A DNA stretch of 47,021 nucleotides from IMG/VR virus record IMGVR_UViG_3300037991_003683, positions 1-47,021 of that record. One strand, given 5' to 3'. Positions 1-47,021 of the stretch are shown here, piece after piece. A model generated the notes under the pieces. It saw only the letters and a list, made by a program, of their open reading frames with translations. It searched no databases and was not told where the DNA came from. Position 1 is the stretch's first letter; every line of letters begins with the position of its first letter. The stretch is from a virus (lineage: Duplodnaviria; Caudoviricetes). Position numbers and translations under genes: made by a program.

Positions 1-372
1 AACACTACCTATTAACATACCCTGAACAGAATGTCCTGATGGATAAGAAGGCGTTTTCATAGATTTTAAAACTATTGCTTTTAAATTTTTATCTAATTCA
101 TACGGTCTTTTTCTGTTGTGATGTTTCTTTAATTCTAATATCACAGGTGCAGACTCTTTTATAAGCTTTGAGGCAATATTTTTATCATAATCTTTTATAC
201 CTTGCTCTTCAGCAGTTTTTTTAAATGCAGATTCTATATCATCATATTTTTTAACAAAATCCTTACGTAGCGGTATTTTCTTTAAAGCTTTAATTTCTTG
301 ATCAGTATTAAAGCTATTATCACTAGGTGGTTTTTGTTTTTTAAAACTTGATATATCAAAGTCCTTTAACAC
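1..372 (-). CDS. PAP2-superfamily phosphatase / vanadium haloperoxidase-like protein (3' end runs off window)
   Basis: Not in the ORF track. Hand translation from GTG at 372 gives MLKDFDISSFKKQKPPSDNS...LKKHHNRKRPYELD...KTPSYPSGHSVQG, containing PAP2 motif 1 (KX6RP) and motif 2 (PSGH). The frame is open to base 1. Confidence 0.85.
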   Translation of the reverse strand, partial: MLKDFDISSFKKQKPPSDNSFNTDQEIKALKKIPLRKDFVKKYDDIESAFKKTAEEQGIKDYDKNIASKLIKESAPVILELKKHHNRKRPYELDKNLKAIVLKSMKTPSYPSGHSVQGMLIGSV

Positions 373-596
373 TTTCCTGCTTTTTGTGTTTTAGAAGCCC
401 ACATGTTTGCATATGCAGAAGGGTAAACTTTAAACTTTCTTTTCGCAGCAGCTTTACAACTAGCGCTAAGCTTAGCTAAAGTAGGACTTGTTTTCTTTAA
501 CATTTTATTTGGATTACCTTTACCACCATCAGCCATTGTTGCTTTTACGGCCATTTGCTGTTTACGTGGCATATCTTTTACTTTTGGATTTGGCAT
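366..596 (-). CDS. small basic phage protein (VYPSAYAN motif)
   Basis: 76-aa Lys-rich ORF, codirectional and tightly packed with its neighbours. Confidence 0.7.
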   Translation of the reverse strand: MPNPKVKDMPRKQQMAVKATMADGGKGNPNKMLKKTSPTLAKLSASCKAAAKRKFKVYPSAYANMWASKTQKAGKC

Positions 597-613
597 AGTT
601 TATATTTTTATTG

Positions 614-997
614 TTAACATTTCCATCTACGTCTAGCAGCTTTACCTCTTTCACCAGTCCAACCTTTTGATCTAGCGCAGAACGATTTTCTTCTTTTAGC
701 AGCCTTACTGCCTGGTTTAACTTTTCCTGTTACAGCTGTTTTAAGCTTGCTTCCAGGGTTTTTACGTCTATATTCTTTAACTCCTTTAGCGGTCATCCCA
801 GCACCCTCTTTGACTGTTCTAAAGTTACGACCTTTACCTTTTGTAGTTTTTCTAGGTTCGTTACTTTTTTTTCTTTTTTCTAACGGCGAACCATCATTTC
901 TTCTACGACCACAACTAGTAACGGCAAAAGGATTGTTTTTTTGAACATATCCTTTCGTTTTTTTAAACATACTGTTTTGTCTTTCGCTACCAGGCAT
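614..997 (-). CDS. highly basic phage protein (RRKSFCAR...RRRWKC; DUF6321-like)
   Basis: 127-aa K/R-rich ORF. GMTAKGVKEYRRKNPGSKLKTAVT...RRKSFCARS resembles a widespread phage family; the family name is recalled from memory. Confidence 0.7.
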   Translation of the reverse strand: MPGSERQNSMFKKTKGYVQKNNPFAVTSCGRRRNDGSPLEKRKKSNEPRKTTKGKGRNFRTVKEGAGMTAKGVKEYRRKNPGSKLKTAVTGKVKPGSKAAKRRKSFCARSKGWTGERGKAARRRWKC

Positions 998-998
998 A

Positions 999-1082
999 TT
1001 ATCTTACTTTACAAGCACACCAACCAAGACATACTTTACCAAAAGTTATTTTCTTTATAAGTTTACAAATTATTTCTTTCAT
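999..1082 (-). CDS. 27-aa cationic Cys-rich peptide
   Basis: Not in the track: MKEIICKLIKKITFGKVCLGWCACKVR*. It fills the gap between two genes exactly and has an A-rich leader (AAAAAAATAAATATG). Confidence 0.65.
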   Translation of the reverse strand: MKEIICKLIKKITFGKVCLGWCACKVR

Positions 1083-1094
1083 ATTTATTTTTTT

Positions 1095-1421
1095 TTAAAA
1101 GTCACTCATTAATTGATTATCTATTTCTTCTTGTACCTCTTCTTTCGTTGCTACCATTTTAAATGATAAGTCTGCTTGAAATCTAAATGCTTCCTCACCA
1201 TCTTTAAATATAATAATAGTAGGTACTACAGCTATTTTATGTTCTTTTTGTGCATCTACATCTTTAGCTACGTCTACATACCCTTTTGTTTTGCAGTCTG
1301 TTAAATCCATAAACCAAGTAACATCATTAGCACTATTCCAACCAGCGTTAAAGTGTTTTACTACTATTTGTCCAAAAGTAAAATTGCTAAATAGTAAAAA
1401 TAAAAATAATAGCTTTTTCAT
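1095..1421 (-). CDS. secreted thioredoxin-fold protein lacking CxxC
   Basis: Sec-type signal peptide (MKKLLFLFLLFSNFTFG/Q). VKHFNAGW, YVDV and IAVVPTIIIFKDGEEAFRFQ match the Trx fold including the cis-Pro loop. WNSA replaces WCxxC. Confidence 0.75.
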   Translation of the reverse strand: MKKLLFLFLLFSNFTFGQIVVKHFNAGWNSANDVTWFMDLTDCKTKGYVDVAKDVDAQKEHKIAVVPTIIIFKDGEEAFRFQADLSFKMVATKEEVQEEIDNQLMSDF

Positions 1422-1703
1422 TTATCTATCGTAAAGTTTATCTTCAATTTTCTCCAAAGACTCTTTTATTTCTTCAACGTCACTTTTTGTTTCCATAATA
1501 GTATTACGTATCATTTGGTCTTTCATATCAAACTCCATTCTAGTAACATCAGGTGGTAATGGTTCTGGTAATTCTTTTGCTTCAGCAATATCCGCTTGTA
1601 AAGCAAACCACATACCAATAACAGTTGCCATAGCAAAACCTATGCCTATTAATGTTTGTATGCTAACTTTAAAGCTAGTGTTTTCATCTAATTCTTTTGC
1701 CAT
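1422..1703 (-). CDS. single-TM membrane protein with C-terminal coiled coil
   Basis: Hydrophobic IQTLIGIGFAMATVIGMWFAL, a Pro-rich linker, and a heptad-like tail. Confidence 0.7.
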   Translation of the reverse strand: MAKELDENTSFKVSIQTLIGIGFAMATVIGMWFALQADIAEAKELPEPLPPDVTRMEFDMKDQMIRNTIMETKSDVEEIKESLEKIEDKLYDR

Positions 1704-1705
1704 GT

Positions 1706-1939
1706 TTATCTATTTGCTGTTCCGTATATTTTGTAAAAATCTCTTTTCTTTTGTTTTTCTGTTTGATTAGAGGTGTTAAATCTTATTGTTTTTTTAACTT
1801 CGTCTCTTGTTTTTCCACTCCAACCATATTTTTTTAATATTTCACTATTATCACCATCACTTGTGCCAAGTGGTATTTTATCTTTTAATGGGGATTTAAA
1901 AGGAAAGGTTGATTTTGTGTATTTTTGTTTGTATGCCAT
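1706..1939 (-). CDS. small basic protein (MAYKQK...SPLK leader)
   Basis: 77-aa ORF packed within the operon. Confidence 0.65.
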   Translation of the reverse strand: MAYKQKYTKSTFPFKSPLKDKIPLGTSDGDNSEILKKYGWSGKTRDEVKKTIRFNTSNQTEKQKKRDFYKIYGTANR

Positions 1940-1941
1940 TT

Positions 1942-3021
1942 TTAAAAAATTGTATAATTTAATCCTAACTTAAAATCGTACCACTCTCTATTCCAGTATT
2001 TATTATATTTTCCTTCTAAAAAATACCCTAACTGTCTGTTAACTTTTATACCGTATATTAATCCACCAGAATAATCATACCATTGTCCATCAACATAATT
2101 ATGATAGCTAAACTCACTACCGTCATCATAATGCCAAGGCATTAAACTAGCCCAAGCGTGTGTCCATGTTGTTTTAGAATATTTGTAATAATCAAAACCT
2201 ATAACAAATGAGTGTTGTATGGTTTTCTTTAATTCATTTCTTTTTCTTTGCGTATAATCAGATAACACTTGAGGTATTACAACTGCTTCCCAAACTTCAC
2301 CACTAGTTGCTACAACTTCACCTGCTGGATTATAATAAGTGTTGCTATACACATCTACCTCATAGCCTTCTTGTAACGCTAAATAAGTATAATGTAAATC
2401 ACCATTATCTAACATCCACTCGTCTAATGCGTTATAACCATAAGGTTCTGCAAGTCTATGAACAAGACCAACGTTCCAAGATAAATTTTTACCTTTACGA
2501 TGTCTATAACGTTCTGAGGCTTCAAAGTATTTTATATCAGCAAAACCATCTTCTAAATACTCTAACTTTAAAGCGAAAAAGTTTACGCATAGTTCGTCAG
2601 CACAACCCTCATCAGAACTAAATCTAATAAAATGATGTTGGTCTACATAGTCTACGCCCTCTTGTCTTTTATAATCTATTTCAAATAAATATTCAACTCC
2701 TTTAACCTTACCAACAGTGGCTGCATCACTGTAATTAGACTCCGTACCATCATAAAACACTTTTGCTTTGTTTTCATATCCAAACCTTGCTATTTTACGT
2801 AATCCTATGGTAAAATTATAATCATAAGGAGTTGATATAGTTTGTATAGATAAACCATTATCTACAGAAAATACATCAACGTCAGAAAGTGATGTACCAC
2901 CATTTACAGCAGCGTAAAAAGTGGAGTACTTTAATAAAGCCTTAATATCAATAGTTTTATCTGTTTGTGCTACAACTAAGTTTGACACAATTAACAGTAA
3001 TATTATTAGTTTTCTTACCAT
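1942..3021 (-). CDS. putative outer-membrane beta-barrel protein
   Basis: Signal peptide, Tyr/Trp/Gly-rich amphipathic strands, and a C-terminal DFKLGLNYTIF ending in Phe (BAM beta-signal-like). Confidence 0.6.
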   Translation of the reverse strand: MVRKLIILLLIVSNLVVAQTDKTIDIKALLKYSTFYAAVNGGTSLSDVDVFSVDNGLSIQTISTPYDYNFTIGLRKIARFGYENKAKVFYDGTESNYSDAATVGKVKGVEYLFEIDYKRQEGVDYVDQHHFIRFSSDEGCADELCVNFFALKLEYLEDGFADIKYFEASERYRHRKGKNLSWNVGLVHRLAEPYGYNALDEWMLDNGDLHYTYLALQEGYEVDVYSNTYYNPAGEVVATSGEVWEAVVIPQVLSDYTQRKRNELKKTIQHSFVIGFDYYKYSKTTWTHAWASLMPWHYDDGSEFSYHNYVDGQWYDYSGGLIYGIKVNRQLGYFLEGKYNKYWNREWYDFKLGLNYTIF

Positions 3022-3026
3022 CTTTT

Positions 3027-3055
3027 TATTATCACTTATTTTTTTAATTGTTTAC
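3027..3055 (-). promoter_or_regulatory. putative late promoter GTAAA-N15-GTGATAATA
   Basis: Intergenic. Same bipartite motif and spacing as 15882-15910 and 44792-44820. Confidence 0.6.
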
Positions 3056-3060
3056 TTTAT

Positions 3061-6000
3061 TTATCTTCTACTTTTTAATAAACTTTTTCTCCTAACCTCT
3101 TCTTTTGTTTGTCTTCTTTGCTTTTTTCTTTTCTTAGTATTAGCTTTATTAATTCTAATTTTTTCTTTAGCCTCTATAACAGCTTCATTATCACCTAAAC
3201 CTAAACTCCAAGTTGTATAACCACTAAAGAACATTATTCTTTGGAACATTGTATAGTCTTTATCAAGAGCATTACGCATGTTTATACTTTTTTGATATAA
3301 CCTGTTTGCTGGAAAATTAGTTAAAGCTTCCGTGTAGTTTGTTACAGCTGACCACTGAGGATTATCAGCATCAAACGTTTCCATTTCACGAATAACATTT
3401 TCATTATAGTTAATAGTTTTTTCTGCATTAACTAGTTTTCTAGCCTTAATACCAACAACAGGTGAAAAGTTTAATAATTCCATTAATACAGCACTTTCAT
3501 CTTTGTTGTAATTAGGTTCTCTTTGTTCTTTCCATTTTATAACAGCATTTTTTAAAGTAGAAAGCACAGCGCCATATATACCAGAGCCTCTTAATATAGA
3601 ATCTATAGTACCTTGTATAACTCTTTCTCTTTTCTTTAATACTTGATCTTCATCTTCATCTTCATCAAACATAACCGCAAATAAAGCTGTTTGTAAGCTG
3701 TAGAATATAACATTTTGTATTGCGCCATAATATAGTATTTTAGATAAATTACCTAAGTTACTCTGTGTTTTAGTTGTATAAGGTGGTGATATTCTACCTT
3801 TACCAATATCTAAAGCAGCCTTTTTAATTATTCTGTTATATTGTGAAGTTATATTCTGAAAGTTTAAAACTAACTTACCTATCCAACTAGCTTGCTGCTG
3901 TGATGTCATGTCAGGCCTTGAAGACTGCTGAGTTGATTGAGTTAAATCTTGAAAGTCTGTAAAAGCTTTAGCTTCAGCTTCTTTTTGTTTTAAACCATCT
4001 TTTACATATTTGTTTACTCTATTTCTATAATAAGTAGCACCACCAGTAGCAATCGCGATATTATCACCAATTTGTGTAGGTAAAAAACCTAATTTTAACA
4101 ATTTACCTATAATTACTTTTGTAGGGTTTTTTGAACCTTGAACTGCTTGCGCAAGATCAGCACCGTTAATATCAGTACCAATACCACCTCTTCTTTGTTT
4201 TAACATGTCAGAATTAAATATAAACGCGAAGTCAGCCCAGTATTGTTTTTGATTAGCAAAAGCTTTAGCAGCAGCAAATATATTATTATCTGCAAAGTTT
4301 ATATAGTTAACAATAGACATTTGCTGCAATATAGCTGATCTAGTATTGAAAAACATAACAGCACCAACAGATCCGTTTAAATAATTCATTAGCTTATTTA
4401 CTGTTCCAGTTTGTCCTTTTGGTCTGTTAACACCTGTTTTTATTCTATGTAATATATCTTCTAAAGCACTTCTAAAATCAGCTCCATAACCAGCTTCTAT
4501 TTTATTTAAATTTTCTTCAGAAAATAATACATCTGCATTTTCGTTAAATTCAGTAAAGTATTCTGCTCTACCAACTCTACCAGTAGCATCTATTAAATCT
4601 GTTTTTATATTACCACCTTCCCAACCTTGACCTGGTTCTACGTATTTATCTTGTTTAGATATTGTGTTTATAGTTTCAGCATAATCTCTTAATTCAGAAT
4701 CATTCATTACTAATTCTACTAAATTAGCTTGATCAGTTTCACTTAAACCAGGTATATTGTAACCATGTTTATTCCATAAATAAACCCTTATAGCGTCTTC
4801 AAAAATAAAATCACCATCTGGAGTTTTTTTATTAAGCTTATCTTTAACCTCTTTAAGCTGTTTGTTTAACTGTTTATAATCATTTGCTATAGCTTGTTTA
4901 GCTGTATCTATTTCTCTATAAGCTCTATTTAAAGGTCTAACTAAAGCTTTTTCAAAAAAGTCTCTATGTTTATCGCCTTGTCTACCTGTACCCATAAAGT
5001 TGTATAATAAACCTACAAAATCTTCGTGTGATGGTGGTATAAAAAATCTAAACTTACCTTTACTAGCACCACGTTTTCTAGCTTTAATAGCTGAAAAACG
5101 TTTAATAGCTTCAATACCAGTAACATCTTCTAGTATATTATTAAACTGATCGTTCATACCTTTGCTAAAATTAATCTTAGCTTGTTGTACTTTACGTTTA
5201 ACATCAAATTGTTCTAGCATGTTATCTACAGCTTTTACATTTTGAATAGCATCATCTGCAAAATAAAAATCATTATAACCTTCAGCAACTTTACCAGCTA
5301 TCCAATTAGCTTTAGCTTCAGCTGTAGAATTAGCAAGGCCTGTAATATTTTTTAAAGGTATATTTAAACCATTAGCTTTTAAAAATTCAAATATAGCTGG
5401 TGCAGATTCAGCAGGTCTAGCTGTTAATATAAACATATTTTCAGGACCAAACTTACTTTGTAGTTTTAAAGCTTTATTAAACAATGGCGCTGTTTTACCT
5501 TCAACAACTTTAGTAAACTCTGAAAAATCAAACTCATAACCTAACTCAGTTAAACTTTCATAAGTACTAGCGTATTGTTCAGCATTTAAAGTTCCTGTAG
5601 TACCATCTGGTCTAGTAAATCTAATCAAAGACTTACTTGTTGCTAGTGTATCATCAAAATCTAAAACAGTAATACCTTTAACCTCATTGTTTGTTGATCG
5701 AGAAAAATTTATAGAATTATTTAAATTGTCAAACTGTGTAGACTTGCTAAAAGGAATACCAACAAATTCATAACCTTTTTTACTTATAATTTCTTTTACT
5801 TCAGCTAACCCCATTATAGTATTTAAATCACCAGTTGTTTTGTGTTTTTTGTTTATCACTTCCACAATATCATTAGGTAATAAAACAGTTTTAGAATTAT
5901 CTATTATTTTTTCAACTTGACTTAAGTTTTTATCAGTAGGATTATTAACATATTTATTAGCAGCTTTAAGAAGTTTGTTAACAGGCTCTCTATGCTCTAA

Positions 6001-9000
6001 CGTTGTTTTACCTTTATAGTTTTTAATATAACCAATAAGCGGTGCTATTTTTCTAACTGGCCCAACCATATCAACGGATCCTAAAGTTAATCTAGCCATT
6101 TTTACTTCTGGATTTAATTTTGATTTAAGTATATTTAAAAACCATTTTTTAGCTTGTTCAGCCTCTTGTTTACTAGTTTCTATAAAGCTAGCTGGGTTTT
6201 GTTTTATTTCTATTATTTGAATATAAGTATCTAAATCTTCATTGTTATAAGTAATTTTTGTACCTTTATCAAGTTCTCTAAAACTAAAACCTTTTACATT
6301 TAAAGGTTTTATAATCAATTTAAACACTTGCTCGTTCGTGGTTATAGTTTTACCTTCATATTTAACTTTAGCTGTTCTTAAAGATTTACTATTATTTATT
6401 AACCAGTCTTTTATTATATTAACTTTTTTAGAGTCAGTTGTTGCTTTTTTAACATCTTCTTGAAGTTCTTTTACAGCGTTGTTAAATGCAATTTGTTTTA
6501 TCTTAACCTCTGTAATAATTTTTATTTGACCTAAAATATTAGACAAATGGTCTTTAGTAAAAACACCATCTGATAAAATACCTAATATATTATTGCCACT
6601 TCTCATGTAGCTAGTTGCGGCCCAAGTGTTATTAACTATATCTGAAAAAGTTAAACCATACTGTATGTTATCTAAAAATATTTCAAAAAAATCTTTTTCT
6701 AAACTTTCTTCTGGTAAACTATTTATTATATCTCTAACAGCAATTCTACTTTTTCTAACCTGATCTCTTTTCCCATCCATAAGAGTTGTCCACTTGTTGT
6801 TGTTAGCTAATAGATTATAATTAATAAAACCATTAGAAAACTTTATACTTAGATCTTGTTGTTCACCATTTATTTTTAAAGTTTGCAACTTGCCTGAACG
6901 TATATCTTCAATTGAACTTGCTAAACTAGCATTAAGCGTAATTTCTATAGCAACTTTTTGCCCTTGTAAATCATAATATCTTTCATACGCAGGAGTTAAA
7001 AACTCTAAATTTGTTTTTGTAAAACCTTTTGCTAAACTAGGATCATTAAATTCTTTAAAAAATCTTTGGTTAACAGTACCTTCTACCTTTATAGTTTCTT
7101 TACCTAAATCAGAAATATAATCTTTGTAAGTATTTGTTCTTTCGTAGCTAGTTATATTATCAAGATGAATAGCGTCTTCACCAAAAGTATTTTTTACTAC
7201 TTCTTTTTTGTCTTTATAAACTCTTGTTTCTTTATCAGATAACCTATCACCATTTTCATAAATACTAGTTACAGAAATATCAATACTAGGCGCTTCTGTA
7301 AGCTCGAACTGTCTACCATGTAATTTACCATTTTTAGTATTAGTTTCACTAATTATTACTCCGTCAATATTTTTTACTATAACGCTACCAGTCTTGCTAT
7401 TACCAACTACTTTTTCATATTTTAATATTTTTGGCTCTACACCAGGTTTTTTAAGTTGAGCTTGAACAACTGGTCTAAAACCATCTTTTGCTTTTTTACC
7501 TTTAACTATAGGCGCCGCAGTAGGATTGTCCATTCTATCCCACCATTGCATCTGATTACCATCTCTAAAAGAAATTAGCTTACCATTTTGAAAGGCTATT
7601 TGGTGGCCATTACCTTTTTTGTTGTAGCTTTTCCACAGATTAAAAGATTTTTTTAAAGATTCTCCTGGAGTCATACCTGTAACAAAAAACCTACCCTCAC
7701 CATCAGTAATAGCTTTTATATCTGTGTATTGATTATTTCCTTTAATCCATTTGTTAGCTTCTTTTTGAGCTTCTTTAAGTGTATTATGTTCATCACCAAG
7801 TTTAACTCGAGTTGGTGCTATTCTAGCGCACAAGCACCAAGGATTTGCTTTTTTACCAAAATGAGTATCAATTACTTTTCTAGTATCAAGTTGTCCTTGT
7901 TTTGAGTCTTCAACATCATAAACTACCACACCGTTAGTGTACTCTGTTTTGTTAGTAAACGTCTTAACGTTATCTGGATTAGTTCTAACAGCTTTAACTT
8001 GATCTACGTACGTTTCTATTAAAACGTTAGGATTTTTAAAAGAGAATGGATCTAACTTCTTTAGAGCAGCTATTCTTTCAGCTTCTATAACCTTATAACC
8101 ATCTTCAGGTAATATTAAGTAACCATTAGCCATGTAATGCATAGCTAATTTTTCATATTTACTTTTTTTATTATTAGGTATATCTTTACCATCTATAAAA
8201 TCAAATACGCTTTGCACAGCGTTTTTTCTTTGCTCTTCAGTAAGATCAGGTCTTCTTTTAGTTAGTTGTTTTTCGTATTGATCTCTATGAGCTTTTGAAA
8301 ACTTAATTTGAGAATAAACGTTTACATCGCCAATACCATTCATTGCATCTAAAATATCAACATCGGCTGTTGTTTTAGAAAACTTAACACCAACCTCTCT
8401 ACCAATAGCAGCGCCTAACTCAGCCGCACTTAATGAGCTAGCGTTCATATTAGCAATTCTATCTTGAACTTCAATAGATTGTTCAGCCTCCATTATAGCA
8501 TCAGTAACTAAACTATTTACCATACGCATTACAATACCATCTTTTCTAGTACCTTTTAAACCTTGTCTAGCGCCAGTAACAGGATTGATACCCGGTTGAT
8601 CTGCAAAACTAACGAGTTCAGTTTCTGTAGGCATTATTTTTTGATATAGATTTACAGAGTAAGCACCTTTACCTGTTTTTTTATCTCTAGTAATCTTGTT
8701 TAAAGCGTCAGGTGGTAATTGTTGTTTGTTAACAGCATCTTGTACTTGATCTTTAGATGTTAGTGTTGCTACGAATTTTGTAAAAATTCTATCAACCTCA
8801 GGTATCTTTTTTTCCATCTGCACTAAGTCAGCTGTAGATATATTTTCAAAAATAACTTCTCTATATTTTTTCAACTGAGATATGTAAATATCTTTTGTGC
8901 CTCTAGCTACTTTTGCTTCTGACACACCGTAAGTTATAAAGTTTTTAATTTGTTTAAACAAAGGACTATTAAGATTACTGTACTCTTTTTTCATTTTAGT

Positions 9001-12000
9001 AGCTATAGCTTTAGCTCGTAATTGAGCATCGGTAATATTTTGAGTAGCACCATAAGCTATTATTAAACTTTTCTTAACATTGTCTAGTACTTGGTTATAT
9101 ATTTTACTACCAGTATCAAAGCCTAAATCTCTTCTAAACTTAGAATATTTTTGTTTTTTTGTTTTACTTTTCTTAGCTTGACCTTCAATAGATAAATCTT
9201 CTGTTTCAAAAGCTAATGTGGTTGGATCTATATCGGTATCTTCTATATCAAAAGTTGTTTCACCCTCTTTAGTTCTTTTAGCGGCATCTATTCTTAATGT
9301 TTTACCTTCTTTTTCACCTTCTATAGCTAAGTCTCTAGCAGCATCTAGTTTCGCAAATTGAGTATCAGACATTATACGCTCACCAATAGTTACAGCTTCT
9401 TTACTACCGGTTTTTCTTTTTGCCTGTGGATTATAACCCATTAATCTATCAGAAACCTTTTGTATTGTTTGTTTAGTTTTATCTTTACTCATACCAAGGC
9501 TTTTGATGTAGTTGTTTACAGCACCGCCAGCTTCAGTTATAGAATCAAATAACTCATTAAACTCGTCACTTGTTCTAAACTCATCTTGAGTATATTCTTT
9601 GTTTTCTGCTTTTAACCTGTTTTTTAATTTTTGCTCTATTTTATTTACCACTCCAACAGCCGCGGATCTTGAAAACTTTGCTTTTTTAGTTTCTTCTTCA
9701 GGACCTAAAATTAAAGTTTGGTTTCTAGTACTACGCTGAAAGCTATCAATATATCCAAGCACGTCTTTAGTGTTGTCAAGCTTAAAAAACATACTACCTT
9801 TTTTAAAATATTTCTTAGAAAGTTGATTAAACATTAGTTTAAAAGAAAGTAAAGCATCTCTAGAGTTTTCGCTTAATATGCCAGCGTTTTTAAGTTCACC
9901 AGCTATAGCTAAAAGCTCCATTAAATCTCCTTCGCTGTAACTAGCAAGTCTTTTCTTATAGGTGTTATAATCTTTTTCTTTTATTTTACCTTGCTTGTAA
10001 AGATTATCAACTTCTGTTTTAATACCTTCAACAGCTATTTTTGAAGATTCAATAACTTCATTGTCTTCAATTAAACCAGTCTTAATATCGTTTATGTGTT
10101 GTAGTTCATGAATAGGAGAATAAGCAGCTATAGACTTTTCAAAAGCAGTTTCAGCATTATTTATATTACGTATAATATTAGCTTCTACAACAATAGCTTC
10201 GTTACCTAAAAAACTAGCATTAGAACCTTCTCTAAAGCCTTTTAAGTACATGTTTTTTTGCTGTTTAGCGGTTACAATTGTTCCGTTTTTTAATTTTTTG
10301 TCTTTTATTTTACCAGACTTTATTGCTTTGTCTAAATACGCTTCTAAGTCAGTTAAATCAAGAGTTCCATCTTCATTTATCTTACCAAACTGTTGTACTT
10401 TACCTAATCCTTTAACAATATTAAGAGCACCTTGATACTTTCCAAAATAAAACTCTGTGTCTATTTTTGCTATATCTTCTTTTAAAGTGTCTTCAATAAT
10501 CTTTTTTCTTCTTTCACTAGGTTTGTTTCTTAAATCATCTCTTTTTGCGTTTATTTCTTTAATCTCATTAACAAGCTTTTCTTTTTTATTTTTTACATAT
10601 TTACTACCTGTCTTTTCATAAGCGCTAGTTGCACCTAGGTTTTGAATTTCTTTAAGCTTATCTCTTTTCTTTTGGTTAAGCTCAAACATTTGATTAACTT
10701 CAACAGCTGTCATGTTAGCAACTTCAGCCATAGTATAAGAGTCTACAAGAGCAGCTTCTCTTATTAATCTGTTATTATCAAACTCTAATTGGTTTCTTTG
10801 ATCGTTATCTAAAAGTGTAAATCCAGATTCTTGATCTGCTTGTAACGTTGCATTAATTTCAATTATTTGATCTCTTCTTGCTCTATTTTCTCTTATTTCA
10901 CTTTGAGTATTAATTTCACTTCTAATGGTGTTATATACGTTCATGCTTACAGAAGGACCCTGAATTGCAAGAGTTGAAAACATTACATTAGCACTAAAGT
11001 TTTTATCAATACCGTCTAATAAATTTTTGTTTTGACCTAAAACAGTCATATCAACCAAATTGTGACCAACTTGAGTAGCAAACTCTTCAAAATACTCAGT
11101 TCCAACACCTTTACCTACCTGCCATGAGGCTTTCATAGTGTTAGCAAAATTTAACCTACCATTAGTAGGAGATACTCTGTTTAAGTTTTTTAAAATACGC
11201 ATAGTACCCAAACGTTCAGCATACATCGCAATACCACCGTACATAACTGAAGAAAATGCTTTTTGTAATTCCGTAGCATCTAAAGCTCCTTGGTAATAAT
11301 CTATTTGATTTAGTATTTCAAGTTTTTCACCTTGAGTAACAGCAAGTGCTAAAGATTTTTGTAAATCTTTTATCATTTTAGGTGCATTTTTTTGATCAAT
11401 CTCCATGTGAGTATATTTTGCACCTGCTTCAAGTCCAAAAAAAGTACCACTTAAAATTTTAGTTGATCTTGCTACATTTGCACCTAATTTAATAGCCCCT
11501 CCATAAGTTAATGCAGAACCAATACTAAAAGCATTGTTTGCTAAAGCCTGCGAAGCCCATTGTCCAATGTTATCTAAACCAACATCGTCAAAGTCAATAT
11601 TTAAAGGAAGAGAAACTTGCTTGTACTCTCTTAAACTTTCGTTATAATCAATAACAGCCGCATGTTGTTTTTTAGCAAAATTAGAAAATATATCTTGATT
11701 ACCAGTAATTCTGTCTAAAACCCAAGCAAAAGCCTTAGAGGTACCAGATAAAAGAGATGTCATTTCAGCAATACCAGTTTCGAAACTTAAACTAGTTCTG
11801 TTTGCCCACCCATAATCTAAAGCCAATGCTTTTGATATAGTAGTAATATCACTTACCTTATCAAAATTATCTACAAGTTTATCAAAATTAGATTGTAAAA
11901 TTTCTGCTGATTTAGATATTTCTTTTATGTTGATGTTTTTTGATAATAATTCACTTCTATATTCAGCTGATAAATTATCACCTTGCTGTATTAAGTTGTT

Positions 12001-13068
12001 GTATTCTTGTATTTTTTCTTTAGAAGAATACTCATCAACTTCTCCAAGCGCATCAATAGAAGATTTTATTCTAGAAAACAAACCTTCATACCTGCTGTTT
12101 ATATTAATGTAATCATTGTACTTTTCTTCCCAGTCTCTTGATTTTTGCTCGTACTCCGAAAACTTTGTGTTAAAGTATTTTTCTAAAACTTTTTCAGCTT
12201 TACTACCTTGCTGTTTTATTTTCATGGCAGCATAATTTGTACCTGTAAAACCTTTAGCTCTTAAATCTTTTACCGCGGCTTGTGCTTTTCTATCAGCTTC
12301 TAAAGCCTCTGTATACATCTGTAAGTAATCTCCATCTTCTGGGTCAAAAATATTAAATACACCTTCTTGCGCTGATCTTCTACTTTCCGCAACCATTTCT
12401 TTATCTCCAGTAAAAAAATCACCTACATCAAGTCTACTAGTGTATTGTTCAATTTCTTCTTGTCTAGTTGAACGAATAGCTTCTTTAACAACACTTTCTT
12501 CTACTAAATTTGAATCAAAAACTTCAGTTTCTTTATAACGTAAATATTCTTTGTATTTTTTATCTCCAAAAAAACTTTTTAAATCTTCTTCTTCTGATTT
12601 GGCATATCTAAATCCACCTCCAGCTAAAATACCAGCTTCGCTTTTAACCATTTTTCTTGATCTATTAAAACTTTCTAAATTAAAATACTTTTCAGCTAAT
12701 TTGTTTTTAACTTTAAAATGGTTTCTTGTTACACCATTAGAAATAGCAAGTAAAGTTGCATTAAGTTCTTCAGATGTATTTGGTAAATCCAAAGTGCCAA
12801 CGTCCAAGCCTGACTCCGTAACGACTGGCTCTACGCCTGGAGTCGCATCCGCAGAGCCTTTTGTTTTTCCCAATAAGTTAGTTGTCCACTCTTCTTGATT
12901 AGAAGCTTTTAAACTGTAATTTTCTTTTAAATAATTATATACATTAGTTTGTATATTTTGATCTTGAATAAAACTATTTTTCCACTCTTCAAAATCTTTT
13001 GCTTTAAGATTAAGGTTAGAATCTTTGTTTAGTGTATTCCAAATATTATTTAATATTTCTTCGTTCAT
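3061..13068 (-). CDS. giant virion ejection / polyvalent protein (zincin HExxH, HAD phosphatase, other modules)
   Basis: 3335 aa, last of three internal-protein-type genes after the tail module. HELQH at aa ~987 with a downstream E. HAD motifs DFDDT / ILTAR / K / FADD at aa ~2465-2615. Hydrophobic helices near both ends. Confidence 0.75.
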   Translation of the reverse strand: MNEEILNNIWNTLNKDSNLNLKAKDFEEWKNSFIQDQNIQTNVYNYLKENYSLKASNQEEWTTNLLGKTKGSADATPGVEPVVTESGLDVGTLDLPNTSEELNATLLAISNGVTRNHFKVKNKLAEKYFNLESFNRSRKMVKSEAGILAGGGFRYAKSEEEDLKSFFGDKKYKEYLRYKETEVFDSNLVEESVVKEAIRSTRQEEIEQYTSRLDVGDFFTGDKEMVAESRRSAQEGVFNIFDPEDGDYLQMYTEALEADRKAQAAVKDLRAKGFTGTNYAAMKIKQQGSKAEKVLEKYFNTKFSEYEQKSRDWEEKYNDYININSRYEGLFSRIKSSIDALGEVDEYSSKEKIQEYNNLIQQGDNLSAEYRSELLSKNINIKEISKSAEILQSNFDKLVDNFDKVSDITTISKALALDYGWANRTSLSFETGIAEMTSLLSGTSKAFAWVLDRITGNQDIFSNFAKKQHAAVIDYNESLREYKQVSLPLNIDFDDVGLDNIGQWASQALANNAFSIGSALTYGGAIKLGANVARSTKILSGTFFGLEAGAKYTHMEIDQKNAPKMIKDLQKSLALAVTQGEKLEILNQIDYYQGALDATELQKAFSSVMYGGIAMYAERLGTMRILKNLNRVSPTNGRLNFANTMKASWQVGKGVGTEYFEEFATQVGHNLVDMTVLGQNKNLLDGIDKNFSANVMFSTLAIQGPSVSMNVYNTIRSEINTQSEIRENRARRDQIIEINATLQADQESGFTLLDNDQRNQLEFDNNRLIREAALVDSYTMAEVANMTAVEVNQMFELNQKKRDKLKEIQNLGATSAYEKTGSKYVKNKKEKLVNEIKEINAKRDDLRNKPSERRKKIIEDTLKEDIAKIDTEFYFGKYQGALNIVKGLGKVQQFGKINEDGTLDLTDLEAYLDKAIKSGKIKDKKLKNGTIVTAKQQKNMYLKGFREGSNASFLGNEAIVVEANIIRNINNAETAFEKSIAAYSPIHELQHINDIKTGLIEDNEVIESSKIAVEGIKTEVDNLYKQGKIKEKDYNTYKKRLASYSEGDLMELLAIAGELKNAGILSENSRDALLSFKLMFNQLSKKYFKKGSMFFKLDNTKDVLGYIDSFQRSTRNQTLILGPEEETKKAKFSRSAAVGVVNKIEQKLKNRLKAENKEYTQDEFRTSDEFNELFDSITEAGGAVNNYIKSLGMSKDKTKQTIQKVSDRLMGYNPQAKRKTGSKEAVTIGERIMSDTQFAKLDAARDLAIEGEKEGKTLRIDAAKRTKEGETTFDIEDTDIDPTTLAFETEDLSIEGQAKKSKTKKQKYSKFRRDLGFDTGSKIYNQVLDNVKKSLIIAYGATQNITDAQLRAKAIATKMKKEYSNLNSPLFKQIKNFITYGVSEAKVARGTKDIYISQLKKYREVIFENISTADLVQMEKKIPEVDRIFTKFVATLTSKDQVQDAVNKQQLPPDALNKITRDKKTGKGAYSVNLYQKIMPTETELVSFADQPGINPVTGARQGLKGTRKDGIVMRMVNSLVTDAIMEAEQSIEVQDRIANMNASSLSAAELGAAIGREVGVKFSKTTADVDILDAMNGIGDVNVYSQIKFSKAHRDQYEKQLTKRRPDLTEEQRKNAVQSVFDFIDGKDIPNNKKSKYEKLAMHYMANGYLILPEDGYKVIEAERIAALKKLDPFSFKNPNVLIETYVDQVKAVRTNPDNVKTFTNKTEYTNGVVVYDVEDSKQGQLDTRKVIDTHFGKKANPWCLCARIAPTRVKLGDEHNTLKEAQKEANKWIKGNNQYTDIKAITDGEGRFFVTGMTPGESLKKSFNLWKSYNKKGNGHQIAFQNGKLISFRDGNQMQWWDRMDNPTAAPIVKGKKAKDGFRPVVQAQLKKPGVEPKILKYEKVVGNSKTGSVIVKNIDGVIISETNTKNGKLHGRQFELTEAPSIDISVTSIYENGDRLSDKETRVYKDKKEVVKNTFGEDAIHLDNITSYERTNTYKDYISDLGKETIKVEGTVNQRFFKEFNDPSLAKGFTKTNLEFLTPAYERYYDLQGQKVAIEITLNASLASSIEDIRSGKLQTLKINGEQQDLSIKFSNGFINYNLLANNNKWTTLMDGKRDQVRKSRIAVRDIINSLPEESLEKDFFEIFLDNIQYGLTFSDIVNNTWAATSYMRSGNNILGILSDGVFTKDHLSNILGQIKIITEVKIKQIAFNNAVKELQEDVKKATTDSKKVNIIKDWLINNSKSLRTAKVKYEGKTITTNEQVFKLIIKPLNVKGFSFRELDKGTKITYNNEDLDTYIQIIEIKQNPASFIETSKQEAEQAKKWFLNILKSKLNPEVKMARLTLGSVDMVGPVRKIAPLIGYIKNYKGKTTLEHREPVNKLLKAANKYVNNPTDKNLSQVEKIIDNSKTVLLPNDIVEVINKKHKTTGDLNTIMGLAEVKEIISKKGYEFVGIPFSKSTQFDNLNNSINFSRSTNNEVKGITVLDFDDTLATSKSLIRFTRPDGTTGTLNAEQYASTYESLTELGYEFDFSEFTKVVEGKTAPLFNKALKLQSKFGPENMFILTARPAESAPAIFEFLKANGLNIPLKNITGLANSTAEAKANWIAGKVAEGYNDFYFADDAIQNVKAVDNMLEQFDVKRKVQQAKINFSKGMNDQFNNILEDVTGIEAIKRFSAIKARKRGASKGKFRFFIPPSHEDFVGLLYNFMGTGRQGDKHRDFFEKALVRPLNRAYREIDTAKQAIANDYKQLNKQLKEVKDKLNKKTPDGDFIFEDAIRVYLWNKHGYNIPGLSETDQANLVELVMNDSELRDYAETINTISKQDKYVEPGQGWEGGNIKTDLIDATGRVGRAEYFTEFNENADVLFSEENLNKIEAGYGADFRSALEDILHRIKTGVNRPKGQTGTVNKLMNYLNGSVGAVMFFNTRSAILQQMSIVNYINFADNNIFAAAKAFANQKQYWADFAFIFNSDMLKQRRGGIGTDINGADLAQAVQGSKNPTKVIIGKLLKLGFLPTQIGDNIAIATGGATYYRNRVNKYVKDGLKQKEAEAKAFTDFQDLTQSTQQSSRPDMTSQQQASWIGKLVLNFQNITSQYNRIIKKAALDIGKGRISPPYTTKTQSNLGNLSKILYYGAIQNVIFYSLQTALFAVMFDEDEDEDQVLKKRERVIQGTIDSILRGSGIYGAVLSTLKNAVIKWKEQREPNYNKDESAVLMELLNFSPVVGIKARKLVNAEKTINYNENVIREMETFDADNPQWSAVTNYTEALTNFPANRLYQKSINMRNALDKDYTMFQRIMFFSGYTTWSLGLGDNEAVIEAKEKIRINKANTKKRKKQRRQTKEEVRRKSLLKSRR

Positions 13069-13082
13069 ATTTGTATTTTATT

Positions 13083-14630
13083 TTAACCTAAATTATTTTC
13101 AGATCTACCATACATTTGGTCTAAAAACTGTTCTTTTGTCCATGTTTGTGTTTCTTCAGAAAAACCACCTTCACCATCGTTTAATGTTTCATCGTATTTT
13201 TTTATCACTTTATTTTTACCTTCACCACTACCGTAAATACCTGTGATAACACCTTGTTTATCCATTCTATATCTATTTCCAAAATAATCAAAGAAAACAC
13301 CACCAGGAACCATTCTTTCAACTTGTTTATCTACATCTAAAGTTTGATTTTTAAAGTAACCTATATCTCTATACGTTCCCCGTGATACGTCCCAAACACC
13401 TCTTGCGCCACCAACCTTAGTAGCTCTTTGTTCTTCTTCTTTAGTTTCATATTGTTCTGGGAATTCTAATTTGTTGTAATATGAATATCTATTATCATAT
13501 TTTTGTTGTGCAAAATTTGTAAAATAACCTGCTAATAAATCTCTAGATCTTTCTAAGCTAAAGTTTTCGTTATCTACATCTGTTAAAACATCAATCATTT
13601 GCTTGTAGTTATTTTCAAAAACTTCTCTATCCGCGTCTGAAAGACCTTCTATATCTTTACTGTTTATTACACCATCTTTAAATTTATCCATGTTTTCAAA
13701 CATGTCTTTAAACGTTACGTCCATTGTATCAATAGCAATGTTCATGTCATCTAGCAAGTTATTTCTAAAAGATTTTTGATGTACATTTTGTAATCTTCTA
13801 AAAGCTAAGTTTGTAAAATCTTCTTTTGTTTGTACTTGATTAGAAAATATATTGTAAAATTCTTGCTCATCAAAATTTTTTTGGTTTTGTCTACCGTGCT
13901 CTTTAGCCTGCTCACCAGCAGAACTTATTGTTTTAAGTATAACAGCGTCAGCTTTTAAGTCAGTTTGTGGTATATTTTTTCTTAACTGCTCCATGTTATA
14001 ACTAACATCACCAGTAGGTAGATCGCCATCCATTAAATGATTAATTACTCTAAATGTTAGTTTATCATCAACAAAAGAAACAGATACATTATCATCTTTA
14101 TCTATATTATCCACGTTGAACATTCTTTTCATAGCTATTATATCTCCTTTTATAGCTCCATTGTTCCACATTTTAGTGTCTTGACCTAATAAACCAAGTG
14201 TTGATCTAACTTCTATAGCTTGGTTTATAACTCTTTTAAGTTCACCACTTATTCTCATTCTAGCTCTTTCGTTTTCAACCGTATCTCTTTTACCATAAGT
14301 GTTTACAGCTTCAAACTCATCTTGCAATTCTCTAACCTTTGCATCTACAGCATTAACAATTTCTTGTGGCATAGTCTGTTCTTGTTCAAAAAGCAACTTA
14401 TAGTTTTTATTCATTATATCTTTAAAACTATCTAATTGTTTTTCTCTACCAATACTAATTTTTTCTTCTTTTTCTTTAAAACCTTTAACAGCATCTTCTA
14501 CAATACCTAAATAAGCTTTTGTACTTTCAACATTGCTTTCATATAAAGGTTTTAGGTTTGGAACTTGAGTTCCAGCTCTACTCATTGACTCTTGAAGAGA
14601 CGCTTTTACTAAAGTACTATCTGCTGCCAT
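13083..14630 (-). CDS. putative internal virion (ejection) protein
   Basis: 515-aa helical, charged protein between the small and giant ejection-type genes (T7 gp14/15/16-like synteny; inference). Confidence 0.55.
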   Translation of the reverse strand: MAADSTLVKASLQESMSRAGTQVPNLKPLYESNVESTKAYLGIVEDAVKGFKEKEEKISIGREKQLDSFKDIMNKNYKLLFEQEQTMPQEIVNAVDAKVRELQDEFEAVNTYGKRDTVENERARMRISGELKRVINQAIEVRSTLGLLGQDTKMWNNGAIKGDIIAMKRMFNVDNIDKDDNVSVSFVDDKLTFRVINHLMDGDLPTGDVSYNMEQLRKNIPQTDLKADAVILKTISSAGEQAKEHGRQNQKNFDEQEFYNIFSNQVQTKEDFTNLAFRRLQNVHQKSFRNNLLDDMNIAIDTMDVTFKDMFENMDKFKDGVINSKDIEGLSDADREVFENNYKQMIDVLTDVDNENFSLERSRDLLAGYFTNFAQQKYDNRYSYYNKLEFPEQYETKEEEQRATKVGGARGVWDVSRGTYRDIGYFKNQTLDVDKQVERMVPGGVFFDYFGNRYRMDKQGVITGIYGSGEGKNKVIKKYDETLNDGEGGFSEETQTWTKEQFLDQMYGRSENNLG

Positions 14631-14638
14631 ATTATTTT

Positions 14639-15364
14639 TTATTTATTTTTATCTTCATCTTCAATTCCAAAAAAATCTATCTCACCAGCTGCAGTGCCAA
14701 TGCTTTTTAATAAACCTGCTGTAGCATTGTTTTGAGCTATTTGAGCGTTCATTTGATTAGCTAACGCTTGTTGTTCAGCTACATTAGCACCAGTAGCTTG
14801 TCCCATCTGCATGCCGAGTAAAGTTGCTTGTCTATCCATTTCAGCTTGTTGAACAAACTGTTGACCTTGCCTTTCGTATGTTTGAACAGCCATAGCGCCT
14901 TTAGCGGCTGCTATTTGATTTGCTTGCTCTTGCTTGCCAATTGAAGCTGATATTCTTTGTGTTTGTAATTGACCTTGATTTGCTAACGCTTGTGCTAAAC
15001 CAGCTATACCAGTACTACCAGCTGCTCCCCTTAAGTTTTGTAGTATATTAGCTCTTTGCCTTTCGCCTTGTTCTGCTTCAAATTGAGCTTGCTGTTGATT
15101 TACTGTTAAGTCTTCAAAAACGTTTTCCATGTTAGCAAAAGGATTTGTAAACTCCATACGTCTATATGCTGCTTTTTCTACATCTAAAGCCGCTTGCTGT
15201 TCTTTACGTCTTTCTTCAGCTTTTTTCACAGCTTCTTCAGCTTCTGTTCGATTTTGAGCGGAGTTTATTAAGCTAACACCAGCCGAAACAGTACCAACTA
15301 CTATTGCGCCCCAAGTTCTATCCATATGATTGTTTGGTGACATTACACCTGTTAAATTTATCAT
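14639..15364 (-). CDS. putative small ejection/pilot protein
   Basis: 241 aa, Q/A-rich coiled coil with a Gly-rich hydrophobic N-terminus (WGAIVVGTVSAGVSLI). Confidence 0.6.
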   Translation of the reverse strand: MINLTGVMSPNNHMDRTWGAIVVGTVSAGVSLINSAQNRTEAEEAVKKAEERRKEQQAALDVEKAAYRRMEFTNPFANMENVFEDLTVNQQQAQFEAEQGERQRANILQNLRGAAGSTGIAGLAQALANQGQLQTQRISASIGKQEQANQIAAAKGAMAVQTYERQGQQFVQQAEMDRQATLLGMQMGQATGANVAEQQALANQMNAQIAQNNATAGLLKSIGTAAGEIDFFGIEDEDKNK

Positions 15365-15858
15365 AATTTATTTTCTTTTAAATATTCTTCATACTGATTC
15401 CAATCAAAAACTACGTTTATTTTAGCTAGTTCATCTAAATCTTGAGTATTAGTTGGATTAGCATGTACTGTAACTATTTTACAATCTTCAACCGCATATA
15501 CTATTCTTTTTGCCCCTTGTGGTGATATTATATAACATGGAGCTATAAACTCTTCAACACCTTCCTCTCTTGAAGATGCTAGTATACCTGATAATAAAAA
15601 AAATCCATAACTATGCTTGTGTATCGCTGAAAAACCTAACTGCCCTTTTTTCATATTCATTTCTCTTAAATACACGCCGTCAGCAAAAGAGTGCTTGTAT
15701 TTCCACAAGTGTTCTGGATATATTATTTCTTTACCAGTACCTATAACATTTTCACCATCCGCAATGCTAACAAAATAATCTTCAATTTGTTTTACTTTTT
15801 CTTTATACGATTTTGCAGGTGTGTTGTCGAATATTTTTTGTAATTCGTTTTTAGACAT
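15361..15858 (-). CDS. cupin-fold protein
   Basis: HSFADGVYLREMNMKKG...IHKHSYGFFLLSG...PCYIISPQGAKRIVYAVEDCKIVTVH follows the pattern of phage cupins. Confidence 0.7.
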   Translation of the reverse strand: MSKNELQKIFDNTPAKSYKEKVKQIEDYFVSIADGENVIGTGKEIIYPEHLWKYKHSFADGVYLREMNMKKGQLGFSAIHKHSYGFFLLSGILASSREEGVEEFIAPCYIISPQGAKRIVYAVEDCKIVTVHANPTNTQDLDELAKINVVFDWNQYEEYLKENKL

Positions 15859-15881
15859 AATTTAATTTAATTTATATCTAT

Positions 15882-15910
15882 AATAGTCACAGTTTTGCTT
15901 GTTTTTTTAC
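15882..15910 (-). promoter_or_regulatory. putative late promoter GTAAA-N15-GTGACTATT
   Basis: Intergenic, upstream of the cupin and ejection genes, with the same 15-bp spacer. Confidence 0.6.
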
Positions 15911-15912
15911 TA

Positions 15913-17487
15913 CTAAGCTGATGTAGAAAGTAAATTTTCAACATCAATTCTTATTGTTTGATCTGCTGTTCCAGCTTTTATAATTTCTATATTACCAGTT
16001 ATGGTAGCTATTCTACCAGTATTTTCTATAGTTAAAGTTATTCCACTTTCTAACGTTTGAGCAGCGTCAACCGTAAAGTTTCCAGCACCATCAGCACCTC
16101 CACCAGCTGTTATAAGTGGATTTTGTACAGATGAATCAACACCTATACCACTTAACCTAGAAACATTGTTTATAACACCCTCTCTGTCTGCAACACCTAT
16201 AGTCGCACTAGCACTAACAGCTCCAGATGTAGTTGTAGTTGGGGACGTTAATGTTACAGCTAAGTCAGTGAATCTAACATCCCAGTCAAAAACTCTAAGT
16301 ATCTCACTTTCACCGTAACCACCAACTCTTAAGGTGTCTCCACCTAAAGCAAGAACTTGTTGTTTGTCAAAGATAACTTGACCTTCTTGAACTGTAACTA
16401 AACCTTTTACCACTGTTGGTTTTTTACCTAAAGTGCTTAGCGCAGATCTTCTGTTTCTTACGAACTTTCTTTCTCGCTTTGTGCCTTCAAATAAAGTTAA
16501 AGTATCTTCATAATCACCTATAGAAGTGTCTGCTGTAACGTTCAAACCGTCAGGCACAACTATCATACCTTTTTTAAGTAAATGTGCAAAATTAGTAATA
16601 GGCCAACTATAATTCATTCTATTGCTAAAACTTAAAGTTACGCCGCTACTTATGCTAACGTTTTGCGAGGCTCTAAACTGCTTTGCAGTTCCAACTGTTA
16701 TATTTAAAACAGTTACAACGTCACTACTACTTATACCAGTCCCAGTAACCCTATCTCCTTCCTTCATTTTATCAGCAACGTCTGAAGTCATTGTTACTAA
16801 ATCAGTGCTACTCATTGTAGCGTTAGTGGTATCAGTATTATTAACTGTTGGGTATATATTTTCGTTTGGCAAGTTTATTGGTTGTGTTCCAACCACGGGC
16901 TGAACAAAGGCTATAAAATCATCTGATGTAGGCTGCCTTAAAACTCTATACGCAGCTGTTGCTCCAGCCGTATATGTGAAAGAAAAAGCAGTTTTAACTT
17001 TAGCTTTTCCTCTGTTTATAGATACAGTGTCTGTGCCTGCTGTACCAGATACAGTACTATTAGGTGAATAACCTGTTAATGTTAATGTTAAAGCCGCGTA
17101 TTGATATATAACCTTTTGCATTACTAAAGAATTAGAACCTATAGAATTGTTTATATCTAAAGTACCATCGCCAAATCTAGCTTCTTGATATCTAGTGTGT
17201 ATGGTATCGTTTATTGCATAAAGATATATATCATACTGATCATCAGAACCTGTTACAGCTGGAAAGGTTATACTACCATCGTAACGACCGTTAAAAGTTG
17301 CATCCTCTAAAAAACTTTGTCTTGATGAAAAGGTTTTTTTAACAAAATTATAGTAATAACCAGTTGTGTTATCTTTAACTTCTAATCTAAATTCAGCCAA
17401 ACCGTTGCCAAATATAGTAAAATCTCTACGTTCGCTAACAGCTGGTAAATCAGATAAGTTTATATTAAATTCTTGTATTATCGCCAT
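15913..17487 (-). CDS. tail-associated structural protein (fibre/appendage-like)
   Basis: 524 aa, Thr/Gly/Ser-rich beta composition, two similar small beta modules (..VTGTGI..SGVTLSF and ..LSGIGV..SGITLTI), located in the tail cluster. Confidence 0.55.
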   Translation of the reverse strand: MAIIQEFNINLSDLPAVSERRDFTIFGNGLAEFRLEVKDNTTGYYYNFVKKTFSSRQSFLEDATFNGRYDGSITFPAVTGSDDQYDIYLYAINDTIHTRYQEARFGDGTLDINNSIGSNSLVMQKVIYQYAALTLTLTGYSPNSTVSGTAGTDTVSINRGKAKVKTAFSFTYTAGATAAYRVLRQPTSDDFIAFVQPVVGTQPINLPNENIYPTVNNTDTTNATMSSTDLVTMTSDVADKMKEGDRVTGTGISSSDVVTVLNITVGTAKQFRASQNVSISSGVTLSFSNRMNYSWPITNFAHLLKKGMIVVPDGLNVTADTSIGDYEDTLTLFEGTKRERKFVRNRRSALSTLGKKPTVVKGLVTVQEGQVIFDKQQVLALGGDTLRVGGYGESEILRVFDWDVRFTDLAVTLTSPTTTTSGAVSASATIGVADREGVINNVSRLSGIGVDSSVQNPLITAGGGADGAGNFTVDAAQTLESGITLTIENTGRIATITGNIEIIKAGTADQTIRIDVENLLSTSA

Positions 17488-17488
17488 T

Positions 17489-17869
17489 TTATTTACTATT
17501 TTCAGTTACAACACTTGCAGTTGACCACAGTTTAGCTTCATAAGGAGAATCATTTACAAAGTTTACTGAAGCATAATATCCTAATAAATCATTGTTATTA
17601 ACAACTCTATTTTTTGAAAATGATATATATTCTCCTCCAGTTGGTTGATTATATGGAAGAGCATTTCCTATAGAGTCTACGTATACACTGTAAACCTCTA
17701 TTTCTGTAGAAGACAATATATTTAAAACCTCACCCACATGTATTGGTGTAGAGTTTAAGTTTTGATCAAAACCACCAAGCGAAGATGTATTTGTCATATA
17801 AACTTGATCTCCTATTTGTAAAGAACTATTTATATCATAGTCAAAGGTTAATGTTTGTACGTATGCCAT
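17489..17869 (-). CDS. small tail structural protein
   Basis: 126 aa directly after the nozzle gene (INSSLQIGD...LLGYYASVNFVN). Confidence 0.55.
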   Translation of the reverse strand: MAYVQTLTFDYDINSSLQIGDQVYMTNTSSLGGFDQNLNSTPIHVGEVLNILSSTEIEVYSVYVDSIGNALPYNQPTGGEYISFSKNRVVNNNDLLGYYASVNFVNDSPYEAKLWSTASVVTENSK

Positions 17870-17871
17870 AT

Positions 17872-20826
17872 TTAAATATTTATTGTAAAGTTACTTTCAG
17901 TATCTGACGTAGAACTACCACAGCTGTTTCCATCTCCATTTTCACAGTTAGCTATTATTTCAAAAGTGTAAGAGCTTTCATCTAAGAACCAATTTGTACC
18001 ATTGTTATAATAAACGTAGCTAGCAACACCATTGCTTATAGAGGTAGGTACAAAGTTATTGATGGTTAAGGAGATTCCACTAGCATCCGTTACAGTGATA
18101 GTATAAGAGGCGGCTGTAGAAACTGCTGCAAAGCTAAACGTGATTTGAGTAGCATAAACATTACCACTAGAGTTAGTTGCCGAAGCATTAACAGCTAAAA
18201 AGCTTGTTTCAAACGTAGGTGTGTCGCAAGTATAACAGCAACAGTCTGTAGCATTAGTACTTCCAGTAGCAGTACAATCTTGGTTAAACGCAGAATTATA
18301 ATTAGTTGCTGTAGGGGACATACAACCTGGATTACTATCAACACAACTATTGTCTATATGAAAATCTAAGTTTGGATCGTAATTTATGTGACTACTATCA
18401 CCGTTTTTACAACCAGCAGTATAAACGTGAGTCTCTTGAACGTTTGTTGTAATCGTGTTGTTTTGAGAAGCATTATCTATAGTGCCTGTCCAAGTGCTAC
18501 TAATTGTAACTGTTAAATCACCACTATTAAGACCATAAGCACCGTTGTTATTTATATACGGCGTCCAGTCACCTTGAAATAGAGGAAGCGGTAAATTTTC
18601 TGTACCACTAGGATTACCCATGTTTGTTTGGTTCCAACTAGTATAAATTGTTCCAGAATAAACCTGCGTATTAGTTCCAGTACCAAGAGACACAACGTTA
18701 GTTTGAACATCACTATAAGGCGTGTTTAGATAATCAACTGTAAGCTGTAGTATTGTATAACGAATAGGCGATGAACTAGACGTTACTGTAGGTGTTAAAT
18801 AGGTTGATGGAGTACCAGTATAAACACAGCAACTATTATCTCCAGTACCATCATTACAAGGAACGTTAGCGTTTGGATCGTAATTGTCCGCGGCAAACTG
18901 ATTTCCGTCAGGATTCATTGTGGCGTCCATACAACCAGTGTAAATACACTGAGTATTATCTTCAAGATCATAAGTACCACTGTTATCAGCGTTTGTATCT
19001 AAACACCCAACACTGAAAGTTTCAGTTTGAGAAATAGAGCAAGTCCCATTGTTAGAATTAACAGTAAATATTACAGTTATAGAAGTTTGCCCTTGAGTCC
19101 AAGAACTAACTAAAGATGGATTTATATTACTAAATATAGTATTATTAATAGTGCTAAAACCACCTAAATTAGCGTCTGCAAATATAGCGTTATTGTTGTT
19201 GTCAGATACTATTAAACCTAAAGTAAAATCGTTTGGAAAACCACCAGGGTTAATATTACCGCTAAACGGCGTGTTACCAATACCAAAGCTAACCTGAATA
19301 CTATCATTACCTGTTAAGATTACATTAGGTCCAAATGGGCAGTTGTATGGTAAACAACTTCCGTCATCTGTGTTGGCTAAAGGATCGTAGTTTGACGCAG
19401 CGTAAGTTCCATTGTAATTTAACGTAGAGTCTGTACAGCCTAAAACTACTGCTATACAACTACCATCATCAACATTTGCGTTTGGATCGTAGTTAAACGC
19501 GTTTGAATCAGTACAACCATTTACAACAATAGTTGAGCAACTTCCATCATCAGCAACCCAAGGGTTTCCTCCACTAGCTACAGCAACTAAATTAACAGGA
19601 TCCCAACAATCTCCACAGTATTCTAAATAAGAAGGATCTGTACAACCAATACATATATCGTAAACACAACTTCCATCATCTACTGTAGCTGCCGGATTAT
19701 AATTACAAGCACCCCAAGCTCCTATATTATTGTTAACGCCAGTATTATCTGTACAACCAGGTATTGGTGTTGATGTTATTGTTGATGTAGCGGTTGGACC
19801 AGATATTGGACCTGTTATGTCATAGCTAATTAAAGTAGCACCTTGTGTTGAAACGCAAAGGTTAAATATCATAAAGTTGTAAGTACCTGTAGCTAAACCT
19901 GTAACAGTATACGTTTCTATATTATTTCCAGAAGGTAATATTGGCCCAGCAATTGGAGAGTTGTTAGCATAAATATAATATTCGCTAGCCGTTGGTGAAA
20001 CTGGCCATTGTAAAGTAACTGTTCCATTGTTTAAATTTGCATCAGATGTAGTATTTGATAACACCATAAGACTTGTTGGTGGTTCACAGTAAACGCAATT
20101 AGAAGTACAGCTAGCATCAGAAAATGGTGCGTCATAATTAACAGCGTTTGTGTCACCACAATAGTAGCAAGACCCATCGTCTTGAGTTGCTGTAGCATCA
20201 TAATTACATGCAGTTGAATCCATACATCCACCGATATAAGTACAAGACCCATCATCAACAGCAGTACCGTTTAGATAAGAAAAACTACCGTTATTACTAT
20301 CAACAGTAGAACCCATAAAGCTATAGTTTTCTGCTAAAGGATCAGTACATCCAGAATAAAGACAAGATCCATCATCTGTGTTTATAGCATCGTCAGGACT
20401 GTTAGGTGAGAAGTAATTACTTGCATTTGGATCTGTACAGCCATATATAAATGGAATACACATACAGTTAACGTAGCCACAAAGAGTTCCATCGCTCAAG
20501 TAACTAGAACCAAAGTTTGCTAAAGGATCGTAATTAAAGTTACCAGAAATAGTACAGCCATATATAGCTGGAATACAACTTCCATCATCCACAGTAGCAA
20601 TAGGATTATAGTTTAATGTTGACGTTCCAGATAATTCAGTAGTCCAGTCAGCAAGAGGTCCTTGCGTACATCCGTACCAAACACAACTACCATCATCTGT
20701 AGTAGCAGAGCTATTATAATTGTCAGAAGTACTATCTGTACAACCATAAATATGAGGAAGGCAACTACCATCATCATTTGTTGCTGAGTCATTATAATTG
20801 TACATGGTTGGATCTGTACAACCATA
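17872..20826 (-). repeat. ~16 GC(T/M)D-x-NY-x-DDGSC protein repeats interleaved with FN3/Ig-like domains
   Basis: Counted in the translation, e.g. YGCTDPTMYNYNDSATNDDGSC, GGCMDSTACNYDATATQDDGSC, NGCTDSNAFNYDPNANVDDGSC. Confidence 0.9.
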
Positions 20827-23800
20827 AACAATACTACTAACTACGCTAGATACAACGCCTATACCTTGTATACTAAAATCTTCTGTATCGTAATTTCCAG
20901 ATATATCACCGTCAACCGTATAAGTAACGTCATTACCCGTAACATAACCAAACCATTTGCCTTCTTTTTTAATAAATTCAGTTATACCGCCTTGTTCTAA
21001 GTTAGTAACAATATCTTGAACATACCAACCTTTTTCTTCTGTTAAATTAAAGTACTCACCATCTACTAGCGTTACACCATTTTCATCTTTTGAAGTAACT
21101 TTAGCTTGAGAGCCTTCGTAGTTTATTGTTTTAAAAGATTTAACACTACCAGGTATTTCATTAAATACAACCTCTAAAGTTGATGGTACAAGGTTTTCGC
21201 TATAAAAAGTATTTCTGTTAGCGGTTTCATCGTGGTGTTTCCAAGCTGAACCATCTTTAAACGTATAATATTCATTAGCACAACTAATAGCGTTTTCTGG
21301 TGTAAACGATTTAAAACTAACCCAACCTTTTACATCTTCTTTAAATGTAACTGTTTTATCAATAACACCACCTTTTATAGTAACATTGTATTCGTCTTTT
21401 CTATCATCGTAACTACCAATAATATTATCACCAAGTTTTAGATTATCTCTAAACCAATCTTTCATACCAAAAAATGATATTGGTGTTAAACCGTCCTTTG
21501 ATAATCTCAATATAGTTCCTCTAACTTTATCAGAAAAGTAAGCTCTATAAGATTCAGCAGCAAAAGATTCTGGATTTTTAGATATACCATAATCACCAGC
21601 ATAAGGTATAGCTTGACCTAAAACTTTATTTGTAGCTGTTAACTGTGTGTTACCATCAGCGTTAAATACAGCGTCTTTATTTGCTAGTATTTTTAAAACT
21701 CTATCTTCACAAAGAGTAATTAAATCACCATCAGCAGTAGATCTAGAATATAGTTTTTGAATACTACCGTAAGTTGGATTAATATCTTTTGTTATTTTTT
21801 CAGCTGTTATAAATTGGTTTAAATTGTTTGTATTGCTATTTGGATTATATATACCAGAGTATATTAAACCATTTGTTCTTTCTTCTTCTTCGTAATCACC
21901 TATTATAACGCTAGACGCTTTAACACCATTTACTATGTATGGTTTATTATAAGTATCTCCTATTCTATTAGACTCAACACCATTATTAAAAGACCAACAG
22001 TTAAACCAATTTAATCCAATTTTACCAAAATTTAATGGGTTAAATGTTAATCCATAAACAACGCTACCAGAAGATAACGAGCCAGTAATTGTTACTTCTA
22101 AATAACTGCCATCGTCTCTAACGAACTTAATCTCAGGGTACATTTGCTCAATTGCTTGAAAATCTAAAGAGCTTAAAGAAGTAGATAGAATAACTGAGTT
22201 TAAACCTTGCCATTGCGTAACAAAAATACCACTTGGTATTGCCGCTTGTAATTCTTGAGCAAATTCTAATGTAGCTCCAATAGGTATATATAACTCTCTA
22301 TTGTTTACGTTTATTCTTGTAGGTATACTTCCAGTAGCCTCGTAGTATATATCTAAATCTACATCTTCTTTAGGTTCTGTCTCAAATATAGCTGGATTAT
22401 TACTTATTAGATTTGGTAAGTCAGAATCAAACTGAGAAACAAACTGTATTGTTGCTGTAGTACTACTTGAAGAATCTACACCAGAAGCGTAAACACTAGC
22501 AAAAGCAGGATTGTCTGGAAGAGTTTCTGACCATCCGTTTTGAGCAACTGTAATATCTGGATTTGGTAAAGAAAGCTGATCAACTTCGTATTGTATTCTA
22601 TAAGTCTTTCTTCTATTGTAATTAGCGTGCATTTGATCTTCTTGCGAGTAATAATTACTAGCAACAAAATAATCGTTGTATGTTACAAATTGATTTGGAC
22701 AATCACAACACTCATCATACTGCCCATCGTTACACCCTTGAAAATCACAGTTAGAGTTGTAAGTTGGACAAGGAACAGTACAATTCTCCCTTTCAGGAGC
22801 AGGCGTAGTTGGTACTCCTCTAAAATTAAATAAACGTCTTTTTTGAACGCCAAGTATTCTATAAATAGTAGGATCTCCCTCGATTTTAAAACGCTCATTA
22901 ACACCGAGTCTACTGACAATTTGTTCTTCTTGATCTGTGAAAGAGTTAGTAGGATTATTACCATCATCTTCACCTACAGTAAAATTTGTTTGACTACCAC
23001 TTGTGTTTGGACCTATAACAGAATAAGCAAAATCAAAATAATGATTACCACCTGAATCATGAACACCTTTCATACCTAAAACAGCTCTTGACAAACCATT
23101 ACCAGTATTTTCTGAACCAGTAGTTGGCGCTGCTTCTACGCAATTTCCAGTACCATTAAAAGTATAATTAATAGTACTAGTAGTATCACAAGTTTCTATA
23201 ACGCTATTACCTATATTTTGAGTATCGTTAATAGCATTAATATCTCTACTTGTCCCTGGCATAACACTAGCAAATGAAGCTCCATCAATAAACCATTTAG
23301 AAGTTAATTGAGTACCGCCAAACTTTAAAAGTGTAGCCCAATCACTAGCTGATCTTGTTGAGCTACTGTTGTTTATAGGTGGATTATTACCTGTTGATGT
23401 TGGTGAAGTTGGATAGCTATTAAGAGGTTGGTAAAGTTGATAAAAAGACAATGGATCACTTTGATTTAAAGAACTGTCTTTAATTCTATGAAATGTGGTT
23501 GAAGAGGTTATTGTCCAATTTCTTACGGTTGTAACATAGTTAACTAGCTTTTCATCAACAATATTATCTCTAAGTATTTTAACAAAAAATCTACCATCAA
23601 ATTGTGGTAAGTTTTCAATTGATTTTTTCCAAAAACGAACTCTTACAAAATCATTTCCTACATTTAAATCTTCAGTTATAAATCCATCTTCTATAGCTAT
23701 TGGTCTATGTATTTTTATTTCGTAGTGAGTTGAATTACTAAAATCTTGATCAGGATCATCTAACAATAATTGTGTTATTCTATATCTACCACTAGTACCA

Positions 23801-26403
23801 TGAACTGGGTTTGCTAAGTCATCATCATCAGCTCTAATAAAATCAACCCACATTTCTTCTGCGCCTAACTTTAAATCAGTAAATAACTTATCTAATCTTG
23901 GAAGACCCATGTTAGATGGTGTGTTAGTAGCAGCGTTTCCAGCAAACCACTCACTAGTCCATCTTTCTATATCTATACTAAAGCTTTTAGCGCCTGGTAT
24001 AGGAGCACTTTGACCGCTACTTGGTAAACCTGAATCACCTAAAGTTGCAGCTGCAGTAGGATCATTTCCACCATATAGTTCAGCAGAATGAATTACAGCA
24101 CCGGCATCATCAACTGATTGAGCTAATAAATCGTAAGATGTCTTTATATATTCTGGCGCTTCATTTTCTATAGCTACTATTTTGTATCTTGCTTCTTCTA
24201 CAATAGCATCTTCAGTGTCTATACCTTTTTTTAATATTATATAAGTATCTTCATCTACTTTATTTCTATCTATAGAAGGAAAAGAAATCCAAACGTTACC
24301 ATCTTCAGCGTCATAAAGCCTATCCATAGCTAAATTGTAATACTCATTTGAAGTTTCTTTTACAAATATCTTGTAATAATCAGCCCAATCTGGATGTTTA
24401 TCACTAACCTCAACATTAAGCATGTTAGCTCTTGTAGAGCGTGCTTTAGGAACTATTGTTGAACCAGAACTAGGTGTTATTATAGGAGTTTCTCTACCGT
24501 ACTTATCTCCCCAAACAAGTCCAATATCATAGGTTCTCATCGATTTTATAGACTTTTTACCTATGTTACTATCATCTTCATTTACTCTACCACCAACAAC
24601 TGTTCTTATACTTGGCTTTATAACTTCGTTAGAATTTTCTTCTTTTATATTATAGTTCTGCGTATAATTTCCATATACTATTCTATTTCCTGTTACTTCT
24701 TGAGCTAGCGCTTTTCTAGGCACATTATCCCAAGATCTTAAAAGTTGATTTTCAGGTAATGTAGCATATATATTTTCTGAAGAAATTTTATAAGAACCTC
24801 TTAACCCTGCAGAAGAACCTTGTCTTGTCCAAGCATTTTCATTGTTAGAGTCTAAAGTATCTTGCCTTGAAATAGTTTCTACAACATAAATATTAGGACT
24901 TACTTCGTTTTTATAAAGAATATCTACTTGAACTACATCTTCTGGTATATCGTTAGGAATAAAATCTTGTATTGTTAAATCCCTTAATCTATTTACCATA
25001 CCAGTATTGTAAGCTTCTCTAGGATGGTATCTAAAATTACCAGGTATAAAAACTACTTCAGTAAAAGGACCTATGTTAGAATATTCTCCATCTATATATC
25101 TATATCTAGTAGAAAATCTTGGTAGCTTTTGCTCAAACAAAGTTTTGCCAATCTCTTCTAAACCAACACTCCAATCACTTATCAAAGGATTAATAGAAGT
25201 TGTTAAACCGTCGGCTGACATTGATTCTATTTCAATCTTTACTGCTGTTTGACCTGAACTAGAATTAAAAGCACCAATACTATAAGGACCTTGTTCTATT
25301 TGTAAAACAGTAGCTCTTATCTCAAAGTATTCTGGCGCAAGTTGCTGAGGATTACTAGAAAATCTTAAAATGTCTCCAGGTTCATAGTTTAAGTCACCGT
25401 TAATAGCAATCCACTTTTCATGACCAACTGGTAGGGGTTGAGTTCCGTTAGAACTGAATATACCTACTGAATTAGTAATGTTTCCAAATATATCTCCATC
25501 TCTAAAACTAGTTACGCTACTTATAGTTGGAGCTTTATTTGGGCCTTTACGTATAACTGTTACGTGTTTTTCTTGAAGATTAATAGCATCGTTATAATCT
25601 ATGTTTCTTTCTTCGTTTATTAAACGTGTTTGTATTTGGCCGTTTGGATTTGTACCCTCTATACTTCTTGGTATGTTTATTTTTTTAGGCTCAGAATAAT
25701 TATCTGTCCAGAATAACATATCATCTATAATGTTAATTCCTGTTATTATATTACCTTGAAAGTTTAGTACATTGTTTTCAGAAGTTAAAACTATTTGAAG
25801 TTCGCCAGGACCTTGCGTTTGAATATTTGCCCAAGATGTTTCTGTGTAATCACCTATATTAACAGTTAAATTTCCAGGATCCGTACTTAATATTGTGTAT
25901 GTATCGTTACCGCTTATATTTTGACCAACACCATTTATAAATTGATAAATCTGAAACGTGTCTCCAACGTTTAAATTGTTAAAATTTTGTTGATCATTTA
26001 TCAATAAATTACCAGATGCAGGGGCTTGTAAACTGTAAATAGGTACACTTAAATTTTTAATATCAACAACAACATGTTTTACTTGACCGTTTTTTAATTC
26101 AAAAATTATATCTCTTGAATAACTTGTGTTAAAACTAAAAATAGCAGGCGGCTCTGAAACAAACCAATAAAGAGCATCATTTTTTTCATCAGCAACACTA
26201 CCAATACATTTAGAATTATTATTTATGTTTAAATTTTGCACAAGAGAATTACCCAATATATTTTGAACAGTACCAACGTCAGACTCTTCTGAAGTTGACA
26301 CCTGTATGTTCATTGCGTTTCTATATTCTCCTTTTGGAACAAGACGTTGATTAACGTCTTTATTCATCTTACCACCGGTAAAATTATGCTTAAATTCTGG
26401 CAT
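17872..26403 (-). CDS. tail nozzle / stabilisation protein with Cys-rich repeat and FN3-like C-terminal extension
   Basis: N-terminus MPEFKHNFTGGKMNKD...GEYRNAMN; propeller-like segments (LFWTDN..EPKKINI, YGISKNPESFA, GWVSFKSF); follows two ring-protein genes. Confidence 0.7.
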   Translation of the reverse strand: MPEFKHNFTGGKMNKDVNQRLVPKGEYRNAMNIQVSTSEESDVGTVQNILGNSLVQNLNINNNSKCIGSVADEKNDALYWFVSEPPAIFSFNTSYSRDIIFELKNGQVKHVVVDIKNLSVPIYSLQAPASGNLLINDQQNFNNLNVGDTFQIYQFINGVGQNISGNDTYTILSTDPGNLTVNIGDYTETSWANIQTQGPGELQIVLTSENNVLNFQGNIITGINIIDDMLFWTDNYSEPKKINIPRSIEGTNPNGQIQTRLINEERNIDYNDAINLQEKHVTVIRKGPNKAPTISSVTSFRDGDIFGNITNSVGIFSSNGTQPLPVGHEKWIAINGDLNYEPGDILRFSSNPQQLAPEYFEIRATVLQIEQGPYSIGAFNSSSGQTAVKIEIESMSADGLTTSINPLISDWSVGLEEIGKTLFEQKLPRFSTRYRYIDGEYSNIGPFTEVVFIPGNFRYHPREAYNTGMVNRLRDLTIQDFIPNDIPEDVVQVDILYKNEVSPNIYVVETISRQDTLDSNNENAWTRQGSSAGLRGSYKISSENIYATLPENQLLRSWDNVPRKALAQEVTGNRIVYGNYTQNYNIKEENSNEVIKPSIRTVVGGRVNEDDSNIGKKSIKSMRTYDIGLVWGDKYGRETPIITPSSGSTIVPKARSTRANMLNVEVSDKHPDWADYYKIFVKETSNEYYNLAMDRLYDAEDGNVWISFPSIDRNKVDEDTYIILKKGIDTEDAIVEEARYKIVAIENEAPEYIKTSYDLLAQSVDDAGAVIHSAELYGGNDPTAAATLGDSGLPSSGQSAPIPGAKSFSIDIERWTSEWFAGNAATNTPSNMGLPRLDKLFTDLKLGAEEMWVDFIRADDDDLANPVHGTSGRYRITQLLLDDPDQDFSNSTHYEIKIHRPIAIEDGFITEDLNVGNDFVRVRFWKKSIENLPQFDGRFFVKILRDNIVDEKLVNYVTTVRNWTITSSTTFHRIKDSSLNQSDPLSFYQLYQPLNSYPTSPTSTGNNPPINNSSSTRSASDWATLLKFGGTQLTSKWFIDGASFASVMPGTSRDINAINDTQNIGNSVIETCDTTSTINYTFNGTGNCVEAAPTTGSENTGNGLSRAVLGMKGVHDSGGNHYFDFAYSVIGPNTSGSQTNFTVGEDDGNNPTNSFTDQEEQIVSRLGVNERFKIEGDPTIYRILGVQKRRLFNFRGVPTTPAPERENCTVPCPTYNSNCDFQGCNDGQYDECCDCPNQFVTYNDYFVASNYYSQEDQMHANYNRRKTYRIQYEVDQLSLPNPDITVAQNGWSETLPDNPAFASVYASGVDSSSSTTATIQFVSQFDSDLPNLISNNPAIFETEPKEDVDLDIYYEATGSIPTRINVNNRELYIPIGATLEFAQELQAAIPSGIFVTQWQGLNSVILSTSLSSLDFQAIEQMYPEIKFVRDDGSYLEVTITGSLSSGSVVYGLTFNPLNFGKIGLNWFNCWSFNNGVESNRIGDTYNKPYIVNGVKASSVIIGDYEEEERTNGLIYSGIYNPNSNTNNLNQFITAEKITKDINPTYGSIQKLYSRSTADGDLITLCEDRVLKILANKDAVFNADGNTQLTATNKVLGQAIPYAGDYGISKNPESFAAESYRAYFSDKVRGTILRLSKDGLTPISFFGMKDWFRDNLKLGDNIIGSYDDRKDEYNVTIKGGVIDKTVTFKEDVKGWVSFKSFTPENAISCANEYYTFKDGSAWKHHDETANRNTFYSENLVPSTLEVVFNEIPGSVKSFKTINYEGSQAKVTSKDENGVTLVDGEYFNLTEEKGWYVQDIVTNLEQGGITEFIKKEGKWFGYVTGNDVTYTVDGDISGNYDTEDFSIQGIGVVSSVVSSIVYGCTDPTMYNYNDSATNDDGSCLPHIYGCTDSTSDNYNSSATTDDGSCVWYGCTQGPLADWTTELSGTSTLNYNPIATVDDGSCIPAIYGCTISGNFNYDPLANFGSSYLSDGTLCGYVNCMCIPFIYGCTDPNASNYFSPNSPDDAINTDDGSCLYSGCTDPLAENYSFMGSTVDSNNGSFSYLNGTAVDDGSCTYIGGCMDSTACNYDATATQDDGSCYYCGDTNAVNYDAPFSDASCTSNCVYCEPPTSLMVLSNTTSDANLNNGTVTLQWPVSPTASEYYIYANNSPIAGPILPSGNNIETYTVTGLATGTYNFMIFNLCVSTQGATLISYDITGPISGPTATSTITSTPIPGCTDNTGVNNNIGAWGACNYNPAATVDDGSCVYDICIGCTDPSYLEYCGDCWDPVNLVAVASGGNPWVADDGSCSTIVVNGCTDSNAFNYDPNANVDDGSCIAVVLGCTDSTLNYNGTYAASNYDPLANTDDGSCLPYNCPFGPNVILTGNDSIQVSFGIGNTPFSGNINPGGFPNDFTLGLIVSDNNNNAIFADANLGGFSTINNTIFSNINPSLVSSWTQGQTSITVIFTVNSNNGTCSISQTETFSVGCLDTNADNSGTYDLEDNTQCIYTGCMDATMNPDGNQFAADNYDPNANVPCNDGTGDNSCCVYTGTPSTYLTPTVTSSSSPIRYTILQLTVDYLNTPYSDVQTNVVSLGTGTNTQVYSGTIYTSWNQTNMGNPSGTENLPLPLFQGDWTPYINNNGAYGLNSGDLTVTISSTWTGTIDNASQNNTITTNVQETHVYTAGCKNGDSSHINYDPNLDFHIDNSCVDSNPGCMSPTATNYNSAFNQDCTATGSTNATDCCCYTCDTPTFETSFLAVNASATNSSGNVYATQITFSFAAVSTAASYTITVTDASGISLTINNFVPTSISNGVASYVYYNNGTNWFLDESSYTFEIIANCENGDGNSCGSSTSDTESNFTINI

Positions 26404-26406
26404 GTA

Positions 26407-27288
26407 CTAGTGTTTTATGTGTTTCGATTTACCTCTTAAAATTTGAGTTAACTCTTCTAGTTTTAAATTAGATAATCTTAATTTTGCAGTTCTAACTGCA
26501 GCAAACTTTTCTTTCTTAAACCTATTTACTTGATATTCAGGTATGTTAGATTTTCCTGATATAATAGCACAAGAAATCCATTTATACATTGCTTCTTCAG
26601 CAAACTTATGTACTTTCATTTCGTCTTCAGTTCCTAGGCTATCACTTATATAATTTAATATCACAGTTTTTCCGTTAATATTAGAACTAAAATGAATTTT
26701 TCCTGCATTTTCGTCTATATAAAAAGAGCCATTTACTTGAGCATGTTGAGGGTCTAAACCGTATCTATTACCATCAATAGGCCAATAAATATCATCTTTG
26801 TAATCGTCATTTTCATTTTCTGAAGGTATAGAAGACTTGTAGTCTGTCCAGGTAGTAGATTGCGAATCAGTTAGCAGAGTACCATCACTACCATTAAAAG
26901 TATAATTACCATCAGAATCTTGTGTTGGTTTTGTAGGGTTTGATGTTTTAGAAGCTGGATACAAAATATGCATTATACCAGAGTTATCAACCCAACTAAG
27001 CTTAACATAGTTAACATAGTCTTGTGGTAAAATCATCTGAAGTGTTGAAGGGACTACTATTTCTAAAGCTTTAGTAGATTTAAACGTATCAAAAGACATT
27101 TCAGCTAAACCTCTTTGAGCATGAAAAGCGACGTCTACTCTACTTGCTTTTGATATTATTTTATCTTCACCAACGTATATAAACATAAACTGATCTATTA
27201 TGTCTGTAAGACTAACAAATTGATATTCGCCGTATAAATCAGAATTACCGTAGTATTGAGCTGAAGTTTGATTACTTAATAATGACAT
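26407..27288 (-). CDS. head-tail connector / tail ring protein
   Basis: 293 aa with an LPQDYVNYVKL motif, between the capsid module and the nozzle. Confidence 0.6.
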   Translation of the reverse strand: MSLLSNQTSAQYYGNSDLYGEYQFVSLTDIIDQFMFIYVGEDKIISKASRVDVAFHAQRGLAEMSFDTFKSTKALEIVVPSTLQMILPQDYVNYVKLSWVDNSGIMHILYPASKTSNPTKPTQDSDGNYTFNGSDGTLLTDSQSTTWTDYKSSIPSENENDDYKDDIYWPIDGNRYGLDPQHAQVNGSFYIDENAGKIHFSSNINGKTVILNYISDSLGTEDEMKVHKFAEEAMYKWISCAIISGKSNIPEYQVNRFKKEKFAAVRTAKLRLSNLKLEELTQILRGKSKHIKH

Positions 27289-27291
27289 TTA

Positions 27292-28014
27292 TTATATTTT
27301 AGGTTGTTGCTGTTTTGTCATCGCTTCCATACCTTGACCAGCTCTCATTATATCTGGTTGTTGGTTTGATAACCCAGCTAACGTTAATATTTTGTTTATA
27401 ATGTTGTTTTCTTCTGAAGGATGTAATTCGAAGTCTTGAGTTGAAGAATTTGCACTATACATTGCTTTTTTGTTTATAACAACGTAAGTCCAATTAACTT
27501 TTTCTGGTATTTTAAAATAAAAAATACCTGTTGGTGTTACAGGAAGATTATCACCCGCAACACATCTTATTTGATTGTTTCTTATGTTGACTATAGGTCT
27601 ATTATTAGTCGGTTTTAATAATGGTCCACCATGCCTTACATCATTAAAATCTTTTGTATTTAATATCTCACAGCTATTGTTCTGGTATTCAACTCTATGT
27701 ATTCTATATATATAACTAGGAACTCTTTTGTTAACACCACCATTACCAACTCCAATATAGTTTGAAATATCAATAGGACCATCTACCTTTTCAAACGTTT
27801 GTAACTTTTCCTCTAACATATCGTCAACATCGGCATAAACTGTATCGTTACCTTGACTTTTTCTAGCTAGATTAATATCGTAAAAATATTGTTCAAATAT
27901 TTCCATTTGAGCCTGGTTAGCAAATAGATTAAAATCTTGAGGTGTTATATAACCTCTTTGTTCTTTATTAGCTAAAGCTAAAACTTTTTGATATACTGTA
28001 TCTACGCTTACCAT
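27292..28014 (-). CDS. head-tail adaptor / tail ring protein
   Basis: 240 aa (NKEQRGYITPQDFNLFANQAQ...YFKIP...DFELH), with synteny supporting the call. Confidence 0.6.
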   Translation of the reverse strand: MVSVDTVYQKVLALANKEQRGYITPQDFNLFANQAQMEIFEQYFYDINLARKSQGNDTVYADVDDMLEEKLQTFEKVDGPIDISNYIGVGNGGVNKRVPSYIYRIHRVEYQNNSCEILNTKDFNDVRHGGPLLKPTNNRPIVNIRNNQIRCVAGDNLPVTPTGIFYFKIPEKVNWTYVVINKKAMYSANSSTQDFELHPSEENNIINKILTLAGLSNQQPDIMRAGQGMEAMTKQQQPKI

Positions 28015-28022
28015 AATTTCTT

Positions 28023-28184
28023 TTATTTATTATAAGGGAATAATCTATTTAAAGTATCTTTTCTTTTAGCACAACCACAATCTTTATTAATAGCTTTACT
28101 AACTGTATCTACAACTTTTTTTATTCCTGTTGCTTTTGTAATTTTTTCTATTGAATCACCTAATCCTTTTGATTTATTTTCCAT
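28023..28184 (-). CDS. 53-aa phage protein (SKGLGD...DCGC..R..LN)
   Basis: Not in the track: MENKSKGLGDSIEKITKATGIKKVVDTVSKAINKDCGCAKRKDTLNRLFPYNK*. It fills the intergenic gap. Confidence 0.8.
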   Translation of the reverse strand: MENKSKGLGDSIEKITKATGIKKVVDTVSKAINKDCGCAKRKDTLNRLFPYNK

Positions 28185-28197
28185 ATAATTTAAGTTT

Positions 28198-28235
28198 TGT
28201 AGTTTACGATCGCCCGTTAAGGCGACCGCTCTACA
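28198..28235 (-). other. intergenic RNA stem-loop
   Basis: Minus strand TGTAG-AG-CGGTCGCC-TTAACG-GGCGATCG-TAAA-CTACA. GC-rich, with no U-tract on the coding strand. Confidence 0.6.
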
Positions 28236-28241
28236 TTTAGA

Positions 28242-29066
28242 TTAATTTAATCTTTTTTCAATATTGGAGTAAATCTCCATTCCTTCGTCAGTTTTAAACC
28301 AAGCGGCTAAAGCTGAATAAGGATGTTCGTCAAACGGAACATTCATCAGTTTTCTATCATTAGAACCCCATGAAAAAGTTCTTTGATCTTGAGATAGTTT
28401 TAATATACCCATTTCAGTTGCTCTAATACCAAAGTTTCTTAACATTACGTTTTCATCATTAACTAAGTCTAAGAATAAACTAGGGTTTCTTTTAGCGTAT
28501 AATAATAAATCTCTTTTAAGTTCCTTAGAACTCATCTCTGACACCTTAGAACCCAACTCTACACGCATAACCGCTTCAGCCATATCTATATCTATAGATT
28601 GAGCAGCATTTAACGCTTCTATTTCTAGTTCTAAAATATCAACTTCAGTAGCAGCTTCTGTTTGATAATCTTTTTCATCAAATCTTCTACCTTTGTCTGG
28701 GTGATAAAGTGATAGTATTTTTTGTAAAATTACTTTATTTTTAGGAACGTATAAAGTACCATTTCTAAATATAACATGCTCTAGTCTTTGATCTCCTACC
28801 ATTTCATCAACAAAAGGAGTTCTTTGATTTGAAGTAATTTTTATTTCTCTTTCGTACCCTTTTTCTTCGTCAAACCAATATATGTTTGATGACTTGATAC
28901 TGTAACTTAAAGGTGATAAATTACCTCTTAAATAATATTGTCTATCTTTTATTTCCCAAGTGTCTTTTTTTGGAGTTGGTAAAGGTTTTTCTTTAACAAC
29001 TACCTTTTCTACAACTGGTGCAGTTTCTACTACTTCTTCTTTTTTTGTTTCTTTTTTCTTTGCCAT
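28242..29066 (-). CDS. conserved phage protein following the major capsid gene
   Basis: 274-aa ORF; function not recognisable. Confidence 0.7.
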   Translation of the reverse strand: MAKKKETKKEEVVETAPVVEKVVVKEKPLPTPKKDTWEIKDRQYYLRGNLSPLSYSIKSSNIYWFDEEKGYEREIKITSNQRTPFVDEMVGDQRLEHVIFRNGTLYVPKNKVILQKILSLYHPDKGRRFDEKDYQTEAATEVDILELEIEALNAAQSIDIDMAEAVMRVELGSKVSEMSSKELKRDLLLYAKRNPSLFLDLVNDENVMLRNFGIRATEMGILKLSQDQRTFSWGSNDRKLMNVPFDEHPYSALAAWFKTDEGMEIYSNIEKRLN

Positions 29067-29090
29067 AATATAATATATAATAAAATTAAT

Positions 29091-29125
29091 AAAATAAAAG
29101 GCCGAGGCCGAAGCCCCGGTCTTTT
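29091..29125 (-). terminator. rho-independent terminator after the major capsid gene
   Basis: Minus strand AAAAGACCGGGGC-TTCG-GCCTCGGCCTTTTATTTT: GC stem, UUCG loop, U-tract. Confidence 0.85.
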
Positions 29126-29138
29126 AATATGATAATGC

Positions 29139-30605
29139 TTAGTTCATTAACATGAAATTGTTAGCACCTTGTACTACTAAACATCTTTCAGATAAGTAAT
29201 GTACGTTCATAGAGTCTATATCAGTTGTAACGTTTCCTCCAACTGAACCAGTAATCCATGTCTTCATTCTTCTGCTTTCTGTTTGACCTTCTCTATATCT
29301 AACGTGTAAGAAAGGACGTTTAAGGTTCTTTCCTAATTGTTGATCATAAACTGAAGATACACCTGCTGGTATAATAACACCTCTAATAGCGCTAGAAGCC
29401 TCAACAGCGCCACCTCTTGTAGCTTTGTCGTTTAAGTATTTCCAGTCAGACTTGTAGAAGTCGTAAGAACCTCTTCTGAAACCAGAGAAACCTAAGTTAA
29501 GAGCCATATCTTCAGAGTTGTCAAATACTCCGTAAGAAGTACCACCAGCTCCATAAGAATTCATAGAAGCTAACATGTCATCTATCGCTAAACTAGTAGC
29601 TCTATTTACAAACATCATGTTTTCTTCAATAGCACCTTGCTTATCAAACTCAGCTAAGATAGCATCAAATTCAGCTAAATCAGTAGCAGCGTTAACACCT
29701 GTAACACCTGAAGTCATATTACCTCTATCTTCGATAGCAGCAAATAAACCTTCAGTACCAGGATCAGTATTAGCTATAACACCAGAACCTCCATCATATA
29801 CTGAATCATCGTGAATAGTAGAAGCCGCTAATGCTTTAACAGACTCAACCATTGACATTTCAATATAATCAGCGAAACGAGATCTAGTATCACCTTCTGC
29901 TTTTAAGTACCATAAGTAACCTGATTGACCGTCTTCACCTGAAATTTCAACCCAACCAATTTGAGAAGTATCAGATCCATTGATTTGATAAAAATCTTTT
30001 AATATAATTGGTTTGTTAGTGAAACTTTTGTGAACAGGCTCATTAGATGAAGTTTGACCAGCTGTACCTTTCGCAAATTCAGATCCATATACCATTACAG
30101 TACAAGAACCATCAGTAAGAGATCCAGCAGCAGCATCAGACATAAGAGCTGCTTTATAAGGTAAAGCTACAATAGTAGCAGCACCAGCTGTTCTAGTTTT
30201 AACGTAACACTGTGTAGTTGCACCATCACGAGAGCTAGATACTAATATAGTATCACCAACTCTAATACCGTGACCAGCACCTCCAGTATTACCATCTAAA
30301 TCAGTACCGATAGTAATTTGATTTGCAGATACATCTAATGTACCATTGTAACTTAAGTGTAATCTTCCTTGTTCTGACCAGATTACTTGGTCTGATGTCA
30401 TACCTTCTTCTGCTCCAACTTGTGATAAGAAACCAGAAATAGTTCTGTTACCGAACACTTCAGCTTCTTTCTCCATTAGATCAGGTAGGTATTGTTGTGC
30501 CCAACCTGCTGTACCAGATGCTGTAAAGTCAATATAGTTATTAACTAAAGTCATCTGAGTAGAAGTTGCAACACTGTTTAAATTTCCTCCTGCAGTAATT
30601 GCCAT
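29139..30605 (-). CDS. major capsid protein
   Basis: 488 aa after portal and scaffold and followed by a strong terminator; QQYLPDL..E...GNRT and WSEQGRLH pattern. Confidence 0.75.
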   Translation of the reverse strand: MAITAGGNLNSVATSTQMTLVNNYIDFTASGTAGWAQQYLPDLMEKEAEVFGNRTISGFLSQVGAEEGMTSDQVIWSEQGRLHLSYNGTLDVSANQITIGTDLDGNTGGAGHGIRVGDTILVSSSRDGATTQCYVKTRTAGAATIVALPYKAALMSDAAAGSLTDGSCTVMVYGSEFAKGTAGQTSSNEPVHKSFTNKPIILKDFYQINGSDTSQIGWVEISGEDGQSGYLWYLKAEGDTRSRFADYIEMSMVESVKALAASTIHDDSVYDGGSGVIANTDPGTEGLFAAIEDRGNMTSGVTGVNAATDLAEFDAILAEFDKQGAIEENMMFVNRATSLAIDDMLASMNSYGAGGTSYGVFDNSEDMALNLGFSGFRRGSYDFYKSDWKYLNDKATRGGAVEASSAIRGVIIPAGVSSVYDQQLGKNLKRPFLHVRYREGQTESRRMKTWITGSVGGNVTTDIDSMNVHYLSERCLVVQGANNFMLMN

Positions 30606-30624
30606 TTTTAAATTGTTTTAATTG

Positions 30625-31803
30625 TTATTTATTTTTGTTTTTAATTTTAAACTTAAAATCATTAGCGTTATTACCTAACACTCTTACTTTTATACCTCCA
30701 GCTTCAACCGTACCATGACTTTGTCTTGGGTTCATATTAACGTTTTTAGCTTTAGCAACGCTTTCTTTCATAGCGTCTGCTTTTCCTTGTTCATAAAAGT
30801 GTTTTGCAACAGCATCTGCATTCATAGCTGTGTATAAAGACTTATGATAACCTCTAGCATCTTTTAAAGCCATTCTTTTATCCAAAAACTTTTTGGTAAA
30901 GTTGCTTAAATCACTTTGAGTATTTTTAATCTCTTCAGCATTGTTTACATTAAACCTGTACTTTTTATCACCAACATTGTATTCAAAACCTTTGAACGTG
31001 TCGTTAAAAACTTCATTAGTTTTTTGTGTAAAAATTTCAGTGTTTGTTTTAGCTGCTTTTTTAGTAGCTTCTGATTCCTTGTTATATCTATTAAAAAAAT
31101 CTATAGCTTTTTGTTGTTCAGATGTTAGCTTTGAACCAGCTTTGATTTCTTCATAGTATTTAGACTTTTGCCCGTCTAGGTGGCTTTTAGCGTTGGCAAC
31201 TTGCTCTTTTAACGCTAATTTTTTTCTTTTTATATCTCTATCATCTTCAACATCTTCATCGTAAGAGAACTGATCTTCCAAAAGGAAGTTAATTTCTTCG
31301 TTATCTAAATGAGGTTTTGTTTGCTTGTAATATTCGCGTAATAAACTTTCATCATCTAACTTTGAATAATCTTGATTAAGTCGAATATAATCATTTAAAT
31401 CACCGCCAGTATCTTCCATAAAGTCTACTAGCTTTTGTATATTTTCAGGTAATGGTTTTCCAGTTGCCTCCGCACCTGCAATAACCTCTTCAACTTTTTC
31501 TTTAACTTCATCCGCCTCTTCTTCCGTAACCTCTTCTAAAACTGGTGCTTCTTGTGTTTCTGCTTCCGGTTGTATTTCTTCTTGTTTTTCTGTGGGCTCG
31601 GCATCTTTAGACTCTGCAACCACTCCGTCGTTGTCAGCGTTATCTTCTTTAGTTTCATCTTTTTCTTCTTTTGGTTTTGGCGGTTTGCTTAAATCTACTT
31701 TTACAACGTTTTCATCATCAGCAGATTTAAACTTAGTTTCCTCAACTTTTTCAGTTGTTTCTTGTGTAGTTTCTTCAACTACTTTTTCATTTTCTTCTTC
31801 CAT
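30625..31803 (-). CDS. capsid scaffolding protein (putative)
   Basis: 392 aa with an acidic low-complexity N-terminus and helical C-half, lying between portal and capsid genes. Confidence 0.65.
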   Translation of the reverse strand: MEEENEKVVEETTQETTEKVEETKFKSADDENVVKVDLSKPPKPKEEKDETKEDNADNDGVVAESKDAEPTEKQEEIQPEAETQEAPVLEEVTEEEADEVKEKVEEVIAGAEATGKPLPENIQKLVDFMEDTGGDLNDYIRLNQDYSKLDDESLLREYYKQTKPHLDNEEINFLLEDQFSYDEDVEDDRDIKRKKLALKEQVANAKSHLDGQKSKYYEEIKAGSKLTSEQQKAIDFFNRYNKESEATKKAAKTNTEIFTQKTNEVFNDTFKGFEYNVGDKKYRFNVNNAEEIKNTQSDLSNFTKKFLDKRMALKDARGYHKSLYTAMNADAVAKHFYEQGKADAMKESVAKAKNVNMNPRQSHGTVEAGGIKVRVLGNNANDFKFKIKNKNK

Positions 31804-31829
31804 AATATAATATAATAATAATTAATAAT

Positions 31830-34250
31830 TTATCTAGGGTCAAACACGCCTAAATCAAATCCTCCACCTAGTATATCATTACCTGCAGATTCAAAGTTTT
31901 TAGGTGGTTTTCCACTGTTTCTTTGGTCTATAAGCTCGCTTTGCTGCGTAGCTTGTATTCTTGTTCTCTCGTCTTTACGGTCTTCTTTTTCTTTTTCTTT
32001 TGTTTTTTGCCCTTCAACCTCAATACCTTTAAGCTGCATATTATATTGAAACTCTAATCCCATTAACTCTTTTTTCATCTCAACCTCTTGCGCCATTCTT
32101 TGAGCTTCTAGTTGAGCTTTTACTTGTTCTAATTGTATTTGGTTTTGAGTTAACACTTGGCTTTTTTGAGCTTCAGACTGCGCTTTAGCTTGAGCAGCTT
32201 GTTGATTAGCTTGAGACTGCATTTGAATATTTTCTTTTTGAAGAGCTTGATCTCTATCTAACTTCTTTTTTCTACGTATTTTTAAAAGTTGATTTGCTAA
32301 CTTAACGTTTTTAATTTCTCTTATATCAATAGCATCAGCTAATTCAATAATTTGTTGCTGCAATGCCATTTGAATATTATTTTCTAGCATCATTCTCTCT
32401 TCTTCATCTGGCTGTAACTCTATAAAAATACCAAAGTCATATAAGTGTAAGCTTTTTAGTTCTTCTAACACAGATGCGTTATGAACACCTATTGCTTGTA
32501 TAAAAGCGTCTTTTGTTGGAGAGTACTCTATAATATCAGATATTCTAAGCGATAAACACTCTGCAATTTCAGCGGTTAAAAATAATCCCGATTGTAATAT
32601 ATGTCTGGTAGCCGTGTTTGAGTTTGCCGCCGCTAACTTTTGAACACCAACTAAAGCGTTTTTATCTGGCATACTACCATCTCTAGCTTCGTTAAGTCCG
32701 GTTACATCTCTTATCATTTGTAAATAATAATTATAATTACCAATAAGAGCTTGCATTTTATTACCACCAGATCCAGATGTAATTTCTTGTATAGGTACTT
32801 TACCAGGATTCATATCACCCTCACTTGTAAACGATCTACCAATAACACTACCAGTTTGGAAGAACATGTTTAAAGCTTCTTGTGGATTATAGTTTGTTCC
32901 ATTACCTAAATCTACTTCAGCTAAACCATCAGCGTCTAAATAAACACCATCTGGAACCATACGTGATAATACCTGTTGAAGCTTTAAGTGTGTTAGCTGT
33001 ATCATATCAGCAAAACCAGTTATACGTTTAACTAACGAATCTATTTTACCTTCATACATTCTAGGCGCTACAATAGCATAGTTCATTTTTACTTTTGTAA
33101 AATCACTTTTAGGACGCATCATATTCTTTGCCATTTCCCACCTAAGTAATTTATCTGTACCAAGAATCATAGCTCCATCATATAAAACCTCTATTGATCT
33201 TAGTAATCTTGAGTAACCACCTTCTTTGTTTTCTGGTGGATTAAAAGAATCATCTTTAGGTATTATTTTATCAGCACCAGTAGCGGTTTCTTTTATTTTG
33301 TAAACTTCATTCATATAAGTTTTATAGTTAAAATATAAAACTTGAATGGTATTAGTATCTTCTTTATCGTAAGTATGTCTTGAATTATAATTAGATCTAT
33401 GAATATGTTTGTTTTTCATTATATCTTCAAGATCAGCTTCTGTTAAATGAGGAAACTCTTTTGCTAATTCGTTAACGGGTATAGTTTTTACCTCACCAAC
33501 ATAATATATATCTTCAAAATAAGGTGAATCTGTATATGAGTAAACTAAGTTAGCTGGATCAACATAATCTACAACAACACCTTGTGATGTGTTGAAAGAT
33601 GTTTTTACAGCACCAATACCTAAAACAGTTAAATCATAATAAAAACGTTTTTTTGTAAGTTCATATCTATTGCCTTCTAACAAAGTATTAATAGCTTGTT
33701 CCTCTGCTATTTCAATAGACTGCTTGTACGTTAATTGCATGTGTAGCTCTAACTCCTCGTTAGTTTCTGGTAATTCTTCTACTTGGCTTTTCCTAACATT
33801 TAAGTTTAACTCTCTTTTTACAGCTTCGTTAAACTCTTTTAACCTCATATCTTTTAATATGTCTTCCATATACTCAGTCCTTTTACTAACACCATGCGGA
33901 TCTTGAGAATATGCTTTTATATCATAAGTTCTTTCTGAAATACCATTTACAACTATATCGACAAACTTAGGTATAATTGGAACTGGTTTCCAGTCTAAAT
34001 TTAAATAGGACAAATCACCGTTTATAGATAACTCATCCTTATATTTTTGTATAGACTGTTCGCCTCTAGCGTACAGCCTTAATTTATGAAAATCATTGTG
34101 GTTTGCTCTATATCTATTAGAAGCTCTATCTTCATAAAACCATTCTTGCTCTATTGCTTTACCTACTTTCAAACCATAATCGTAGCTTAACTTTTCAGCA
34201 TCACTTACTGTTTGACTCGGGAAATAACTTTTAATGCCAGACTCTGCCAT
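31830..34250 (-). CDS. portal protein
   Basis: 806 aa directly after the terminase, with a Q-rich coiled-coil C-terminal barrel typical of podovirus portals. Confidence 0.8.
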   Translation of the reverse strand: MAESGIKSYFPSQTVSDAEKLSYDYGLKVGKAIEQEWFYEDRASNRYRANHNDFHKLRLYARGEQSIQKYKDELSINGDLSYLNLDWKPVPIIPKFVDIVVNGISERTYDIKAYSQDPHGVSKRTEYMEDILKDMRLKEFNEAVKRELNLNVRKSQVEELPETNEELELHMQLTYKQSIEIAEEQAINTLLEGNRYELTKKRFYYDLTVLGIGAVKTSFNTSQGVVVDYVDPANLVYSYTDSPYFEDIYYVGEVKTIPVNELAKEFPHLTEADLEDIMKNKHIHRSNYNSRHTYDKEDTNTIQVLYFNYKTYMNEVYKIKETATGADKIIPKDDSFNPPENKEGGYSRLLRSIEVLYDGAMILGTDKLLRWEMAKNMMRPKSDFTKVKMNYAIVAPRMYEGKIDSLVKRITGFADMIQLTHLKLQQVLSRMVPDGVYLDADGLAEVDLGNGTNYNPQEALNMFFQTGSVIGRSFTSEGDMNPGKVPIQEITSGSGGNKMQALIGNYNYYLQMIRDVTGLNEARDGSMPDKNALVGVQKLAAANSNTATRHILQSGLFLTAEIAECLSLRISDIIEYSPTKDAFIQAIGVHNASVLEELKSLHLYDFGIFIELQPDEEERMMLENNIQMALQQQIIELADAIDIREIKNVKLANQLLKIRRKKKLDRDQALQKENIQMQSQANQQAAQAKAQSEAQKSQVLTQNQIQLEQVKAQLEAQRMAQEVEMKKELMGLEFQYNMQLKGIEVEGQKTKEKEKEDRKDERTRIQATQQSELIDQRNSGKPPKNFESAGNDILGGGFDLGVFDPR

Positions 34251-34255
34251 ATTTA

Positions 34256-36469
34256 TTATTTGATTATTTGTGAATTTGTTCCAGTATTACTATACTTAGA
34301 AATGTTTAAATTTAGTTTAGGTTTTTCAACCTTTGCGTTAGGTCTATATAAGTGTCTATTGTTTGCCATTATAGCTAAACCAGAACTTATTGACGCATCA
34401 TGCTTTGTTCTTTTTGTTATATCAAATCTACTCCAATCGTTTAATAATTCGTTAAAATATAAATTACCAAACGTTCCATCTTGCTTCATACCAACGTGAT
34501 CTTGTATGTACATTTCAATTGCCGCAGCGTGAGCTTGTTTTATATCTTCTGAAGAGTTAGGTATACCTCCTACTTCTTTCTCTGCAACAGATAATTTGTT
34601 CCATACCTTATCAGGCCTATTCATACTAAAACCCCTATATCCTCTTCTTCTTAAGTAGTACAATAATCTAGGTTTATTGTTCTCTGCTAATATTGGCATA
34701 CCATAAAATACTAATGCCATTAATACATCTTCAAAAAATATCTCAGCTGTAGGTGGTCTTGATAAGTACTCTAAAAAGAAACTGTTTGCGGGAGCATCTT
34801 CCATGCTAAACCTTGTTAGACCGTGTAGTGCTCCTTTCGAACCTACTCCATCTACAGTTCCTGATATATCATAAGAGTCACAACCAAACGCTCCCATGTG
34901 TTCATTGCCAGGGTATTTTATTCCGTTTTTTAAAACCACTCTATTTTGCAGTTGTTGAGGTGGTACCCAACTAACTTTAAATCTACCTTTTTTATCAGGA
35001 TAAAATATAACCTGTGAATCTTTTATACCGTTAACCCATTGAAAGTTACCTGTTGTAATTCCTAGAGTTCTAGCCATCTCTTCGTTGTAATCTATTTGCT
35101 CGTATATTTTAATAAGATTAAAAATACTATTTTTAGTCTCATCTCTAAACGCATGCTCTGTAGTTCTTGGAAACTGTCTATAAAACTCGTTTAAAGCATC
35201 TTGATCGTCTTTTAAACCATCAGCTTCATTTTGCCAGTTATCTATTACACCTATATCTATTAGTTCGCCATCTGGGGCAAGCACATTGCTGTCAGGAGTA
35301 GTGAATACTGGAAATCCGTACTCGTCAATAAATCCTTCGTAGTTCCATTCCATTGGGATAAACAAAGAGTATAAACCAGACTTTGTCTGACCATTTCTAT
35401 TTCTTTTAGTGACATCTGATGCATTGTATAATTTTTTAAAGTTTTCTCCACCTTTATCTAAAGCATTTGAGGTTGAGCCCATCATACATTTACCTATAAT
35501 TCTACTACCTAATCGTAAACATGTTTTTGTAACTCTCCAGTTATTTAAAATATTATCGGGTTTTTCCCATTTACCAGATTCATCATGAACTAGTAAAGCT
35601 AATTTTTCACCATCATAACTATTGTCTCCAGTATTTTTCCAGTCAATCGTTGTATCTAAACCTTTAATGTCTTCAAGTTTTTCGTTTGAAGTAATTTTTT
35701 TTCTTGTAAACTTACTAGCAGGCACTCTATACGCTAACTCCGATTTAGGACGATCCATACCATCTTGTATTGGCTTGAAGAAAAATGGATAATTAATACT
35801 AATAGGTACAACTTTATCTGTAAACATTTTTTTAGCATCAGCACCTGTTTTAGAAAGTATACCAAACCTACTATCACTTGCAAGCGTGGCTAAATTAACT
35901 GTTTCAGCACTACTCATAAAAGAAAAACCAGAACGTCTGTTTTTCAAGTAACACATCCCATAACATCTTTTATCAGCTTTACAAGCTTCCCAGAATATAT
36001 AAAATAATCTGTTTGCTTCTCTAAAGTCAGGCGCGCCTACATCTATTTTACTCCATTGTAGATACATATAATGCGTACCAGTTATCCAGGTTGGATTACC
36101 ATTATTAGTAAACCAAAAACCTTCTTCTCGTCGCTTGAACTCTTGGTCTATATAATCGTACCATTTTTCTTTACTGCTTTCCGGATAACTTCTCCAATCA
36201 AATATATTTTTTAAACGAGAGAGTTCTTTAGGTTGCTCGAATCTTACCCATTTATTATCGGCATGCTTATATATTTGTTTAGGAGCTTTTGGTAGCGCAA
36301 TAACTAGCCCTTGTATTTCTATTATCTCATCTATTTGTCCTGTTCTAGATATTACAACAATATCATGTTCTTTATCGTAACCGTATTTCCATTTTTTACC
36401 TTTGTTAAGACGACTAATAGTTGTTTTCTTAACAGGCTCAACTGTTTTAACTAAACTTTGCTCGTACAT
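34256..36469 (-). CDS. terL: terminase large subunit
   Basis: Walker A-like LKNRRSGFS, Walker B LLVHDESGKW, coupling motif MGST, and RNase H-like nuclease residues (GCDSYD...AENN...HDAS). Confidence 0.9.
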   Translation of the reverse strand: MYEQSLVKTVEPVKKTTISRLNKGKKWKYGYDKEHDIVVISRTGQIDEIIEIQGLVIALPKAPKQIYKHADNKWVRFEQPKELSRLKNIFDWRSYPESSKEKWYDYIDQEFKRREEGFWFTNNGNPTWITGTHYMYLQWSKIDVGAPDFREANRLFYIFWEACKADKRCYGMCYLKNRRSGFSFMSSAETVNLATLASDSRFGILSKTGADAKKMFTDKVVPISINYPFFFKPIQDGMDRPKSELAYRVPASKFTRKKITSNEKLEDIKGLDTTIDWKNTGDNSYDGEKLALLVHDESGKWEKPDNILNNWRVTKTCLRLGSRIIGKCMMGSTSNALDKGGENFKKLYNASDVTKRNRNGQTKSGLYSLFIPMEWNYEGFIDEYGFPVFTTPDSNVLAPDGELIDIGVIDNWQNEADGLKDDQDALNEFYRQFPRTTEHAFRDETKNSIFNLIKIYEQIDYNEEMARTLGITTGNFQWVNGIKDSQVIFYPDKKGRFKVSWVPPQQLQNRVVLKNGIKYPGNEHMGAFGCDSYDISGTVDGVGSKGALHGLTRFSMEDAPANSFFLEYLSRPPTAEIFFEDVLMALVFYGMPILAENNKPRLLYYLRRRGYRGFSMNRPDKVWNKLSVAEKEVGGIPNSSEDIKQAHAAAIEMYIQDHVGMKQDGTFGNLYFNELLNDWSRFDITKRTKHDASISSGLAIMANNRHLYRPNAKVEKPKLNLNISKYSNTGTNSQIIK

Positions 36470-36744
36470 TACTTAGATCTACTTTCTGCGAATCCTTTAA
36501 AAGTTTTTTCCTTTGCCTCTTCAGGTGCTTTGCCCTCGAGTATGTTTTCTTCTTCTTGAATTCTGTTAAGTATTTCAAATGCGTCAAATATAGCTAGTTT
36601 TTTAGTAGCTGCGGCGTTTTTTAATCTATCAGCTGATATATCATCGTCTGAATCAACAATAGCTTCTTTAGCTACTTTAATTAACTCTTCAACTGCTTTG
36701 TGCCCAGCTTGGATTATATTCTTCTTCGTTTCCTTGATATTCAT
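36469..36744 (-). CDS. putative terminase small subunit
   Basis: ATG at 36744 (91 aa) is preferred over 36792. Helical protein whose stop overlaps the terL start. Function inferred from position only. Confidence 0.45.
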   Translation of the reverse strand: MNIKETKKNIIQAGHKAVEELIKVAKEAIVDSDDDISADRLKNAAATKKLAIFDAFEILNRIQEEENILEGKAPEEAKEKTFKGFAESRSK

Positions 36745-37279
36745 ATTTAATTGTAATAAAATTAGATAAAACTCTAAATAGTCTTTCACCATCTACTATA
36801 AACTCATATTCACTGTTCGGTCTAAAGCCAACTAAATCACCAACTTTAACCGTACCGTCAGAATACTTAACTATACCTTGCAAAGGTTTTTCAGATTCAG
36901 TATTAAACTTATCTGTAGCTTTTAAAGGTGTTACAAAACAATATCCTTTTGGTGTTATCCACTTATTTTTTCTTTTGTATAAAAATATTTGATCATTATT
37001 TATAAGATAAGTATTTTCATCAAAATAAGCTTTACTATTTTTTTCTACACCTTTTACGTTGTGCCATCTGCGAAAAACATTATGATGCACTATAACGGTA
37101 TCTCCTGGCTTTATATCTGTATTGCCAATAATTGGAGTTGATATAACTTCTGCTTCTCTATTAACAAACTGATGATTATATATCTCTGTATTGAGAATTA
37201 ACTCTCCACCATCTAGCTTTTTAGTATTATTATATCTTTCTCCTTTTGGCTTTACAACAAAGTTGTAAACGCTTTTCAT
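36689..37279 (-). CDS. tandem GroES-like (Cpn10-fold) protein
   Basis: Two GroES-like halves: NFVVKP...GELIL...AEVISTP...IKPGDTVIV and GYCFVTP...GIVKY...VKVGDLVGF...EFIVDGERLFRV. Confidence 0.6.
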   Translation of the reverse strand: MKSVYNFVVKPKGERYNNTKKLDGGELILNTEIYNHQFVNREAEVISTPIIGNTDIKPGDTVIVHHNVFRRWHNVKGVEKNSKAYFDENTYLINNDQIFLYKRKNKWITPKGYCFVTPLKATDKFNTESEKPLQGIVKYSDGTVKVGDLVGFRPNSEYEFIVDGERLFRVLSNFITIKYEYQGNEEEYNPSWAQSS

Positions 37280-37500
37280 TAGTATTGTAAGTTATATTCT
37301 ACTGAAACAGCCATATTTTTGTTAAAGTCTTTCCAAGGTAATACATCTTTGTTTTTTTTAATGTAAATAGAATATTTATCTTGCTCTTCTATAATATCAC
37401 AAATAACATGACCACCATAAACATCTTGCCCTACAGCATAGTGCATAGCGTCGTTTTTATAGTCTTTACCTATACTTATTTTACGAATTAACTTTGACAT
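37279..37500 (-). CDS. hypothetical protein
   Basis: 73 aa, overlapping both neighbours. Confidence 0.7.
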   Translation of the reverse strand: MSKLIRKISIGKDYKNDAMHYAVGQDVYGGHVICDIIEEQDKYSIYIKKNKDVLPWKDFNKNMAVSVEYNLQY

Positions 37501-37771
37501 CTTCTTTGTAGTTTATTGTACCATCATTAATATTAATATCAAAAGTACCGTACTCTTTGTCAAACTCAGTTTGTAATGAAGTAAGATTATCTCTTAGACC
37601 GGCTATACTGTGCATTAGCTCGTGTTTTTTTACCTCCATAGAACCAATTTCTAATTGTGCTCTATTTATACTGTTAACTGTGTTTTGAACTTTTTCTAAT
37701 TGTTCTGCAGTTATTTTTTCAGGCTTAATACCTTTAAGTTGTTTTATTTTTTTACTTGTGTTTTTTGCCAT
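37481..37771 (-). CDS. small coiled-coil protein
   Basis: 96 aa heptad pattern ending EYGTFDININDGTI. Confidence 0.7.
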   Translation of the reverse strand: MAKNTSKKIKQLKGIKPEKITAEQLEKVQNTVNSINRAQLEIGSMEVKKHELMHSIAGLRDNLTSLQTEFDKEYGTFDININDGTINYKEDVKVNS

Positions 37772-37781
37772 TTTATTTAAT

Positions 37782-38474
37782 TTAAATACTGTTTATATCT
37801 CTTAATCTTTTTAGTAATCTATCTCTTAACTTCAAATCTGAAGTTCCTTTAAATATAGTTATTTCTTTCACTGTACCTTTGTAAGCGTTTTGATCTGTTC
37901 TTCTAACACCAATAGCGTTAATATCAAAAGTTCCAGCAACACTTTTAGCGCTATCTTGAAGTAAACCGTCTTTATACACATAAAGGTCATCACTACCGTC
38001 TCTTAACAAAACCCAATAAGCCGCGTCTTTAGTGTCATGACCGGCTTCTAGTGTATAATCAACGTTTCCAGAGCTATCATTTTTAACCCTAAACAAAGAA
38101 GCTGTTTGAAGCTTTACAAACTCATTGGGAACTGAATTAGAGCCTATTACTATAACATTATGTACAACTGGGTCAATAACAAAACCAACTATAAATTCAC
38201 CATCTAATTCTATAGAACTACTAGATTGTAAGTTTTCTGTATCTGTAGTAGGATCGAAAGTTAATATTCCATTTTCAAAATCTGGTTGTTCACCAGTATC
38301 GCTCTGTGCCATGTCAAAACTATTAGACGAACTATCTGCCCATTGAGAAACTTTAGAACCATTTAAAGTAATACCTTTGTTATAACGATACCAAGCCTCT
38401 AAAGTAGATTCATCAGATGGAAGCCATCCACCTGGATAGGTATTAGCACATATACCAGTTCCTAATCCTAACAT
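37782..38474 (-). CDS. LamG/concanavalin A-like structural protein
   Basis: MLGLG N-terminus, AWY...VSQWADSS, and LYVYKDG...INAIG...YKGTVKEITIF pattern. Confidence 0.65.
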   Translation of the reverse strand: MLGLGTGICANTYPGGWLPSDESTLEAWYRYNKGITLNGSKVSQWADSSSNSFDMAQSDTGEQPDFENGILTFDPTTDTENLQSSSSIELDGEFIVGFVIDPVVHNVIVIGSNSVPNEFVKLQTASLFRVKNDSSGNVDYTLEAGHDTKDAAYWVLLRDGSDDLYVYKDGLLQDSAKSVAGTFDINAIGVRRTDQNAYKGTVKEITIFKGTSDLKLRDRLLKRLRDINSI

Positions 38475-38809
38475 TAGTATCCGAAGTAAAAGATTACACC
38501 GCCAGTTGTTGAAGCAGCTGGTGTAAAACTAGACCATCTACCGTATATTGTTAATCCTTTTGGAAAAGAAGTACCAGAGTCTGTTTCAGCAGCACCACCA
38601 CCATTGTTAGCTACAGCTGTAGTATGACTAAAATAAGCTGTGTCAGGTGTATCTGTAGCTGCAACTAGAGTAGAGAGCGCTGTGTCTTCTAAAAACGTAA
38701 TAGCTACTATAACTTTACCCGTTGGAGGCGTAACCTCTACAGCTTCATCACTAAAACCACTACCTAATTGCCCAAAAGCATAAGCTGTTTCTGTTGAATT
38801 TAATCCCAT
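38474..38809 (-). CDS. small beta-rich structural protein
   Basis: 111 aa (FPKGLTIYGRWSSF...VIFYFG). Confidence 0.6.
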   Translation of the reverse strand: MGLNSTETAYAFGQLGSGFSDEAVEVTPPTGKVIVAITFLEDTALSTLVAATDTPDTAYFSHTTAVANNGGGAAETDSGTSFPKGLTIYGRWSSFTPAASTTGGVIFYFGY

Positions 38810-38813
38810 AATT

Positions 38814-39200
38814 TTATTTTTTTACTTTTTCTAATGATCGTCCACCAAAATAAGCACCGATCACTGTTATTAATACTAATTGTAAAAGATCTACATAAGA
38901 ATCTTTTACGTTAAATTTTATTGCACCAGCATCTATAAATATTAATAGCATGGTGCATACTATCAAAAATATCAAAACCATAGGTCTAACATTTTTACTA
39001 AGCCATGAGTCTGATTTTAAATCTGCTTCCCAACGAGAAGTTATATTCTTCTCCATCTCTACTTCATAGTCACTTATAAGTTGCTTTATTTTAAGTTCAG
39101 CTGCAAGTTTTTCTTCTTTAGATGTATGTAGGTTGTCTATTACGCCACCTACATTTTTTATTAAATCAGCAGCACCACCAGAAAGTATTTTACCTAACAT
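38814..39200 (-). CDS. holin (GTA 3TM-holin-like)
   Basis: RWEADLKSDSWLSKNVRP followed by a TM segment, and C-terminal IGAYFGGRSLEK. ATG at 39200. Confidence 0.75.
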   Translation of the reverse strand: MLGKILSGGAADLIKNVGGVIDNLHTSKEEKLAAELKIKQLISDYEVEMEKNITSRWEADLKSDSWLSKNVRPMVLIFLIVCTMLLIFIDAGAIKFNVKDSYVDLLQLVLITVIGAYFGGRSLEKVKK

Positions 39201-39244
39201 TTGCAATTCTTTTTAAATCGTTTACATTTTTTACAAATCTTCAT
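39194..39244 (-). CDS. 16-aa CxxC-x6-CxC micro-peptide overlapping the holin start
   Basis: Not in the track: MKICKKCKRFKKNCKC*. It fills the gap, and its last codons (TGT TAG) overlap the holin ATG. Confidence 0.5.
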   Translation of the reverse strand: MKICKKCKRFKKNCKC

Positions 39245-39254
39245 ATATATATTT

Positions 39255-39557
39255 TTAATAACCACCTCCACTGCTACCACCACTGCTACCACCGCTACTA
39301 CCGCTGCTAGTACTTGTTCTAACAACAGGTGCTGGATTAGGAGCTGGATTAGGATTTGGATTAGGAGTTGCAGGCGGAGTATTCACATTTAAAGTTACGC
39401 CTGTTGCGTTTAGATGGTTTTCACATCCCATATATCCAGTTTGTCCCTGGAAAACATGAACGTGATAACCTGTGCAGTTTTGACCTCTAGCCCAATTTAA
39501 AGCTTCTTCTGGTGTACTATATAATGGTACGCCAGCTATAATCGTTAATACACTCAT
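39255..39557 (-). CDS. hypothetical protein with PN repeats and Ser/Gly tail
   Basis: 100 aa: CTGYHVH...YMGC..H, then PNPNPNPAPNPAP and SSGGSSGGSSGGGY. Confidence 0.65.
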   Translation of the reverse strand: MSVLTIIAGVPLYSTPEEALNWARGQNCTGYHVHVFQGQTGYMGCENHLNATGVTLNVNTPPATPNPNPNPAPNPAPVVRTSTSSGSSGGSSGGSSGGGY

Positions 39558-39769
39558 TTTGTTTTTACTTTTTCAAAAGAGCTAATACCAAAACATCCTA
39601 ATGTTACCCATACAAATGAATTATATATTACCTCGTTAATTACTAAATCTTTACCTACCCATCCTGTTACAAGATCAGCTATAGCAAATAAACACATTAC
39701 TACAAATGATGCAAACCCAACTATATTCTTTTCGTTAATCTCGTTTTTATCTTTAAATAAACTCCACAT
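39554..39769 (-). CDS. two-TM membrane protein
   Basis: Likely start ATG 39769 (MWSLFKD..., 71 aa), with two hydrophobic segments. Confidence 0.65.
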   Translation of the reverse strand: MWSLFKDKNEINEKNIVGFASFVVMCLFAIADLVTGWVGKDLVINEVIYNSFVWVTLGCFGISSFEKVKTK

Positions 39770-39770
39770 A

Positions 39771-40202
39771 TTATATTGCTGTTTCTGTTCCGTTATTAGC
39801 ATCGTCTTCCCAAGGAAAACCAGTATCTCCAGCTTCTTTCCACTCTCCATCAACTAATATAGAGTCAACACCGTTGATATCTTTTCTTTCAAAAACTTCA
39901 CCGTTATAAGTAACACTATTGTCAGTATAAGCCAATTTACCAATCTTCATATCAGTAGCATGTCTCATCTCGTGATTTAACACTTGTCTATACTCTTGGC
40001 TATTAGGGTCTATATTTTTATTTATATATATACTACCATCCATATTAGCTTCACCTAAAACACCTTCTTCTAAAGGCATAGGTATAACAGGTGTTCCAGG
40101 AATAGATTGTTGACCTTTTGGGTCTCTGCCAAAACGTAACTTGTTTTTTATTTCACCTTTATTGGCTTCAAAACCTTTATTTCTACCTAGTTTAAATCCC
40201 AT
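39771..40202 (-). CDS. zincin-like metallopeptidase
   Basis: GVLGEANMDGSIYIN...VLNHEMRH (HExxH)...PWEDDA. Confidence 0.7.
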   Translation of the reverse strand: MGFKLGRNKGFEANKGEIKNKLRFGRDPKGQQSIPGTPVIPMPLEEGVLGEANMDGSIYINKNIDPNSQEYRQVLNHEMRHATDMKIGKLAYTDNSVTYNGEVFERKDINGVDSILVDGEWKEAGDTGFPWEDDANNGTETAI

Positions 40203-40642
40203 TATCTATCTTTATCTTTTATCATATCGTCTATAGCTTTATTGTAAACTTTATCAGTATATGATTTGTTATTGTAAAACACACTTCTATCTGAAGTAGG
40301 TAAGTCTTCCTCACCTAATAGTATTCTATATATCCTACTTATTATCTGTGAACATTTAAAAGAAGTTTTAAACACAGAGTACTTTATAGTAGTACGGTTT
40401 CTTTGTCTCCAAACTTCTATCCACCCTTCTTTTCTAAGTCTTTCCCAACGGTTTTTATCCCAACTCATGGTATAAACACCATCTATAAACTCTTGTCGTG
40501 TAAATCTTTTTTTACAATCTAAATAAATTAATAATTCTAAATCTGCATCAGTTAACCCGTAAGTTTTACAGACCCACTTTCTAGTGAGCCTGTAATACTT
40601 AAGGATGTTTAATTCACGCAGATCTTGCGCGGTTAATCGCAT
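40202..40642 (-). CDS. putative winged-helix DNA-binding protein
   Basis: YGLTDADLELLIYL...FTRQEF...WERLRKEGWIEVW, a MarR-like pattern. Confidence 0.5.
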   Translation of the reverse strand: MRLTAQDLRELNILKYYRLTRKWVCKTYGLTDADLELLIYLDCKKRFTRQEFIDGVYTMSWDKNRWERLRKEGWIEVWRQRNRTTIKYSVFKTSFKCSQIISRIYRILLGEEDLPTSDRSVFYNNKSYTDKVYNKAIDDMIKDKDR

Positions 40643-40645
40643 TTA

Positions 40646-41005
40646 TTACGATGCGTCAACTACTGCTAATGAAGCACAAGCTGTAATATCAGCGTGTAAA
40701 AACTTAGAGTTCTCACTGTCAGCTACAACAATCATAGGAGCATTAATAGCGCTAGCGCTAGCAACAGCACCAGCTATAGCTTCCATAACTTCTTTATGCT
40801 TACCAGTGTTTATAGTAAGAACTACAACCGGTAAATCTATACCTGAGTCCGCATCAGCTTCTTGGTGAGAATGAAAGTAAGCTCTAAGCGTAGTTGCGTT
40901 ATGCATTTCAAGATGAGATAATTTGTCAGCAGGAAAGCAAGCTACTTGCTCAGTGCTTGTTGTTCCATCAGGAGCAGCACTTGCAAAATACAAAAATTTT
41001 TTCAT
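40646..41005 (-). CDS. hypothetical protein
   Basis: 119 aa, Ala-rich, with its own A-rich leader. Confidence 0.65.
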   Translation of the reverse strand: MKKFLYFASAAPDGTTSTEQVACFPADKLSHLEMHNATTLRAYFHSHQEADADSGIDLPVVVLTINTGKHKEVMEAIAGAVASASAINAPMIVVADSENSKFLHADITACASLAVVDAS

Positions 41006-41080
41006 TGTCTTTTTGTTTTTTAGTTAATAATTAGGTTAATTTTCGTTTTTAAGTTTTGGGGTTTAAGTTTTTGGTTTTGG

Positions 41081-41338
41081 TTAATCTACTAGAACAACGT
41101 CACCATCACGAATAACTCTATAAAGAGTATCTTTCCATGATATGTCGTGTCCAGCGTGTTTATCGTAATATATCGTGTCTCCATCTTTTAATCCTTCAAC
41201 TAAATTGCCACACGATATTATTTTTGCTTTTATATAACGGTTATCTACATCTGTATCATCCGTCATTATAAGACCAGCAACCTTTTTAGGTTCTGTCTTT
41301 ATTTTATCTACTATTATATATCTATTTATTGCTTTCAT
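41081..41338 (-). CDS. groES: co-chaperonin GroES
   Basis: MKAINRYIIV...AGLIM...AKIISCG...LKDGDTIYY...VIRDGDVVLV; overlaps the end of groEL. Confidence 0.85.
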   Translation of the reverse strand: MKAINRYIIVDKIKTEPKKVAGLIMTDDTDVDNRYIKAKIISCGNLVEGLKDGDTIYYDKHAGHDISWKDTLYRVIRDGDVVLVD

Positions 41339-42890
41339 TTAATCTCATGTTTGAAATTACACAATCTGCAGATATAATAGTTGTAACTACACTTACTGCG
41401 TTTTTAAGAGCTGACTTAGTTACAAGTACAGGATCTATAATACCAGCTGATATCATAGTAGCTCTTTCACCAGTTATTACATCAATACCGTAACCTTCAT
41501 GATCCTCATATCCATCCATCATTGTTATACCAGCATTATCAAGTACGGTATAAAAAGGAGCCATAATAGCTTTTAGTAATATGTTTTCCCCAACGTTTTT
41601 AGCTATAATTCTTTGTGAGGCATTTAACAAAGCTACACCACCACCTGGTACTATACCTTCTTTTAAAGCCGCTTTTGTAGCATAAATAGCATCTTCTACT
41701 CTATCCTTCTTTTCTTTAAGCTCAACTTTAGAGTTAGCACCAACTTTTACTACGCCTACGCTACCTGATAACATTGCTAATCTTTCTCTATGTTTCTTTT
41801 GTATAAACGGATTTTTCTCCCATTTATCTATAGTTTTCTTAACACTATCTATTCTTTCATCCATATCTTCTTCTGGAGTATCTATAGTTAAAACAGTGTT
41901 TTTACTATCAGTAATCGATGTGTATGCCTCACCTAAGCAATCAATGTCTATTAAATCAAGATCATCACCTAACTGCTCGTTTATTACTTTAGCACCAACT
42001 AAAAACGCAAGGTCTGCTACAGTATCTTCTTTAGTAGGACCAAAGCCTGGTAAATCAATTATGTTTACCTTTATATTACCTTTTACCTTGTTCATAAGAA
42101 GAGCAGCCTTAACTTGTTGATCAACTGGAGCTACTATTAATAAAGAGCGTTTATTTTTTATTACATGCTCTAATATTTTTTGTATTCTTCTTATATTAGG
42201 TATTTCTGAAGATACTATTAATACTAATGGGTTATCAAGCTCTGCTACTTGCTTGTCCTTATCAGTAACAAAATGTGGAGATGTGAGTCCTGAATCTACC
42301 TGCACGCCGTCAACTACTTCGACGTATGTTTCTTCAGTTGGTGACTCTTCCATTAATACCACACCATCTTTACCTACTTTAGTATAAGCTTCCGCTATAA
42401 TCTTTCCTAGTTCCGCATCATTGTTACAACTTATTGAACTAACAGATTCGAGCATATCGCCTTCGATCTTGACAGAAATCTTATTTAGGTAATCGTTTAC
42501 CTTTTTAAGACCGGATTTAATTCCGTCTTTTATTTCTCTTGTATTAGCTTCGGTTTTGCTAACTTCTTTTAAAAGTGCTTCAGCAAGGACAGTAGATGTT
42601 GTTGTACCGTCACCTGCTTCTCTCACTGTATTTCTAGCAGCTTCTTTAATAAGGGTAGCACCCATATTTTCAACCGGGTCAAATAAGACAACTGATTCTG
42701 CTACAGTTACTCCGTCTTTTGTTATGACCGGGTTACCTCTAGCGTCTTCGTAAATTACACACTTACCAGATGCACCTAAGGTTGATTTTACTGCTTTTGC
42801 TAGCTTTTCAACGCCAGCTACTATTTTGTTATTAGCGTTATCGCCAAAGTTTACGTCTTTGACAATCTCGCTTGGTTGATTGTATTCCAT
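41322..42890 (-). CDS. groEL: chaperonin GroEL
   Basis: ITKDGVTVA, AGDGTTT, KEKKDRVEDA..ATKAA..EGIVPGGG and GIIDP motifs. Confidence 0.97.
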   Translation of the reverse strand: MEYNQPSEIVKDVNFGDNANNKIVAGVEKLAKAVKSTLGASGKCVIYEDARGNPVITKDGVTVAESVVLFDPVENMGATLIKEAARNTVREAGDGTTTSTVLAEALLKEVSKTEANTREIKDGIKSGLKKVNDYLNKISVKIEGDMLESVSSISCNNDAELGKIIAEAYTKVGKDGVVLMEESPTEETYVEVVDGVQVDSGLTSPHFVTDKDKQVAELDNPLVLIVSSEIPNIRRIQKILEHVIKNKRSLLIVAPVDQQVKAALLMNKVKGNIKVNIIDLPGFGPTKEDTVADLAFLVGAKVINEQLGDDLDLIDIDCLGEAYTSITDSKNTVLTIDTPEEDMDERIDSVKKTIDKWEKNPFIQKKHRERLAMLSGSVGVVKVGANSKVELKEKKDRVEDAIYATKAALKEGIVPGGGVALLNASQRIIAKNVGENILLKAIMAPFYTVLDNAGITMMDGYEDHEGYGIDVITGERATMISAGIIDPVLVTKSALKNAVSVVTTIISADCVISNMRLNESNK

Positions 42891-42920
42891 GTATTAAATT
42901 AAATTTGATTAAATTGTACT

Positions 42921-43211
42921 CTATTCGAAAGTTTTTACAACCTTTGGCCCTTTCGTAGCCTCTAACTTGTCCGCAAAGTGCTTAACACTACCATCAATTG
43001 CAGCTTCTGCACCTTCTATTGTTTCTCTACGTGTAACATCTTGCCAAATATCCTCTTTATCAGGATTTTTGCATTCTGTTTGGTAGAATCCGTTAGGTAA
43101 TTGGGTTATTCTCCAGTTTTTTTTCTCAGAGAGGTGTTTCCAATGTTTAATTGTTGTTTCATTTGGTTTTAAATTGCCAGTTGAACTGGTCTTGTAGTAT
43201 AAATAAGTCAT
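42921..43211 (-). CDS. hypothetical protein
   Basis: 96-aa ORF (KKNWRITQLPNGFYQTE). Confidence 0.7.
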   Translation of the reverse strand: MTYLYYKTSSTGNLKPNETTIKHWKHLSEKKNWRITQLPNGFYQTECKNPDKEDIWQDVTRRETIEGAEAAIDGSVKHFADKLEATKGPKVVKTFE

Positions 43212-43263
43212 TTTTTTGGTTTTTTTTGGTTAATATTGACTAGGTTTAGGGTGTTTCCCTATT

Positions 43264-44544
43264 TTATCTTTCATTAGGCGGTATATAACCACCTTTTATC
43301 ATGTTTTTTCTAACAACACCACCTTTTACAGCGTGTTTATATATTCTATCATCACGCATTTTCATGGCAGTTTTAAGTTCTGGAGGCGGAACATATCCGT
43401 CTTCTATCATATTAGCACGAACACTTGGCCCTGCATCTTTGTATTTCCTATCTAAACGTCTTTGTCTAGCGGTGGAAATTTTCTTTTCTTCAACTACTGG
43501 CTCTGTAGTAGTACTTGTTGTGTTTTGCTGTTGTTGTTTCCGCTCTATTTGTTCTTTAGCTAATCTATCGAAGTATTGTTGAGTGTACTCGTATGTGTTT
43601 GTTTCATAATTTAAAGCAATTTCACCTGTTTTTACTTGATTAGGAACTTGATTAGGATTCATACCTGTTTGATATTTCGGTTTCATTGCTTCAACCGCTG
43701 CTTGTTCTTCTTCTTCAGTAGCCATTGTAGCTTCTGCTTTTCTAAATCTACCTAATTTATCGTCCCACTGCGTTTCTTGTTGACCTCCTACTGTGCCTTG
43801 TTTAGGGAAAAAATCTCTTTTACCATCTATTTCTTTAGCTTCTAAGTCTTCTATTTTAACATTGTATTTTTTAGCAGCATCTTGCAACGCTTTATTTCTA
43901 CTAGCTTTTGTTTGCGATAATAACTCTTCACTTTCTATTGTACCAGCTTCTGGTGATCTGTAAACATCAGCTTCTCTTTCCTGCAAACTTGGTTCACTTT
44001 CTATTTGAGAGAAGTCATTATCACCATCATCAATACCTTTCATAGATCTTTCTAATCTTCTATCTATTTTCTTTAATCTAGCTTCTCTAATTTTATCTTT
44101 TATACTTTTGTAACCTCTTTCAAAAATATTTTCTCCTTTTTCTTTCTTAACTCTTTCTTTTTTAGCTTTTGGACGTTTCATACCAGCCTCTACATTTAGA
44201 TCTGTCCACTCTTCTTTTGATAATGGATCACCATAAGCAGCTTTATCCTCTTCACTCATTTTACTTTTTTCCTTCTCGTGATCTTTCAAATAATCATCAT
44301 AAGTACCGTAATCTGTCTCCTTTCTTTTCTTAGTTCTTTCACGCTTAGGTACGTCTATATCATACTGATCTATTTCAAAATCTATTTTTGAAGGCTTATA
44401 TGATTCACCTAGAGCTTCAGCTGAAGCAACTAAACTAGCATCTGCCCGTGTTCTTCTTTGAGATACCACAGGTTTTGCTTTTGCTATCGATGCTTTATGT
44501 ATTGATGTACCCTTTATTATAGGGCGATTCATTTTAAATGCCAT
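43264..44544 (-). CDS. charged low-complexity protein with MAFKM leader and duplicated C-terminal motif
   Basis: 426 aa, K/E/R-rich, with DRxYK.A...VR.NMI..GY.PP occurring twice at the C-terminus. Confidence 0.7.
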   Translation of the reverse strand: MAFKMNRPIIKGTSIHKASIAKAKPVVSQRRTRADASLVASAEALGESYKPSKIDFEIDQYDIDVPKRERTKKRKETDYGTYDDYLKDHEKEKSKMSEEDKAAYGDPLSKEEWTDLNVEAGMKRPKAKKERVKKEKGENIFERGYKSIKDKIREARLKKIDRRLERSMKGIDDGDNDFSQIESEPSLQEREADVYRSPEAGTIESEELLSQTKASRNKALQDAAKKYNVKIEDLEAKEIDGKRDFFPKQGTVGGQQETQWDDKLGRFRKAEATMATEEEEQAAVEAMKPKYQTGMNPNQVPNQVKTGEIALNYETNTYEYTQQYFDRLAKEQIERKQQQQNTTSTTTEPVVEEKKISTARQRRLDRKYKDAGPSVRANMIEDGYVPPPELKTAMKMRDDRIYKHAVKGGVVRKNMIKGGYIPPNER

Positions 44545-44786
44545 TAGTAATTGTATTTTCGTTTAACTGCACCTGATCTACTATTCTTAGCTCTATTCTT
44601 ACCCTTAGGTATACACTTACCTAAAGCATGGTCAAAGTCATAGCCTTTAGGACAATTAGCTTTTTGAGCAGTCCTTTTCTTATATTTACCCCAAGCAGTC
44701 ATAGCTGACTTCTTGTCTCTACTAGCTTTAGCAGCGGCTGCCTTAGGCGATAACTTTTGTTTAAGTTTAATTGGTGTACCTTTCAT
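44544..44786 (-). CDS. small basic protein with degenerate HNH-like motif
   Basis: 80 aa: CPKGYDFDH...C...KNRAKN. Confidence 0.55.
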   Translation of the reverse strand: MKGTPIKLKQKLSPKAAAAKASRDKKSAMTAWGKYKKRTAQKANCPKGYDFDHALGKCIPKGKNRAKNSRSGAVKRKYNY

Positions 44787-44791
44787 ATTAA

Positions 44792-44820
44792 TATCATTAC
44801 ATGGTAAAGATTTTATTTAC
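44792..44820 (-). promoter_or_regulatory. putative late promoter GTAAA-N15-GTAATGATA
   Basis: Heads the whole minus-strand region, with the same 15-bp spacer as the other two copies. Confidence 0.6.
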
Positions 44821-44822
44821 AG

Positions 44823-44868
44823 TGTGACAATAGCCTGTTACTCTAATACTTAGCTAGCTAATGTCATA
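44823..44868. repeat. palindromic element, copy 1
   Basis: TGTGACAATAGCCTGTTACT...GCTAATGTCATA. The first 20 bp are identical to 45858-45877. Confidence 0.85.
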
Positions 44869-44890
44869 AAAAAAATATTGTGAATGTATA

Positions 44891-44977
44891 GAGTTTGCAT
44901 AGCCCCCTCCCCCCTAGGGCCCCCGGTCTAAACTAAAACGCAAACTAATTTACCCACCGGCTATGCGTTTAGCTAAA
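44891..44977. other. GC-rich structured element at the strand switch
   Basis: Inverted repeat GCATAGCC (44897-44904) / GGCTATGC (44959-44966), C5-C6-C5 tracts, and palindromes CCCTAGGG and TTTAGCTAAA. Confidence 0.6.
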
Positions 44978-45067
44978 TTACTACAGATTTTTTTATCTTT
45001 TACTTTTTACATTTGTAATTTACTATAAATAATTTTCGTAGAATATTTCAACAAATGCTAGTGGCCT

Positions 45068-45101
45068 CACAAGATAGACACAACAGTCAATAGATAATAT
45101 A
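45068..45101 (+). promoter_or_regulatory. putative early promoter, copy 1
   Basis: CACAA-GATAGACACAACAGTCAAT-AGATAATATA. Confidence 0.75.
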
Positions 45102-45124
45102 TGTATAACTATAAATAATATAAC

Positions 45125-45259
45125 ATGAAAGAATTAATTAAAGACTATGTAAACTTTTGGAGTAATGACACAACTAAATGTAATAGACCATTACAATGGT
45201 GGATGTTCACAACAATGTCAGTAAGTATAATAACAATAACAATACTAACAAACTTATAA
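45125..45259 (+). CDS. 44-aa early protein with hydrophobic C-terminus
   Basis: Not in the track: MKELIKDYVNFWSNDTTKCNRPLQWWMFTTMSVSIITITILTNL*, lying exactly between motif copies 1 and 2. Confidence 0.6.
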   Translation: MKELIKDYVNFWSNDTTKCNRPLQWWMFTTMSVSIITITILTNL

Positions 45260-45261
45260 CT

Positions 45262-45295
45262 CACAATATAAATACAACTAATAATAGATAATATA
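45262..45295 (+). promoter_or_regulatory. putative early promoter, copy 2
   Basis: CACAA-TATAAATACAACTAATAAT-AGATAATATA. Confidence 0.75.
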
Positions 45296-45328
45296 AACAA
45301 ATAAATAACTAACTAAATAAATTAAATT

Positions 45329-45574
45329 ATGTCAAAAAAAGTAAACACAACTAACTTAACAACAAAAAGATTTGTAATCAGAAAGTCATTAATAGGTAAA
45401 CATACTATTATAACATTTGTAAACAAGAAAAATGAAACTGTAAAGTATGATCATGACCAAGTATACAATGTACACAAAGAAAGATTTGAAGCAATGAACT
45501 GTTTTCAAAAGTACAAAAACTACACAAACACTAATGCAATGCCAGCATTCTGTAGAGACTTACAAATAAAGTAA
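45329..45574 (+). CDS. early protein, paralog A (KRFV.RKSLIGK family)
   Basis: 81 aa, clearly homologous to 46297-46533. Confidence 0.8.
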   Translation: MSKKVNTTNLTTKRFVIRKSLIGKHTIITFVNKKNETVKYDHDQVYNVHKERFEAMNCFQKYKNYTNTNAMPAFCRDLQIK

Positions 45575-45594
45575 GTTCTCTACCCCACTGGGGT

Positions 45595-45628
45595 CACAAA
45601 CTAAATACTAATATAATAAGATAATATA
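45595..45628 (+). promoter_or_regulatory. putative early promoter, copy 3
   Basis: CACAA-ACTAAATACTAATATAATA-AGATAATATA, immediately preceded by the mini-hairpin ACCCC-ACT-GGGGT. Confidence 0.75.
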
Positions 45629-45650
45629 AATACAATAAATAATAAAAACT

Positions 45651-45854
45651 ATGAACTACAATTATGAATTAGAGTTTCACTACAAAGATGACACTCAAGA
45701 CCCAATCTACTTAACACACACATTTCCAGGAATGGATAAAGAATTACATGACTTTATTAAATCAGAATTTACTGATAACATAGACACTGACTTTGAAAAA
45801 GTGGTAATATATGACAAATCTAATAATGTGATTGACATTCAACACTTAGATTAA
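45651..45854 (+). CDS. acidic early protein
   Basis: 67 aa, downstream of motif copy 3. Confidence 0.7.
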   Translation: MNYNYELEFHYKDDTQDPIYLTHTFPGMDKELHDFIKSEFTDNIDTDFEKVVIYDKSNNVIDIQHLD

Positions 45855-45857
45855 AAC

Positions 45858-45905
45858 TGTGACAATAGCCTGTTACTAGATCCTTATTAAGTGGCTTATG
45901 TCACA
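45858..45905. repeat. palindromic element, copy 2
   Basis: TGTGACAATAGCCTGTTACT...GGCTTATGTCACA, flanked by AAAAC and CTTTTTT. Confidence 0.85.
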
Positions 45906-45973
45906 CTTTTTTCTACACCTAAAAAGGTGTATAGCAAAAATGTATAGCATAATCACTCGCCACCTAGCACCCT

Positions 45974-46007
45974 CACAAAATAATTACGACCACCATCAGA
46001 TAATATA
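45974..46007 (+). promoter_or_regulatory. putative early promoter, copy 4
   Basis: CACAA-AATAATTACGACCACCATC-AGATAATATA. Confidence 0.75.
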
Positions 46008-46029
46008 TATGAAACCAAAAATAATAATT

Positions 46030-46158
46030 ATGAAAGCACTGTATGACCAAGTGGAAATTACTATGAATAGTATTGCACTAAATAAATTTAATGTAAATTA
46101 CGGCGATTTAACTGATGAACAAGTAAAAGTAGTACATAAAATTTACTTTGCACAGTAA
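46030..46158 (+). CDS. 42-aa early protein
   Basis: C-terminal part of track ORF 45898-46158. ATG 46030 lies 22 nt after motif copy 4, matching the spacing of the other units. Confidence 0.6.
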   Translation: MKALYDQVEITMNSIALNKFNVNYGDLTDEQVKVVHKIYFAQ

Positions 46159-46216
46159 GAGAGTTAGAGTAGTACCTCACAACTAATTCTATCACTAAAA
46201 TAAACTATATACCTTA

Positions 46217-46250
46217 CACAAACTAAAAACGACACAAGTAAGATAATATA
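46217..46250 (+). promoter_or_regulatory. putative early promoter, copy 5
   Basis: CACAA-ACTAAAAACGACACAAGTA-AGATAATATA. Confidence 0.75.
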
Positions 46251-46296
46251 AATGTAAAAACAAACAAACTAATATAAACTAAAAAAAACTAAAATT

Positions 46297-46533
46297 ATGT
46301 CAAAAGAAAATGTAATCAAAAGTAAAAGATTTGTAGTACGTAAGTCCTTGATAGGCAAGAACCAACTAATAGTATTCACTAATAAAAAAGGTGATGAAAT
46401 TAAGTACAACCACGATGTAGTATTTAATATAATGAAAGAAGGTTTAGAGAAACTCGCTTGCTGGGCAAAGTACAAGTCGTACACTGCAAGTAATAACATA
46501 CCTACGATACTAAGAGGTAAAGAGTTAGTTTAG
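46297..46533 (+). CDS. early protein, paralog B (KRFV.RKSLIGK family)
   Basis: 78 aa, homologous to 45329-45574. Confidence 0.8.
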   Translation: MSKENVIKSKRFVVRKSLIGKNQLIVFTNKKGDEIKYNHDVVFNIMKEGLEKLACWAKYKSYTASNNIPTILRGKELV

Positions 46534-46549
46534 TAGTTAGTTATGAGTC

Positions 46550-46600
46550 GAGGTAGTACTTATGAAGTACAGATTAGTAAGTACTATCTCCTCTCTTTTT
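46550..46600 (+). terminator. stem-loop, possible terminator or processing site
   Basis: GAGGTAGTACTTA (46550-62) pairs with TAAGTACTATCTC (46578-90), followed by CTCTCTTTTT. Confidence 0.55.
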
Positions 46601-46623
46601 AATCACACTTAAAATGTAATAAA

Positions 46624-46833
46624 ATGGATAAAATAATTAAAGAAACAAATAAAGTACTTAACTCAATAGGAGTTGTATTACTAACAGGAATAATACTAAT
46701 GTGTATATACTCAGTAGTAGGTTTAGTGTTAAATTTTTGGAACGAAACTACCTTTAACGCAGCACTAGTATTTACCACATCAATAATAATAGGTACACTA
46801 TCATACCTTTTACTAACTATAATAACAGAGTAA
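46624..46833 (+). CDS. two-TM early membrane protein
   Basis: 69 aa with two long hydrophobic helices. Confidence 0.7.
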   Translation: MDKIIKETNKVLNSIGVVLLTGIILMCIYSVVGLVLNFWNETTFNAALVFTTSIIIGTLSYLLLTIITE

Positions 46834-46834
46834 T

Positions 46835-47021
46835 ATGAGAGACTTTAAAATAACTAGAAAAAAAGGTGAGTGGTACAATGCTGTGGTAATAGACTCCTAT
46901 GGTAATAAGTATCAGAATTACTTTGAACAAGCACACGAAGCGAACGAGTGGATATACTATATATGGGAAAACGAAGAGTGGTTTAACTCTGTTGACCAAG
47001 ACGAATTACTCGCCGGTGCTA
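46835..47021 (+). CDS. Trp/Tyr-rich early protein (runs off window)
   Basis: Not in the track: MRDFKITRKKGEWYNAVVIDSYGNKYQNYFEQAHEANEWIYYIWENEEW..., open to the window end. Confidence 0.65.
   Translation, partial: MRDFKITRKKGEWYNAVVIDSYGNKYQNYFEQAHEANEWIYYIWENEEWFNSVDQDELLAGA

Follow-up and report, generated by a model that had tools for sequence, protein, structure and literature searches.

Introduction

Does a giant phage protein that joins a predicted zincin to several unrelated domains cut itself into separate parts, and at which sites? The question is raised by an open reading frame in the window, i.e. the whole stretch of 47,021 nucleotides analysed here (IMG/VR record IMGVR_UViG_3300037991_003683, Caudoviricetes). 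A preliminary description of this DNA had proposed that the encoded protein is ejected and cleaves itself at recurring x-F-S-[KR] motifs downstream of its zincin to release host-takeover effectors, and that the segments between these sites are exchangeable cassettes.

For phage polyvalent proteins with a zincin-like metallopeptidase (MPTase), autoproteolytic release was proposed in 2017 and likened to viral polyproteins (PMC5512222). The accessible text of that paper names no site motif, with 'cleavage site' occurring once, in the references, and 'linker' never; it cites P1 DdrB as processed and N4 vRNAP as unprocessed. Cleavage terms are absent from the accessible text of the crassvirus atlas (PMC10172136), and our literature search, with most subscription journals and supplements outside its scope, found no paper that names a repeated junction motif.

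Results

A predicted zincin in a giant protein of a podophage virion-gene block

The window holds a podophage virion-gene block with terminase, portal, structural genes, a muzzle-like gene and GroEL/GroES. Relatives of the terminase were found in an uncultured spring phage (64%), Flavobacterium Elemovirus (46%) and Cellulophaga phages (38%), and the host is therefore probably a member of the Bacteroidota. By synteny, the position of the giant ORF (Table 1) matches that of Elemovirus gp18, phi38:1 gp101 and phi13:2 gp127, all annotated as structural proteins, and its product contains 2 cysteines in 3335 aa as compared with 65 in the muzzle-like protein. From the gene order, the syntenic annotations and the scarcity of cysteine, we infer that the giant protein is packaged in the virion and ejected. 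Its N-terminal region weakly matched aa 568-822 of Elemovirus gp18 in a two-protein comparison (23%, E 9e-5). The syntenic proteins of phi38:1 and phi13:2 are shorter and contain no HExxH.

Several neighbouring features were also recorded. A cysteine-free ORF of 515 aa without a family match lies directly upstream of the giant gene (window 13083-14630) and probably encodes a second ejection protein. The muzzle-like protein (window 17872-26403; 2843 aa; crAss_MUZ_C, E 8e-6) has roughly double the length of the one in Elemovirus. The phage also encodes GroEL- and GroES-like proteins, in genes that adjoin the virion block (window 41322-42890 and 36689-37279), and the record MW202828 (L101:741-12320) encodes a syntenic protein of 3859 aa with two HExxH domains.

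Sequence and AF2 model together predict a zincin with an HExxH helix, a later Glu as the third zinc ligand and a small beta sheet. HELQH, found where the preliminary description had placed it, is the sole HExxH in the giant protein. The best rows of the structural (VIA) comparison were two gluzincins, lethal factor (Z 5.1, rmsd 4.0, 134 aligned) and PPEP (Z 4.9), which likewise have HExxH and a downstream Glu; these Z values are under the confidence level of the tool, at 11-13% identity, and are uninformative on the substrate. A Foldseek search with the zincin model returned nothing at E <= 0.001. The predicted complex of zincin, Zn and a J4 peptide scored 0.02 and counts neither way.

Table 1. 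Features of the giant ORF, with positions in the window.
Feature	Position	Strand	Remarks
Giant ORF	3061..13068	-	3335 aa, 2 Cys; closes the virion-structure gene block
N-terminal region, aa 1-879	10432..13068	-	predicted ejection/packaging part; tag enrichment absent
Zincin domain, aa 880-1120	9709..10431	-	AF2 mean pLDDT 85.5
HELQH (H987, E988, H991)	10096..10110	-	both H invariant (69/69); E in at least 90%
E1051, predicted third zinc ligand	9916..9918	-	invariant (69/69)
J1 AKFSR	9667..9681	-	end of zincin linker; swap point; coil, pLDDT 52-63
Module C, aa 1135-1560	8389..9666	-	no Pfam or PDB support
QKYSK, from aa 1306	9139..9153	-	within module C; S invariant; no swap point
J2 VKFSK, from aa 1561	8374..8388	-	end of module C; swap point
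Module E, aa 1566-2074	6847..8373	-	WCLC motif; mobile cassette; contains IKFSK (from aa 1588) at 8293-8307
Junction IKFSN, from aa 2075	6832..6846	-	end of module E; VKFSN in P0004-P0006
Module F, aa 2080-2437	5758..6831	-	
Junction IPFSK, from aa 2438	5743..5757	-	end of module F; coil, pLDDT below 50
INFSR, from aa 2453	5698..5712	-	second tag, 15 aa further; HAD leader; predicted helix end
HAD phosphatase domain (DFDDT)	5176..5685	-	in 70/72 homologues
J4 INFSK, from aa 2632	5161..5175	-	HAD/tail joint; coil; insertion point of module E in L029, L032
Conserved helical C-terminal tail, ~700 aa	3064..5160	-	in 72/72 (loci were found by the tail)

A short tag is enriched downstream of the zincin

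The ORF translation confirmed every motif of the preliminary description, with one correction of coordinates: AKFSR occupies aa 1130-1134 (nt 9667-9681), of which the nt 9667-9678 given for it cover KFSR only. An additional upstream copy, GLFSR at aa 329, had been overlooked. The giant protein contains seven FS[KR], six of them downstream of the zincin, as compared with 1.34 expected from shuffles (0/5000 reached 7). KFS ranks just 15th among its over-represented tripeptides, and within the giant protein alone the motif is a pattern picked post hoc.

This doubt was removed by the enrichment in homologues. The first set was collected via the C-terminal tail and comprised 80 loci, reduced by removal of 8 near-duplicates to 73 proteins (the window and 72 loci); proteins that lack HExxH or are truncated at the 5' end were excluded from the counts. 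FS[KR] occurred 174 times after the zincin (29.9 expected), 15 times before it (17.8 expected) and 20 times in the tail (20.5 expected), and the control motifs SF[KR] and [KR]SF were at 0.7-0.8 times the expectation. The second set was collected independently with a zincin profile, which finds 1622 clusters at 50% identity; of 150 listed proteins, 104 passed on length, and in 91 the zincin was less than 70% identical to earlier ones. These 91 proteins gave 169 FS[KR] after the zincin as compared with 37.4 expected, and 11 as compared with 17.1 before it. As both sets include homologous sites, their counts do not represent independent events. No excess was seen in the 14 other ORFs of the window (0 vs 2.2) or in other ORFs of the loci (28 vs 36.8). 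The motif is thus enriched over chance in two homologue sets, and the enrichment is restricted to the part after the zincin.

In addition, tags are often paired at one joint, 10-27 residues apart, in the window (5698-5757 and 8293-8388) as well as in L003, L015 and L046.

Modules are exchanged at the tags

The proposal that the segments between sites are exchangeable was borne out, as homologues gain, lose or move whole modules at AKFSR, VKFSK, IKFSN, IPFSK and INFSK. Beyond aa 1000, 59% of 126 BLAST alignment ends fell within 12 aa of a motif as compared with 8.6% at random, in a count that the HAD start dominates and in which shared motifs lengthen alignments slightly. Taken singly, 54/62 homologues exceeded their own null, 28 of them at p < 0.05. 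The relatives are mosaic, with zincin, HAD and three modules independently distributed.

The idea that all the motifs mark domain boundaries held for the five swap points above and failed for QKYSK, for IKFSK at aa 1588 and probably for INFSR. QKYSK and IKFSK-1588 have 1/126 and 2/126 alignment ends within 12 aa, respectively, and both lie inside cassettes common to homologues. At the position of INFSR, relatives often have xSR without F, and at that of IPFSK, FS[KR] is present in 5/6 relatives; IPFSK is the likelier joint of the two. A further cluster of alignment ends at about aa 1240-1265 has no tag and represents divergent yet alignable versions of one domain.

At J1, the S is invariant in 9/9 members of the zincin clade, and the modules after it differ irrespective of zincin phylogeny. 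J1 is degenerate in the second set, reading FS[KR] in only 11/91 proteins, and S[KR][SATQE] is present in 57/91 as compared with 14-15 in control windows. At the end of module C, F is invariant (21/21) and S is kept in at least 90%, with unrelated sequence thereafter. Module E is carried by 5/72 homologues, two of them (L029 and L032) having it elsewhere, between HAD and tail, where the tag upstream of it is degenerate; hydrophobic-K-F-S-[KRN] closes it in 6/6 carriers. P0002, P0003 and P0007 are without module E, and one tag connects C to F. At J4, F-S is kept in 62/69.

The structure predictions agree with a location of motifs in linkers: J1, IPFSK and INFSK are predicted as coil, J1 within a low-confidence linker beyond the zincin, and INFSR lies at a predicted helix end. 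The HAD domain is indeed bracketed by INFSR and INFSK, with its first strand at about aa 2465 and its last ending at 2629. At J1 and J4, both models start a helix 1-4 residues past the Ser of the tag, as would be expected if the chain stayed uncut, like the intact N4 vRNAP (PMC13434306, accessible text), and the tag were a peptide docking to the zincin or to another tag copy, or a folding element (Ser N-cap and hydrophobic staple) starting the first helix of each module. A capping motif, however, should not be missing from N-terminal regions (15 vs 17.8 expected), nor should it exchange K for E at every joint at once, and the full catalytic set is conserved. We therefore regard an uncut chain as improbable.

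The tag appears to be kept as a protein signal and changes in concert in some relatives

The coincidence of swap points with the motif could alternatively reflect a DNA recombination scar, with cassettes joined at micro-homology and no function in the protein. Within genes, identical codons were slightly above background for Ser (51 vs 41.7 of 156) and Lys/Arg (79 vs 65.8 of 96), as such a scar would predict; on the other hand, the two Ser codon families are used about equally (TCN 69, AGY 75), identical Phe codons are at background (126 vs 127.2), and the eight sites of the window gene share no longer DNA identity. This origin was rejected on the codon evidence, which largely refutes it, and is very improbable. 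Because both Ser families are used and Phe codons are at background, the sequences indicate that the tag is kept as protein and not as DNA.

The residue after the tag Ser varies among proteins. With the HAD-internal DFSEF left out, proteins with E at J4 had 13 E and 7 K/R sites elsewhere, and those with K/R at J4 had 15 E and 143 K/R. Five proteins (L016, L051, L025, L035 and L043) have xSE at 4-5 joints, L097, fetched afterwards via the L016 zincin, has FSE at 4/4 joints, and L090 and L041 use SAG. At one homologous module end, the residue after FS was the same as in the J4 tag of the protein in 14/17 cases (6.4 expected), and in 11/14 as compared with 6.6 after lineages were collapsed (p 0.0009). 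In the second set, where J1 was callable in 29/104 proteins, 36/89 downstream sites matched the J1 residue of their protein as compared with 28.2 expected (p 0.002). Of four pairwise tests of joint co-variation, J3-J4 alone was significant (J1-J4, J1-J3 and J2-J4, p 0.07-0.08), and in L008, L036, L040 and L089 the E is confined to J4.

Agreement between the tag and the zincin tree was weak by parsimony on FastTree trees (8 changes as compared with 9.5, p 0.07). When zincin residues were compared with use of the E tag, the top-ranked position was the one preceding E1051, with the letters A, R, R, K, L, gap and D in only 3-4 lineages. Since in some relatives the tag changes together at all joints, the favoured reading is that an enzyme from the same gene recognises it.

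An alternative is that another factor, such as a host protease, the phage GroEL/GroES or the packaging/ejection apparatus, cuts or binds the tags, and that the zincin targets the envelope or a host protein. The genome does encode GroEL/GroES, and in the accessible text of a phi24B preprint the metallopeptidase of a polyvalent protein is suggested to degrade the envelope. E988 is replaced by D (HDxxH) in L025, L037 and L043, all with the third Glu kept; two of them, L025 and L043, retain tags, which fits a separate factor, and in L037 J4 has been lost. The relatives without the canonical motif therefore do not amount to a clean test. Against a separate factor, the tags are confined to the part downstream of the zincin, they switch between otherwise close phages (a module 81% identical, FSE vs FSAG), and Elemovirus-type proteins with a distant zincin appear to use a different tag (see below). 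We consider a separate factor unlikely, and recognition by the enzyme of the same gene is retained as the favoured reading.

Cargo of the giant protein

The HAD domain carries a DxD motif on a Rossmannoid fold, with DFD near-invariant, and its model matched HAD phosphatases with a Foldseek probability of 0.99 (E 5e-3 and weaker). A HAD phosphatase fold is thus supported by the model and is the sole cargo fold identified. Four relatives (L023, L029, L092 and L052) have a P-loop kinase of about 200 aa inserted in the HAD cap; the insertion has no flanking tags and matches Pfam AAA_33/Zeta in L023, L029 and L052. This fusion resembles T4 polynucleotide kinase-phosphatase, and the phosphatase of T4 Pnkp is listed at row 46 among the HAD structural matches. 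By analogy, the pair may act in the repair of nucleic-acid ends.

Modules C, E, F and the tail were without identification in Pfam, PHROG, PDB-sequence and Atlas searches, the tail had no match among 50,697 phage records, and 54/58 variable regions had no Pfam match. The host-takeover effectors of the preliminary description are thus putative. The N-terminal part of module C looks by eye like sigma region 2; no match to sigma-70 region 2 was obtained by Pfam (0/27 members), PDB profile or Atlas. Sequence searches of Pfam, PHROG and PDB likewise gave no RNA polymerase domain of the kind in Crassvirales virion cargo.

A candidate tag in a cultured relative

Flavobacterium Elemovirus gp18 (NC_055854; L100:23852-34936) occupies the same gene position and is a structural protein by annotation, with 3694 aa and no Cys. 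Its HExxH is HEIFH at 1543, and its zincin scores 42 bits against the profile of this family. Its modules swap at defined points, as in the giant protein; it differs in a candidate R-x-[QP] tag instead of FS[KR], and in cargo and tail that are not detectably related. Among 8 gp18-related loci, alignments restart exactly at RQQK 2079 (L105, L106), start at 1684 just past the R of RFQA (L109-L111) and stop close to RNQK (L107). These few sequences suggest that R-x-[QP] is the tag of the Elemovirus lineage; by count, R-x-Q is not enriched in gp18 (5 vs 2.4). No processing study of gp18 was among the literature found. The L110 protein has an Elemovirus cargo module between two FQL peptides (aa 1519 and 1939), possibly a further tag.

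Discussion

The junction code is real and well supported, within a known class of proteins, and cleavage at it is proposed. We think it probable that the giant protein is cut by its own predicted zincin at x-[F/L/M/A/E]-S-[K/R] tags, and that its modules are released after packaging and ejection. A single packaging/ejection part (aa 1-879) would carry the cargo through the tail thanks to one long chain. The zincin (H987, E988, H991 and E1051) would then fold, bind zinc and cut J1 first, perhaps in cis, before the stricter FS[KR] sites. The predicted products would be ~128 kDa (N-terminal part and zincin), 48 kDa (C), 55-58 kDa (E), 41 kDa (F), 20-21 kDa (HAD) and 80 kDa (tail). As a guess that leans only slightly one way, cutting would occur in the host after refolding rather than in the head. 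A cassette would be retained only if flanked by a tag readable by the resident protease, and swaps would for that reason appear at tags.

Self-processing is supported by the asymmetric enrichment in two sets, the swaps at tags, the concerted change of the tag and the invariant metal ligands, as well as by the location of J1, IPFSK and INFSK in coil and the HAD-internal kinase insertion without tags. Against it are the degenerate J1, the tags kept in the HDxxH relatives L025 and L043, the tagless ends at aa 1240-1265, the weak tree signal, the four proteins with E only at J4, the modest fold match and the intact N4 vRNAP.

Like the phage-type polyvalent proteins, as described in the accessible text of PMC5512222, the protein is giant and joins unrelated domains with a zincin of the HExxH and Glu type. 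It differs from the catalogued ones in giving no Pfam or PHROG match, LPD and other Pfam polyvalent domains included. P1 DdrB and DarA, known here by description only (PMC5512222, accessible text), are virion proteins reported to be proteolytically processed, as is proposed here, and DdrB has an MPTase; their processing, however, precedes packaging, and the description has no repeated tag. N4 vRNAP is similar to the giant protein as an ejection protein of ~3500 aa with an HExxH domain, but it carries an RNA polymerase and was found intact; the accessible text of this 2026 study reports that no vRNAP degradation was observed (PMC13434306), a counter-example to cleavage.

That phage polyvalent proteins process themselves has been hypothesised since 2017, with the sites unnamed, and the candidate sites provide exact predicted fragments and point mutants. 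The cultured Elemovirus offers a real virion that makes the self-processing idea testable at the bench. On a wider view, which we hold tentatively, a widespread group of Bacteroidota podophages may inject a 'magazine' polyprotein in which the protease and the cut-site code (FSK, FSE, SAG or R-x-Q) co-evolve as lock and key, so that any cassette bearing the code could be loaded and several uncharacterised effectors freed at entry. If self-processing is true, the tags would delimit many unannotated injected effector domains, and the zincin family may supply site-specific proteases with differing short recognition codes.

Follow-up and report, generated by a model that had tools for sequence, protein, structure and literature searches.

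A candidate virion-borne sigma-70 domain-2-like module and the early promoters of flavobacterial podoviruses

Can a phage bring into its host, as part of a giant virion protein, the specificity factor that opens its own early promoters? This question is raised by the DNA analysed here, a whole IMG/VR record of 47,021 bp that is about 80% complete (the window). A first-pass annotation had proposed that a stretch of one large protein, directly after its first KFSR site, is a divergent sigma-2 and sigma-finger unit that is injected with the DNA and retargets host RNA polymerase to a phage-specific early motif. The window belongs to a podovirus whose capsid protein shares 40-47% identity with those of Flavobacterium, Cellulophaga and Maribacter phages, and it contains the virion arm with terminase, portal and a muzzle-type protein, the early arm being represented by 2 kb only. 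The late arm also carries a GroEL-like gene with a GroES-sized neighbour (window 41081-42890), GroEL being present in 28 of the 50 records searched, and at the switch between the late and early arms lies a G/C-run palindrome (window 44903-44930) that is a possible genome-end or packaging signal. The features on which our analysis turns are collected in Table 1.

Table 1. Coordinates of the features discussed, in nucleotides of the window (aa, residues of the giant protein).
Feature	Position	Strand	Remark
Class II motif directly after giant gene	3027..3055	-	
Giant 3335-aa multidomain (polyvalent-type) protein	3061..13068	-	last of three cargo-position ORFs after muzzle gene
Conserved C-terminal region, aa 2633-3335	3064..5172	-	no named family (Pfam, PHROGs)
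HAD-family phosphatase-like domain (DFDDT), aa 2454-2632	5173..5709	-	phrog_415 E 1.3e-4; motif conserved in alignment
dom2, aa 1294-1561	8386..9189	-	pLDDT 87.7, pTM 0.83; best Z 4.5; type covaries with promoter variant
Disordered acidic linker, aa 1256-1279	9232..9303	-	pLDDT <50; weak sigma-finger (region 3.2) likeness
Sigma-70 domain-2-like helical domain, aa 1135-1257	9298..9666	-	pLDDT ~89; structural ranks 1-7; family profiles
KFSR boundary motif, candidate cleavage site, aa 1131	9667..9678	-	motif; cleavage putative
Zincin-like metallopeptidase region	9709..10191	-	HELQH at aa 987-991 (10096-10110); boundaries approximate
Two smaller ORFs, 515 + 241 aa, at small cargo protein positions	13083..15364	-	role suggested by gene order
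Class II motif heading cargo gene block	15882..15910	-	matching late-strand copy in 7/7 genomes scanned
Muzzle-type tail protein, 2843 aa	17872..26403	-	PF25729 E 7.7e-6, just under its cut-off; phrog_14478 E 1.7e-125
Class II motif GTAAA-N14-NGTRAYDATW ahead of first late gene	44792..44820	-	
Class I promoter-like motif copy 1	45068..45100	+	
Class I promoter-like motif copy 2	45262..45294	+	
Class I promoter-like motif copy 3	45595..45627	+	
Class I promoter-like motif copy 4	45974..46006	+	
Class I promoter-like motif copy 5	46217..46249	+	

A sigma-2-like domain in a giant protein at a cargo position

The gene order of the window places, among others, ORFs of 241, 515 and 3335 aa past the muzzle gene. 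In crAss001 the genes after the muzzle gene gp44 encode cargo proteins that were detected in virions (PMC10172136), and by gene order and analogy with crAss001 gp44-gp47 the 3335-aa protein likely travels in the virion. This giant protein joins unrelated domains that shuffle between relatives, as is characteristic of polyvalent proteins, and at the motif level it has the HExxH zincin-like MPTase associated with that class; no LPD family was matched in it by a Pfam scan. Across 81 giant proteins the metallopeptidase motif reads HExxH in 77 and HHDxxH in three and is missing from one, again at the level of the motif, and a Glu downstream of HExxH is conserved. The earlier observation that no virion RNA polymerase signature is visible was supported: the double-psi-barrel polymerase motif was not found in the giant protein, and the window's protein showed neither a DxDGD/DFDxD catalytic motif nor a polymerase family match in Pfam or PHROGs; a stray DxDGD/DFDxD-type match occurs in 2 of 80 giant proteins. 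Between dom2 and the HAD domain lies a variable slot, which in the window (aa 1590-2440, 850 aa) matches no named family and in the relative P0045 holds an AAA_33/Zeta_toxin-type kinase (aa 1661-1812).

Further copies of the KFSR boundary motif, a candidate cleavage site, lie at aa 1562, 1589, 2439, 2454 and 2633 of the giant protein. The FS[KR] motif is about threefold enriched in the 81 giant proteins (245 observed against 84.5 expected), and a looser form of it falls within 25 aa of the start of the sigma-2-like domain in 46 of 80 proteins compared with 14% of random windows, a distance test that is partly circular given how the start was set. Neither aa 1131-1561 nor the C-terminal 882 aa of the giant protein had a match among cultured phages, and the syntenic big protein of the cultured relative Panino has no sigma-2-like domain and shares only an N-terminal stretch with relatives. 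Four copies of the giant gene with a sigma-2-like domain, together with six class I motifs, also occur in a Flavobacteriaceae assembly, G055 (contigs C7, C18 and C19; L381-L384); this fits a flavobacterial host, although the copies may be phage DNA that was binned with the assembly.

The stretch singled out by the first-pass annotation, 9230-9670, was confirmed to encode aa 1134-1280 of the minus-strand ORF, with the first KFSR at aa 1131 (nt 9678); the residues that it quoted begin about 70 aa past this KFSR, within one predicted helical domain (aa 1131-1257, pLDDT ~89). Of 698 candidates, 57 proteins were retrieved with aa 1131-1320 as the query. An AlphaFold model of aa 1131-1561, built from an alignment with 52 of these proteins, shows two domains joined by a disordered linker, the first of them (aa 1131-1257) predicted with confidence. 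Structural alignment of this model with 48,161 PDB representatives placed sigma chains at ranks 1-7, though with Z of only 5.9-6.3, below the aligner's caution line of Z 8, under which a common helical arrangement may explain a match. The top match was 5uxx_C (Z 6.3, rmsd 3.2, 84 aligned), followed by 7d7d chain F (Z 6.2, rmsd 7.5, 125 aligned), which we take to be the late sigma gp55 of phage T4, and 1h3l_B matched with Z 6.2 and rmsd 2.8 over 76/78 aligned residues. Sigma is named in the title of 15 of the first 27 matches, four more of which are presumably sigmas as well, and the first non-sigma match has a Z of 5.9. Foldseek against the PDB spoke against the fold assignment, neither this model nor the one of the second domain alone giving a match at E 0.001. 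In BFVD, Foldseek matched a single protein of an uncultured virus (E 3e-5), along with two late sigmas of Campylobacter phages (E ~0.8), and the ESM Atlas gave no usable match. No sigma model in Pfam, PHROGs or NCBIfam matched the window's sequence alone, and single-sequence Pfam and PHROGs scans of 15 homologues likewise gave no sigma family.

Stronger evidence comes from the family as a whole. Relatives were fetched through the HAD and C-terminal part of the giant protein, which avoided selection on the sigma-like feature; out of 600 stretches 508 passed confirmation, and 80 were retained. The domain was found at the same position in 79 of these 80 loci, the metallopeptidase motif could be anchored in 79 of 80 (L177 was left out), and the 130 aa past this motif can be aligned as a single family. 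Starting from 20 hand-anchored rows, a model found 72 of the 80 rows at E <0.001; the iterated model recovered all 80, but this is circular. Among the 80 rows, NCBIfam matches were to TIGR02937 (5), SigI (4), SigK (3) and SigB (2), so that the four families matched by most members are all sigma-70, and subtypes B, C and D reach them separately; the best member's match, to TIGR02937 at E 1.3e-4, is below the curated sigma threshold. When a joint profile of 28 subtype B, C and D domains was compared with 177,635 PDB sequences, SigB (E 9.6e-5) and SigE (E 0.0052) were the top two matches, while of the mixed-subtype profiles one gave SigB as its sole match (E 0.036) and the other placed it behind a lipoprotein (E 0.046). 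The domain profile matches 509 clusters at 50% identity among 1.84 billion proteins, and C-terminal patterns of the giant protein occur in about 1200 viral stretches.

The sigma likeness therefore exceeds chance at the family level, and ranking of folds, NCBIfam matches and the B/C/D profile against the PDB together uphold the earlier claim of a divergent sigma-2; we consider it very likely that the sigma-2 domain is real. The window's own subtype, A, had no sigma match as a profile, so that its assignment rests on its position in orthologous proteins, on the model and on a weak hhalign comparison with subtypes B, C and D (108 columns, E 0.002, probability 13.5%). The family alignment is in agreement with the register read by eye in the first-pass annotation, which placed YNPQ at the turn of region 2.3. 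In this alignment a region 2.3 column is Y, F or W in 65 of 80 rows and Arg in the window, the next candidate positions there being non-aromatic; we assume, by sigma-70 numbering, that this column is the position likely to stack on the flipped -10 base. Compared by hhalign with the stand-alone sigma that the family also encodes, the virion domain gave no significant score, similar to a reversed control, and thus no recent duplication from that sigma is shown.

The case for a sigma-70 factor covers domain 2: no domain 3 or 4 was found, and what follows the sigma-2-like domain is instead dom2, of unmatched fold. Modelled alone, dom2 gave no clear fold match (best Z 4.5) and no Foldseek match, and with no sigma chain among the 50 structural matches listed, its identification as sigma-3/4 found no support. 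The claim of a sigma finger is weakly supported: a matrix built from the finger of the relatives' stand-alone sigma and scanned over all 3335 aa has its best score in the protein exactly at the linker, aa 1256-1279 (19.2, next 11.9), but 4 of 15 shuffles scored as high or higher. Over the family, the best match of this matrix falls in the linker in 13 of 80 proteins against about 2 expected, with scores not above those of shuffles.

Two candidate promoter classes and a stand-alone sigma

The early motif CACAA-N19-AGATAATAT described in the first-pass annotation was borne out, with 5 copies in the window, all on the plus strand, against a mean of 0.06 and a maximum of 1 in shuffles. Its class I consensus consists of YACAAA, a middle element AAATACGA and GATAATA at fixed spacing, and the motif was recovered in relatives by de novo search. 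Of 20 regions fetched from 19 records, 17 contain the strict pattern, as do 11 of the 13 records that are more than 90% complete. A matrix trained on 39 copies from ten records other than those scanned gave 52 hits in 7 genomes, 50 of them in the early cluster on the early strand, compared with 1 hit in 35 shuffles. In 61 genomes of the family of the Formosa record G054 there were 24 one-mismatch class I matches, none exact, against 17 for the control, and the strict form is rare, in about 150 stretches in 596 Gb. The motif is thus phage-specific as had been supposed, and not a common host promoter: it is confined to the early arm and unenriched in host-family genomes. The Bacteroidetes -7 element is TAnnTTTG, and this element is mildly in excess on the early strands of 11 regions (51 versus 31 expected; 3 versus 1.2 together with a -33 element), which counts against a strictly phage-only start.

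Several further elements were noted in and around the early arm. In three records (G035:67918, G041:9166, G052:53422), the first early copy stands back to back with a class I-like one that points towards the late arm. Two paralogous small early ORFs of 81 and 78 aa (window 45329-45574 and 46297-46533) each lie directly behind a class I motif and matched no convincing family in Pfam or PHROGs. An inverted repeat, TGTGACA...TGTCACA with a shared inner stretch, occurs at window 44823-44870 and 45858-45905 and is conserved in L227-L236 upstream of the gene preceding the stand-alone sigma, and may be an operator or replication signal. Just upstream of that sigma is a conserved 205-aa ORF (L227:782-1405, with equivalents in L228-L236) whose C-terminal end looks helix-turn-helix-like by eye, and its product may bind the inverted repeat or act as a partner of the sigma.

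The stand-alone sigma itself, a sigma-70 protein of 250-255 aa that scores above the TIGR02937 cut-off, is encoded in 10 of 13 near-complete relatives, in the arm absent from the window. Its members are 52-88% identical to each other; in a comparison over mostly the same genomes, the sigma-2-like subtypes are highly divergent, at 9-55% identity. In 6 of 6 genomes mapped, 1.6-2.8 kb separate the sigma gene from the last class I copy upstream of it, which is on the same strand. A second, class II motif (Table 1) was located 20 times in 7 genomes: 14 copies are on the late strand, 5 directly follow the stand-alone sigma and 1 overlaps an inverted repeat. Shuffle means were 0.1-0.3 per genome, the pattern having been derived from the same genomes on which it was scored. 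A cascade is suggested by the presence of two promoter classes together with two sigma-like units. The first-pass annotation had argued that a specificity factor made in advance and carried in the virion would be needed; the stand-alone sigma shows that such a factor is not the sole phage sigma, but the logic of the argument is restored because the sigma gene lies downstream of class I and a second promoter class exists.

Covariation of dom2 type with the early promoter

Which part of the proposed module might read the class I promoter? Sigma-2 and dom2 types combine in mixed pairings across phages. Covariation of the -10 element with sigma-2 subtype was rejected: GATAATA is invariant across sigma-2 subtypes that are 9-55% identical, and this constancy gives no support for specificity by sigma-2. 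Variation at the upstream end of the motif instead follows dom2. Eight genomes share the window's dom2 type; all 43 of their class I copies have C as the first base, and the middle ATAC is seen in 11. Among the 38 copies of 8 genomes with other dom2 types, 34 have T as the first base and 37 the middle ATAC. At the level of genomes, to which G016 and G002 were added in the other-dom2 group, all class I copies start with C in 8/8 genomes of the window's dom2 type versus 0/10 of the others (Fisher p 2e-5), a post hoc comparison that concerns mainly one base, draws on one or two copies in 5 of 18 genomes, and is made on mosaic genomes. Three genomes were left out: G014, which has another dom2 type and a single T copy, and G044 and G049, in which no class I copy was found. 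C-start copies also occur in 4 of the 10 other-dom2 genomes, and G016 (subtype B sigma-2) and G020 (subtype A), which both have another dom2 type, both have T-start copies.

Kinship does not explain this link, because the genomes with the window's dom2 type are scattered on three marker trees. The eight genomes require 5 changes both on a tree of the giant protein's last 700 aa (AU p 5e-34) and on a tree of GroEL, whose gene lies between the two loci (AU p 8e-30), and on the tree of the stand-alone sigma, with 4 against 4 genomes, they do not form a clade (AU p 0.009). These comparisons make dom2 a candidate reader of the upstream promoter element. The part that varies with the promoter, dom2 at aa 1294-1561, lies outside the stretch that the first-pass annotation had marked.

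Proposed cascade, alternatives and known systems

Our best reading, which we think somewhat more probable than all others taken together, is that early transcription begins with an injected sigma-2 module and that late genes are then run by the stand-alone sigma. Judging from its gene position, the giant protein would be carried in the virion and injected with the DNA, after which its HExxH domain would cut at FS[KR] sites. Such cleavage would free a module composed of the predicted sigma-2 domain, the acidic linker and dom2. The sigma-2 domain may then dock on the beta-prime clamp helices of the host core polymerase and act at GATAATA, where dom2 would take the place of sigma-4 at YACAAA and the middle element. 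After its own synthesis the stand-alone sigma would read the class II motif for replication and late genes. The fuller statement, that marine flavobacterial podoviruses of one widespread family begin infection with a virion-delivered, proteolytically released two-part sigma (sigma-2 plus a new fold replacing sigma-4) that opens phage early promoters on host core and is followed by the stand-alone sigma, in a cascade whose first step is packed in the capsid, is in our judgement evenly poised between right and wrong.

The same module could instead be a mimic, whose injected domain occupies the polymerase's sigma surface or soaks up an anti-sigma or defence protein while the host holoenzyme reads class I. 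The extreme divergence of sigma-2 beside a conserved -10 element would suit such a role, as would the Arg at the aromatic position in the window, the lack of a sigma-3/4 match in the structural searches with dom2, the mild excess of TAnnTTTG, and the independent swapping of sigma-2 and dom2 between phages, which is typical of conflict domains. We nevertheless find this unlikely: a motif read by the host holoenzyme sits poorly with a class I pattern that is unenriched in the 61 host-family genomes and is rare in its strict form (596 Gb), the link between promoter variants and dom2 type persists over three trees, and a lytic phage without its own polymerase needs an active host core. It is less probable still that the stand-alone sigma reads class I, in a feedback loop begun by weak host-type promoters, with the virion domain in a side role. 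That sigma is as conserved as the class I motif, and a conserved reader fits the invariant GATAATA better; one class I copy lies downstream of the sigma gene in 2 genomes, weak late-facing copies exist in a few, and some host-type -7 elements are present. Against it, the sigma gene sits behind class I copies, a separate class II motif lies right after that gene and before late genes, and the C/T promoter variants do not follow the sigma's tree in the comparison of 4 against 4 genomes. That the helical domain resembles sigma-2 through a common fold alone, and serves ejection or structure, we hold to be very improbable. The modest best Z and the missing Foldseek, Pfam and own-subtype profile matches are what one would then expect, but sigma chains would not be expected to concentrate at the top of 48,161 structures, nor would subtypes B, C and D separately match sigma families at the same position of orthologous proteins.

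To our knowledge, phages obtain their first transcripts by relying on the host holoenzyme, by injecting a whole polymerase or by injecting a modifying enzyme. Injection of a specificity factor, if the cascade with the virion-borne module is correct, would be another route, in a large uncultured family; expression of early genes would then not depend on the unusual housekeeping sigma of Bacteroidetes, and dom2 would count as a new fold for reading promoters. With two promoter classes, two candidate factors and natural dom2 and promoter variants, the system is directly testable. We found no report of a virion-borne sigma in the literature, in which subscription journals were thinly covered.

Compared with sigma-70 domain 2 (PF04542; nearest structures RpoE 5uxx/2mao, SigR 1h3l, SigB 8x6g and SigE 8b3z), the phage domain has a similar predicted helical fold of about 80 residues, and in subtypes B-D a likeness of sequence is detectable in regions 2.1-2.4. 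It differs in being embedded in a late protein of 2200-3400 aa, in having no sigma-3/4 match, in its long region-2.3 loop and in scoring far below curated cut-offs, and sequence searches do not detect the window's subtype. Phage T4 gp55 works without a sigma-4 of its own; it is, however, small and free, and is produced in the course of infection to serve late genes, whereas the window's domain is part of a probable cargo protein and tied to early promoters.

For polyvalent proteins, injection, autoproteolysis and a jump-start of transcription have been proposed (Iyer et al. 2017; PMC5512222), and the same authors point out that the N4 polymerase is packaged uncut. The large late protein, the zincin HExxH domain and the unrelated shuffled modules are common to those proteins and to ours, but the transcription module described there is an N4-like RNA polymerase, and the main text of that paper does not use the word sigma (PMC5512222). 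With the crassvirus cargo gp45-gp47/49/50 (PMC10172136) and the N4 virion RNA polymerase, as far as these are described in that source, the window's phage shares the arrangement of muzzle, two smaller ORFs and giant ORF, and a proposed role in transcription on entry. The crassvirus cargo and N4 deliver a whole polymerase, whereas no conserved catalytic motif was found in the window's family, so that the window's phage would deliver the specificity module alone and use the host core.
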